Shown in pieces: positions 1-64,000 of a stretch of 64,000 nucleotides of DNA (position 1 is the stretch's first letter; each line of letters starts with the position of its first letter). The notes beneath the pieces were generated by a model. That model was given only the letters and a program-made list of their open reading frames with translations, searched no databases and was not told the DNA's origin. The position numbers and the translations under genes are program-made. Source of the DNA: Octopus bimaculoides (lineage: Eukaryota); assembly GCF_001194135.2 (NCBI RefSeq), contig NC_068991.1, positions 16,339,581-16,403,580 of the forward strand, in the 5' to 3' direction.

Positions 1-721
1 GGGATGAGCAACTTGGTTTTAATTCTCCTTGTTCCTCAATGTCATCATTTTAACATCCATGTTTCCATGCTAGCATGGGTCAGATGGAATTTGTTGAGGC
101 AGATTTTCTACAGCCAGGTGTCTTTGTATCACTAATGCTGCTCACCTATTTCCAAGTAAGGTAATAAATATTTCCCCATAGCAAGGCATGCTTTTCATAG
201 AAGACTAGAAACAAACCAGCATCACTTGTATGCCAGTGATGCTCATGTACAACGACATACGATGGGCTTCTTTCAGTTTCCATCAATCAAATCCACTCAA
301 GGCTTTGGTCAGCCTGTATCTATAGTAGAGGACATTCACCCAAACTACTGCAGAGTGGAGTAGAATTCAAAAGCAAAGTTTTTAACCACACAGCCATGTC
401 AGTGCTTCAGTTCTTATTTATTTTATATTGTAAATGTCATTGTTGTTTAGCTGTAGGTTAGATGTGATGTGTGATGTAAGGCATTTCAACCATGACAGCC
501 ACATTTTTTGTTATTCAATATGTGCCACACTTTTCAGACATATAGGTTGTCATTTGAGGGAGATTTGGCTGGTATTTCTAGTAAACCAAAATGACTATAA
601 GGAGACTCCCTCATTGATCCTTGTGATGATTGGTAGATGGAAATTGCAGATGCTCATCACACACACACACACTCCCTCTCTCTCTTGTATGCATGTCTAT
701 TGGTCTGCTTGGTTAGAGCTG

Positions 722-1103
722 TTTGTTGGCACTCCGTCGCTTATGACGTCGAGGGTTCCAGTTGATCCGATCAACGGAACAGCCTGCTCGTGAAATTAAC
801 GTGTAAGTGGATGAGCACTCCACAGACACGTGTACCCTTAACATAGTTCTTGGGGATATTCAGCGTGACAGTGTGACAAGGCTGACCCTTTGAATTACAG
901 GCACAGCAGAAACAGGAAGTAAGAGTGAGAGAAAGTTGTGGTGAAAGAGTACAGCAAGGTTCGCCACCATCCCCTGCGCGAGCCTCGTGGAGCTTTAGGT
1001 GTTTTCGCTCAATAAACACTCACAACGCCAGGTCTGGGAATCGAAACTGCGATCCTATGACCGCGAGTCCACTGCCCTAACCACTGGGCCATTGCGCCTC
1101 CAC
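722..1103 (-). mobile_element. tRNA-derived SINE family A (about 380 bp)
   Basis: Head GGCCCAGTGGTTAG...GGTTTCGATTCCC (Pol III A/B boxes), (CAA)n tail. Near-identical copies at about 4269-4651(-), 12429-12817(-), 17152-17541(+), 36464-36814(+), 46783-47103(+) and 55337-55558(-, runs into a gap). Confidence 0.85.
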
Positions 1104-1750
1104 ATTGGTTAGAGCTAACCTGGGGCTAAATAGCATGAGATGGCAACTCTAACAATATTTATGATCCTAGTGGGGTTTGAACACTGACATACAGGAACAA
1201 AAAGTCAATGCTGTACAAACCATTGAAAAAGAGCCACTGTGTGATTGCTCAGCCTGCTAGAATAGCAGCTAAATCTTTCTCAAATCACAAAGAAGGGATA
1301 TATTGCTTGATGTGATTCCATAAAGAAGACAGGATGGTCATGGCAAGAATGCCTTTGATCATGGCAAGAATGCTTTTGATCATGGATCTATTTGATCAGA
1401 GCTGATTTAGGGATAAACAACGACTCAGTTTTAATGTCTTGAGTTCAAATCCTATCCAGGTTAGCTTTGCTTTTTATTCCTCCAGGGATCGATAAAATAA
1501 AGTACCAGTGATACACTGAGGATAAATGGTATTGACTAACCTCTTCCTTTCAAAATTGGTAACCTGGTGCCTAAATTAGAAACTGTTAATTAACTAAAAA
1601 AAAAACCCCAGTTTTATTCTTTTATTCCATTATTCTTTATTTGTTTCAGTTGTTGAACAATGGCCATGCTGGGGCTGTTTCAATTATTTAATAATTTTCT
1701 TTTAATTATTGGTATCTCACTCAATACTTGCTTCCCCTTTTTTATTGCAG

Positions 1751-1801
1751 GTCTTTTGGGAGACAATGGAATTCTACCAGCCAGAGTTGTTAAGCTCAAA
1801 G
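1751..1801 (+). CDS. LMF2: LMF2 first coding exon in the window (GLLGDNGILPARVVKLK); exon 1 is upstream
   Basis: ttgcag acceptor, G|gtaaat donor, 51 nt, phase 1 to 1. GxxGxxGILPAR matches the LMF family N-terminal motif. Confidence 0.92.
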
Positions 1802-3139
1802 GTAAATCACCAAACTTTTCTTTTGACAATTTTTTCAAAATAGTCGCGATAGACTCCAGTATACTTCTACGCTTGGTCCCACTGCATAGCTCTTTGGATA
1901 AGTGTTTTCCGTTTTACTCTTGGTTCAACCAGTGCTATCTGGATGAAATCTGCTAAACAGAAACCATGCATAAGGCTGATGTATCTTTTCTCTTGTTCTG
2001 GTTTCAGTCATTAGACTGTGGCTATGCTGGGGGCATGGCTTTGAAGAATTATAGTTGCACAAATCAACCCCAGTAGTGATTTTTATTTATTTATTTTTTT
2101 TTTGTTGTTTTTTTTTGTTTTAAAGTTTGGTACTTATGCTGTTGGTCTCTTTCACCAAACTGCTAAATTGTAGGTGCAACAATACCAGTTGTCAACTGGT
2201 GGTGGCGGACACACACACACACACACAATGGACTTCTTTCAGTTTCCATCTGCCAAATCTACTCAGAGGGCTTTGGTCAGTTCAAGGCTATAGTAGAACA
2301 TGCCCAAGGTGCCATCCAGTGGGTCTGAACCCAGAACCATGTGGTTGGGAAGCTAACTTCTTATAACATTTTCATGCCGTGCCTATATTTTTATGTCCAT
2401 TGTCTGTGTTTGTGAATACTTGTATAAGAATGAGTCCAGTATTTCTTTTGCATTACAAAGTTAATGTAGCCAGTTGATGCACTGTTGCCTCTAGCTGAAA
2501 GGAATGGCTCTTAGTAATGAGAATATGGGTTTAGTAGTAGTTTACAAAGCTTTGTGAGTGACACAGAAATTTACATGAGTGAGTGGAGGCACTCTGCCAG
2601 CAAGAACATATTCTTGCTTTTTATTATGGCATATAGTGAATAGTCCATTGTTTGTGTTAACTCATTTTTTTTTTGTATTATGTTTTGGACCTCCAGTGCA
2701 ATAGCAGTAAGGAATGCTCAATCCAAGATATTAATTGGTTCAAATTCATGTGATTCCAACCTTCCTAACACCCATAGGGATCAATAAAATGCATAACTGA
2801 CTGAAATGAATAAAAGATTAAAAGAAGAAGCATATGAATCAATAGAACAGCAATTCATTAGACTAATAACATATCTTTAGAGATGAATAGATGCTTTAAT
2901 ATTTACAACTATGCTACAGTTTGATTGATTTAATTTCATTTGTCATTAGATATCTTATTCCTGGATGCATAGACAGTACCGGAAAGTTAGTGAAATAGCA
3001 GGGTTCTTTGAGCATTGGATTGTGTCTTAGATCTGTTATGCTTCTACAGGCTCAATAGGCCAGAGTTTATCCTGGTTTTTATGACATGTAAGTGATTGAG
3101 ATTACAAGTCTTTTCTCTGAAAGGAGCACCAGTCTATGA

Positions 3140-3270
3140 CTGGCGCCATGTAAGAGACACTGGAGCTGGTGCCATGTAAAAAGCACTGGCACTGGTGCTA
3201 TGTAAAAAAGCGCTGGTGCCACGTAAAAAAGCGCTGGTGCCACGTAAAAAAGCGCTGGTGCCATGTAAAA
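3140..3270. repeat. 21-bp minisatellite (AAAAAAGCGCTGGTGCCACGT), about 6 degenerate units
   Basis: Direct tandem repeats visible; this explains the VAPALFY repeat ORF. Confidence 0.85.
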
Positions 3271-3736
3271 TGCTCTAATCCATTAAACTACTGATGTATG
3301 TATTTTGATTTCTTAAGGTTAAGGTTTATAATATAGAAACTTAGAAACAAGCATAGCTGTATAAGTAAGAAGCTTGTTTCTAAACTATGTTGAGTTCAGT
3401 CCCACTGCACAGCACCTTGGGAAAGCATCTTCTGCTGTAGCTCTGGTCTGACCAATGCCTTGTGAGTATATTTGCTAGACAAAAACTGAAAGAAGCTTGT
3501 ACATATGTGCACACATATTTGTGTGTCTATTTGTATATCTGTCTGTCTTACTCAATCTCTCTGTATATCTCTCGCTCTAACTTTTTCTCCAACTCTCCTG
3601 TCGCTCTCTAGCTTTCTGTATAGCTCTCTGTATATCTCTCTCTTTCTAGCTTTCCCTTATCTCTCTTTCTTCTTAACTATCTAACTATCTTTGTCTCTCT
3701 CTGTATCACTTATTTATTTATCTATTTATTTTACAG

Positions 3737-3939
3737 AGGTCGATTCAGTTGTGGATTTCTTCCAAGGGGAATTCACTCTGCTGCGGCTGATGCCCTTCAT
3801 TGGGCTCACCCGAGAGACAGGAATGGACCTGCTGTGCCTACTGGGTATTCTCTTGTCATTCCTGTGTATGGTGATGAAGTCTTTCCGGAACAGTGTAGAA
3901 TATAGCTTCCTTTGGCTGCTCTACATATCTTTGTACTCA
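3737..3939 (+). CDS. LMF2: LMF2 exon (EVDSVVDFF...GMDLLCLLG...LWLLYISLYS)
   Basis: ttacag acceptor, TCA|gtaagt donor, 203 nt, phase 1 to 0, in frame with the previous exon. G(M/L)(D/E)LLxLLG and LWxxYxS are LMF2-like. Confidence 0.93.
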
Positions 3940-5075
3940 GTAAGTAATATTTTAGCTTGGTTATGGTATTATTGTTTAACCCCAGGTCAATCCTGACTGA
4001 GCAGACCCATGATCAAAGGCATTTTTTCCATGACTACTCTGTCCTTCTTTTGGGCATTGCATGTCTAGGGATACATTATCTAATGTGATCTTCCTTTCTC
4101 AAGATGCCAAGTTGTAATTTCAGAGTGATTTGGCTGCTAGTTCTTGCAGGAGATTGAACATGTAGAAAAGCCCTCTGAAGTATGGCATGGAATGATCTAC
4201 TGTGGTCTGTTGCAGTATTTGGTCTGGTGTTGATTAACCCTAGGGCTGCTCAGAGGGTGGAAACCTTTTGTTGTTGGCACTCCGTCGCTTACGACGTCAA
4301 GGGTTCCAATTGATCTAATCAACGGAACAGCCTGCTCGTGAAATTAACGTGCAAGTGGCTGAGCACTCCACAGACACGTGTACCCTTAACGTAGTTCTCG
4401 GGGATATTCAGCGTGACGCAGTGTGACAAGGCTGACCCTTTGAATTACAGGCACAACAGAAACAGGAAGTAAGAGTGAGAGAAAGTTGTGGTGAAAGAGT
4501 ACTGCAGGGTTCGCCACCATCCCCTGCCGGAGCCTCGTGAAGCTTTTAGGTGTTTTCGCTCAATAAACACTCACAACGCCCGGTCTGGGAATCGAAACCG
4601 CGATCCTATGACCGCGAGTCCACTGCCCTAACCACTGGGCCATTGCGCCTCTGGTGGAAACCTATGATAACAATAAAAAGCATGCATGCTTGTTTATTGT
4701 AATGCATGCACAATTGTGTGGTTAAGAAGATAGCATATTTGATGGCATTGTGTGAAATAGGGGTTACGGTCTTGAACTCATATTTTGTATTTTTGCAAGT
4801 TCAATTCGTGGAGCAGGTGGAATGTCCTTGAGCAAGGCACTTAATTTCACATTACCTCAGTTTTCCCAGATGAAACCGAATACCAGTTGACAGCTGCTAT
4901 AGCAGTCTAAGCCTTTCAGCTGTCACATCCTCAATGTTCTGCTGGATCAAGGAGTGTGAAGGCTGATAAGGTATCTATCACAGCTCACAGCCACATAAGC
5001 ACTTAAAAGTACATGGTACATGCTATTAGGTCATACGTGCTTGCGAGTGATATCTGTGTTGTTTTTGTTATATAA

Positions 5076-5109
<34 letters not shown>

Positions 5110-5110
5110 A

Positions 5111-6387
5111 TTGGGTCATCCCATAAATAATGCGGTTTTTTCAATTGCATGAACTAAAAATCAGAGGGGGGCGGGATAAACTACCTGCATCAACTTGCTA
5201 TAAAAGCAGTTAGTAATTTTACTTTGTACTTATTCTTAGTGCAAGTTTTGAAGAGTGCAGTTTGATTTTAACAGTTATTTCAAAGCTATAATAGAAGTTG
5301 TAAAAGAGCATGTTCAGCATATTTTGCTTTATGAATTCAATAAAGGCAACAACACAACAGAAAATGCATGGAATATTAATGCAGTATATGGGGATCGGAC
5401 AATAAGCGTAAGCCAGTGTCAAGAGTGGTTCCAGAAATTCCGAGCCAGAAACTACAGCCTAGAAGACAAACCTCATCCTGGAAGATCTGTAGTGCGTGAC
5501 GAGGATGTCTTGCAAATCCTGGTAGAACAAAATCCCATCATAACTGTTGAGGAACTAGCAGAGAAGCTTGGATTTGGTCATTCAACCATTCATTGACACC
5601 TGCATGCCATCGGAAAGTCAGAAAATTAGGTCAATGGGTTCCTCAAAAACTTTCCGAGTCTAATCGCGCGCAGAGAGTGAATGTGTGCTCTTCTTTGCTG
5701 TCACATCTCACGAATGAACCTTTTATGAACCGAATAATGACTGGTGATAAGAAATGGGTTCTCTATAAAAATGTCAAGTGCTGAAGACAGTTAGTAGGGA
5801 AGGGAGAAACACTGGCACCCCAGGCTAAAGAAGGTCTTCACCTGCCTAAGGTGTTGTTATCTGTTTGGTGGGATATGAAAGGTTTAGTCCACTTGGAACT
5901 TTTAAACCCAAACCAAATGATAACCAAGGAGATCTACTGTGAGCAGCTTGAGCAGCTTAAGTCAGCACTAGAAGAACAACCATCTTTGGTTTCAAGACGA
6001 AAGGTATTCTTCCATCAGGATAATGTTCGTGCACATACAGCGAGGATGACATTCCAAAAGATGGAGCATTTTGAATGGGAAATGATGCCCCACCCACCAT
6101 ATTTGCCGGACATTGCCCCATCTAATTATCATTTATTCCACATTCTTCAAAATCATTTGGACAGAACAAGTATGAACTTTGTAGATGAGGTCAGAATAGT
6201 ACTGGAGGAGTGTTTTTCATCATGGACAAGTGAATTTTGGAAATGGGGCCTTGCAAATCTAATAGATAGATGGAAGAGCATTGTAGAAAATGAAGGAGTG
6301 TATATTTTATATTAAAAAAGAACTTTATCTTAATTCTGAAAATTAAAAGAAGTATAAAAAATCCGCATTATTTATGGGATGACCCAA
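5111..6387 (+). mobile_element. Full-length defective mariner (DD34D) transposon, 1277 bp
   Basis: TIR TTGGGTCATCCCATAAATAATGCGG at both ends, TA target duplication (5109-5110 and 6388-6389). Transposase motifs WVPQKL, TGDKKW, HQDN and HPPYLPDIAPSNYHLF are split by stops and frameshifts. Confidence 0.95.
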
Positions 6388-6389
6388 TA

Positions 6390-6425
<36 letters not shown>

Positions 6426-6504
6426 CACATATTGTTAAAAATATTTTTTTTTTAATGATCTAGCATTGGTTTTCTTTAAAGGTTTATTTTTTTCTATCTT
6501 TAAG

Positions 6505-6533
6505 GTTGGCCAAACATTTTTCTACTTCCAGTG
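6505..6533 (+). CDS. LMF2: LMF2 29-nt microexon (VGQTFFYFQW)
   Basis: ctttaag|GTTGGCCAAACATTTTTCTACTTCCAGTG|gtaagt, phase 0 to 2. Encodes the conserved VGQxFxxFQW motif. Not in the ORF track. Confidence 0.93.
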
Positions 6534-6879
6534 GTAAGTATCACACCAATTTATTGCTTTCATCAGTCATGACATTGTGAAATGGATTTAAGTCTTTTAA
6601 TGGTTAATATTCCCTTACAACTGGAACTGTTTTAGTTCCAACATGCAGTCTCAGATCAAATTGCTTGTCTGACAAGTACAAGTCTGATATGTGAAATATA
6701 TATATTTATAAATACACACACACATATAAATATATACATGCATATATAAACACTCATCATCATCATATCATCATCATCGTTGTTTAACGTCCGCTTTCCA
6801 TGCTAGCATGGGTTGGACGATTTGACTGAGGACTAATGGACCAGGTGGCTACACCAAACTCCAATCTGATTTGGCAGAG

Positions 6880-6937
<58 letters not shown>

Positions 6938-7530
6938 ACACACATATATACATACACCCATGCACATATACACACGTGTATATAATATACACACACATGT
7001 ATATAATACACACTCACTCTCACTCACTCTCCTCCCCCCACAGAATATATATGTATAGATTTCAGTCAACGTTGTATTGATTGGTGTAAACATTTTACCT
7101 TTGTATAAAAATGTCTTTCTGGACAGAAGAGGAGGAATCAGCTGAACTAGTTTCAGTCCTGTTTTGGAATGTTAATAACTGAATACTCTGTTTTACTGTC
7201 TACAGAGACATTGCTTATAGTCTTACAATTTTAGCAAACATAACTAGGTGAGTGAAGGGGAGAGAGAGAGAGAGTATGAGCTTGAGTGGCTTTGTAAAAA
7301 GAGATTTAAAATAGTTACCAGGATTGATATATGACTGATTAAGAACTTTTCAAAGCACTTCCCCAGCCTGGCTGTAGTCCAATAAGTAGAACAATTGAAC
7401 AACACAACAGGAATGATTTTATTCATAGATTTACTCAATCCGGTCTGACCTGGGACAAAACAACAACCAATTAACTTGTATTACATATTGTATCTCATTC
7501 TCTAAATTAATCTGTGCCAGCACTGCTGCT

Positions 7531-7598
7531 ACCACCACCACCACCACCACCACCACCACCACCACCACCACCACCACCACCACCACCACCACCACCAC
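7531..7598. repeat. (ACC)n microsatellite
   Basis: Pure trinucleotide run in an intron. Confidence 0.95.
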
Positions 7599-7798
7599 TG
7601 TTAGTCTGTTTCACTTTTAGTTGTGGTCACTTTTTGTTTAGAATTTTAGTTCGCTTCTCAACCATGTGGTTTCAAGTTCAGTCTCACTGCATGACACCTT
7701 GGGCAAGTGTCTTCTACTATAGCCTTGGACTGACCAAAGTCTTGTGAGTGAATTTGGTAGGTGGAATTTCAAGTCCACTATATATATATATATAGTAA

Positions 7799-8016
7799 GT
7801 GGAGGCACGTGGCCTAGTGGTTAGGGTGTCAGCACCATGATCGTAAGATTGTGGTTTCGATTCCTGGACCGGGCGACACGTTGTGTTCTTGGGCAAAACA
7901 CTTCATTTCACGTTGCTCCAGTCCACTCAGCTGGCAAAAATGAGTAAAGCTGCGATGGACTGGCATCCTGTCCAGCTGGGGAACACCTATGCCATAGAAA
8001 CCGGGAAACTGGGCCC
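7799..8016 (+). mobile_element. tRNA-headed SINE with a CORE-like central domain
   Basis: A/B boxes, then TTGGGCAAAACACTT...CCACTCAGCTG and CTGCGATGGACTGGCATCCTGTCCAG. A related head occurs at about 27075-27178(-). Superfamily assignment is from memory. Confidence 0.6.
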
Positions 8017-8340
8017 ATAATCCTAAGCTTTAAAAGGGCACATTTATTTTTATTTTTATATATATAGTAATCCCTCAACAGGTTTTGCATTCCAAAACCT
8101 CCCGCGATAGGTGAAAATCTGTGAAGTAGAAACAGTACAGTTTTATGTGGCCCTACCACAAGTGCTTTTCACCACCAGAGGGACCAGTCTTAACACTTCT
8201 GCCAGACTGGTCCCTCTAGTGGTGAGATATATATATGTTTGTATGTATGGGTGAAAGTATATGAGTCCCGTACTTCCTTTTAATTGCTTGTATTTTATCT
8301 TTTTCCTTTCTTCTCTCATTGTTATTTCCGTCTGTTCCAG

Positions 8341-8543
8341 GGACATTCTTCTCTTAGAAGCAGGTTTTATCACCATTCTGGTAGCGCCGTTGAATATGTA
8401 TATATTTTTCTGGAAAACAGCTCCATACCACCATCATGACAACATCACGCTGTTTCTCATCAAATGGTTACTGTTTCGTTTGATGTTCGCTTCTGGTGTG
8501 GTCAAGTTGACCAGCATGTGTCCAACTTGGTGGGGATTAACAG
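8341..8543 (+). CDS. LMF2: LMF2 exon ([10 protein letters not shown]...[26 protein letters not shown])
   Basis: ttccag acceptor, CAG|gtattt donor, 203 nt, phase 2 to 1. Hallmark [23 protein letters not shown] motif of LMF2. Confidence 0.96.
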
Positions 8544-8749
8544 GTATTTATCATGTTAACCCTTTTCATATGACTGTTGTTGTTTTAACCTCAACTCAAT
8601 CCTGATTAGCACTTTTGATACCACCCTGCCTGAGACCACTCCTGGTTCTATGATACAAACGTCCCGTTTTAACCCTTTAACATATGTAGTACTTGGTTAG
8701 TAATTATTCTATTGACCTCTGCTCCCTTTTTCCCCCTTAAAAGAATGGA

Positions 8750-8907
8750 AGTTAACCCTAAAAGAATGAAAGGCAAAATTGACCTTGGCAAGATTTGAAC
8801 TTAGAACTTTAAGAGCTGGAAGAAATACAATGAAGTATTTTCTCCTACACACTGATGTTTCTGCCAATCCAGCATGTATGATGATGATAATAATAATAAT
8901 AATAATA

Positions 8908-8938
<31 letters not shown>

Positions 8939-9440
8939 TCCTTGCTACTAAAGGCACAAGGCCTGAAATTTGTGGGGAGGGGAGAATTTGATTAAATTGA
9001 CTCTAGTATTTCACTCGTACTTAATTTATCGACCCCAAAAAGAGTGAAAGGTAAAATCGACCTTGGCAGAATTTGAACTCAGAAGGTAGTGACAGGCGAA
9101 ATTACTGCATGCATTCCATCCAGCGTGCTAACGATTCTGCCAGTTAGCCACCTAAGTAGTAGTAGTAATAATAATAATAATAATAATAATAATCCTTTCT
9201 ACTAAAGGCACAAGGCCTGAAATTTTAGGGGAGGGAACTAGTTGATTACATCAACTCCAGTGTATCACTGGTACTTAATTTATCGCCCCTGAAAGGATGA
9301 AAGGTAAAGTCGACCTTGGCAGAATCTGAACTCAGAGTGCAGCAATGGGCAAAATGCCTCCAAGCATTTTGCCCCGTGTGCTAATGATTCTGTCAGCTCG
9401 CCACCTTAATAATGATGATAATAATAATAATAATAATAAT
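8750..9440 (-). mobile_element. Three head-to-tail copies of SINE family D separated by (AAT)n tails
   Basis: Repeated TTCTGAGTTCAAATTCTGCCAAGGTCGAT/GCCTTTCATCC core. Many dispersed copies, e.g. 22840-23040, 33540-33770, 63250-63420, 63680-63810. Confidence 0.75.
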
Positions 9441-9588
9441 GCTTTCTTTAGATATAAATCCAATACATTTTGTAAAGCTAGAGAGGGATTGTCTGTTCAA
9501 TCAGAAAAAAATAAAATATATAAATTTTTCATACTTTTTCTGTTTCCATGTATTCTAAATATTTTCCTTTTTTTTTTTCTTTATACAG

Positions 9589-9614
9589 CTCTCAATTACC
9601 ATTTTGAATCGCAG
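9589..9614 (+). CDS. LMF2: LMF2 26-nt microexon (ALNYHFESQ)
   Basis: Long pyrimidine tract plus atacag acceptor, CAG|gtaagt donor, phase 1 to 0. Matches the ALxYH(Y/F)E(T/S)Q motif. Confidence 0.92.
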
Positions 9615-10530
9615 GTAAGTCTAAACAATGGTTTGGTTTAAGCTATTGATAGCATGAGTATATGTTGCTATTGTCAGTTTTGAACACTGCTTAAGATTCT
9701 GGGTTCAATTTTACTGTGCCCCACCATAGGCAAGTGTCCTTTACTATAACTGTGTCAACTCAAAAGTCAAGGTGGAGGTGTGGTTGTGTGGTAAGAAGTT
9801 TGTCTCCCAACCACATCGTTCTGGGTTTAGTCCTACTGCATGGCACCTAGGACAAGTGTCTTCTACTATAGCTTTGGTCTGACGAAAGCCTCGAGTGGAT
9901 TTTGTATGCAGAAACTGAAAGAAGCCCATTATATATCTATCTATATATATATATATATCTCTCTCTATATATATATATATATCTATATATATATATATAT
10001 ATATAATGTGTGTGTGTCTGTGTTTGTCTCCTACCACCGCTTGACAACTGGTGTTTGTGTGTTTACATCTCCCATAACTTAGTAGTTCAGCAAAAGGGGC
10101 CAACAAAATAAGTACCAGGCTTCAAATAAAATAAAAAAAGTATTGGTCAGTTCGTCTGACTAAAAATTCAGGGCAGTGCCCCAGCATGGCCACAGTCTAA
10201 TGACTGAAACGAGTAAAAGATAATGAAGCTGGGTATGCAGAAATGGTATGGAAACCTGCCGGATGGACTGTGCTTGTAATTCAATAAGCTTGTTTTGTCA
10301 CAGTCATGTTTGGTTACACTGATCCTTCAAGGGGTTATGTTAAAGGCACATGTATTATAATAAAAGTGACGGAGTATTTCACCACAGGTACAAGGTGGAC
10401 TGTGCCTATAATTCAACAGACTAGTTATGTCACTCTTACATGCTGTGTCATGCTGATTCTGCTTGAGAGAATATTAAGAATACATTTGTCTGATAGATAC
10501 ACTGGTACGTACACGTGTGGTACTTATGTC

Positions 10531-11200
10531 GTCGTCGTTTAACGTCCGCTTTCCATGTTAGCATGGGTTGGACGATTTGACTGAGGACTGGTGAAACCAG
10601 ATGGCTACACCAGGCTCCAATCTGATTTGGCAGAGTTTCTACAGCTGGATGCCTTTCCTAACGCCAACCACTCAGAGAGTGTAGTGGGTGCTTTTACATG
10701 TCACCCGCACGAAGGCCAGTCAGGCGGTACTGGCAACGGCCACGCTCATCTCGCTCAAGAAACCTCATGTGTCACCCACACAAGAGCCAGCCCAGGGGCA
10801 CCGGCAACGATCTCGCTCGAAAATCCTACAACAACCCCACACAAGAGCCAGTTCAGGGGCACCGGCAACGATCTCGCTCGAAATTTCATGTGTCACCCGC
10901 ACAAGAGCCAGTCCAGGGGCACTGGCATAGTTATACCATATCATGAACTGTACTGTAATTGATCACAAACGTGTACACTCTCCCCACAGACGTGAACTCT
11001 TCCCCCAGGCATGCGCACTCTCTGTCTCACAGGCGCGCACGCTCTGTATCCCACAGGCGCGCGCACTCTCTGTCCCTGCAGGCACGTGCACCATCTGTCC
11101 CTGCAGGCACGCATGCCCTCTGCCCCCACAGGCACGCGCATTCTTTTTCTCTCTCCCACAGGCACATGCACTCTCTTCCACAGGCACGCATACTCTCTCA
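10531..11200 (-). mobile_element. RTE-type 3' end repeat (family C) running into ~60-bp and ~24-bp minisatellites
   Basis: (GAT)n tail with GCATGGAAAGCGGACGTTAAAC terminus. Other copies at about 6767-6880, 13465-13690, 15955-16106, 16757-16860, 18680-18820, 19005-19290, 45181-45380 and 45551-45685. Confidence 0.7.
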
Positions 11201-11576
11201 AACACATGCAAGTACATACGAATGCACTTACACAAATGTACACTTGTGTATGCTCATGTAAATTCAAACTCACATTGCACAAACACTTATAAAATGCTCA
11301 CTGTATCATCTTGATATCATATGAGGATTACATTGAAGGTACACCCTTCTGAAATATTCAATTGCTTATTCTATAGTACACGATGAATATTGTTCTTGTA
11401 TTTGAGAGGGCCAGCTTTGCGACACACATTCTCTGTCATGTTGATTCTTCGTGAGGACATGAACATCATGTAATCCCAGTTCCTCCTTCTTAGAGATCTG
11501 TATGGCTTTGTGACAATTTTATATTTCAATGTCTATTTTTTTCCATTAAAATTCTCTTTTTGTTTTTAAATTCCAG

Positions 11577-11729
11577 TGTATTCCAACTCAGCTAGCCTGG
11601 TTTACCCACCATTTACCAAACTGGTTACTCCGATTAAGTGTCACCTTTACATATATGATTGAAATTTTTCTGCCATTCCTATTCTTTTCTTCAATACGCC
11701 ATCTACGAATGCTTTCATTCTATGCACAG
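11577..11729 (+). CDS. LMF2: LMF2 exon (CIPTQLAWFTHHLPNWLLRLSVTFTYMIEIFLPFLFFSSIRHLRMLSFYAQ)
   Basis: ttccag acceptor, CAG|gtgagt donor, 153 nt, phase 0 to 0. CxPTxxAWxxHxLPxW motif. Translated by hand; not in the ORF track. Confidence 0.94.
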
Positions 11730-12141
11730 GTGAGTTCACTTTCATTACTACTACATGACACAACATAATGTTTTACAAATCCCAGAACTCGTACCTTCTG
11801 GTATTTGATTAAGTTTCTTTACATCCTGAGACAGGTGCAAGCATAGCTGTGTGGTTAAGAAGTTTGCTTTCCATTTGCATAGTTAATAATCTAAATCATC
11901 TTGTTATCACCTATGTTGTAGACTATTATTACGAAAGCAGTAAGCTGGCAGAATTGTTAGCATGCTCGACAGAATGCTTTGTGGTATTTCATATGTCATT
12001 ATTTCTGAGTTCAAATTCAGCTGAGGCTGACCTTACCTTTCAGTCTTTCATGGTCTATAAAATAAGTACCAGTCAAGCACTGGTGTTGATGTAATCAACT
12101 AACCCCCAACTTTTCAGGCCTTGCACCTATAATACAAAGGG

Positions 12142-12175
<34 letters not shown>

Positions 12176-13317
12176 AGCAATGAAGTGTCAGAGATAGCAG
12201 GGGATGAGACTAAATCATTTACCTGCTGGGTTGACCTTGTCTTTTATTCTTGAGGTACGTCCCAGCCATGTATGGGTGTCAATTGAATCAGCTACACACC
12301 CAGGCCTATAAATGCATGACAAAAAAGCTTTTAAGTGGTTACTCCAACCCGCTAGAAAAAGCAGTTAAATGTCTCTCAGATCACATCTTACCATATAAAA
12401 AACACAACTTATGTTGTCTTAGATACACTGTTGTTGTTGGCACTCCGTCACTTATGACGTTGAGGGTTCCAGTTGATCCGATCAACGGAACAGCCTGCTC
12501 GTGAAATTAACGTGCAAGTGGCTGAGCACTCCACAGACACGTGTACCCTTAACGTAGTTCTCGGGGAGATTCAGCATGACACAGTGTGACAAGGCTGACC
12601 CTTTGAATTACAGGCACAACAGAAACAGGAAGAAAGAATGAGAGAAAGTTGTGGTGAAAGAGTACAGCGGGGTTCGCCACCATCCCCTGCCGGAGCCCCG
12701 TGGAGCTTTTAGGTGTTTTCGCTCAATAAACACTCACAACGCCCAGTCTGGGAATCGAAACTGCGATCCTATGACTGCGAGTCTGCTGCCCTAACCACTG
12801 GGCCATTGCACCTCCACACTTAGATACACTATACTCAAGGCAAATGTAAAGAAAGATGGGATGGGTGAGAACTGGAATGTCATCAGTTGTATGTCTGTGC
12901 AAGTCAGAACTGACTGAAGGCCAAGTGAACAACAACAAACCTGGAACAATGTGTTTCTTTGTCTCAATGTAGGAAATCACTACCATATGGCACCATTGTT
13001 AAACATTAAAAGAAAATAAAGTTTTAACGAAATATTTTCTGTTATTTCATTAGTTCTACAGCTAATTCCTAAAAATTTAACAGTATTTTATATATATGCT
13101 TGTGTGTATGTTTTTTGTATTGTATGCATAGTTGTGCATGCATAAACATATATATTTATGATGTGTGTGTGTGTCTATATATATACATATATATAAGTTT
13201 GTTCATGGGAAACATTTTGTATGCATATAAAAGCTATTTTATTATGTCGGCTGCAACCTAATGGCACCAACTTGCAACAGCAGTTTTTTGGGGTTGTACT
13301 GAGCTGATAAATGTAGT

Positions 13318-13350
<33 letters not shown>

Positions 13351-13813
13351 CCATAGATGGTATTTATACATACTTTAATGCATTGCTATGTGCATTTCCA
13401 CAAATCACATGTTTCTTATGACTATAGTCCACATTCCTGGGATGATTACAGTACAATCTGTAATATCCTTGTTGCCAGTATCGCCTGACTGGTCTTCGTG
13501 CAGGTGACACGTAAAAGCACCCACTACACTCTCTGAGTGGTTGGCGTTAGGAAGGGCATCCAGCTGTAGAAACTCTGCCAAATTTAGATTGGAGCCTGGT
13601 GTTGCCATCCGGTTTCACCAGTCCTCAGTCAAGTCGTCCAACTCATGCTAGCATGGAAAGCGGACGTTAAACGATGATGATGATGATGATTCCATGGTCA
13701 TTCATGCCTGAAGAGCATCTTTTTCCTTTTTTTAATTTGTTGTTCTAATCTGTTATTATATTGCTATAGTGGTATGGTCTGTTGTTATATTGGGCTCATT
13801 CTTTTCTTGTCAG

Positions 13814-13925
13814 GTACTTCTTCAAATAATGATAATTCTAACAGGAAACTACAATTTTTTCAATTTGCTTACAATTACACTGTGCATTTCATTAGTGGAT
13901 GATGACTTTTTCAAGAAACGAGCAA
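13814..13925 (+). CDS. LMF2: LMF2 exon ([37 protein letters not shown])
   Basis: gtcag acceptor, A|gtaagt donor, 112 nt, phase 0 to 1. [11 protein letters not shown] hallmark motif. Confidence 0.95.
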
Positions 13926-14797
13926 GTAAGTATTTGCGTTTTACACGGCTTGTATAAATTATATTACACACACAGACACACATACACACACCTGTGTGGT
14001 TCAGAAGCTTCCCTATCATGTCGTCTTGAGACTCCTTGGGCAAGTGTCTTCTATGATAGCCTCAGTCAGGCTAAAGCCATGAGAGTGGAATTAGTAGACA
14101 GAAACTAAAAGAAATCTGCTATACACAAACATACATTGTATATTCTGTTCTTTTACTGTTTTACTTGTTTCAGCCATTTGATTGCCGTCATGCTGGAGCA
14201 CTGCCTTAACAGGCTTTTGTCGAAGAAATTGACCTCAGGACTTACTCTTTGTAAGCCTAGTACTTATTCTGTCTGGCTCTTTTGCTGAACTAAGTTACAG
14301 GGACCTAAACACACCAGTGTTAGTTGTCAAGCAATGGTGGGACAAACACACACATACATACATGATGGGCTTCTGTCAGGTTCCATCTACCAAATCCCCT
14401 CACTAGACTATGGCCGGCCTGAGGCTATAGTAGAAGACACTTGCTCAAGGTGCTACACAGTGGAACTGAACCTAGAATCATGTGGTTGGGAAACAAGCTT
14501 CTTACCACACAGCCATGCCTGCACCTATATGTATATAGTGTGTGTGTGTGTGTGTGTGTGTGTATTCAAGTGTACCCTTGTCTTGACATCATTTAACAGT
14601 TGTAAATGAGCATCACTGTCATACAAGCGATGCTGTTCATTCGTTTCTATGGAAAACATGCCTCATCATGAGAAATGTTACTTTGTTTGGAAATAGGCAA
14701 GGGTTGGTGTTATTAAAGGCATCTGGCTATAGAAACCAAGCTGAAATATACAAGTGAGGTAAAATGTACAAGTGAGGTAAAATGTGGTCCTATAAGC

Positions 14798-15071
14798 CAG
14801 GGGTTTTCAAACTGTGGTCCGCAGACCACAGGGGTCCGTGGACAGCAAATACTTTTTATGGGCAATTTGATTTTATATATGTTTTTTAATCGAAATCTTT
14901 TAATTGACAATAAACCTATTTGTTAAATGCTGTTAAATAAATAAATGTAAAAATATATGTTATTTTAAGCAAATATTTATGTATAAATTTCATAAGCGTT
15001 TATAAGGGGGTCCCTAAGGTAAATCCTGAAATATAAAGGGGTCCGCAAGTCAAAAAGTTTGAAAACCCCTG
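14798..15071. mobile_element. hAT-type MITE, 274 bp
   Basis: Perfect 15-bp TIR CAGGGGTTTTCAAAC and perfect 8-bp TSD CTATAAGC (14790-14797 and 15072-15079). Confidence 0.92.
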
Positions 15072-15685
15072 CTATAAGCTGTCTTGGAGAGCTATAATTC
15101 TAAATGAAGACTGACTTGAACTGTGGCAACCCATCCTGCCCATGCCAGCATGGAAAGCAGATATAAAAACGATGAAGATGTATCCATGTTTTCCGCCAGT
15201 ATGGGGTGGACAGTTTGGAAGAATCCGATGGGTCCAAAAAGTGTCATACTGCAGTGTCTGGTGTGACCATAATTTCTGCAGTTGGATTCCTTTCCTAACA
15301 CCTACCATTTTACATTGTGTACTTTGTACTTTTTCCATGCTACCAGCACTAGTGTGGTTGCCATGCAGCTAGCAAAACTTCAAGTGCCAAGGAAAGGAAA
15401 GGAGTTGGGGGCTTTATACTTGCGATGAGGGGGTTAAAGTATGAGAAAAGAGTGCAGAGTAGGTTTCTTGCTGTAGAGGAGCTGCATAGCTACTCACCCA
15501 ATTACTTAACATTTTTAGAGCTTCTCTCACATCAATTAGGAAAAAAAGAGTTGGTGTTAGAGTGTGTATGTATGTTCGTGTTGATGTTACTATCAAAATG
15601 TGATTTACCATTTTCTTTCAGCACTTTTACACTCTTGTATTGATACTTTTCTCTGACAACATTAACTTTGTTATTGCTTCTACAG

Positions 15686-15832
15686 GTCACTCTCCCGAAG
15701 CTAAGTCCTTTTGGAATCGAGTGGCAGACTGGATTATCACAATTGTTGTCTATGTCTTCCTTGGCTATGTATTGGTGGTCTATTTTACTTTGAGATTAGG
15801 ACCAGGTTACACGTCACTTAAAACACAAATAG
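15686..15832 (+). CDS. LMF2: LMF2 exon (SHSPEAKSFWNRVADWIITIVVYVFLGYVLVVYFTLRLGPGYTSLKTQI)
   Basis: ctacag acceptor, G|gtaaag donor, 147 nt, phase 1 to 1. One transmembrane segment in the expected position. Confidence 0.85.
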
Positions 15833-16243
15833 GTAAAGAGTTTTTTGTTCCTTTAAGATTGAGCCTGCTTTTCTTTTTGTTTTTCTTACTTTTATTCTTC
15901 TGTTTAATTACTTAATTTCAATGTTAATCATCTCACTTCACTTTATATATATCATCATCATCATCATCATCATCGTTTAACGTCCGCTTTCCATGCTAGC
16001 ATGGGTTGGACGATTTGACTGAGGACTGGTGAAACCGGATGGCAACACCAGGCTCCAATCTAAATTTGGCAGAGTTTCTACAGCTGGATGCCCTTCCTAA
16101 CGCCAATATATANNNNNNNNNNNNNNNNNNNNNNNNNNNNNNNNNNNNNNNNNNNNNNNNNNNNNNNNNNNNNNNNNNNNNNNNNNNNNNNNNNNNNNNN
16201 NNNNNNNNNNNNNNNNNNNNNNNNNNNNNNNNNNNNNNNNNNN

Positions 16244-16275
<32 letters not shown>

Positions 16276-16494
16276 TACATTGGTTGACAGAAAGACAACT
16301 CTTAAATAATTTATTTAGATGTCTGAATTTGAACTCAGAAGAAATGCCACTAAGCATTTTTCCCACTGCAGGAATGATTCTGCCAGCTCACTGCCTTAAT
16401 CCGCCACAAACAGTGACAACATAATTCATGTTTTTCTTCTTTTTTTTTTTACTCTCTTATAATTGTACTTTCTTTTTGTTTTGTTAATTTTCAG

Positions 16495-16600
16495 CTTTTA
16501 CGAAAAAGGAATTCTCTGATCTGCTGGCCAAAGTTGTACCTATTACAATATATATCGGGGCTGTGGCCTTAGGTATTGAGGTGCTCATTTCTTTTGTCAG
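16495..16600 (+). CDS. LMF2: LMF2 exon (AFTKKEFSDLLAKVVPITIYIGAVALGIEVLISFVR)
   Basis: ttttcag acceptor, AG|gtaatg donor, 106 nt, phase 1 to 2. FTxxxF...P.T..(I/L)G..L..E pattern of LMF2. Confidence 0.88.
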
Positions 16601-17685
16601 GTAATGAAGTTTATATTTTTGACCACCCTGCCCTACTTTTTTTTTTTTTTTTTAAGGCTGAAGAGAGTAGAGGGAGGTTTTTTTTTATTAGAAGTGGTAG
16701 TTCATCAGATTTTAGGATGCTGGGAACAACAAACGAGGGAGCAAGTCAGTGTCGTCGTCGTCGTTTAACGTTCGCTTTCCATGCTAGCATGGGTTGGACG
16801 ATTTGACTGAGGACTGGTGAAACCAGATGGCTACACCAGGCTCCAGTCTGATTTGGCAGTGTGTGTGTGTGTTTCAGAACCATGTGATATGGGATTTGCT
16901 TTCACTGTAAGGATGCTATTGGCTTATGTCATTGACTGTAGTCACGAGTTAACCAATGTTTTATAAGTGAAACTTGATAGAGAGAAACTGGAACTATAGT
17001 TTACAGCCGACATGAGGTTTGATTTTCATAGGCTAGATGGACGAAATATTGCTAAGCATTTCACCCAGCATGCTAATGATTCTACCAGCTCACCAATTTC
17101 TATGTTGGTGATGATACGATAATAATAGCAGTAGTAGTAGTAGTAGTAGCAGTGGAGGTGCAATGGCCCAGTGGTTAGGGCAGTGGACTCGCAGTCATAG
17201 AATCGCGGTTTCAATTCCCAGACCGGGCGTTGTGAGTGTTTATTGAGCGAAAACACCTAAAGCTCCACGAGGCTCCGGCAGGGGATGGTGGCGAAACCTG
17301 CTGTACTCTTTCACCACAACTTTCTCTCACTCTTTCTTCCTGTTTCTGTTGTACCTGTAATTCAAAGGGCCAGCCTTGTCACACTGTGTCACGCTGAATA
17401 TCCCCGAGGACTACATTAAGGGTACACGTGTCTGTGGAGTGCTCAGCCACATGCACGTTAATTTCACGAGCAGGCTGTTCCGTTGATCGGATCAACTGGA
17501 ACCCTCGACGTTGTAAGCGACGGAGTGCCAACAACAACAACAGTAGTAGCAATAGTTTCAAAGTCTGGCATAAGACCAGCAATTTTAAAGGGAGTAGAAT
17601 TGTCAAAGACCAAAACCAATAGACGAATAGAATCATAACAAAAATGTGTGCCAAGATTTGAAAAAAATTTCCCTTTCTGTTTCAG

Positions 17686-17785
17686 ATGTTGGAAGAATGA
17701 GAAAGGACTTTTGCGTAAACTTTTGTCTTCAGTTGGAGTGACGCTAGTTGCAGTCCTTGCTGCCATCATGTTTGCTATCAGTTTG
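17686..17785 (+). CDS. LMF2: LMF2 exon (RCWKNEKGLLRKLLSSVGVTLVAVLAAIMFAISL)
   Basis: tttcag acceptor, TTG|gtaagc donor, 100 nt, phase 2 to 0. Ends in FxISL, which precedes VP in LMF2. Confidence 0.9.
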
Positions 17786-19574
17786 GTAAGCTTTCTTCCC
17801 TTCTTTCATTATTTCCTTCTTCCTCTCTATTTCTTTTCGTTTCATGCCTTCCATTTTTCTCTCATTTCATTTATTTTTTCTTTATTTCCTTCAATGTTTA
17901 AGTGTCAGTGAATGTGCTTGTTGTAACAATAGTAGTAATAATAATAATAATAGTAGTCCACCCTGTCAGTCCATGTTATAGCTACCATAAAATGTTATTT
18001 CTATTACGGAATATTCCATATTTGTTTTCTTACATAAACTATTACCATAAGGCTTAAACAACTGACTATTTGACTGGCTGACTGTCATTTGTGGTGTTTC
18101 TTATGTCCATGTCTATTATGTAGTCTTTGGTATGTTGCCATATTCATCGTCACTTTACATCTCTTCTTCGATGCTTGCATGGGTTGGTTGGGTCTTTGCT
18201 GATGCAGCTTCTCACCTCTTATTGCAATCCGTTCATCATTTATTTCCTTCATGGAATTCAGCATCTTCAGATTATCCTTCATTGCTTCTTCATATGTCTT
18301 CCTCAGTCTTCTTTTTCTGTATCATAATTCATTTACCATTTTTCATTCAATGTCAAACTTCTCCATGCTTCCATGGTCAAACGGAGTCTATTGCGGTAGA
18401 TTTTTCTGTGGCTGGATGCGCTTCTTGTTGCTTAAACCTCACCTGTTTCTGAATAATATATTTCCCATGACCAGACGTGTTTTTTGCAGAATATTGGAAA
18501 GGAATGACAGTGCTTGTATGGCAGTGACACTCATTTACAACTATTGTGTGGTGTCAAGACAAAGAGACATAACATAAACAAACTGTCTCTCACACACAAA
18601 CACATGTATGCGTGCCTACGCACACACATCCAGGTCCATATACTGAGATCGAATTTCCAAATCTAGGTTCCAGCTGTAGAAACTTTCAGCTGTAGAAACT
18701 CTGCCAAATCAGATTGGAGCCTGGTGTAGCCTTCGGGTTCCACCAGTCCTCAGTCAAATCGTCCAACCCATGCTAGCATGGAAAGCGGACGTTAAACGAT
18801 GATGATGATGATGATGATGATCATGATTGTTTGATGCTCGTCTTCTTCACACAAGGTCAGAGGCCGTTTTGTGAAGTTATACTTTTTTTTTTCTAATTTA
18901 TCTACAACTACTATGTCCAAAGATAATCCATGACTAGAAATATTTAACTTTGCTATCAAATATTTATAACAGTCAGGACATATTTAAAATCATATCGTTG
19001 CCAGTGCCCCTGGACTGGCTCTTGTGCAGGTGGCACATAAAATACACCATCTTGAGCGTGGCCGTTGCCAGTACCGCCTGACTGGCCTTCATGCAGGTGA
19101 CACGTAAAAGCACCCACTACACTCTCTGAGTGGTTGGCGTTAGGAAGGGCATCCAGCCGTAGAAACTCTGCCAAATCAGATTGGAGCCTGGTGTTGCCAT
19201 CTGGTTTCACCAGTCCTCAGTCAAATCGTCCAACCCATGCCAGCATGGAAAGCGGACGTTAAACGACGATGATGATGATGATGATCACGATGATCACAAT
19301 ATGGTGTTCATCTGAACATGCAGGCCTGATCTCAAGGGAAACAACTTAATATTAACACATACCAGGTGTTTTGAATGAATTAAAATCAACCACTCAAAAT
19401 ACCACAAAGAATCTAGTCTAATATGCTAAGAAATCCTTCAGTCCACCATCATCCTGGATTGGTAATTTATTCTATTGATCCTGAAGAGATGAAAAGGAAA
19501 GATGACTCCAGCTGGATTTGAACTCAGAGTGCAGACGGCAAGAACAAATACTTGTAATTTTGGCATTTATTCTT

Positions 19575-19782
19575 TCTTTTACTTGTTTCAGTCATTTGAC
19601 TGTGGCCACGCTGGAGCACTGCCTTTAGTCGAGCAAATCGACCCCAGGACTTATTCTTTGGAAGCCTAGTACTTATTCTACCGGTCTCTTTTGCCGAACC
19701 GCTAAGTTATGGGTATGTAAACACACCAGCATTGGTTGTCAATCGATGTTGGGGGGGGACAAACATAGATACACAAACATAT

Positions 19783-19837
<55 letters not shown>

Positions 19838-19998
19838 TACGACGGGCTTCTTTCAGTTTCTGTCTACCAAATCCACTCACAAGGCTTTGGTCAGCCCGAG
19901 GCTATAGTAGAAGACACTTGCCCAAGGTGCCACACAGTGCGACTGAACCCAGAACCATGTAGTTGGTTAGCAAGCTACTTACCACACAGCCACTCCTG
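19575..19998 (-). mobile_element. SINE family B (tRNA head, internal (TA)n(TG)n, about 400 bp)
   Basis: CCTTGGGCAAGTGTCTTCTACTATAGCC...GTGGATTTGGTAGACGGAAACTGAAAGAAGCCC core. Copies at about 1993-2385(-), 9777-10220(+), 14160-14522(-), 24460-24883(-), 31556-31945(+), 37560-37963(-), 39130-39490(+), 41743-42118(-) and 60720-60860(-). Confidence 0.85.
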
Positions 19999-21034
19999 CG
20001 CCTATATTTAATTTTTTTTTTTTTTTTGCCCGTACAGTTTTTCTTCTTTAGCCCCAGGTCAGTCTTATTCCTGAAGGCCACCTATAATTAAAGGTATTTC
20101 TGTCACATCCACGCTATCCTTTTCTTTTTTCTGACTATATTTAGGATTACATCATCCAATGTGTCCTTCCTCTTCTTCAGACAGTAGCATGTAATTTGAG
20201 GGAGAAATAGCTCCTATTTTTAATAGATCAAGCTACCACCAAGATTTTCTATCGTTGATTCACCTTGTTGGTTATTGTTGTTGAAATAATGTTAGTGTTG
20301 TTGTTATTGTTTAACCTCATATTAGCCCTGATTTAGATTTAGCTGGCCTATTGTCAAACTTGCTTCAGCCATAACTATCACAACTTCTTTCAGACATAGT
20401 GTTTCTAGAGCCACACTATCCTATGTGTCCTTTTCAAAATGGTATGGCAGGATTTAAAGAGATTTAGCTGTTGTTTGTAGCATATCAAATGATTGCATAG
20501 AAGTCCCTACATTCGCTTTTGTTGTTGTTTTGCTCCAGGTTAATCCTTATTAAGCAGATCTATAAACAAAGAAATTCCAGTCATGCGTATCTAGTCTTTC
20601 TTTCATGCATAGTATATCTAAGACTACAGTACATGTTCTTCCTTTTTTGGTCAAGTGTTCAGATAGCCTGTGGATGGGATGGTGGAGGAGAATTTCACAT
20701 TCTATATTGCCTCAGCTTGCCTAGATGTTAGGGAGCAGGTTGATGTGTCAGACCTTTTGGGCAACGGGGGGTGGGAATGTCACTGATAATAGACCAACAC
20801 CCTTTCCATAGGAAGATATATTACTTTGAAATGGAGCTGATTATTGGCTCTCAATAGTTTATTTGGAACCTAGGAAAATTTTTTCAAAGATATTGGGTTC
20901 CTTAAATCTTCACTTCTTTTATTTTCCAAAAGCCATCACCTCTACCAAGTGATGGTAGAGGTGGGAATGTCAAAAACAATCAAAACAAAACAAAACCAAA
21001 ACCGACATAGTTGTTCTAATTTCTGTTTTTTTAG

Positions 21035-21150
21035 GTTCCCTATTCCCGTGTTGTTGGCTCAGTACACAGATCCCTTTCAGCAGATATATATGATATGTAC
21101 AGGCTGTCGACACGTTATAAGATAACCAGCTCCTATGGTCTTTTTCGCAG
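21035..21150 (+). CDS. LMF2: LMF2 alternative exon K1 (VPYSRVVGSVHRSLSADIYDMYRLSTRYKITSSYGLFR-R)
   Basis: ctgtttttttag acceptor, CAG|gtactc donor, 116 nt, phase 0 to 2, open frame. VPY...SYGLFRR matches the LMF2 VPY...YGLFRRMTG segment. Confidence 0.88.
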
Positions 21151-22500
21151 GTACTCCTATTTTTATACCTGAAAGCCTGCAAGTAATATTTTCTCTTATT
21201 CTCACCTGTTTAATTATTTCTATATTCTAGACAGAGAAAAATATTTTACATCCCTTGCGGATGTCTCCTTTTTTTTTTATTCCTCTTTATTTTAAAAGGG
21301 ACCTAACGAAAAAAGCAGTTTCTGTAATCTTAGTCAAATTAATCTATTATTATTTTAGTCACAGGTCAACCTTGATTGAGCAAAACTAATATCAAAGGTG
21401 TTCCAACAATGACCATCCCCTATTAGTTTTTTTTTCTTTCAGACATATACCTAGGACTGCATTATCTAATGTCTCCTATTTTTTGCTGAGACAGTAAAGT
21501 GTGATTTAAAGGAAATTTGGCTGCTATTTCTAGCAGTATCAAGTGATCTCCATAGAGGATCCTTCGTTGGCTCAAAATATGCCTTGCTAAACTATTTGAT
21601 GGTAGTCATATTTCGGTAACTCTATTGAGCAAACTATTTCATCACTGTATTATAGTGATTGTGACTAGCAGAACATATTTGGCGGCATTCATTATTGGAC
21701 AGCCTCTACCATTGAGCACGATATTTGATTAATATATTTTTGTGGTTGGGGAGAAGTAGGTTTAGAATTTTAGATATATGAATTGCTTATTGAAAAATAG
21801 TCTGAGGGTTTAAAGCTATTTAGCAGCTATATTGAATAAATCAAGTTTTAGCATAGAAGTTTAATGGCGGTGCCCCAGCATGGCCACAGCTCATAAGCTG
21901 AAACTAGATAAAATGAAAATGAAGTTTTTGTTGCCTTGTGAGTATTTCTTAATGTTGTTTTTTCTAATTAAATTAATTAATTAGTTACTAATAGCATTTT
22001 AATACTGCTTTTTGGCTAGGCTCATTCAACTAGTCACTCTACTATATAGTATAGCTTTATTGTTATCATTTTGACCCCAGTACTCAGCTGGTATTTACTA
22101 CATCAACCCTGAAAGAGTGAAAGGCGAAGTCAACATTGGCAGAATCTGAATGTTCTGAGGCCAAATTCTTCTGAAATTGGCTTTGCCTTTCATCCTTTTG
22201 GGGTTAATAAAGTACCAAGTGGTGGGGTGAATGTAATCAACCCCACCACCTCCAACAAATTCCTGTTTTTTGTGTCAAGATTTCAAACAGTTACCATTAT
22301 TATTATTAAGGTGAATTGTTAGCATGCTGAACATAATGCTTAGCAAATTTTGTCTTTTTGTTCTGTGTTCAGATTCCATCGAGGCTAACTTTTCTTTTCA
22401 TCCTTTTGTGGATCAAAATAAGTACCAGTTGAGACTTGGGATTGATGTAATTGACTAACCCCTCCCCCAGCCTTTTAGGCTTTGTGCCTATAGCCGAAAA

Positions 22501-22534
<34 letters not shown>

Positions 22535-24652
22535 GAAGGTGGTGAGCTGGCAGAATTATTAGCACACTGGACAGAATTCTTGGCAGTATTTTGCCTGTCA
22601 GNNNNNNNNNNNNNNNNNNNNNNNNNNNNNNNNNNNNNNNNNNNNNNNNNNNNNNNNNNNNNNNNNNNNNNNNNNNNNNNNNNNNNNNNNNNNNNNNNNN
22701 NNNNNNNNNNNNNNNNNNNNNNNNNNNNNNNNNNNNNNNNNNNNNNNNNNNNNNNNNNNNNNNNNNNNNNNNNNNNNNNNNNNNNNNNNNNNNNNNNNNN
22801 NNNNNNNNNNNNNNNNNNNNNNNNNNNNNNNNNNNATACCGCTAAGCATTTCGTCTGATGTGCTAACGTTTCTGTCAGCTTGTCGCCTTTCTGAGTTCAA
22901 ATTCTGCCAAGGTTGACTTTGCCTTTCATCCTTTCGGGGTTGATAAAATAAGTACCAGTGAACACTGGGCTCGATGTAATCGACTAGTCATTAAATTTCA
23001 GGCCTTGTGCCTTTAGTAGAAAGGATTATTATTATTATTATTGTTGTTGTTGTTATTTGAATTGACAGAGTCACTGTGTGGCTGGCTAAATTGTTCTTGA
23101 CATTTGTTCTCGCTCTTTTCATTCTGAGTTCAAATCTTACTGAGGTCAGTTTTTGTTCTTCATCCTTCCAATTCCAATAGAATAAAGTACCAGTCAGGTA
23201 CAGGGTCAGAATATTCAGCAGTTCCCCTGTCTACAAGTTTTTAGTTTTGTGCCTCTTTAAGAAATTATAAGAGAAGTGGATTGGCAGAATTGTTATATAG
23301 CTGGATCAAAATATTTTTACGGTATTTGTTCCAGCTCTTTATATTTTTAGTTCAAATCCTACCAAAGTCAAGGCCATTTTTGTCTTTCATCCTCTCAGGA
23401 TCAAATTGGTCACAATTTGCTGGCCTTGTGCCAAAATTAGAAAGAATTGATTTAATTATTATTTCTTGTGCTTCTTACAGATTTTAAAAACTGGCTTGAT
23501 TTTCATTTAAGGTCTCTCCAGGGAGCCGTGTGGTTTTGTCTTCCACTGTATGGCACTTTGAACAGGTGTCTGCTACTATAGCCTTGGGCTAAGGAATTTC
23601 TTAAGAGTGAACTTGGTAGACAGAAATTGTCAGAAGCACATCATTTGTGTGTGTGTGTGTGAATACTGTTATTTTGCTTATCACTGTTTGAGGAAAATGG
23701 TGATGGTATTTATACTCTTTGATGTATAAATATTCCCTGGGTATACTGAAGTCCTTTGGAAAAAAAAATCCTTGACTTGTAAACAGGTGAGGGTTGACAA
23801 CAGGTAGAGCATCTGGTTCTAAAATTCTGCTTCAAATCAATTCCTATCCAAGCCACGTTAGCATGGAAATGTTTGTTGAACAAACACACACTCGCACATA
23901 TATTATCATCATTGTTACTTAGTGCCCGTGTTCCCATGCTAGCATGGGTTGGATGGTTTGTCAGTATCTATCAGATTTCAAGATTGCATTGTGCTCCAAT
24001 GTCTGCCTTGGTATGGTTTCTACACCTCTATGCCCTTCCTATTGCTAACCACTTCACAGTGTGCACAGGGTACTTTTTTTTATGACATCAGCACTTGTGA
24101 GGTTGTCATGCAGCCAGCACAACTAAATAACTAAGATCCCCATTAGTTGAGTGGAACTACAGTAGAGAGGAAAGTAGCTTTATGCTATGAGATGAGGAAG
24201 AGGTTTAAGTATATGGTCTCACACACACACACAAGCATTTCATGTTACACTATGAAGCAGTACTCTGTACCGGAATTTTCAACTTAGTTCAAATATAACA
24301 GATTACTCAAATCCTTGTTAGTGTCCACATAAGTGGAGTCAAGATTGGCTAATTAGTAATGGTATCGAGTCATATTAGTTGTAATAATGAAATCAAACTA
24401 AATAGTGATATTTTGAAGTCATTTAATACATGTTTCAGGTTTGCATAATACTCTTTACTCTTTTACTTGTTTCAGTCATTTGACTGCGGCCATGCTAGAG
24501 CACCGCCTTTAGTCGAGCAAATCGACCCCAGTACTTATTCTTTGTAAGCCTAGTACTTATTCTATCGGCCTCTTTTGCCGAACCGCTGTGTTACGGGGAC
24601 GTAAACACACCAGCATCGGTTGTCAAGCGATGTTGAGGGGACAGACACACAA

Positions 24653-24724
<72 letters not shown>

Positions 24725-25490
24725 GACGGGCTTCTTTCAGTTTCCGTCTACCAAATCCACTCACAAGGCTTTAATCAGCCCGAGGCTATAGTAGAAGTCA
24801 CTTACGCAAGGTGCCACGCAGTGGGACTGAACCCGGAACTATGTGGTTCGTAAGCAAGCTACTTACCACACAGCCACTCCTGCATAATAGGAAATGTATC
24901 CATTGCATAAAATCTTCCTCAGACACACATCATCATTTTATGTTGATATTTTTTCCATGCTTGCTTTGATGGAGGTGTTGTCTCCAGTGCAATGTTTTGC
25001 TTTCTTGTTGCAGTTCTTTTTTTATCATCTTCCTTGTAACTTTCAGTATCCTGGGATCATCTTCCATCACTTTTTCCCCCTATGTCTTCCTCATTTTCTC
25101 CCCACCTTCACAAGTTCTTTCTACTTTGATCACTTTACACTTTGCCCCAGTTGTCAGCCCCATATACATCACATATTTGCACAAGTCTTCTCTGTAGATT
25201 ACATTTGATTTCTTTTACACCCAGTTTTTTTCTCTCAGCTCATTTGTCTTTCATTGTTTGTGTACATCAGCAACACACATCCAACAAAGCATGCTTATCT
25301 CATCATTTCATTGCAACCCTCACACATCCACCACAGAAATTATTGACTAGTTTTAAGGAGCTCTATGAGGATTTGAAAGAATTTATTTTGTGGGTGCTCT
25401 TCCTATTATCCATTCCTACACATTTGTGTATATTTGAGTTTGTGTATGTGTGTATAAATATATTCATGTACACACACACACATGTATGTG

Positions 25491-25521
<31 letters not shown>

Positions 25522-26439
25522 ATGTATATATACACACACATGCACATATGTGGATGTGTTTGTATGAGTGTGTCATTTTGTCGAGTGTTTGAATATCAAA
25601 CATGCTTAACTGTTGCATTATGGGATATCAGTTACTCAAACCTCTCTCACATTGACATAAACATAAAACCCTGAGTAATTCTTAATATTGTTCTCATGAT
25701 ATATATATATATATATATAGTTCACAGATGAGATTCAGCGATTCTTCATATAGAAGACACTTAGTAGTGCTCAAAAGATTCAAACTTAGACTCTGATGTC
25801 TTTACAGGGGATCGATTCCACAGAGTAAAGAATGGCTATCAGGGGGATAAAGTTGAACGGGTATAGAGGCAATTATGTGGATAAATAAATTAGACACGTC
25901 AAATATATCAAATACAAAATATGTGTATATGTATACAAGCAAAATGGGTGAAAGCAAAAGATCGAAACTTTCTGGTGATGAATTTTTATGTATAAATATG
26001 TAGATATTTATATTAACAACTTACACAAACAACAGAGAAAATTAAAGGAGTTGTTTGTACTCTGTGTAAATTGGACAAATTAATGTAAATTTCTACATAT
26101 TTATGCATAAAAATTTGTCACCTGAATGTTTTCACCTTTTGCTTTCTCTTGTTTTGCAGGTATACATATTTCGTATTTGATGTATTTAATATATTTGATA
26201 TGTCTAATTTGTTTATCATAATTGCCTCTTTCTCTATACACACACACACACACACACATATGTACAAATATAATGTTTTGGTCCTAAAATCACCCACTAA
26301 GTTCTGTTTGGATTCTGATATCAACCAAATTCATTTTTTTTTTTTTGGAGGGTGATTTTATTGTTTGTTTCTTCCTTAGTATAAGATCTTGTGTCTCATT
26401 AGAGTCTCCATGAATTTGTAAATGTTGTTTTTTTTCAAG

Positions 26440-26555
26440 GTGCCTCTCTCCTACCTCCATAAGGAGGCTACAGCGACTCTGTGGCCTGAAGTAAAAGAAA
26501 TCCATGCCACAATAGCGCCATTTCGAATCACTTCTCCTTACGGCTCCCTGGAAAG
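26440..26555 (+). CDS. LMF2: LMF2 alternative exon K2 (VPLSYLHKEATATLWPEVKEIHATIAPFRITSPYGSLE-R)
   Basis: tttttttcaag acceptor, AAG|gtacaa donor, 116 nt, phase 0 to 2, open frame. VP at the start, LW at 14-15 and ITSxYG at 30-35, collinear with K1 and K3. Confidence 0.78.
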
Positions 26556-26909
26556 GTACAACAGAGTAGAGTGTAGTTGAGAGAGATTGTAGACCATAAT
26601 AACTATAATGATAATAATAATAATAATAATAATTAACAGTTATTTTTATACTAATTATCACCAGTGTTTTTTTTGTTTGTTTTGCTGTGTTCAGTGAAAA
26701 CCTAAGCCCTTCTCTTCAAACAATTATTGGACACATGTGCTTACATGTGTGTGCACACATACGTACACACACACACGTACACACACTCCAAAATAAAATG
26801 TCATTGGATTGCATTTTTGTGTAGTTTATTCAATAGTTTTACTTTATTTTTCCCCCATTTTTGGTTTTTATGTTTTCTGTATTTTAATATATATATATAT
26901 ATATATATA

Positions 26910-27303
26910 TCACATGTGATCATGTGGCCAACCAGGCTATCAGATGTTATACATCGCTGATCACTATGTACTTTGCATTGTTTTTAGCCTTCAGATGATT
27001 CCAACCCGGTGGCTAGGCGAGCAGGTCAACATCCACTGCCCGATCGAAGGGTCACTAAAGCGATGTGAAATGCAGTGTTTTGCTCAAGAGCACAACATGC
27101 TGCCCAGTCAGGGAATCAAACCCATGAACTACCGATTATGAATGCAATAGCCTAACCACTAGGCCACGTGCCTTCACATGTGGTTGGCCTGCTCGTCTAG
27201 CCAGCGGGCTGGCATCATTTGAAGACTAAATTGATGCAACAGCGAATTGTGACCAGTTATGTGTAACATGTGATAGCCTGGTCAGTCACGTGATCACATG
27301 TGA
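26910..27303. mobile_element. Foldback/MITE with ~121-bp imperfect inverted arms and a central SINE head
   Basis: Arms 26910-27030 and 27183-27303 align as reverse complements. TA on both flanks. Confidence 0.8.
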
Positions 27304-27423
27304 TATACATATAATATATATATATATATAAATAATAAATTGATAGAAAAGACAACAAAAGAAAGAAAGAGACCTCGATATTATGTAAATAGAGGAATTT
27401 ATCTGTAAAAATATGTGACAATT

Positions 27424-27617
27424 ATTCGGTAGCCATGATAAAACTCCGAGTTTCGGATGCCGGGGCAGAAACCCACGCCGCCATCTCTTCAGTTAACTGG
27501 CCCTTTGTTTAACGGTCATTTTCATAGGAACTTTCAATGGCCAGATAACTGAAGAGATAGCAGCGTGGGTTTCTGCCCCGGCATCCGAAACTCGGAGTTT
27601 TATCATGGCTACCGAAT
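27424..27617. repeat. 79-bp inverted repeat (3 mismatches) with a 36-nt loop, ending at an assembly gap
   Basis: ATTCGGTAGCCATGATAAAACTCCGAG... at 27424-27502 is mirrored at 27539-27617. Confidence 0.85.
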
Positions 27618-28465
27618 NNNNNNNNNNNNNNNNNNNNNNNNNNNNTATGTAAATAATAAATATATATATATGTAAATAATAAATATATATATATAATATG
27701 CTTATGAGTGAGTGTTACCATCGTACAAGTAGTGTCCATCATTGAAAATCTTTTGTGAAAACATGTCCAACCTGGAGAAATATTACTTTATTTGGAAACA
27801 AGTGAGGGTTGATGACGATCAGTGTATCCAGCTGTATAAAATCTGCCTCAATGGATTCTGTTTGACCAATGTGAGCATAGAAAAATGGCCATTGAAATGA
27901 TGATGACATACAAACACACCTATATACAGATATGCATGCAAACATGTATACATATACATACAGTTGATCACACATACACACACACACACATGTATCAGTG
28001 CATGATCTAACACACTCACAAAAGGAGTTTGGGTGGGAGGTGTGTGTTTGTCTTGGTTACTCCAATTGTGTATGCATACTTTAGTTCATAGTTGGTCCCT
28101 GTGATTCTGGCCATGCTGGAGCATTTTCTTCTAACACTTGCTTTTGTTTAGTTTTGTTTTGTTTTGTTTGTTTTCTGTTTGCTTTTTGTTTGTTGGCAGA
28201 AATTTTGATTAATTTGCTTAAAAGAAGGTGAAAAAAAATAAGGTAATTAAATCAAGTAATTAAAAAAAAACAGTACTTTGTTTATTCTACAGATCTTTAG
28301 TTGAGTGACACTTCTCACTCATGTTCTTTTTAGTTGAGTGACGCTGCTCACTCATATTTTTTTCTCTTTTCTGTTAATATTTTACTTGCTTAAAGTATGA
28401 TCTGGAGATAATTAACCAATTCTAGGGAAGCCAAAAGTGCTCTCTTCAGATATATAATGGTAATG

Positions 28466-29293
28466 GGGAATTGGAGTAAATGGTAGAGCATCAAACAAAA
28501 TGCTTTGTGGTATTTAGTTATGGTTACCTGCCTTCTGATTTCAAATCCTACCAGACTCAGTTTTGCTTTACATCCTCCCAGGGTCAATAAAATGAAGTAC
28601 CAATTAAGTAATAGGGATCAATATAGTCAGTTAAGGCCTTGTGCATATAGTGAAAATTATTATTATTATTATTATTGTTAGCACATTGGACAAAATACTT
28701 AGCAGCATTTTGTCCATCTTTACATTCTGAGTTCAAATTTCACTAAGGTCAACTTTACGTTTCATCCTTTCGGAGTTGATGTAATTGACTCCTCCCCACC
28801 CCACTGGAATTTCAGGTCTTGTGCCTATAGTAGAAAATATTATTATTATTATTATGAGGCAGCAAGCTGGCAGAATCATTAGCATGCTGGATGAAATGTT
28901 TAGTGTATTTCAGCTGTCACTACATTCCGAGTTCAAATTCTGCATAGGTCGATTTTGCCTTTCATTCTTTCAGGGTTGATAAATTAAGTACCAGTAAAAT
29001 GCTAGGGTCAATGTAATCAACTAATCCCCTCTCCACAAATTTCAGGCCTTGTGCCTTTAATAGAAAGGATTATTATTATTATTAAAGTGGCACACTGGAC
29101 AAAATGCTTTGTGGAATTTTTTCTGGCTCTACGTTCTAAGGTTCAAATTCTGTTGTGGCTAATTTTGCCGTTCATCCATTTGTGGTTGATAGAATAAATA
29201 CCAGTTGTACACTAGGGTCAATGTAATCAGCTTACTATTTCCCCAAAAATTTCAGGTCTTGTACTTATAGTAGAAAGGATTATTGTTATTATT
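28466..29293 (+). mobile_element. Four head-to-tail degenerate family D SINEs joined by (ATT)n
   Basis: Four repeats of the GTTCAAATT...TTTCATCC...GGCCTTGTGCCT...AGAAAGGATTATTATT pattern. Confidence 0.75.
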
Positions 29294-29339
29294 CAACTTG
29301 ACTCCAGTTTGGTCTTGTTTCTGGTAGAATTTATATGGG

Positions 29340-30690
29340 TAGCAGGTTACTATCTGTAACCTTAGACATAACAAGCTTTCAATAATCTTTCAAGTGCACA
29401 ACCCTTCTGATAATCTTCCCTGTTCTTAAGAAGCAAACTTTCTGTTCCAATCTGCTTCAATCATTTGTCTACATCATAACTCACAGTCCTTAATGCACCA
29501 ATTATTGCTGATACAACCATTATAGTTTTCATAATCCAAATTCTTGCAATCTTATATTTTAATGGATTTTAAAAAAAATTTTTCGTTGTCTTTCTTTACA
29601 ATCCTGGAATCAAATGGACATGATGGATCAATTAGTCAGCAACTTCTCTTTTCCTTGTTATGTCTGGTTTATTATTTTCTATCGTCTTGTCCATTTGAAA
29701 TGTGAAAATCCCATAAAATCTTGCATTTTTCCAACTCTACCAAGTACTTCCATCTTCAAGCTCCATTTCTTGTATTGTCCCTGAGCCAACTTAGGACATT
29801 CTGTAACGATGTGTGCCATTGTTTCATCCCAAATTCCACAAACTCTACGTTTTGTTGACACCTTCTCCATGTGTACATATTTCCTCAAGTTGTTCTTTAA
29901 TGCTTGGTTTTCAGCTGCTATAATAAGTCTCTCTGTTTCTGTTTCAAATTGCCCTTTTTTCAACCAATCCCAGTTTTTTCCCCCCCACATACATTATCAG
30001 TGGCTTTCCAACAGACCGTGCAATGGTTTCTCTTCAGTCTGTTTGACATAATCTCTGTAAATTTCATTTTTGTCTTTTTCTCTTTTTCCACACTTGATTG
30101 CTTATTTTTTATTCGCTGCCTTTAGTAATTTCTCTATGCTGTTCTGTAAATATTCTAGTACAGTTTTTCTTTCCATCTGTATACACTCTTCCGCGGCAGT
30201 TAAGCCTCTTCCATCCTGGTATCTCTTCAAGTACAACCATGTCATCGTCTTGCCTGTCTTAACCAGTTAATATCAGCTTTCGGATGGTGGGTTCCATACA
30301 TTCATTGTCAACAGCTTTCTAGTTTTTTCTGTCAAGTTTCTGTATGTTGCTTTGGGTCCAGTTCATAAGTCCAGCTCCATATCTGATAACTGGTACTGCT
30401 CTTGCGTTTATTGCTTCAATAACCTTTTTTGAATTCAACTTTGACTTTAATATTTTTCTCACTATTTGTGATTTGTTTCATCTCTTCATGTTTTATTTCA
30501 TCTCCTTCCAGTCTTCCCAAATACTTATTCCACTGTCCTTTCTCGTCTGCTTTTGTTGTTTTTCCATTTGGCATTTCAATTACCTGGCTTCCTTCAACTC
30601 TTCCTCGTTTCTTTATCACTATAGCGCACTTTTCAATCCCAAATTCCATACCTCTGCTTGTTGTCTTTTCATATAAAGCTTTATTTTATC
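29340..30690 (-). mobile_element. R4/Dong-clade non-LTR retrotransposon, degenerate 3' part
   Basis: RT end MEFGIEKCA...KYLG, CCHC-like knuckle RVCGIWDETMAHIVTECPKLAQ, and C-terminal VVSAIIGALRTV. Contains frameshifts and stops. Confidence 0.8.
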
Positions 30691-30767
30691 CATAAAAAGA
30701 TTATTTATCTAACCATATCCATTTCCCAAATCATAAGCCATTTTAATTTATCATCATTATTATTATA

Positions 30768-30809
<42 letters not shown>

Positions 30810-32176
30810 GGGCAGTGTTATCAGTTTTGATAGAAAATCATGCAAGATACTTTGCTATATTCAGTTTATGTCTCAAGTTCAAATCCTGACAGTTTTTAGC
30901 TACTTTTGCCTTCCATCATTCTGGGGTTGATACAATCAAGTTCAAGTCAAGGTACTAAGGCTGATATATTCAACTACATCCAGCTCTTGGACATTGTGCC
31001 TATGTTAGAATTATCATTATTATTATTAGGACAGAACTAGTAGAACATCAAAGGAAAAGCTTTGCAGTATTTAATTGAGTCCCTTTAGGTTCTGGGTTGA
31101 AATTCTGATTAAAAAAGATGTTTTTTGATTATTATTTTTGTTGCTTTCCATCCTTCTGTGGTCATAAATACCAGGTAGGTAGGACTGGGGACTATATAAT
31201 GTATTTTCCTTCTTAGAATTCATGCTATTGTTCTGATGCTGAAAACTATCATTTATACAACTTTTTTTTTTTTCAACCTTCTTTTAATATTGATTTGTTT
31301 TTGTTTATGAATCTTTTAATGTTTTTGGGTCAAATGCTTAAAACATCTATGTTGTTATTGAGTTGTTAATGAAATTATTTTATGGATTGACTAATTAACT
31401 TAAACTTTAGAGATGAAAGATTTGTTTTGGTATTTATATTCAATGCAACATACCAAACTTATCTCACAGAATCCTTAAATGGTTTTCAAAAAACAAGGAA
31501 AAACTGTGGAACTATTCACTGTATTTCACAGACAAACCCTACCATTTTAATTAGGCACAGGTGTGGCTATGTGGTTAAGAAGCTGGCTTCCCAATCATAT
31601 GGTTTCAGGTTCAGCCCCACTGTGCAGCACTTTGAGCAAATATTTTCTACTTTAGCCCCAGGCTAAGCAAAACCTTGTAAGTGGATTTGGTAGACAGAAA
31701 CTGAAAGAAGCCCACCATATATATATAGATACATGTATGTATGTATTTGCGTGTCTGTGTTTTTTCCCCCCTGCCACCTTCGCTTGACATCCGATGTTGG
31801 TGTGTTTACATCCCTGTAACTTAGCAGTTCAGCTAATGAGACTGATAGAATAAGTACTAGGCTTACAAAGAATAAGTCCTGGGGTTGATTTGTTCGACTA
31901 AAGGTGGTGCTCCAGCATGGTCGCAGTCAAATGACTGAAACCAGTAAAAAAAAAAAAAGAATATATATANNNNNNNNNNNNNNNNNNNNNNNNNNNNNNN
32001 NNNNNNNNNNNNNNNNNNNNNNNNNNNNNNNNNNNNNNNNNNNNNNNNNNNNNNNNNNNNNNNNNNNNNNNNNNNNNNNNNNNNNNNNNNNNNNNNNNNN
32101 NNNNNNNNNNNNNNNNNNNNNNNNNNNNNNNNNNNNNNNNNNNNNNCCAGTACCATTTGTCAAGTAGTGGTGGGGG

Positions 32177-32210
<34 letters not shown>

Positions 32211-32579
32211 GCATGCATGCAATGTACCTGTGCACACATTTAAAGGGCTTCTGAACAGTTTCCTTCAACCAAATGTTACTCACAAGGCTTTAGGTCAAGT
32301 TTATGGTAGAACACTCTTTGTTTAATGCATCATGCACTAAGCATCGAAATGGAGCTGTGTGATTGCAAAGCAAGCTTTTTGACCACATGACCCCTGCCAA
32401 AAATACATAAATAATAAAAATAAATTCAAAGGAAAATGATAAAGAATCTTTCATCTCTAAACAATAAATGTAATGGTAGGCTTATAGTCGTAATAATTAG
32501 AATCATAACCTAAATATTTTTTCTTAGTTTAGTGTGCTGTTTGCCTTGTTTCTCTACTGACTCATGTTTCTGATTTCAG

Positions 32580-32695
32580 GTACCGTATACAGCCATAGAT
32601 GTTGGCAGTAATTCTAAGTTACCAGCACGCTTAAAGATATTACACAGCAGATTAGACAGACTTGAAATAACAAGCCATTATGGTCTATTCAGAGT
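32580..32695 (+). CDS. LMF2: LMF2 alternative exon K3 (VPYTAIDVGSNSKLPARLKILHSRLDRLEITSHYGLFR-V)
   Basis: gatttcag acceptor, GT|gtaaga donor, 116 nt, phase 0 to 2, open frame. VPY...ITSHYGLFR. Confidence 0.88.
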
Positions 32696-33025
32696 GTAAG
32701 ACCAGCTAACATTTCCTCCCTTTTAACACTCTTCTGCCCACTATACTGCCTTCTACCGTACCTCTTTTCCACTCCTCCTTCCTACTACAGCTATTATCTA
32801 ATATGGCAACTTTCTGGAAAAGTGTGTATTTTGTATGGGTGTGTTGTTGTTTTGTGTCTTGTTGTTGTGTATATGTTGTATTTGCGTGTCTTTTGCTGTA
32901 TTTGTTTTGTTTGTGTGTTTTGCTGTAATTGTGTGTATGTGTGTTGCCGTGTGTGTGTGTGTATACCTTTGATGTGTTTGTATAAACTATACTGTATGAT
33001 GTGTGGTAGTTGTTGCATGTATGTG

Positions 33026-33079
<54 letters not shown>

Positions 33080-33782
33080 AACGTAAATATTGTATATGTT
33101 GTATGTATTTTTGACTTCGTAGTTGTGTGTGCGTCTGTACCTTTGTTGTTTGTAGAAACTATACTGTTTGATGTGTGGTCGTTGTTGCTGTTGCGTGTAT
33201 GTATATATATGTGTGTGTGTGTGTGTATATACGGAAATATTGCATATGTTGGATGTATTTTTGATTTGGTAGTTGTGTGTTTCCATACATTTATGTTGCT
33301 TTTCCCCATTCCTTTTATCCTTTACTATTTTTCGTAAGAAAAGATACTCATTTACATACATATTTCTATGTGAAACATACTGGATACAGGTAAGGCTGTG
33401 TGTTTAAGAAATTTACTTTGCAACCGTTTGTTTCTAGTTTCAATACCACTCTACAGCACTTTGGACAAGTGCCTTTTACTCTGGTCTCAACCTGACCAAT
33501 ATTTTAGGAGCGAAGTAGCTTGTTTGAAACTATACAGGAGCGATGAGCTGGCAGAAACGTTAGCACGCCGGGCGAAATGCTTAGTGGTATTTCGTCTGCC
33601 GCTATGTTCTGAGTTCAAATTCCGCTGAGGTCGACTTTGCCTTTCATCCTTTTGGGGTTGATAAATTAAGTACCAGTTACGCACTGGGGTCGATGTAATC
33701 GACTTAAACCGTTTGTCTGTCCTTGTTTGTCCCCCCTGTGTTTAGCCCCTTGTGGGCAATAAAGAAATAAGAAACTATACAG

Positions 33783-34054
33783 AAGCGCTTCCCAAAGTGG
33801 ATGGTACTGCCCTGTTCTCCTGGGGGACAATGGAAATATCCAGTGGGGTGTTGAAGAAAAGTTGGGTGATAATGGGGTGACCAAAGGGTTGGGGCGGGAG
33901 CAGGGCAATGAAAATAATGGGGTTGATTAGATTAAGTTTTATTTGTGAAATACAGTTGTTTTGAATTTGCTGCAGAAAGTGGTTTATGTTTGTGGTGGTG
34001 AGTGGGGTTGAGGTACGAAGGGGGCAGCAGCTTGAAAAAGTTTGGGAACCACTG
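33783..34054. mobile_element. hAT-type MITE, 272 bp
   Basis: 8-bp TSD CTATACAG on both sides (33775-33782 and 34055-34062). Degenerate TIR (C/A)AG(C/T)G(C/G)TTCCCAAA. Confidence 0.8.
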
Positions 34055-34617
34055 CTATACAGTGACCTAGTGATCTGGGCATTGTGTTCATTAGCATAAT
34101 GCAACAGGATCGTGTGATTCAATTCCTGGCCCAGCAGGCCATTGTTTCTTCAAGCAAAATACTTAAATTTCTCATTGCTCTAGTTTACTCAGCTGAGATC
34201 ATATCCTGGCATCAGTGCTGGTGCTGTCCTTTCTGTCTATTCCCCGGTTGTCACATCCTTGATATTTTGCTTGGTAAAGGTTTGAGGTCTCAATGATAGG
34301 TTTTGTTTCATGTCTTAAATTTCTTGTCTAAAACCTCTACAGATTTAGCTATAAGATCTTTGTCCTCAACATACTAGAACTTCCACAGATAGACAGTCCT
34401 CCTCTGTTTTGACTTGGAGAACTACAACAAATAAGTCTCGGCTGAGAACTGAGCCTTGTTAGACTTCTACTTGCATGTTAAATTTGTTGTTAAACTCATT
34501 ACTGACTCTCACTTTGTCGACTCTGTATCAATGTGGCTTGTACATCTCTTACAAACCATTCAGCTACCCATAATTCCCTTAGTGATTACCAGGCTGTAGA
34601 GTGTGGAACTCTGTTAA

Positions 34618-34835
34618 CCCTTTTGTTACCATATTCCTTTTGAAATGTATTGCCTTTGTTTCAATTAATGTTGAAAATGTCAAAAATTTAGTAAAACAAT
34701 TTTGTCATTATGAAGCTGGTATTTGAAACATAAATTATCATGGAATTTTAATGGAAAGGTTTTACTGGGATCAGTTAAGTATGAAATTTATATTATAAAA
34801 CCAGGATCAGTCTCATTGGATTGGTATCAAAAGGG
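34618..34835. mobile_element. piggyBac-type MITE
   Basis: TTAA|CCCTTTTGTTACC ... GGTATCAAAAGGG|TTAA. Relatives at 42887-43108, about 39810-40021, 54561-54788, and left ends at about 46227 and 46754. Confidence 0.85.
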
Positions 34836-35029
34836 TTAAAGGCTTTCTCTAAGTTGACAGATGCTAGGTATAGAGACTTACTCCTAGTTAAATATTTTTG
34901 TATTTGTCTCAATAGAAAGATAATATTTGTTGTGCTTTACTGGAACAAAGTCAAATTATATCTCATTTAAGTTAAATTATTTCTGTTCAATTATGCTATA
35001 ATTCTTTCTGTAACTTCATAACCTGAGCT

Positions 35030-35670
35030 GTCTTTCTGTTGCAACTGTAGTTGGTCCTCCATGAAATATTTCTGCTGCCTTTGTAGCGGCTGACATTGTC
35101 GCTGCTTCATTAGTCACCGGGAACGGCATCTTCCTGTGTGCTGCCTGATTGATTATGTGAGTGATTATCATGCGGCTGACTTTACCAGATATTTTAAGTG
35201 TCTCTTTGAGAATAATTTTGTTGGTCCAGTTGTCTTCAATGCTTTTGTATTCTTCATTACACTTGCAAACCATACTGCTATCAATTTATACAGTTGGTCC
35301 CACTGTTGGGTCTACCTACAGTAGACCATCTCTCTTCCATTTGTTTGGCCTTATTCAATATAATGCTTCCATGCCTCTTTCTTTTTGGTATCAGTAAGGA
35401 AATGTGGCCTTTATCATTCCATACATACTTCTCACTAATTATATCGTGATAACCTTTGGTACACAACCTTGCATTCCAGAATATCTCCTGCTTCTGGTTC
35501 TTACACTGCATAAAATGTGCAGACCACTTATTTTCTGCTTCCTGTCCTTGCTAAATATAGACGTTTCTCTTAGTTGTTCTCTACTGCAATCTGAACTCAC
35601 CACTTCTACCCATGTTTTCTTTAGTCTTCCTCTTCCACCATGTCTTGCATCATTCGTCCTGTGAATCACA
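35030..35670 (-). mobile_element. Degenerate RTE-clade LINE fragments
   Basis: KKEAWKHY...GPTV.IDSSMV...ETLKISG (EN-RT linker) and RGRGRLKKTWVEVVSSD (ORF C-terminus). Confidence 0.65.
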
Positions 35671-37179
35671 TATATACTATCACAGTTTCTCTCTTGTGCA
35701 ATATATTAGTCTATCTACCTACCTATTTATCTCTCTCTCTCTCTCTTTCTCTCTGTATATATATTCACCTCTTATTTATTTTTTATTTTCATCTGGTTAG
35801 GGACCTTACTCCTTTCTTTGGGAGGGGTGTCAGAGGCAGGTAAGACAGTGTTACAACCATTATCAGCATAGCAATCCTTTCCATGCAGCCTTCATTGTTG
35901 TGACTGCTTTAAATGTTAGTATTTCAGTTGTCCTCTAGATCTTAGTTAATAGTGTCTAGTAATCAACATAATTGCAGAGTATTACTTCTCTGCTTAAGAA
36001 AGGCAGCTGATTTCAGTATAAGTTAAAGAGCACTCATTAGACCTTTCACATTAATGATCCACGTTGCTTCAATCCCTTGCAGTAACCACACTTCACCCTT
36101 TATCTTCCAATCAACTCTATTGATTAGTCATCATTGTTCATACACTGTTTCCTTTAGCTGAATGCAGCACACTTTAAATGTAGGCACTGGAGACATATCC
36201 TCTAGTTTGTAATTTATAAACATCTAATTGGTCAGAGTTGGAAGCAGTTCAACTCCTGTTTTTGTTGTCTGTGCATAACACTGGTCTGCCCTGTCCAAGC
36301 ATATCTGTGACATGTACTAGATGTGGTCACCCAGTCCAATGCTTCATACATAACCTGATTTAGTCTTTTGGAGACCATACTGTGCAATCCCAGCATGCAC
36401 AGTGGCAGTCTCAACATCTTTAATTTGCTTACTGTCTGTTCTTGTATGATCATTAGTTTCAGTGTGGAGGCGCAATGGCCCAGTGGTTAGGGCAGCGGAC
36501 TCGCGGTCATAGGATCGCGGTTTCGATTCCCAGACTGGGCGTTGTGAGTGTTTATTGAGTGAAAACACCTAAAGCTCCACGAGGCTCCGGCAGGGGATGG
36601 TGGTGAACCCTGCTGTACTCTTCCACCACAACTTTCTCTTACTTCCTGTTTCTGTTGTGCCTGTAATTCAAAGGGTCAGCCTTGTCACACTGTGTCACGC
36701 TGAATATCCCCAAGAACTACGCCACATGCACGTTAATTTCACGAGCAGGCTGTTCCGTTGATCGGGTCAACTGGAACCCTCGACGTCATAAGCGACCGAG
36801 TGCCAACAACAACAATTAGTTTCAGTGGTGCTTGCAGCATAAATCTTTTTCTTTCTTTCTTTTTTTTTTTTTATCTCTCAGTTAAAAGTGAAGGCAGAAC
36901 CACTGACTCTGTATGGGGCTCCCCATTACCGGTAGGAGAGATAGATGGAGAAAGAAAATTAGCCTCAAACTGGATACTTGGCCTGAATTCTTGCAGCGGA
37001 AATGCGGTCCATTCAAGGAACCCAAGGTACCAGGTGATAGTGTTAAGTTGGGTAACAGATTAAGTTTACCAACTGAATAGATCATAATGGGACTTGAACT
37101 CCAAACGCAAAGAACCAGAACAAACACCACAAGGCATTCAACCTAATTTCTTACAGTTCCACCAGTTCATCTCCCTAGA

Positions 37180-37465
37180 TAGTGACTTTTTGTATTAACC
37201 GTGTTTTTGTTTCGTCCGTCCAGTCCTGATATTCTTTTTCAAAAATTTGTTGAAATCTTCGAAAGTAAGTCTCTTCTTGAGAGTCCTATTTGAATTCGCT
37301 TATGGAATTTACTACATGGTCAGGTGAAAATGCATTCTCTGATTTGGTTATCAACTTCAATAGTTGTAACATTTGCTGCTGCAATCCTTGTTGTTGTTCT
37401 CATTGTTCCTTGAGTTGTTGTTGCTGTTTTTGCAACCCAACTATCCCAGCTAACAAGTTTTCCAT
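37180..37465 (-). mobile_element. Gypsy-like LTR retrotransposon gag remnant
   Basis: Hand translation: MENLL..QQQ-rich..SISEFK*DSQEETYFRRFQQIFEKEYQDWTDETKTRLIQK, resembling YFRR-EDIF...W.D..K.RL gag N-termini. Contains stops. Confidence 0.5.
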
Positions 37466-37768
37466 ATTTTATGATTTTCATAAGTTTACACAAGACTTTT
37501 GTTTCTTTTTTGTCGACGTATTTAATTTTCCATGTGAATTAGTTTAAACTCTCCAGACTCTTTTACTTGTTTCAGTCATTTGACTGTGGCCATGCTGGAG
37601 CACCGCCTTTAGACGAGCAAATCGACCCCAGGACTTATTCTTTGGATGCCTAGTACTTATTCTATCGGTCTCTTTTGCCGAACCGCTAAGTTACTGGGAC
37701 GTAAACACACCACCATAGGTTGTCAAGCGATGTTGGGGGGACAAACACAGACACACAAACATATACAC

Positions 37769-37805
<37 letters not shown>

Positions 37806-40800
37806 ACAGGCTTCTTTCAGTTTCCGTCTACCAAATCCACTCACAAGGCTTTGGTCGGCCCGAGGCTATAGTAGAAGACACTTGCCCAAGGTGCCACGCA
37901 GTGGGACTGAACCCAGATCCATGTGGTTGGTAAGCAAGCTACTTACCACACAGCCACTCTTGCACCTTTGTGAATGTTTTTTTTTTTTTGTTTTCACTCT
38001 GTAAACTTATTTTTCATCATCAGCACTGCTGTAAAGCAGTCTTTTGATGACAGTCGACACTCCAAAGTCATCAATAGAATGTTTCTATTTGGCACTGTAT
38101 GACCCCTAGTTGTACAGTGTTATTATCCCCAAAAGGTTGGATCGTTATAATGTCCACTCAGTATCACCATATAATTACTATATCAGCACAAACACAAATT
38201 ATCAACACAGTCTGCACTACTCTTGACTTTCTGACCTTCTTGCTGTCGACCAGCTACTGGTCTATTTATAATGGCTGGCTACAACCACTTTTTACCGGGA
38301 GGGGGTGTACAGTTTCACTATACAACAGTGTGTGTAAGTATCCATCTCTATATATGCATTCTTATATGTGTATATGTATGTGTGGAGAATTCATATGGGT
38401 TCAATAGTCTATAATAGTATCAATAGGCAGCCATGTTTTCAGCAGTAGTGTGTCTTGAAAAATTACTCATTATTAGTGAATGATGTTTTTATGAATTGTA
38501 TTCAACTGTTTTAACCTCCTTTTTATAAAAAAGATACATTTTATATACACCTACCTTTCTTATGAAATGTTCTGATGTGTCTTAATCAATTGCTTTAACA
38601 TCAAATACTTTACTAAAGTTGCTAAACCTTAATATAAAGTAATCACAAATGGGAAAGCATAAAGATGTTAGGAGTCTCTCATTTGTGTGCCTTTTATGTT
38701 AGTGCATTCTTTTTGTTTAAAGAACAATAAACATGTATTTTCCATTTAATCCTCGGTCAATAATCAGTGCCGTTAATTCATATTATCCCTTTTGATCCAA
38801 ACCTGTTTTAGACCACATCTGTGTCTTATGTTACAAACTTCCTGTTTTAAAAATGATCTCAATTAAAATCTTCCATTAAAATTTCATGTTAGCTTGTGTC
38901 TCAAACATCAGATTAATAATAGCAGTTATTTTACTTAATTACTAAATTATTCATTTTCAAAATTGATTGAAACAAAGACAATGTATTCCAATAGAAATAT
39001 AAGAAAGTGGTTAAAATGATTCGAATTAAAGCTCTCCATCAACATTTCAGGTTAATTTATGTATCAAGCAGTTTAATAATTACTTATTTTACTAACTCCT
39101 TCATTATTTTCAAAATTAATTTAAACAAAGAGCTGTGTGGTTAAGAAGTTTGTTTTGCAAACACATGGTTTCTGGTTCAGTCCCACTGCACAGCACCTTG
39201 GGCAAGTGTCTTCTACTATAGCCTTAGGCCAACTAATGCTTTATGAGTGAATTTGGTAGGCATAAACTGTGTGGAAGACTATCGTGTATGTACGTGTCCA
39301 TCCTCACCTCCACCACTTGACAGCCTTGTTGGTTTATTTACCTTCTTGTAAGTTCGCCATTTAGCAAAAGAGACCAATACAGTAAGTACTAGACTTAAAA
39401 ATAAGTCCTGGGATTAATCTGTTTGACTAAAATCCTTCAAGGAGCTCCAGCATGGCTGTGGTGCAATGACTGAAACAAGTAAAAGATAAAAGATAAAGGC
39501 AGTGTATTCCAACAGAAATATAGTAATGTAAAGGTTTACATTGTGTGCTCCAATCCTGATTGTTCATCCAGAAAAAATGGCAGGTTCTGTAAAGTTCCAA
39601 AGACATAGGTTCTATTGCAGAAACTGAAAAATCCTAGCCAAACAGGCTAGACATCCCAAATTAGTGGTTCTTAACATGGGGCACAGCACCCCTTCCAGCA
39701 TAGTGGAGTGCTTGTGAGCTCACAAGGGAGTGGAAATGTCAAGGAGATACTATATAGGATATTAAGTATTTAGAGAAATTGTGGGGGGGGGGTCTAGATA
39801 TGAAATATTTAACCTTTAGCATTTAAATTGGTCGTATCAGACCCAAATATTGTACCTGTTTCATGTTCAAGCTGGCCAGATTTGGTCTCTCTCACCTACC
39901 CTACAATGTCATTCTAGAAATAAACTATTGCAGCATTGAAATCTTGAAGCTATGAGATAATACATGATTAATTCAAAACAATTTGAATAAATAAGCATTA
40001 CATTTAACAGAGCATGAAGGGTTAAACCAAATACAATATTATTTGAAGCACAGTTTCAAAAGAAATAAAGAAAATTTTTGGATTAGAATATGAGTTGGAC
40101 ATTGTGCTGATGACACGACTAGGTCCAATATAGTTTTATTATCATATAAGTCTTTACTTTCCAACCATTCTATTACCAAATTTCTATAGACATACACTCC
40201 CTTTGCTTCCATTAAGCTTAGAATTGTGAGGAACTTTGTAAAAATAACAATGTCATTATTAAACTGGTGTTTGTAACGTAAATTAACATGAAATTTAGAT
40301 GGAAGGATTTAATGAAGATAATTTTCAAACAGGAAATTTGTATCATAGAACCAGGTTTAGTATTGAGCAGCTTGATATCTATCAAGAGTTAATAAGTTTC
40401 ATAAAAATTTAATGTAGAAGGCATTAGTCTATAGAAACGTCTAAAAAGAAGCATATTGGATGATGAGATATTAAAATATGGAAAATAAAACAACTCTGCA
40501 AAATTAGCTTTGTTGATTAATTTTTTTTTTTCCTATACAGAACATGAGGTACGTGGTAATATTAATTGTCATTCAGTAAAAAGGGGGCAGTGAGCTTTTA
40601 AAGACCATTATCTACTCATCACTGGCATTTGTTTTCATCAAGTTTACTATGTATTTGATCTGAGAATAAACCTTACAGTTATACAGAATGTACAAGTTAA
40701 GACAATTGTATATATGTGTATAGTCCAAACTAAAATGATTCTCTGAAATCTCAATAACAATCTTGCAATAAACGTGTTTTTTATTAAGAACTGATATATA

Positions 40801-40963
40801 AATATATATATGTGTGTATATATATATAATGTTTGGATGGCAGTTTTACTTTATTTTTTTCACAGAAAGCAAATTTGTATTTTGCAGAATTCTTGCAGTA
40901 GACATATATTGGGATGTTTTCCCCTTTTTCTTTTCTTTTCTTTTTTTTTTCTGACTTTTTTAG

Positions 40964-41085
40964 GATGACTGGTGTTGGTGGCCGACCTGAGGTTATTATT
41001 GAAGGGAGCAATGATATGAAAGCATGGAAAGAATACCATTTTCTTTACAAACCAGGAAATGTTTCTCGAAGTCCACCAATTGTCA
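40964..41085 (+). CDS. LMF2: LMF2 exon ([40 protein letters not shown])
   Basis: Long pyrimidine tract plus tttag acceptor, A|gtaagt donor, 122 nt, phase 2 to 1. MTGxGGRPEVxxEGS and YKPGN are hallmarks of the LMF C-terminal luminal domain. Confidence 0.96.
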
Positions 41086-42886
41086 GTAAGTATTTGCTTG
41101 AATCACAGTATTTCTTTCAACCTATCATAACCATAATTCTAACAAGAATTCACGCTAGATGTTTCGATATATTTCCAAAGACCATCTTGGTTGTATGATT
41201 AAGAAGTTCGCTTTGCAACTATATGGCTTCAAGTTCAATCTTCTTGCACCACACTTTCAGCTTGTGTTTTTCTACTGTTGCCCTGGGCTGACCAATGCCT
41301 TGTGAGCAAATTTCTTAGATAGAAACTGTAGGAAGCCTATAGCATGTGTGTATGGGGAATTTGCGGGGGGGGGGTGAATACTGACACCCCACAGATTCAC
41401 TTATCACTGCTTGTGGTATGATATTAATATTTCTTGTTTACACTAGGACCAGATGCTCTGCACTTTCTAAGAGCTATAGAAAACGAATCCCTAAGCTGAA
41501 AAATGGGTTAAGAATTGGTGTTAAAGAAAGTATCTAGCTGTAAAGTCCTGTCCCAACCCATGGACAAACAGACATTAGACAGATAAATGATGGAATCTAC
41601 GATCTGGAAAAGTAGTAAATAACCTATGAGACTATGTTTTATATAATTTTAAAAAAATATCCTTAATTGGAATTTAGAAGAGGGAGTCATTTAAGTAAAC
41701 ATTTAGACTGGCTAGATGTTTTGAAATTACTCTTTTACTCTCTCTTTTACCTGTTTCAGTCATTTGACTGCGGCCATGCTGGAGCACCGCCTTTAGTCGA
41801 GAAAATCGACCCCGAGACTTATTCTTTGTAAGCCTAGTACTTATTCTATCGGTCTCTTTTTGCCAAACCACTAAGTGACAGGGACGTAGACACACCAGCA
41901 TCGGTTGTCAAGCGATGNNNNNNNNNNNNNNNNNNNNNNNNNNNNNNNNNNNNNNNNNNNNNNNNNNNNNNNNNNNNNNNNNNNNNNNNNNNNNNNNNNN
42001 NNTTGGTCGGCCCGAGGCTATAGTAGAAGACACTTGCCCAAGGTGCCACGCAGTGGGACTGAACTCGGGACCATGTGGTTGCTAAGCAAGCTACTTACCA
42101 TACAGCCACTCCTGCGCCTAATATTTTAAAATGAGTTTAGCCAAGTAATTATTTTGATTATTTTATTCATGGTTTGTTAAATTTTCAAAATAATTATGGC
42201 AAAGATGTTACTAAAATAATTTTTAATATTTATTGATAGATTTAAACTTGTGTTTTAACTGAGGCTTATGAACATGTTTTGATATGAAATTGTAATGGAA
42301 TTTATATCTTCTAAAATCTTTGGTTTTAGTAAAGGCATCAATTTAATCCTTTTACTGCAGAAAGTAGATATATCCACTCAAAATTTCATTACCCTTAACT
42401 GCAGAAAGCAGTTATATATACCAATCTATCTTTCGTTGATGAATGTCAATGTTTGAAACTATTTTTGTTGAGATTTGTCGAGTTTATTGAGGCAATGTGA
42501 CTTGCAGAAAATACCAATTCTATTTTTTGATAGATCTTTAGCATCGTTACTGGAATAATCAAGGAATTTAATTTCACTGTGAAAGTATTAAATATATACA
42601 CTCAACCCTTTTATTACCATGTTAAATCTCTTTAAAAGAGGAAGTTTGTATCAGAAAGAATGGGGGAAAGGTACTTACTTTGGATGTTAATCGGGGATTG
42701 TATCTGTGGTGCCTCATCAATCTGTGTGGTTGCTTTTTCAACATTTTGGGGATCTTTTCTTGCTAGTACTACTTTGTTCTGTATTGTTATTGCTATTTAT
42801 TGTTTACTCAGCTGGCAAAAATGACTTGTACTAATATTTTGAAGGGCAAGTCTTGTCACATTGAATCTCCCTGAGAACTATGTTAA

Positions 42887-43108
42887 CCCTTTTGTTACTA
42901 TATCTATTTTGAGATGCTCCATGTTTCTTTCAATTAATTTTAAATATAACTGATAATTTAGTAAAATAACTTAGTTATCATTAAGCTGGTGTTAGGGTCA
43001 TAAATTGTGACTACGGTCTGGTGGAAGATTTTAATTCAAAACTTATGAAAATAAGACATTTGTACTACAGAGCCAGAAGCGGTTTCAGCCGGTTTGGTAT
43101 CAAAAGAG
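42887..43108. mobile_element. piggyBac-type MITE inserted at the TTAA of a SINE A fragment
   Basis: GAGAACTATG TTAA|CCCTTTTGTTAC...GGTATCAAAAGAG|TTAA GGGTACATGTGTC; the flanks rejoin to the SINE A consensus. Confidence 0.8.
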
Positions 43109-43480
43109 TTAAGGGTACATGTGTCTGGAGTGCTCAGCCTCTTGCATGTTAATTTCACAAGCAGGCTGTTCCATTGATTGTATCAACTGGAACACTTGTC
43201 ATTGTAACCAACGAAGTGCCAGTTATTTATTGTGCTATATTTATTATTAATATTTCTAAGTCTCTCTAAAGGAGACTGTCCTATATTTGGGACTGCCATG
43301 TTGGCTTGGCGATAATTATAGCTATATTTATTGTTATCTGTCTATTAATGTCTTTCTCATTGTTGTTGATGTCACTCTTTTATTCTATGTAACGACCTCC
43401 ATCCACCATTCCTTGTTTGTTTTCTTTTGTATTTCACCTTTGTACTGTTTACATAAACCTATTCATCCTTATTTCCATAG

Positions 43481-43700
43481 CACCTCATCAACCGCGTTTG
43501 GATTGGCAGATGTGGTTTGCTGCACTGAGTGACTTCCAGAACAATCCATGGCTCTTAACACTTTGCTACCGGCTGCTAACTGGACAAAAGGAAGTATTAG
43601 AGCTTATGGATGAGAATCCTTTCCCAGACAAACCTCCGGTCTACTTGCGTGCCACACTTTACCATTATCACTACACAAGTCCTTACATCATGAGCAAAAA
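43481..43700 (+). CDS. LMF2: LMF2 exon (TPHQPRLDWQMWFAAL...DKPPVYLRATLYHYHYTSPYIMSK)
   Basis: ccatag acceptor, AA|gtaggt donor, 220 nt, phase 1 to 2. PHQPRLDWQMWFAAL hallmark motif. Confidence 0.95.
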
Positions 43701-44194
43701 GTAGGTGTTACTATTCTCAACTCTCACCCTTTGACGTGCAGGTGGAATATTCTACCAGATAGCCACTGTCACCTCATTTTTCTTTGTCTTCCATTGCTGA
43801 TAAAATAATACAACCAGTCTAAAGTTGTTTAACTCTAAGTCAGTCCTGGTCGAGTAGGTCTATGATTGGTAGGCTTCCAACTTTGAGCATCCTACATTTT
43901 AATTCTATATTTTTAAATCTAGAACTGCACTGTCTAATGTGTTTTTTTTTTCCTTTTTAAAGTTATTAGTGTGTGATATGAAGAATTGGCTGCTATTTCT
44001 AATAGATGGAGTGACCATGTAGGGGTTCCTAATTTGCTTTTGGCACTGTTATGTAGCCCCAGGTCAGCCCAGATCAAGCAGCCCTATGGCATGTAAATAT
44101 TTGGTTGAACGATGAGGTACAACTCACATGTTCGTCTTCCCAGTTATATCATGTTTCTGCTTGGCTGAGAACCATGATACTGCATACTCAAAAA

Positions 44195-44764
44195 TGCAGC
44201 AAAGAAACTCCTAAAAGGGGATTATTATGTCTGGGGAGTTAAGTGGCCAGATGTTAGGGATGATGTGGTCACAGAAATTGTCCGACAGCCGTGACTGGGT
44301 TCTCCTGTTTGTGTGGCAAGATGCAGAGTCTTGTTGCCAGACATAGGGTCTTCCAGCAGCCACCCTCTTGACCCAGGGCAGCACTACCTCCTCCAGGCAC
44401 TTGAGGTAGGCCTCCGTGTTGAGTCTGAGGCTGTGGGAAGATGAATGGAGGCATAACATCGCGATCACCCCAAACACCATGATGTTGATTGGATGTTTGA
44501 TTTTTATCACTCTGTGTACATGTCCTCAGATTAACACCCAAACACTCTGAAATGTTCGTATTGGAGCTTCCTACGCGAATGCCAAGCAGTACAGCATGTT
44601 GTTTCCAAATTTCTGGCAGAGTGAATTGTGTCATGGTGCTGTTTTTCTCACAGACGGTGCCCACTGACCCTACTATACTGTGTAGTGGACAAAATCAAAA
44701 ACAAACAATGTGCATGCATGAAATTAAAAATATGAAACTGCAACAGTTTACCCATCGCACCCTG
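44195..44764 (-). mobile_element. Internally deleted Tc1/mariner element, maT (DD37D)-like
   Basis: Terminus CAGGGTGCGATGGG next to TA at 44764-44766. Motifs KHP..MVFGV, RPYVWQQDSA and WPLNSPD. Confidence 0.75.
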
Positions 44765-45750
44765 TATGTATATATATATATATATATATAGCCATCCGGT
44801 TGCACCAGTCCTCAGTCAAATCGTCCAACCCATGCTAGCATGGAATGCGGACGTTAAACGATGATGATGATGATGGCAACACCAGGCTCCAATCTGATTT
44901 GGCAGAGTTTCTACAGCTGGATGCCCTTCCTAACGCCAACCACTCAGAGAGTGTGTATATATATATTAATCACAAGGACACATTAAAGTGTCTCCCCACT
45001 AGAAATGAGAGTTGCTGCTGATATATATATATATCAATGGATTTTCCACAAGTACAAGTGTTTGATTATTTTCGAAGTCAATAGAAATATATATAGACTT
45101 AAGAAATATGGTAAGTATTGATTCTACAATAGATTTTATTTCATTGGAATTATAGTGAAGAAAATATTGATTCTGTATGTCATCATCATTTAACGTCCAC
45201 TTTCCATGCTAGCATGGGTTGGATGATTCGACTGAGGACTGGTGAAACCAGATGGCTACACCAGGCTCCAATCTGATTTGGCAGAGTTTCTACAACTGGA
45301 TGCCCTTCCTAACACCAACCACTCCGAGAGTGTAGTGGGTGCTTTTACGTGCCACCCGCACGAAGGCCAGTCAGGTGGTACTATGAATCTAGTTTGAATG
45401 CATACAGGAGAGTGAACTCATCTTAAAAGGTCATTAGAAAGACCAGGCATTTTGACATTAGATTGGGTGGCTTGTTAAACCTTTTAAATACAGTAATCAT
45501 TATCATTATTAGAAATTAACATTGCAGTATTCATCTCAATTTCATACACATCATCATCATCATCGTTTAACGTCCGCTTTCCATGCTAGCATGGGTTAGA
45601 CGATTTGACTGAGGACTGGTGAAACCAGATGGCTACACCAGGCTCCAATCTGATTTGGCAGAGTTTCTACAGCTGGATGCCCTTCGTATATATATTACAG
45701 AATCTCATTTTTGATATTGTATTAAAACGAAAGTTATTTTTCATTTGAAG

Positions 45751-45862
45751 ATACTCCAAAGACAGTTGGTGGGCCAGGGAGAAGGTCAGCAGCTACATAC
45801 CAATAATTGACAAGAATGACCAGGGTTTACTGCAGTGGTTACAACAAAATAACATCTTTGAG
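45751..45862 (+). CDS. LMF2: LMF2 exon (KYSKDSWWAREKVSSYIPIIDKNDQGLLQWLQQNNIFE)
   Basis: tttgaag acceptor, GAG|gttggt donor, 112 nt, phase 2 to 0. WWxR...(Y/F)xP motif of the LMF2 C-terminus. Translated by hand. Confidence 0.88.
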
Positions 45863-47283
45863 GTTGGTCAATTTATATATTACTAACAATGCACCCTGGC
45901 GTTGCCTGGGTGTTATGATATACAGCCACATTTTTTTACATTCTGATTTCAAATCCTGTGAAAATCAGTTTTGCCTTTTATCTTTTTGGGATCAATAAAA
46001 GATAAAGTACTATTTTAGTACTGGGGTTGTTTAGACTTGAGCCTATAGTAGAAAGACTTATAGTCTTGTTTGCTCTATTAAAGCAGCATATTTCTAAGAG
46101 AATCGGTGTAAACAGAATGAAGCACCTTGCATAAAGAGCACAACACAATGGCTTGTAGTAAGATCTGAACCTGCAACCTTATGGTCAGCAGATCACCACC
46201 TTAATTTCAATCATTAAGATGATTAACCCTTTTGTTACTATATATGTTTTAATACTCTGCTTGTGTTTCAATTTTGACTAACCTCTCCCTAAAAACTAAA
46301 CTATTGGCAAATTTTCTTCAACAAACTCACATAAACAGGGAACATACTATTTCTTCAAAAAAGTATTTTTTTAATAACGTAGTCTTAGATATACCAAGTC
46401 CCAATAATAATAACAACCTTGCATTAAAGGTCTTGTTTAAGATTGTGAACTGGCAGAATTATTAGCACACCACACAAAATGCTTAGCATTTCATCCAGCT
46501 TCACTATCTGAGTTCAAATACTATCACTTGATTGCATTGACACCAGTACTAGTCAAACACTGTAATCAAGTGATCCTCCTCTAAAAAAAAATAAGTTTTC
46601 AGGACTTGAGCCTATAGTAGAAAGACTTATAGCGACATATTCTAAGAGAACTGGTATTAGCAGTCAGAATGAAACATCTTGCACAAAATGCACAACACAG
46701 GCTTGTAGTAAGATCTGAACCTCCCACCTTAGTTAGATAATTGAGATAATTAACCCTTTTGTTACTATATTTATGTTTTAATGTGGAGGCCCAGTGGTTA
46801 GGGCAGCAAACTCGCGGTCATAGGATCGCGGTTTCGATTCCCAGACCAGGCGTTGTGAGTGTTTATTGAGCGAAAACACCTAAGGCTCCGGCAGGGGATG
46901 GTGGCAAACCCTGCTGTACTCTTTCTCTCACTCTTACTTCCTGTTTCTGTTGTGCCTGTAATTCAAAGGGTCAGCCGTGTCACGCTGAATATCCCTGAGA
47001 ACTATGTCAAGGGTACACGTGTCTGTGCAGTGCTCAGCCATTTGCACGTTAATTTCCCCGAGCAGGCTGTTCCATTGATCGGATCAACTGGAACCCTCGA
47101 CGTATGTTTCAATACACTGCCGGTGTTTCAATTTTGAAAATAACAAAGAATTTGGTAAACTAACCTTGTCGTTATTAAGCTAGCATTTGGAGCATAAATT
47201 GTGAAACTATGATAAAAGGTTTTAATTGAAATCACTTAAGAACTGGAAGTTCTTATTTTTGTTTTATTTTCTGTACTTTTCAG

Positions 47284-47433
47284 CCTGTTGAGTCTCATAG
47301 CAATGCAAATTGGTTGATGAAATCTGTGTCAGCGATACGAGAATTAGTTGGACAGCCAGATGGATTCCTTGTGACGATATCTCTATTTTGTACTGGATTT
47401 GTCTTGAATGTCACTAAGTATTTCTTATTTTAA
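47284..47433 (+). CDS. LMF2: LMF2 last coding exon (PVESHSNANWLMKSVSAIRELVGQPDGFLVTISLFCTGFVLNVTKYFLF*)
   Basis: ctgtacttttcag acceptor, phase 0, 49 codons then TAA at 47431-47433. Terminal hydrophobic helix as in LMF2. AATAAA hexamers near 47935 and 47990. Confidence 0.8.
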   Translation, partial: PVESHSNANWLMKSVSAIRELVGQPDGFLVTISLFCTGFVLNVTKYFLF

Positions 47434-48310
47434 GCTGTGCTGCCCTTTACATGTTCCTCTGTCTTTCATTTGCTTTGGGGTTTTTTTTTCTTTTAATTTT
47501 TTTTACTTTCCTTCTATCCTTTCCCTCCTCTCACCACCATCCTATCCACACTCCCCTCTGTACTCTTTCTTTTCTTTCTGCTTTGTGAAATTCTCTGTGA
47601 GACGGTTCCATTGTCTTTAAAAACATGCTGTCAAATCAGTTCATAGACTAAACCATTCAATATTAACAACGATGACAACAAAAGCAGCGGATTATCAAGG
47701 ATTAACAGCAACGTTGATGATAGCAGCAGCAGCATATTGTAAAGAACGGCAATGTAATTGATAATTACACCACCACCCCAACAACAACATCATTCGTAAC
47801 AACATTTACAATGTCAAAACTCTGTTAGCAGTAACATCACCAACAACAATAATAATGAAGAAAACAACAACAGTAACATCAACCACCACTTCCACCACCA
47901 CCATTGACATGTAACTAAACAATTATTTAAAGTAAAATAAAAAGAAAAAAATTTTATATATAAAAAAAAAGATGACAAAAAATAGGCAATAAATCAGTAT
48001 TTTTACCCCCCTAAATAGATTCCCCCCCCCTTTTTTTTTTCTTTCCTATTATCCATAACCTATTTTGTATAGGATTTGAATGTTGCTCAAGTCGACATTG
48101 CCTTTTCATCTTTCTGAGTTTGATAAAATAAATGTCAATGAAACAATTACTGCTGTGGATATAGTTGATTATACAATACCACTGAAGATGGTTATCAGCA
48201 TGGTTACAGTTCAATGACTGAAACCAGGTGAAGGAAAAAATACTGATAGGAAACTGGGGGGTTTTATTGTATTTTAAGGATTGTGGACTTTTGGGAAGTT
48301 ATTAGCCTTT

Positions 48311-49200
48311 TTCTGAACAATGCTGGAAGTATGGTAAACATATTGTGAACAATTCTTGTTAGCATGGTAAATATTGTGAACAGTGCTTCTGAGCATGGTA
48401 AACAATGCTTGTTAGCATTGTAAACATCCATGAACACTGCTAGAAGTACAGTAAACATTTGTAAACAATACTGTAAGCATGGTAAACATTTCTGAACAAC
48501 ACTGTGAGTATGAAGAATATAAGTGTGAACAATGCTTATTAGCACTTTGAGCATTTGTGAACAATACTGGAAGTATGATAAACTTTGTGGACCATACTGT
48601 ATGGTAAACAATGCTGTAAGCATGGCAAACAGTGAATAGTACTGTATGCATTGTAAACATGAACAATACTTATGAAGAATGTTGTTAGCATGGTAAAAAG
48701 TTGTAAGCAAAGCTTACAAGTGCAGGATATATTTGTGAACAATGTTAGCATGGACAATATTTACAGTGAGCATGATAAACATTTATGAGCAATGCTTGTT
48801 TTAATGGTAAACATGAACAATACTGTAAACTGGGTAATCATTTGTAAACAGTGAGTAAACCTGAATGAACTCTGAACTATTTGTTTGCTCAGTAAACTTT
48901 TGTAAATAATAGTGTGAAACATTCATGGACACTGCTCATAAGCATAGCAAACAGTTGTGAACAGTGCTGAAAGCATAGTAAACATTTGTGAACAATGCTC
49001 ATAGCATAACAAACAGTTGTAAACATTTGTTAACTGTTCTCATAAGCATTGCAAACAGTTGAGAACAATGCTTGTTATCTCAGTGAACAACTGTGTAAAC
49101 ATTTGTGAACAGTGTTCATAAGAATGGTAAACAGTGGTGAACAATGTTATAAGCATTGTAAACATTTGTGAATAATGCTCATAAGTACAGTAAACAGTTG
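48311..49200. repeat. Degenerate ~31-bp tandem array, consensus about AGCAT(G/T)GTAAACATTTGTGAACAATGCTT
   Basis: Recurrent GTAAACA and TGTGAACAATGCT words over about 900 bp downstream of the LMF2 stop. Confidence 0.8.
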
Positions 49201-50450
49201 TAAAGAATTTTCGTTAAAATGGAGTTTTCTTGAACCCATTGAGTACAGTTGACAAGTGAAAATACTGCTTTAAAGTTTGAACCTGCTGTTATCAATACTA
49301 ATAAATGCACTGTAACTTTAAAAAAAGAAAGATGGAATATTTTAAAAAATCATTATAAGTGAAAAAATGGCTATTTTATTTAAGAAAAGAAAAGCAAAAC
49401 TAAACTGGAAGAAGGCAAAGTGAGTTAAACAGGAAAAATGAAAGAGTAAAAGTGTTGTGGTTATTTCATTTTGTGTTTTTTTGCATTCAAATCTTGTTAA
49501 GAGTTGACTTTTCCCTTTCAAACTCCTCAGTTGCTGAAATCCCATATATTCTGACATACAAATCGATGTGGTATATAGTGTAAATGTGTTATATAAACAT
49601 TCAAACATTCTCACCGTCTTTCCAAATCCTGTTCTATTTCACATGGAATTTTTGGTCCTCCAATGCCATCTTGGTGTTATACACCAAGTCAGCTACCATT
49701 TTTGGCTGTAACTTTTGGTCTGAAAAATTCATCTTGTATGTCAGAAATTATGGTAATAGTATTTGTATACATTTGCACTACAAGGGCAGTTACCATCTTA
49801 TGTAGAATTCTGTGACTATATAAGTCATATTTATGAATAATGAAAAAATAATGGTTATAATTATAACAAAAATTAATAACTAATATTGGTTCCATAACAA
49901 AATTGTCTCCTGAAACTTTTTTTTTTAAATAAAGACAAATTCTCATTTCCATATTTGATTTAAATGTTATAGTAGTGAACGGAAAACAAGGCAAAGCTTC
50001 TATTAAAAAAACAAAACAATCCTTTGGTTAATATATTTTCACAATCCTCATCATGCTGAGGTTTAATTGCTATTTAAACTATAAATAACACAGTGATCTC
50101 CCTTGCGATGTGAAAGTATGCGCACTGAAGCAATATCTACAAATAATTTTATATTTGGTTAGTTAAGTTCTCATTTCAAATCACACCATGGTTGACTGTC
50201 TTTCATTTGTCTAAAATCACTGAAATAAGTAACAAATGAAATAAATTTCAGTTCTCTTACAATTTTCTCACCGCAAGGGAGGTCACTGTGTTATGTATTT
50301 CTGTTACACAGTGTAAATAAGCAACATTTGAATTGAGTCGACGTAATCGATTATGTATATCCTTAAGAATAGAACCCTTCATTTCTAACGTGTTATATCT
50401 AAAAAAGGAAATGAAAATTAAATGTGTTCAGCTGTTAAAGTGTGTATGCA

Positions 50451-50654
50451 ATTAATGAGTCCTTTGAACATTAGCCTGTTTAATTAATGCGCACCTTTGA
50501 TGATAATTCTGCACGATTAAGTCCGACCTTTGAACATATGTCTGTTCAATAAGTCCTATGCTGGCTCGTTTGATAATAGGTCTCTTCAATTAATGCGGAC
50601 CTTTGATGAATGGACTGTTCATTTACTGCGGTCCTTTGGTCATAGGTCTATCCA
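50451..50654. repeat. Six degenerate 32-40-bp units (mostly 33 bp), ATTAATGCGGACCTTTGA...CTGTTCA
   Basis: Units start at 50451, 50483, 50516, 50549, 50589 and 50622. Partial echoes at about 50722 and 51128. Confidence 0.75.
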
Positions 50655-50881
50655 AATACAGAGGATCCATGATCGTAGAAGTATTCAGTTATTGGGGGTT
50701 TTTTGATCTTGGGTTTACCCAATTAAGTCCGACGTCTGGACAGAGGCTTCAATTGACGTTAAACTTTAATCATAAGTCTGTTTAGCTAATGCAGGCAGTT
50801 TACAATACATCGGTTTAATCAATGCTGAACTTCCGTCATAAGTCTGTTAATTACTAGTGATTGTAGTGGCGCGAAATTATA

Positions 50882-63110: not shown

Positions 63111-64000
63111 GTGCAATACCAACATGGTTAATTAGAACGCGAAGTGAGTTTAATTCGTGAAAGATGACCATCCCCAAATATAAAATTATCTGTTTCAACA
63201 CACGTTTTCACATCAAGAATCTCGTAGAACACACACATTGTTTTCGAACTTTAGCAAAAGGCCAGCAAGTTTAGGGCAGGAGCTAAGACGATTACATCGA
63301 CCCCAATACTTAACTGGTACTTTTTTTTTAATCAACTCTGAAGGGATGAAAGGCAAAGTCGACCTCGGCGAAATTTGAACTCAGAACGGGCGAAATGCGG
63401 CTAAGCATTTTACCTGAGGTGCTAACGATCCTGCCAACTCGTTGTCTTTATGAAGAAAAAAAGAAAGAAAGAAAGAAAGAAACCTGCAGAAATATAAAGA
63501 ATTAACAGAGGATGATGAAGAGCAGGAGGAGGAGGGGGAGGAAATAATATATAAAACTCAGATGAGGCTCCACAATAGGACTACTGCATGCATGCATGTA
63601 TGTATGTATGTATGTTCATGGGCTGGAAAACTCGTAAGCACGTCAGAAAAAAGGATTAATGGTATTTCTTTCGGTTTCACACTCTGAGTTCAAATTCCGC
63701 CGAGGTCGACGTTGCCTTTCATCCTTTCGGGGCCGATGAATTACATAGTAGTGAAACACTGGGGTCGATGTAATCGACGAATCCCCTCCCGCCAAATTTC
63801 AGGTCTTCTGCATTCTGTAGGAATTAAGTGGTTTTCTTAAGTTCATTTCCACTCTTTAAATTTTTGTATTTTTTCTGTGTCATAGAACGGGAATTACGAT
63901 TTTGAAAGAATTTTCAGTAATTATTTTATTATTGCTCCCGTCACACACTAAAGGTGAATTTCTACTTTACAGAACGAGTGACTTTCGGCAGTTTGGAATG

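What the first reader, a model, noticed from the sequence alone, without database searches (positions are those of the whole stretch)
21035..32695. Triplicated, frame-locked mutually exclusive exon cassette in LMF2
Seen: between the exon ending 17785 (phase 0) and the exon starting 40964 (phase 2) are three exons, K1 21035-21150, K2 26440-26555 and K3 32580-32695. All are exactly 116 nt, phase 0 to 2, stop-free and AG/GT bounded, and they align without gaps (VP...ITSxYG). They are highly diverged in the middle, yet length, frame and splice sites are kept, which argues for purifying selection on each. Since 116 mod 3 = 2, including 0, 2 or 3 copies frameshifts, so only single inclusion gives protein. 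Known: the segment matches the single VPY...SYGLFRR stretch of vertebrate LMF2, at the start of the ER-luminal C-terminal domain; tandem exon duplication underlies mutually exclusive splicing in Dscam and Mhc. Inference: three LMF2 isoforms with swapped luminal modules, possibly for different clients or tissues. I know of no such cassette described for LMF genes. None of the three exons appears in the supplied ORF track.
Basis: partly seen in the sequence, partly recalled or inferred. Interest (0 to 1): 0.9.

Follow-up and report, generated by a model that had tools for sequence, protein, structure and literature searches.

The report
Three alternative exons in octopus LMF2
The octopus gene LMF2 (lipase maturation factor 2) carries three interchangeable 116-base exons, one used per mRNA; the feature is real and conserved, but public gene annotations already model it, so it is not a new discovery.

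Summary
K1 (21035-21150), K2 (26440-26555) and K3 (32580-32695) are each 116 nt, AG/GT-bounded and open in phase 0. They are the only three LMF-like matches in the window. Including 0, 2 or 3 copies gives an early stop codon.

The window is Octopus bimaculoides LMF2. The spliced C-terminal 272 residues are 100% identical to RefSeq XP_014771059. RefSeq already lists isoform X3 (K1), X4 (K2), X2 (K3) and X1 (K3 plus a 39-nt microexon at 35801-35839). O. sinensis and O. vulgaris carry the same set, and the O. vulgaris splice forms were added from transcript assemblies.

Gap-free loci of O. sinensis, O. vulgaris and Argonauta hians all show UP-K1-K2-K3-microexon-DOWN with no fourth copy, so the assembly gaps are harmless. 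dN/dS against Argonauta is 0.09, 0.13 and 0.24 for K1, K2 and K3, similar to the flanking exons.

The cassette expands an older two-exon pair. Annotated isoforms of oyster, scallops, Littorina, Patella, a chiton, Lingula and Lineus differ only in this segment.

No paper in the searched library describes it. It is a real, conserved mutually exclusive exon cluster, already annotated, with unknown function.

The parts
17686..17785 (+). Constitutive upstream exon (UP), 100 nt, ends in phase 0. It encodes ...CWKNEKGLLRKLLSSVGVTLVAVLAAIMFAISL, a hydrophobic stretch just before the alternative segment.
   Evidence: Identical to residues 376-408 of XP_014771059.
21035..21150 (+). Alternative exon K1, 116 nt, AG..GT. 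Its last two bases AG plus the G of DOWN give Arg. Used in O. bimaculoides RefSeq isoform X3 (XP_014771060).
   Evidence: 0/116 nt differences from O. sinensis; dN/dS 0.09 against Argonauta.
26440..26555 (+). Alternative exon K2, 116 nt, AG..GT, junction Arg. It carries YGSLE in place of the near-invariant YGLFR. Used in RefSeq isoform X4 (XP_014771061).
   Evidence: Two synonymous differences from O. sinensis; dN/dS 0.13 against Argonauta, where the motif is YGVLE.
32580..32695 (+). Alternative exon K3, 116 nt, AG..GT. Its last two bases GT give a Val junction. It is the family-like (type B) copy. Used in RefSeq isoforms X2 (XP_014771059) and X1.
   Evidence: dN/dS 0.24 against Argonauta. Type-B HMM beats type-A by 20 bits.
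35801..35839 (+). 39-nt cassette microexon (MIC), AG..GT, frame-neutral. It inserts (V)DLTPFFGRGVRG(R) between a K exon and DOWN. Annotated only together with K3, in isoform X1 (XP_014771058, 660 aa).
   Evidence: Conserved in O. sinensis, O. vulgaris and Argonauta hians.
40964..41085 (+). Constitutive downstream exon (DOWN), 122 nt. It needs two bases from the preceding exon and encodes (R/V)[40 protein letters not shown].
   Evidence: (Pfam LMF1_C).
22602..22835 (.). Assembly gap in the K1-K2 intron.
   Evidence: Orthologous intervals in three gap-free assemblies hold no extra exon.
27618..27645 (.). Assembly gap in the K2-K3 intron.
31970..32146 (.). Assembly gap in the K2-K3 intron, about 430 nt upstream of K3.

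Best explanation
What it is. This is the Octopus bimaculoides LMF2 gene. Between two constitutive exons lie three tandem, anciently duplicated 116-nt exons, and exactly one is spliced into each productive mRNA.

What it produces. The result is three 647-residue isoforms that differ only in 38 residues. These follow the hydrophobic stretch encoded by UP and form the start of the Pfam LMF1_C domain. The segment includes a predicted helix and the conserved ITSxYG motif.

How exclusivity probably works. Each exon is 116 nt (3n+2). Skipping all three, or including two or three, shifts the frame and creates an early stop codon. Such mRNAs cannot make protein and are presumably removed by nonsense-mediated decay. 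Which exon is chosen is probably set by trans-acting splicing factors acting on the exons and their immediate flanks.

Extra variation. A frame-neutral 39-nt microexon downstream of K3 adds a fourth annotated variant.

Origin. The cassette is an octopod expansion of an older two-exon (type A / type B) alternative pair found across Lophotrochozoa.

Shown versus inferred. Shown: the anatomy, the frame consequences, the annotated isoforms, conservation and purifying selection. Inferred: decay of mis-spliced forms, how the exon is chosen, and any functional difference between isoforms.
For: Anatomy and frame logic.

Gene identity: the spliced product is 272/272 identical to XP_014771059, with Pfam LMF1_C.

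Annotated single-inclusion isoforms: K1, K2 and K3 each appear alone in isoforms of O. bimaculoides, O. sinensis and O. vulgaris. The O. bimaculoides isoforms are identical outside residues 411-447. The O. vulgaris splice forms derive from PASA transcript assemblies.

Conserved layout: the order is the same, each K is 116 nt with AG/GT, and there are no gaps in O. sinensis, O. vulgaris and Argonauta hians.

Purifying selection: dN/dS against Argonauta is K1 0.09, K2 0.13 and K3 0.24, compared with UP 0.14 and DOWN 0.18. Between paralogous copies, identity by codon position runs 2 > 1 > 3. There is no homology in the flanking introns.

Deeper origin: RefSeq isoforms of Crassostrea, Argopecten, Pecten, Littorina, Patella, Liolophura, Lingula and Lineus differ only in this segment. 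The genomic order is A then B, both 116 nt, in Patella and Lingula. Four metagenomic contigs show the same layout.
Against: I could not look at reads or junction counts. Tissue usage, relative abundance, and the absence or decay of double-inclusion transcripts are therefore not shown for O. bimaculoides itself.

RefSeq X-isoforms are model predictions. Their transcript support is inferred from how the pipelines work, not inspected.

K2 replaces the near-invariant YGLFR with YGSLE, so its product may not be a conventional LMF2.

No conserved intronic regulatory element or docking/selector pairing was found, so the choice mechanism is unknown.
Confidence: 0.9

Rival explanations
1. Only one copy (K3, the family-like one) is a real exon. 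K1 and K2 are decaying pseudo-exons that annotation pipelines picked up.
For: K3 scores best against the family profile. It is the form seen in Argonauta isoform X1 and in two other cephalopod transcript contigs. K2 lacks the YGLFR motif.
Against: K1 and K2 keep their length, frame and AG/GT in four octopod genomes. Their dN/dS is 0.09 and 0.13, with dS of about 1-2. Against O. sinensis they show 0 and 2 nucleotide changes. The flanking introns have lost all similarity. Isoforms carrying each are annotated in three species, one of them from transcript assemblies.
Confidence: 0.03
2. The triplication is an assembly artefact. Allelic or paralogous contigs, especially the isolated K2 contig, were scaffolded into one locus.
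For: K2 sits in a 4.8-kb block bounded by gaps on both sides.
Against: The copies are only 24-37% identical, so they are not alleles. The order UP-K1-K2-K3-MIC-DOWN is present with zero N in O. sinensis, O. vulgaris and Argonauta hians.
Confidence: 0.01
3. Mutual exclusivity is actively enforced by competing RNA structures, with one docking site pairing with a selector next to each exon as in Dscam exon 6. It is not only filtered afterwards by frameshift and decay.
For: This mechanism is common in arthropod clusters of duplicated exons (general knowledge; PMC6071210 listed). An (AC)n/(GT)n inverted pair flanks K3.
Against: A screen of the UP-proximal and DOWN-proximal introns found nothing above shuffled controls: 12/14 pairs, against 12-13 in the shuffles. 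The only collinear blocks conserved between Octopus and Argonauta in the 23-kb interval are the exons with about 20 nt of flank and the microexon. The flanking dinucleotide repeats were not tested for conservation in Argonauta.
Confidence: 0.1
4. The K2 isoform is not an equivalent chaperone. It could be a regulatory, inactive or dominant-negative form, because it alters the invariant YGLFR motif.
For: In about 49 distinct family sequences, L36, F37 and R38 are each conserved in more than 90%. K2 has SLE there, and Argonauta K2 has VLE. The deviation is therefore conserved rather than decay.
Against: There are no functional data. The rest of K2 is family-like (39 bits) and strongly constrained (dN/dS 0.13).
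Confidence: 0.2

Closest known systems
RefSeq/GenBank isoform models of octopus LMF2 (O. bimaculoides XP_014771058-61; O. sinensis XP_029643119/20/22 and XP_036363236/7; O. vulgaris CAI9730487-90)
   Same: This is the same object. X3/X4/X2 in O. bimaculoides are the K1, K2 and K3 single-inclusion products, and X1 is K3 plus the microexon.
   Different: The database entries are unannotated isoform lists. None states that these are tandem-duplicated, frame-locked, mutually exclusive exons, or gives their evolutionary depth.
Two-exon (type A / type B) alternative pair at the same position in LMF2 of other Lophotrochozoa (Crassostrea, Argopecten, Pecten, Littorina, Patella, Liolophura, Lingula, Lineus)
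   Same: The exon position, the 116-nt length (checked in Patella and Lingula genomic DNA and in four metagenomic contigs), the phase and the order are the same. The upstream copy gives an Arg junction and the downstream copy a non-Arg junction. Isoforms differ only in this segment.
   Different: Those species have two copies and octopods have three. K3 is clearly type B. K1 and K2 occupy the type-A position and have its AG junction, but sequence cannot assign them. The two HMM sets disagree and the NJ trees are unresolved.
Frame-locked mutually exclusive exon pairs whose mis-spliced products are removed by NMD (for example FGFR2 IIIb/IIIc; from general knowledge)
   Same: Exon length is not a multiple of three. 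Double inclusion or skipping gives a premature stop.
   Different: Here there are three exons. NMD of the aberrant forms is not demonstrated.
Arthropod clusters of duplicated exons controlled by docking-site/selector RNA pairing (Dscam1, Mhc, 14-3-3 zeta; general knowledge, PMC6071210)
   Same: A tandem array of homologous exons of equal length, with one chosen per mRNA.
   Different: No docking or selector complementarity and no conserved deep-intronic elements were detected. The introns are 3-8 kb.
Vertebrate, insect and echinoderm LMF2/LMF1 genes
   Same: The same protein family (Pfam PF06762 plus PF25179) and the same 38-residue VP...SYGLFR segment.
   Different: These have a single copy of the segment. 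In many of those genomes it is fused to the next exon, with no intron at GLFR|RMTG.

Membership tests
Mutually exclusive exon cluster from tandem exon duplication | Two or more adjacent exons lie between the same pair of constitutive exons. | tested here: met
   K1, K2 and K3 lie between UP (17785) and DOWN (40964). The order is the same in three gap-free relatives.
Mutually exclusive exon cluster from tandem exon duplication | The exons are homologous to one another, with equal length, equal phase and compatible splice sites. | tested here: met
   Each is 116 nt, runs from phase 0 to 2, and is AG/GT bounded. They align without gaps, and all three hit a family HMM at E<=2e-10.
Mutually exclusive exon cluster from tandem exon duplication | Exactly one exon of the cluster is present in each mature mRNA. 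| tested here: inconclusive
   All annotated isoforms in three Octopus species contain exactly one K. The O. vulgaris forms come from PASA transcript assemblies. No reads were inspected, and absence of multi-K transcripts is not shown.
Mutually exclusive exon cluster from tandem exon duplication | Each copy is maintained by purifying selection across species. | tested here: met
   dN/dS is 0.09, 0.13 and 0.24 against Argonauta. The copies are intact in four genomes.
Frame/NMD-enforced exclusivity | Exon length is not divisible by three, so zero or multiple inclusion produces a premature stop. | tested here: met
   116 = 3n+2. Stop codons appear within about 10-20 codons of the frameshift in all wrong combinations.
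Frame/NMD-enforced exclusivity | Aberrant transcripts are degraded by NMD. | not testable with these tools
   This needs NMD inhibition plus RT-PCR or RNA-seq.
Docking-site/selector RNA-structure control (Dscam type) | One intronic docking sequence is complementary to a selector next to every variable exon and is conserved across species. | tested here: not met
   There is no complementarity above shuffles near the exons. No intronic blocks are conserved between Octopus and Argonauta beyond about 20 nt of exon flank. The screen was limited: ungapped 14-mers within about 350 nt of the exons.
Steric or U2/U12 incompatibility mechanisms of exclusivity | The intron between alternative exons is too short to splice, or the splice-site classes are mismatched. 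| tested here: not met
   The introns are 5.3 and 6.0 kb. All sites are GT-AG with U2-type pyrimidine tracts.
Lipase maturation factor family (LMF1/LMF2) | Pfam LMF1 (PF06762) and LMF1_C (PF25179) domains, with orthology to annotated LMF2. | tested here: met
   PF25179 is hit with each K variant at 54-61 bits against a cut-off of 34. The product is 100% identical to XP_014771059 over 272 aa. Full-length homologues carry both domains.
Lipase maturation factor family (LMF1/LMF2) | Near-invariant SYGLFR(R)MTG motif at the start of LMF1_C. | tested here: inconclusive
   K1 and K3 keep it. K2 has YGSLE, and Argonauta K2 has YGVLE.

The most novel reading that the evidence does not exclude
LMF2, an ER membrane protein of poorly understood function, carries an alternative-exon switch that predates the split of molluscs, brachiopods and nemerteans. 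The switch swaps the first 38 residues of its C-terminal domain. Octopods expanded it to three exons before Octopus and Argonauta diverged. One octopod version (K2) has replaced the otherwise invariant YGLFR motif with YG(S/V)LE and kept that change under strong constraint. This would mean functionally distinct chaperone isoforms, differing in clients, tissues or regulatory role. As far as the searched literature shows, none of this has been described.
Probability: 0.55. Interest if true: 0.45.

Novelty: already known. Interest (0 to 1): 0.3.

Why it matters
As a discovery it adds little. The three single-inclusion isoforms are already in RefSeq for this species, and mutually exclusive exons born by tandem duplication are a well-known kind.

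What is worth keeping is the context assembled here.
- The switch is deeply conserved across Lophotrochozoa.
- Each octopod copy is under purifying selection as strong as the constitutive exons.
- One copy rewrites an otherwise invariant motif.

LMF2's molecular role is poorly defined. Naturally swapped, selected variants of one 38-residue segment point to a functionally critical surface. They also offer ready-made constructs for testing client specificity.

Tried and rejected
**Short protein queries.** Queries of 112-115 aa against the big protein database returned only fragments of 200 aa or less and no cephalopod. I first read this as absence of the species. A 541-aa query then returned the full-length named proteins. 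The tool appears to favour hits of comparable length.

**Apparent second exon duplication at 3733-3960 / 6454-6534.** This came from overlapping tblastn hits. It is rejected: the hits are intron read-through next to a 29-nt microexon.

**Orthology of K1/K2 with type A or type B.**
- HMMs from metagenomic contigs favoured the a type.
- HMMs from named RefSeq isoforms did not.
- NJ bootstraps were low.
- The question is left unresolved.

**Transcript pairs with different K.** I looked for pairs of transcript contigs from one species carrying different K exons among 80 metagenome loci and found none.

**RNA-level control.**
- Docking/selector screen: no signal above shuffles.
- Flank homology between copies: microsatellites only.
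- Intron footprinting among metagenomic relatives: too diverged.

**Searches with no result.**
- Pfam on the 38-aa peptides alone: no hits.
- Rfam on the window: nothing.
- PDB sequence search: nothing.

**Structure prediction.** A Schistosoma fragment was modelled instead (mean pLDDT 80). In it the K-equivalent segment is coil, then helix, then the YGLFRRMT helix, followed by the first beta strand. It is used only descriptively.

**Locus look-ups.** P0237 and P0244 failed, because only the longest product of a gene is indexed.


Full report
**1. The observation**

Each is 116 nt and follows a pyrimidine tract plus AG. Each is followed by GT and is open in phase 0.

The upstream constitutive exon is 17686-17785 and ends in phase 0. 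The downstream one starts at 40964 and needs two bases from the preceding exon. Its donor is at 41086, so it ends at 41085.

The peptides align without gaps at 24-37% identity. They share VP at the start and ITSxYG near the end.

An HMM built only from homologues outside the window finds exactly three significant matches in all six frames of the 64 kb: K3 50 bits, K1 40 bits and K2 39 bits. The next best is 9 bits at E=0.36.

With any single K the reading frame runs on through exons 43481-43700, 45751-45862 and 47284 onwards to a natural stop. With none, two or three copies a stop codon appears within about 10-20 codons of the frameshift.

**2. The assembly gaps**

The three gaps inside the finding are all intronic.
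- UP and K1 lie in one uninterrupted block (16244-22601).
- K3, a microexon and DOWN lie in another (32147-41917).
- K2 is alone in 22836-27617, so within this window its placement rests on scaffolding.

Relatives settle the question. The orthologous loci are O. sinensis (L088, CM016869), O. vulgaris (L089, OX597824) and Argonauta hians (L087, BAAFZT010000086). All contain UP-K1-K2-K3-microexon-DOWN in the same order. Every K is 116 nt and AG/GT bounded, with zero N between UP and DOWN. An HMM scan finds no fourth K-like exon in O. sinensis or O. vulgaris, and only three significant hits across the whole Argonauta locus. A hidden extra copy in the O. bimaculoides gaps is therefore unlikely.

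**3. What the locus is**

Short queries to the protein database returned only fragments. A 541-residue query assembled from the window's exons returned full-length named proteins.

The window-derived C-terminal 272 residues with K3 are 272/272 identical to residues 376-647 of XP_014771059.1. That entry is Octopus bimaculoides lipase maturation factor 2 isoform X2.

Cluster members show what RefSeq already lists for this species:

| Isoform | Accession | Content |
|---|---|---|
| X3 | XP_014771060 | K1 |
| X4 | XP_014771061 | K2 |
| X2 | XP_014771059 | K3 |
| X1 | XP_014771058 (660 aa) | K3 plus 13 extra residues |

The four proteins are identical outside the K segment and that insert.

The insert comes from a 39-nt AG/GT microexon at 35801-35839. 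It encodes DLTPFFGRGVRG and is frame-neutral.

O. sinensis (X4, X3, X2, X1) and O. vulgaris (CAI9730487-90) carry the same set. The O. vulgaris genome paper states that alternative splicing forms were added by two rounds of PASA updates from Iso-Seq and RNA-seq assemblies (PMC10700109). Those four forms should therefore rest on transcripts. I did not see the reads themselves.

**4. Selection**

Between the three paralogous copies, nucleotide identity is highest at second codon positions (0.50-0.63) and lowest at third (0.11-0.34). The flanking introns share nothing but microsatellites. Together these indicate old duplicates kept by selection on the protein.

The table gives Nei-Gojobori results between orthologues, O. 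bimaculoides against Argonauta.

| Exon | dN/dS | dS |
|---|---|---|
| UP | 0.14 | 1.57 |
| K1 | 0.09 | 2.2 |
| K2 | 0.13 | 0.97 |
| K3 | 0.24 | 0.66 |
| DOWN | 0.18 | 0.48 |

Against O. sinensis, which diverged about 34 My ago according to PMC10700109, the counts are small:
- K1 has no change in 116 nt.
- K2 has two synonymous changes.
- K3 has three synonymous and two non-synonymous changes.

Each copy is therefore constrained about as strongly as the constitutive exons.

K2's unusual YGSLE stands in place of YGLFR, whose three differing residues (L, F, R) are each conserved in more than 90% of about 49 distinct family sequences. It recurs as YGVLE in Argonauta. It is a conserved peculiarity, not decay.

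**5. Deeper origin**

RefSeq isoform pairs of eight other lophotrochozoans have equal length and differ only in this 38-residue segment. They are Crassostrea virginica, Argopecten irradians, Pecten maximus, Littorina saxatilis, Patella vulgata, the chiton Liolophura sinensis, the brachiopod Lingula anatina and the nemertean Lineus longissimus.

- One form (type A) joins DOWN through an Arg codon.
- The other (type B) joins through Val, Met, Thr or Ser.

In the genomic DNA of Patella (L090) and Lingula (L091) the two exons are both 116 nt and AG/GT bounded, in the order A then B. Four uninterrupted metagenomic contigs of unidentified animals (L002, L003, L011, L024) show the same layout.

Leave-one-species-out HMMs recover the type in 15 of 16 cases, so A and B are orthology groups across phyla.

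Octopod K3 is type B. It scores 20 bits higher on the B model, has a Val junction and is last in the order. K1 and K2 sit in the type-A position and end in AG like type A. Their sequences cannot be assigned: two HMM sets disagree and the NJ trees are unresolved. At least one extra duplication happened before Octopus and Argonauta diverged.

Many other animals, including vertebrates, insects and echinoderms, have a single copy. In many of them it is fused to the DOWN exon.

**6. How it probably works**

The frame lock is shown: only single inclusion is productive. Removal of mis-spliced RNAs by nonsense-mediated decay is inferred from general knowledge of such exons.

Other known ways of enforcing exclusivity do not fit:
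- The introns are 5-6 kb, so steric hindrance is excluded.
- All sites are U2-type GT-AG.
- A screen for a docking sequence complementary to all three exon flanks gave nothing above shuffled controls.
- Between Octopus and Argonauta the only collinear conserved blocks in the 23-kb interval are the exons with about 20 nt of flank and the microexon. Everything else that matches is dispersed repeat.

Exon choice is therefore most likely set by trans-acting factors acting on the exons and their immediate flanks. I rate that as inference.

K1's complete identity to O. sinensis, and a type-B exon in two unnamed relatives that is more conserved than the neighbouring constitutive exon (96% against 82%), are what one expects of alternative exons carrying splicing signals. 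The numbers are small.

**7. What the segment is in the protein**

Pfam places the start of LMF1_C at the ITSSYGLFR end of the K exon. The first 29 or so residues are the variable link from the hydrophobic stretch encoded by UP.

An AlphaFold model of a Schistosoma LMF2 fragment (mean pLDDT 80) shows the equivalent stretch as coil, then a 10-residue helix, then a short turn. The YGLFRRMT helix follows and leads into the first beta strand.

No solved structure exists. The luminal location is taken from published LMF1 topology (my knowledge) and was not tested here. Functional differences between isoforms are untested.

**8. Novelty and verdict**

Full-text searches found no paper linking LMF genes to mutually exclusive or duplicated exons. 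The only LMF2 splicing mention is an alternative 3' site in mouse hair cells.

The isoforms themselves, however, are public in RefSeq and GenBank for this very species and its relatives, and the kind of feature is textbook. I therefore rate it as already known at the database level and of modest interest.

The part not in the literature I could search has three elements: the lophotrochozoan-wide A/B switch, its expansion to three in octopods, and the conserved YG(S/V)LE variant. It is a reasonable lead for anyone studying LMF2.

Noticed in passing
window 35801-35839 (+): A 39-nt frame-neutral cassette microexon lies between K3 and DOWN. It encodes DLTPFFGRGVRG, is used in RefSeq isoform X1 together with K3, and is conserved in O. 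sinensis, O. vulgaris and Argonauta. It would also stay in frame after K1 or K2, but no such isoform is annotated.
   Followed up: partly
window 6506-6534 and about 9587-9614 (+): Two further microexons of LMF2, of 29 nt (VGQTFFYFQW) and about 27 nt (ALNYHFESQ). The second was located only by a back-translated pattern, and its exact splice sites were not checked.
   Followed up: partly
window 32177-32222 and 33013-33076: An (AC)n(AT)n tract about 360 nt upstream of K3 and an (AT)n(GT)n tract about 320 nt downstream form a 34-nt perfect inverted pair bracketing the exon. It could loop K3 out in the pre-mRNA, or it could be chance microsatellites. Conservation was not tested.
   Followed up: no
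window 18750-18821, 19118-19285, 19848-19919, 24732-24805, 37812-37883: Copies of short dispersed repeats in the LMF2 introns match several places in the Argonauta LMF2 introns at 71-89% identity. This is a repeat family shared by distant octopods.
   Followed up: no
window 58530-59552 (-): A 340-codon open reading frame encodes a very hydrophobic, multi-pass-membrane-like protein downstream of LMF2 on the opposite strand. It has no Pfam match at E<=0.01.
   Followed up: partly
L090 7218-11122 (-) and L091 7457-12059 (-): In both Patella vulgata and Lingula anatina, a roughly 1100-residue LRR-Roc-COR protein gene lies on the opposite strand inside an LMF2 intron. This nested arrangement is conserved between a mollusc and a brachiopod. 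It was not looked for in octopus.
   Followed up: no
P0379 versus P0285 (Lingula anatina LMF2 isoforms X1 and X2), residues 199-248: These two equal-length isoforms differ only in a 50-residue stretch of the N-terminal LMF1 domain (16 differences). This suggests a second, independent mutually exclusive exon pair in Lingula LMF2.
   Followed up: no
L021 295-410 versus L024 1376-1491: In two unnamed related animals the type-B exon is 96% identical (4 synonymous and 1 conservative change). The 210 nt of intron upstream is 80% identical, yet the constitutive DOWN exon is only 82% identical. The alternative exon is more conserved than its constitutive neighbour.
   Followed up: partly
window, UP to DOWN interval (17786-40963): The interval is 23.2 kb here but 31.9 kb in O. 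sinensis and 32.8 kb in O. vulgaris. Either repeat content differs, or the gapped O. bimaculoides scaffold underestimates the introns.
   Followed up: no
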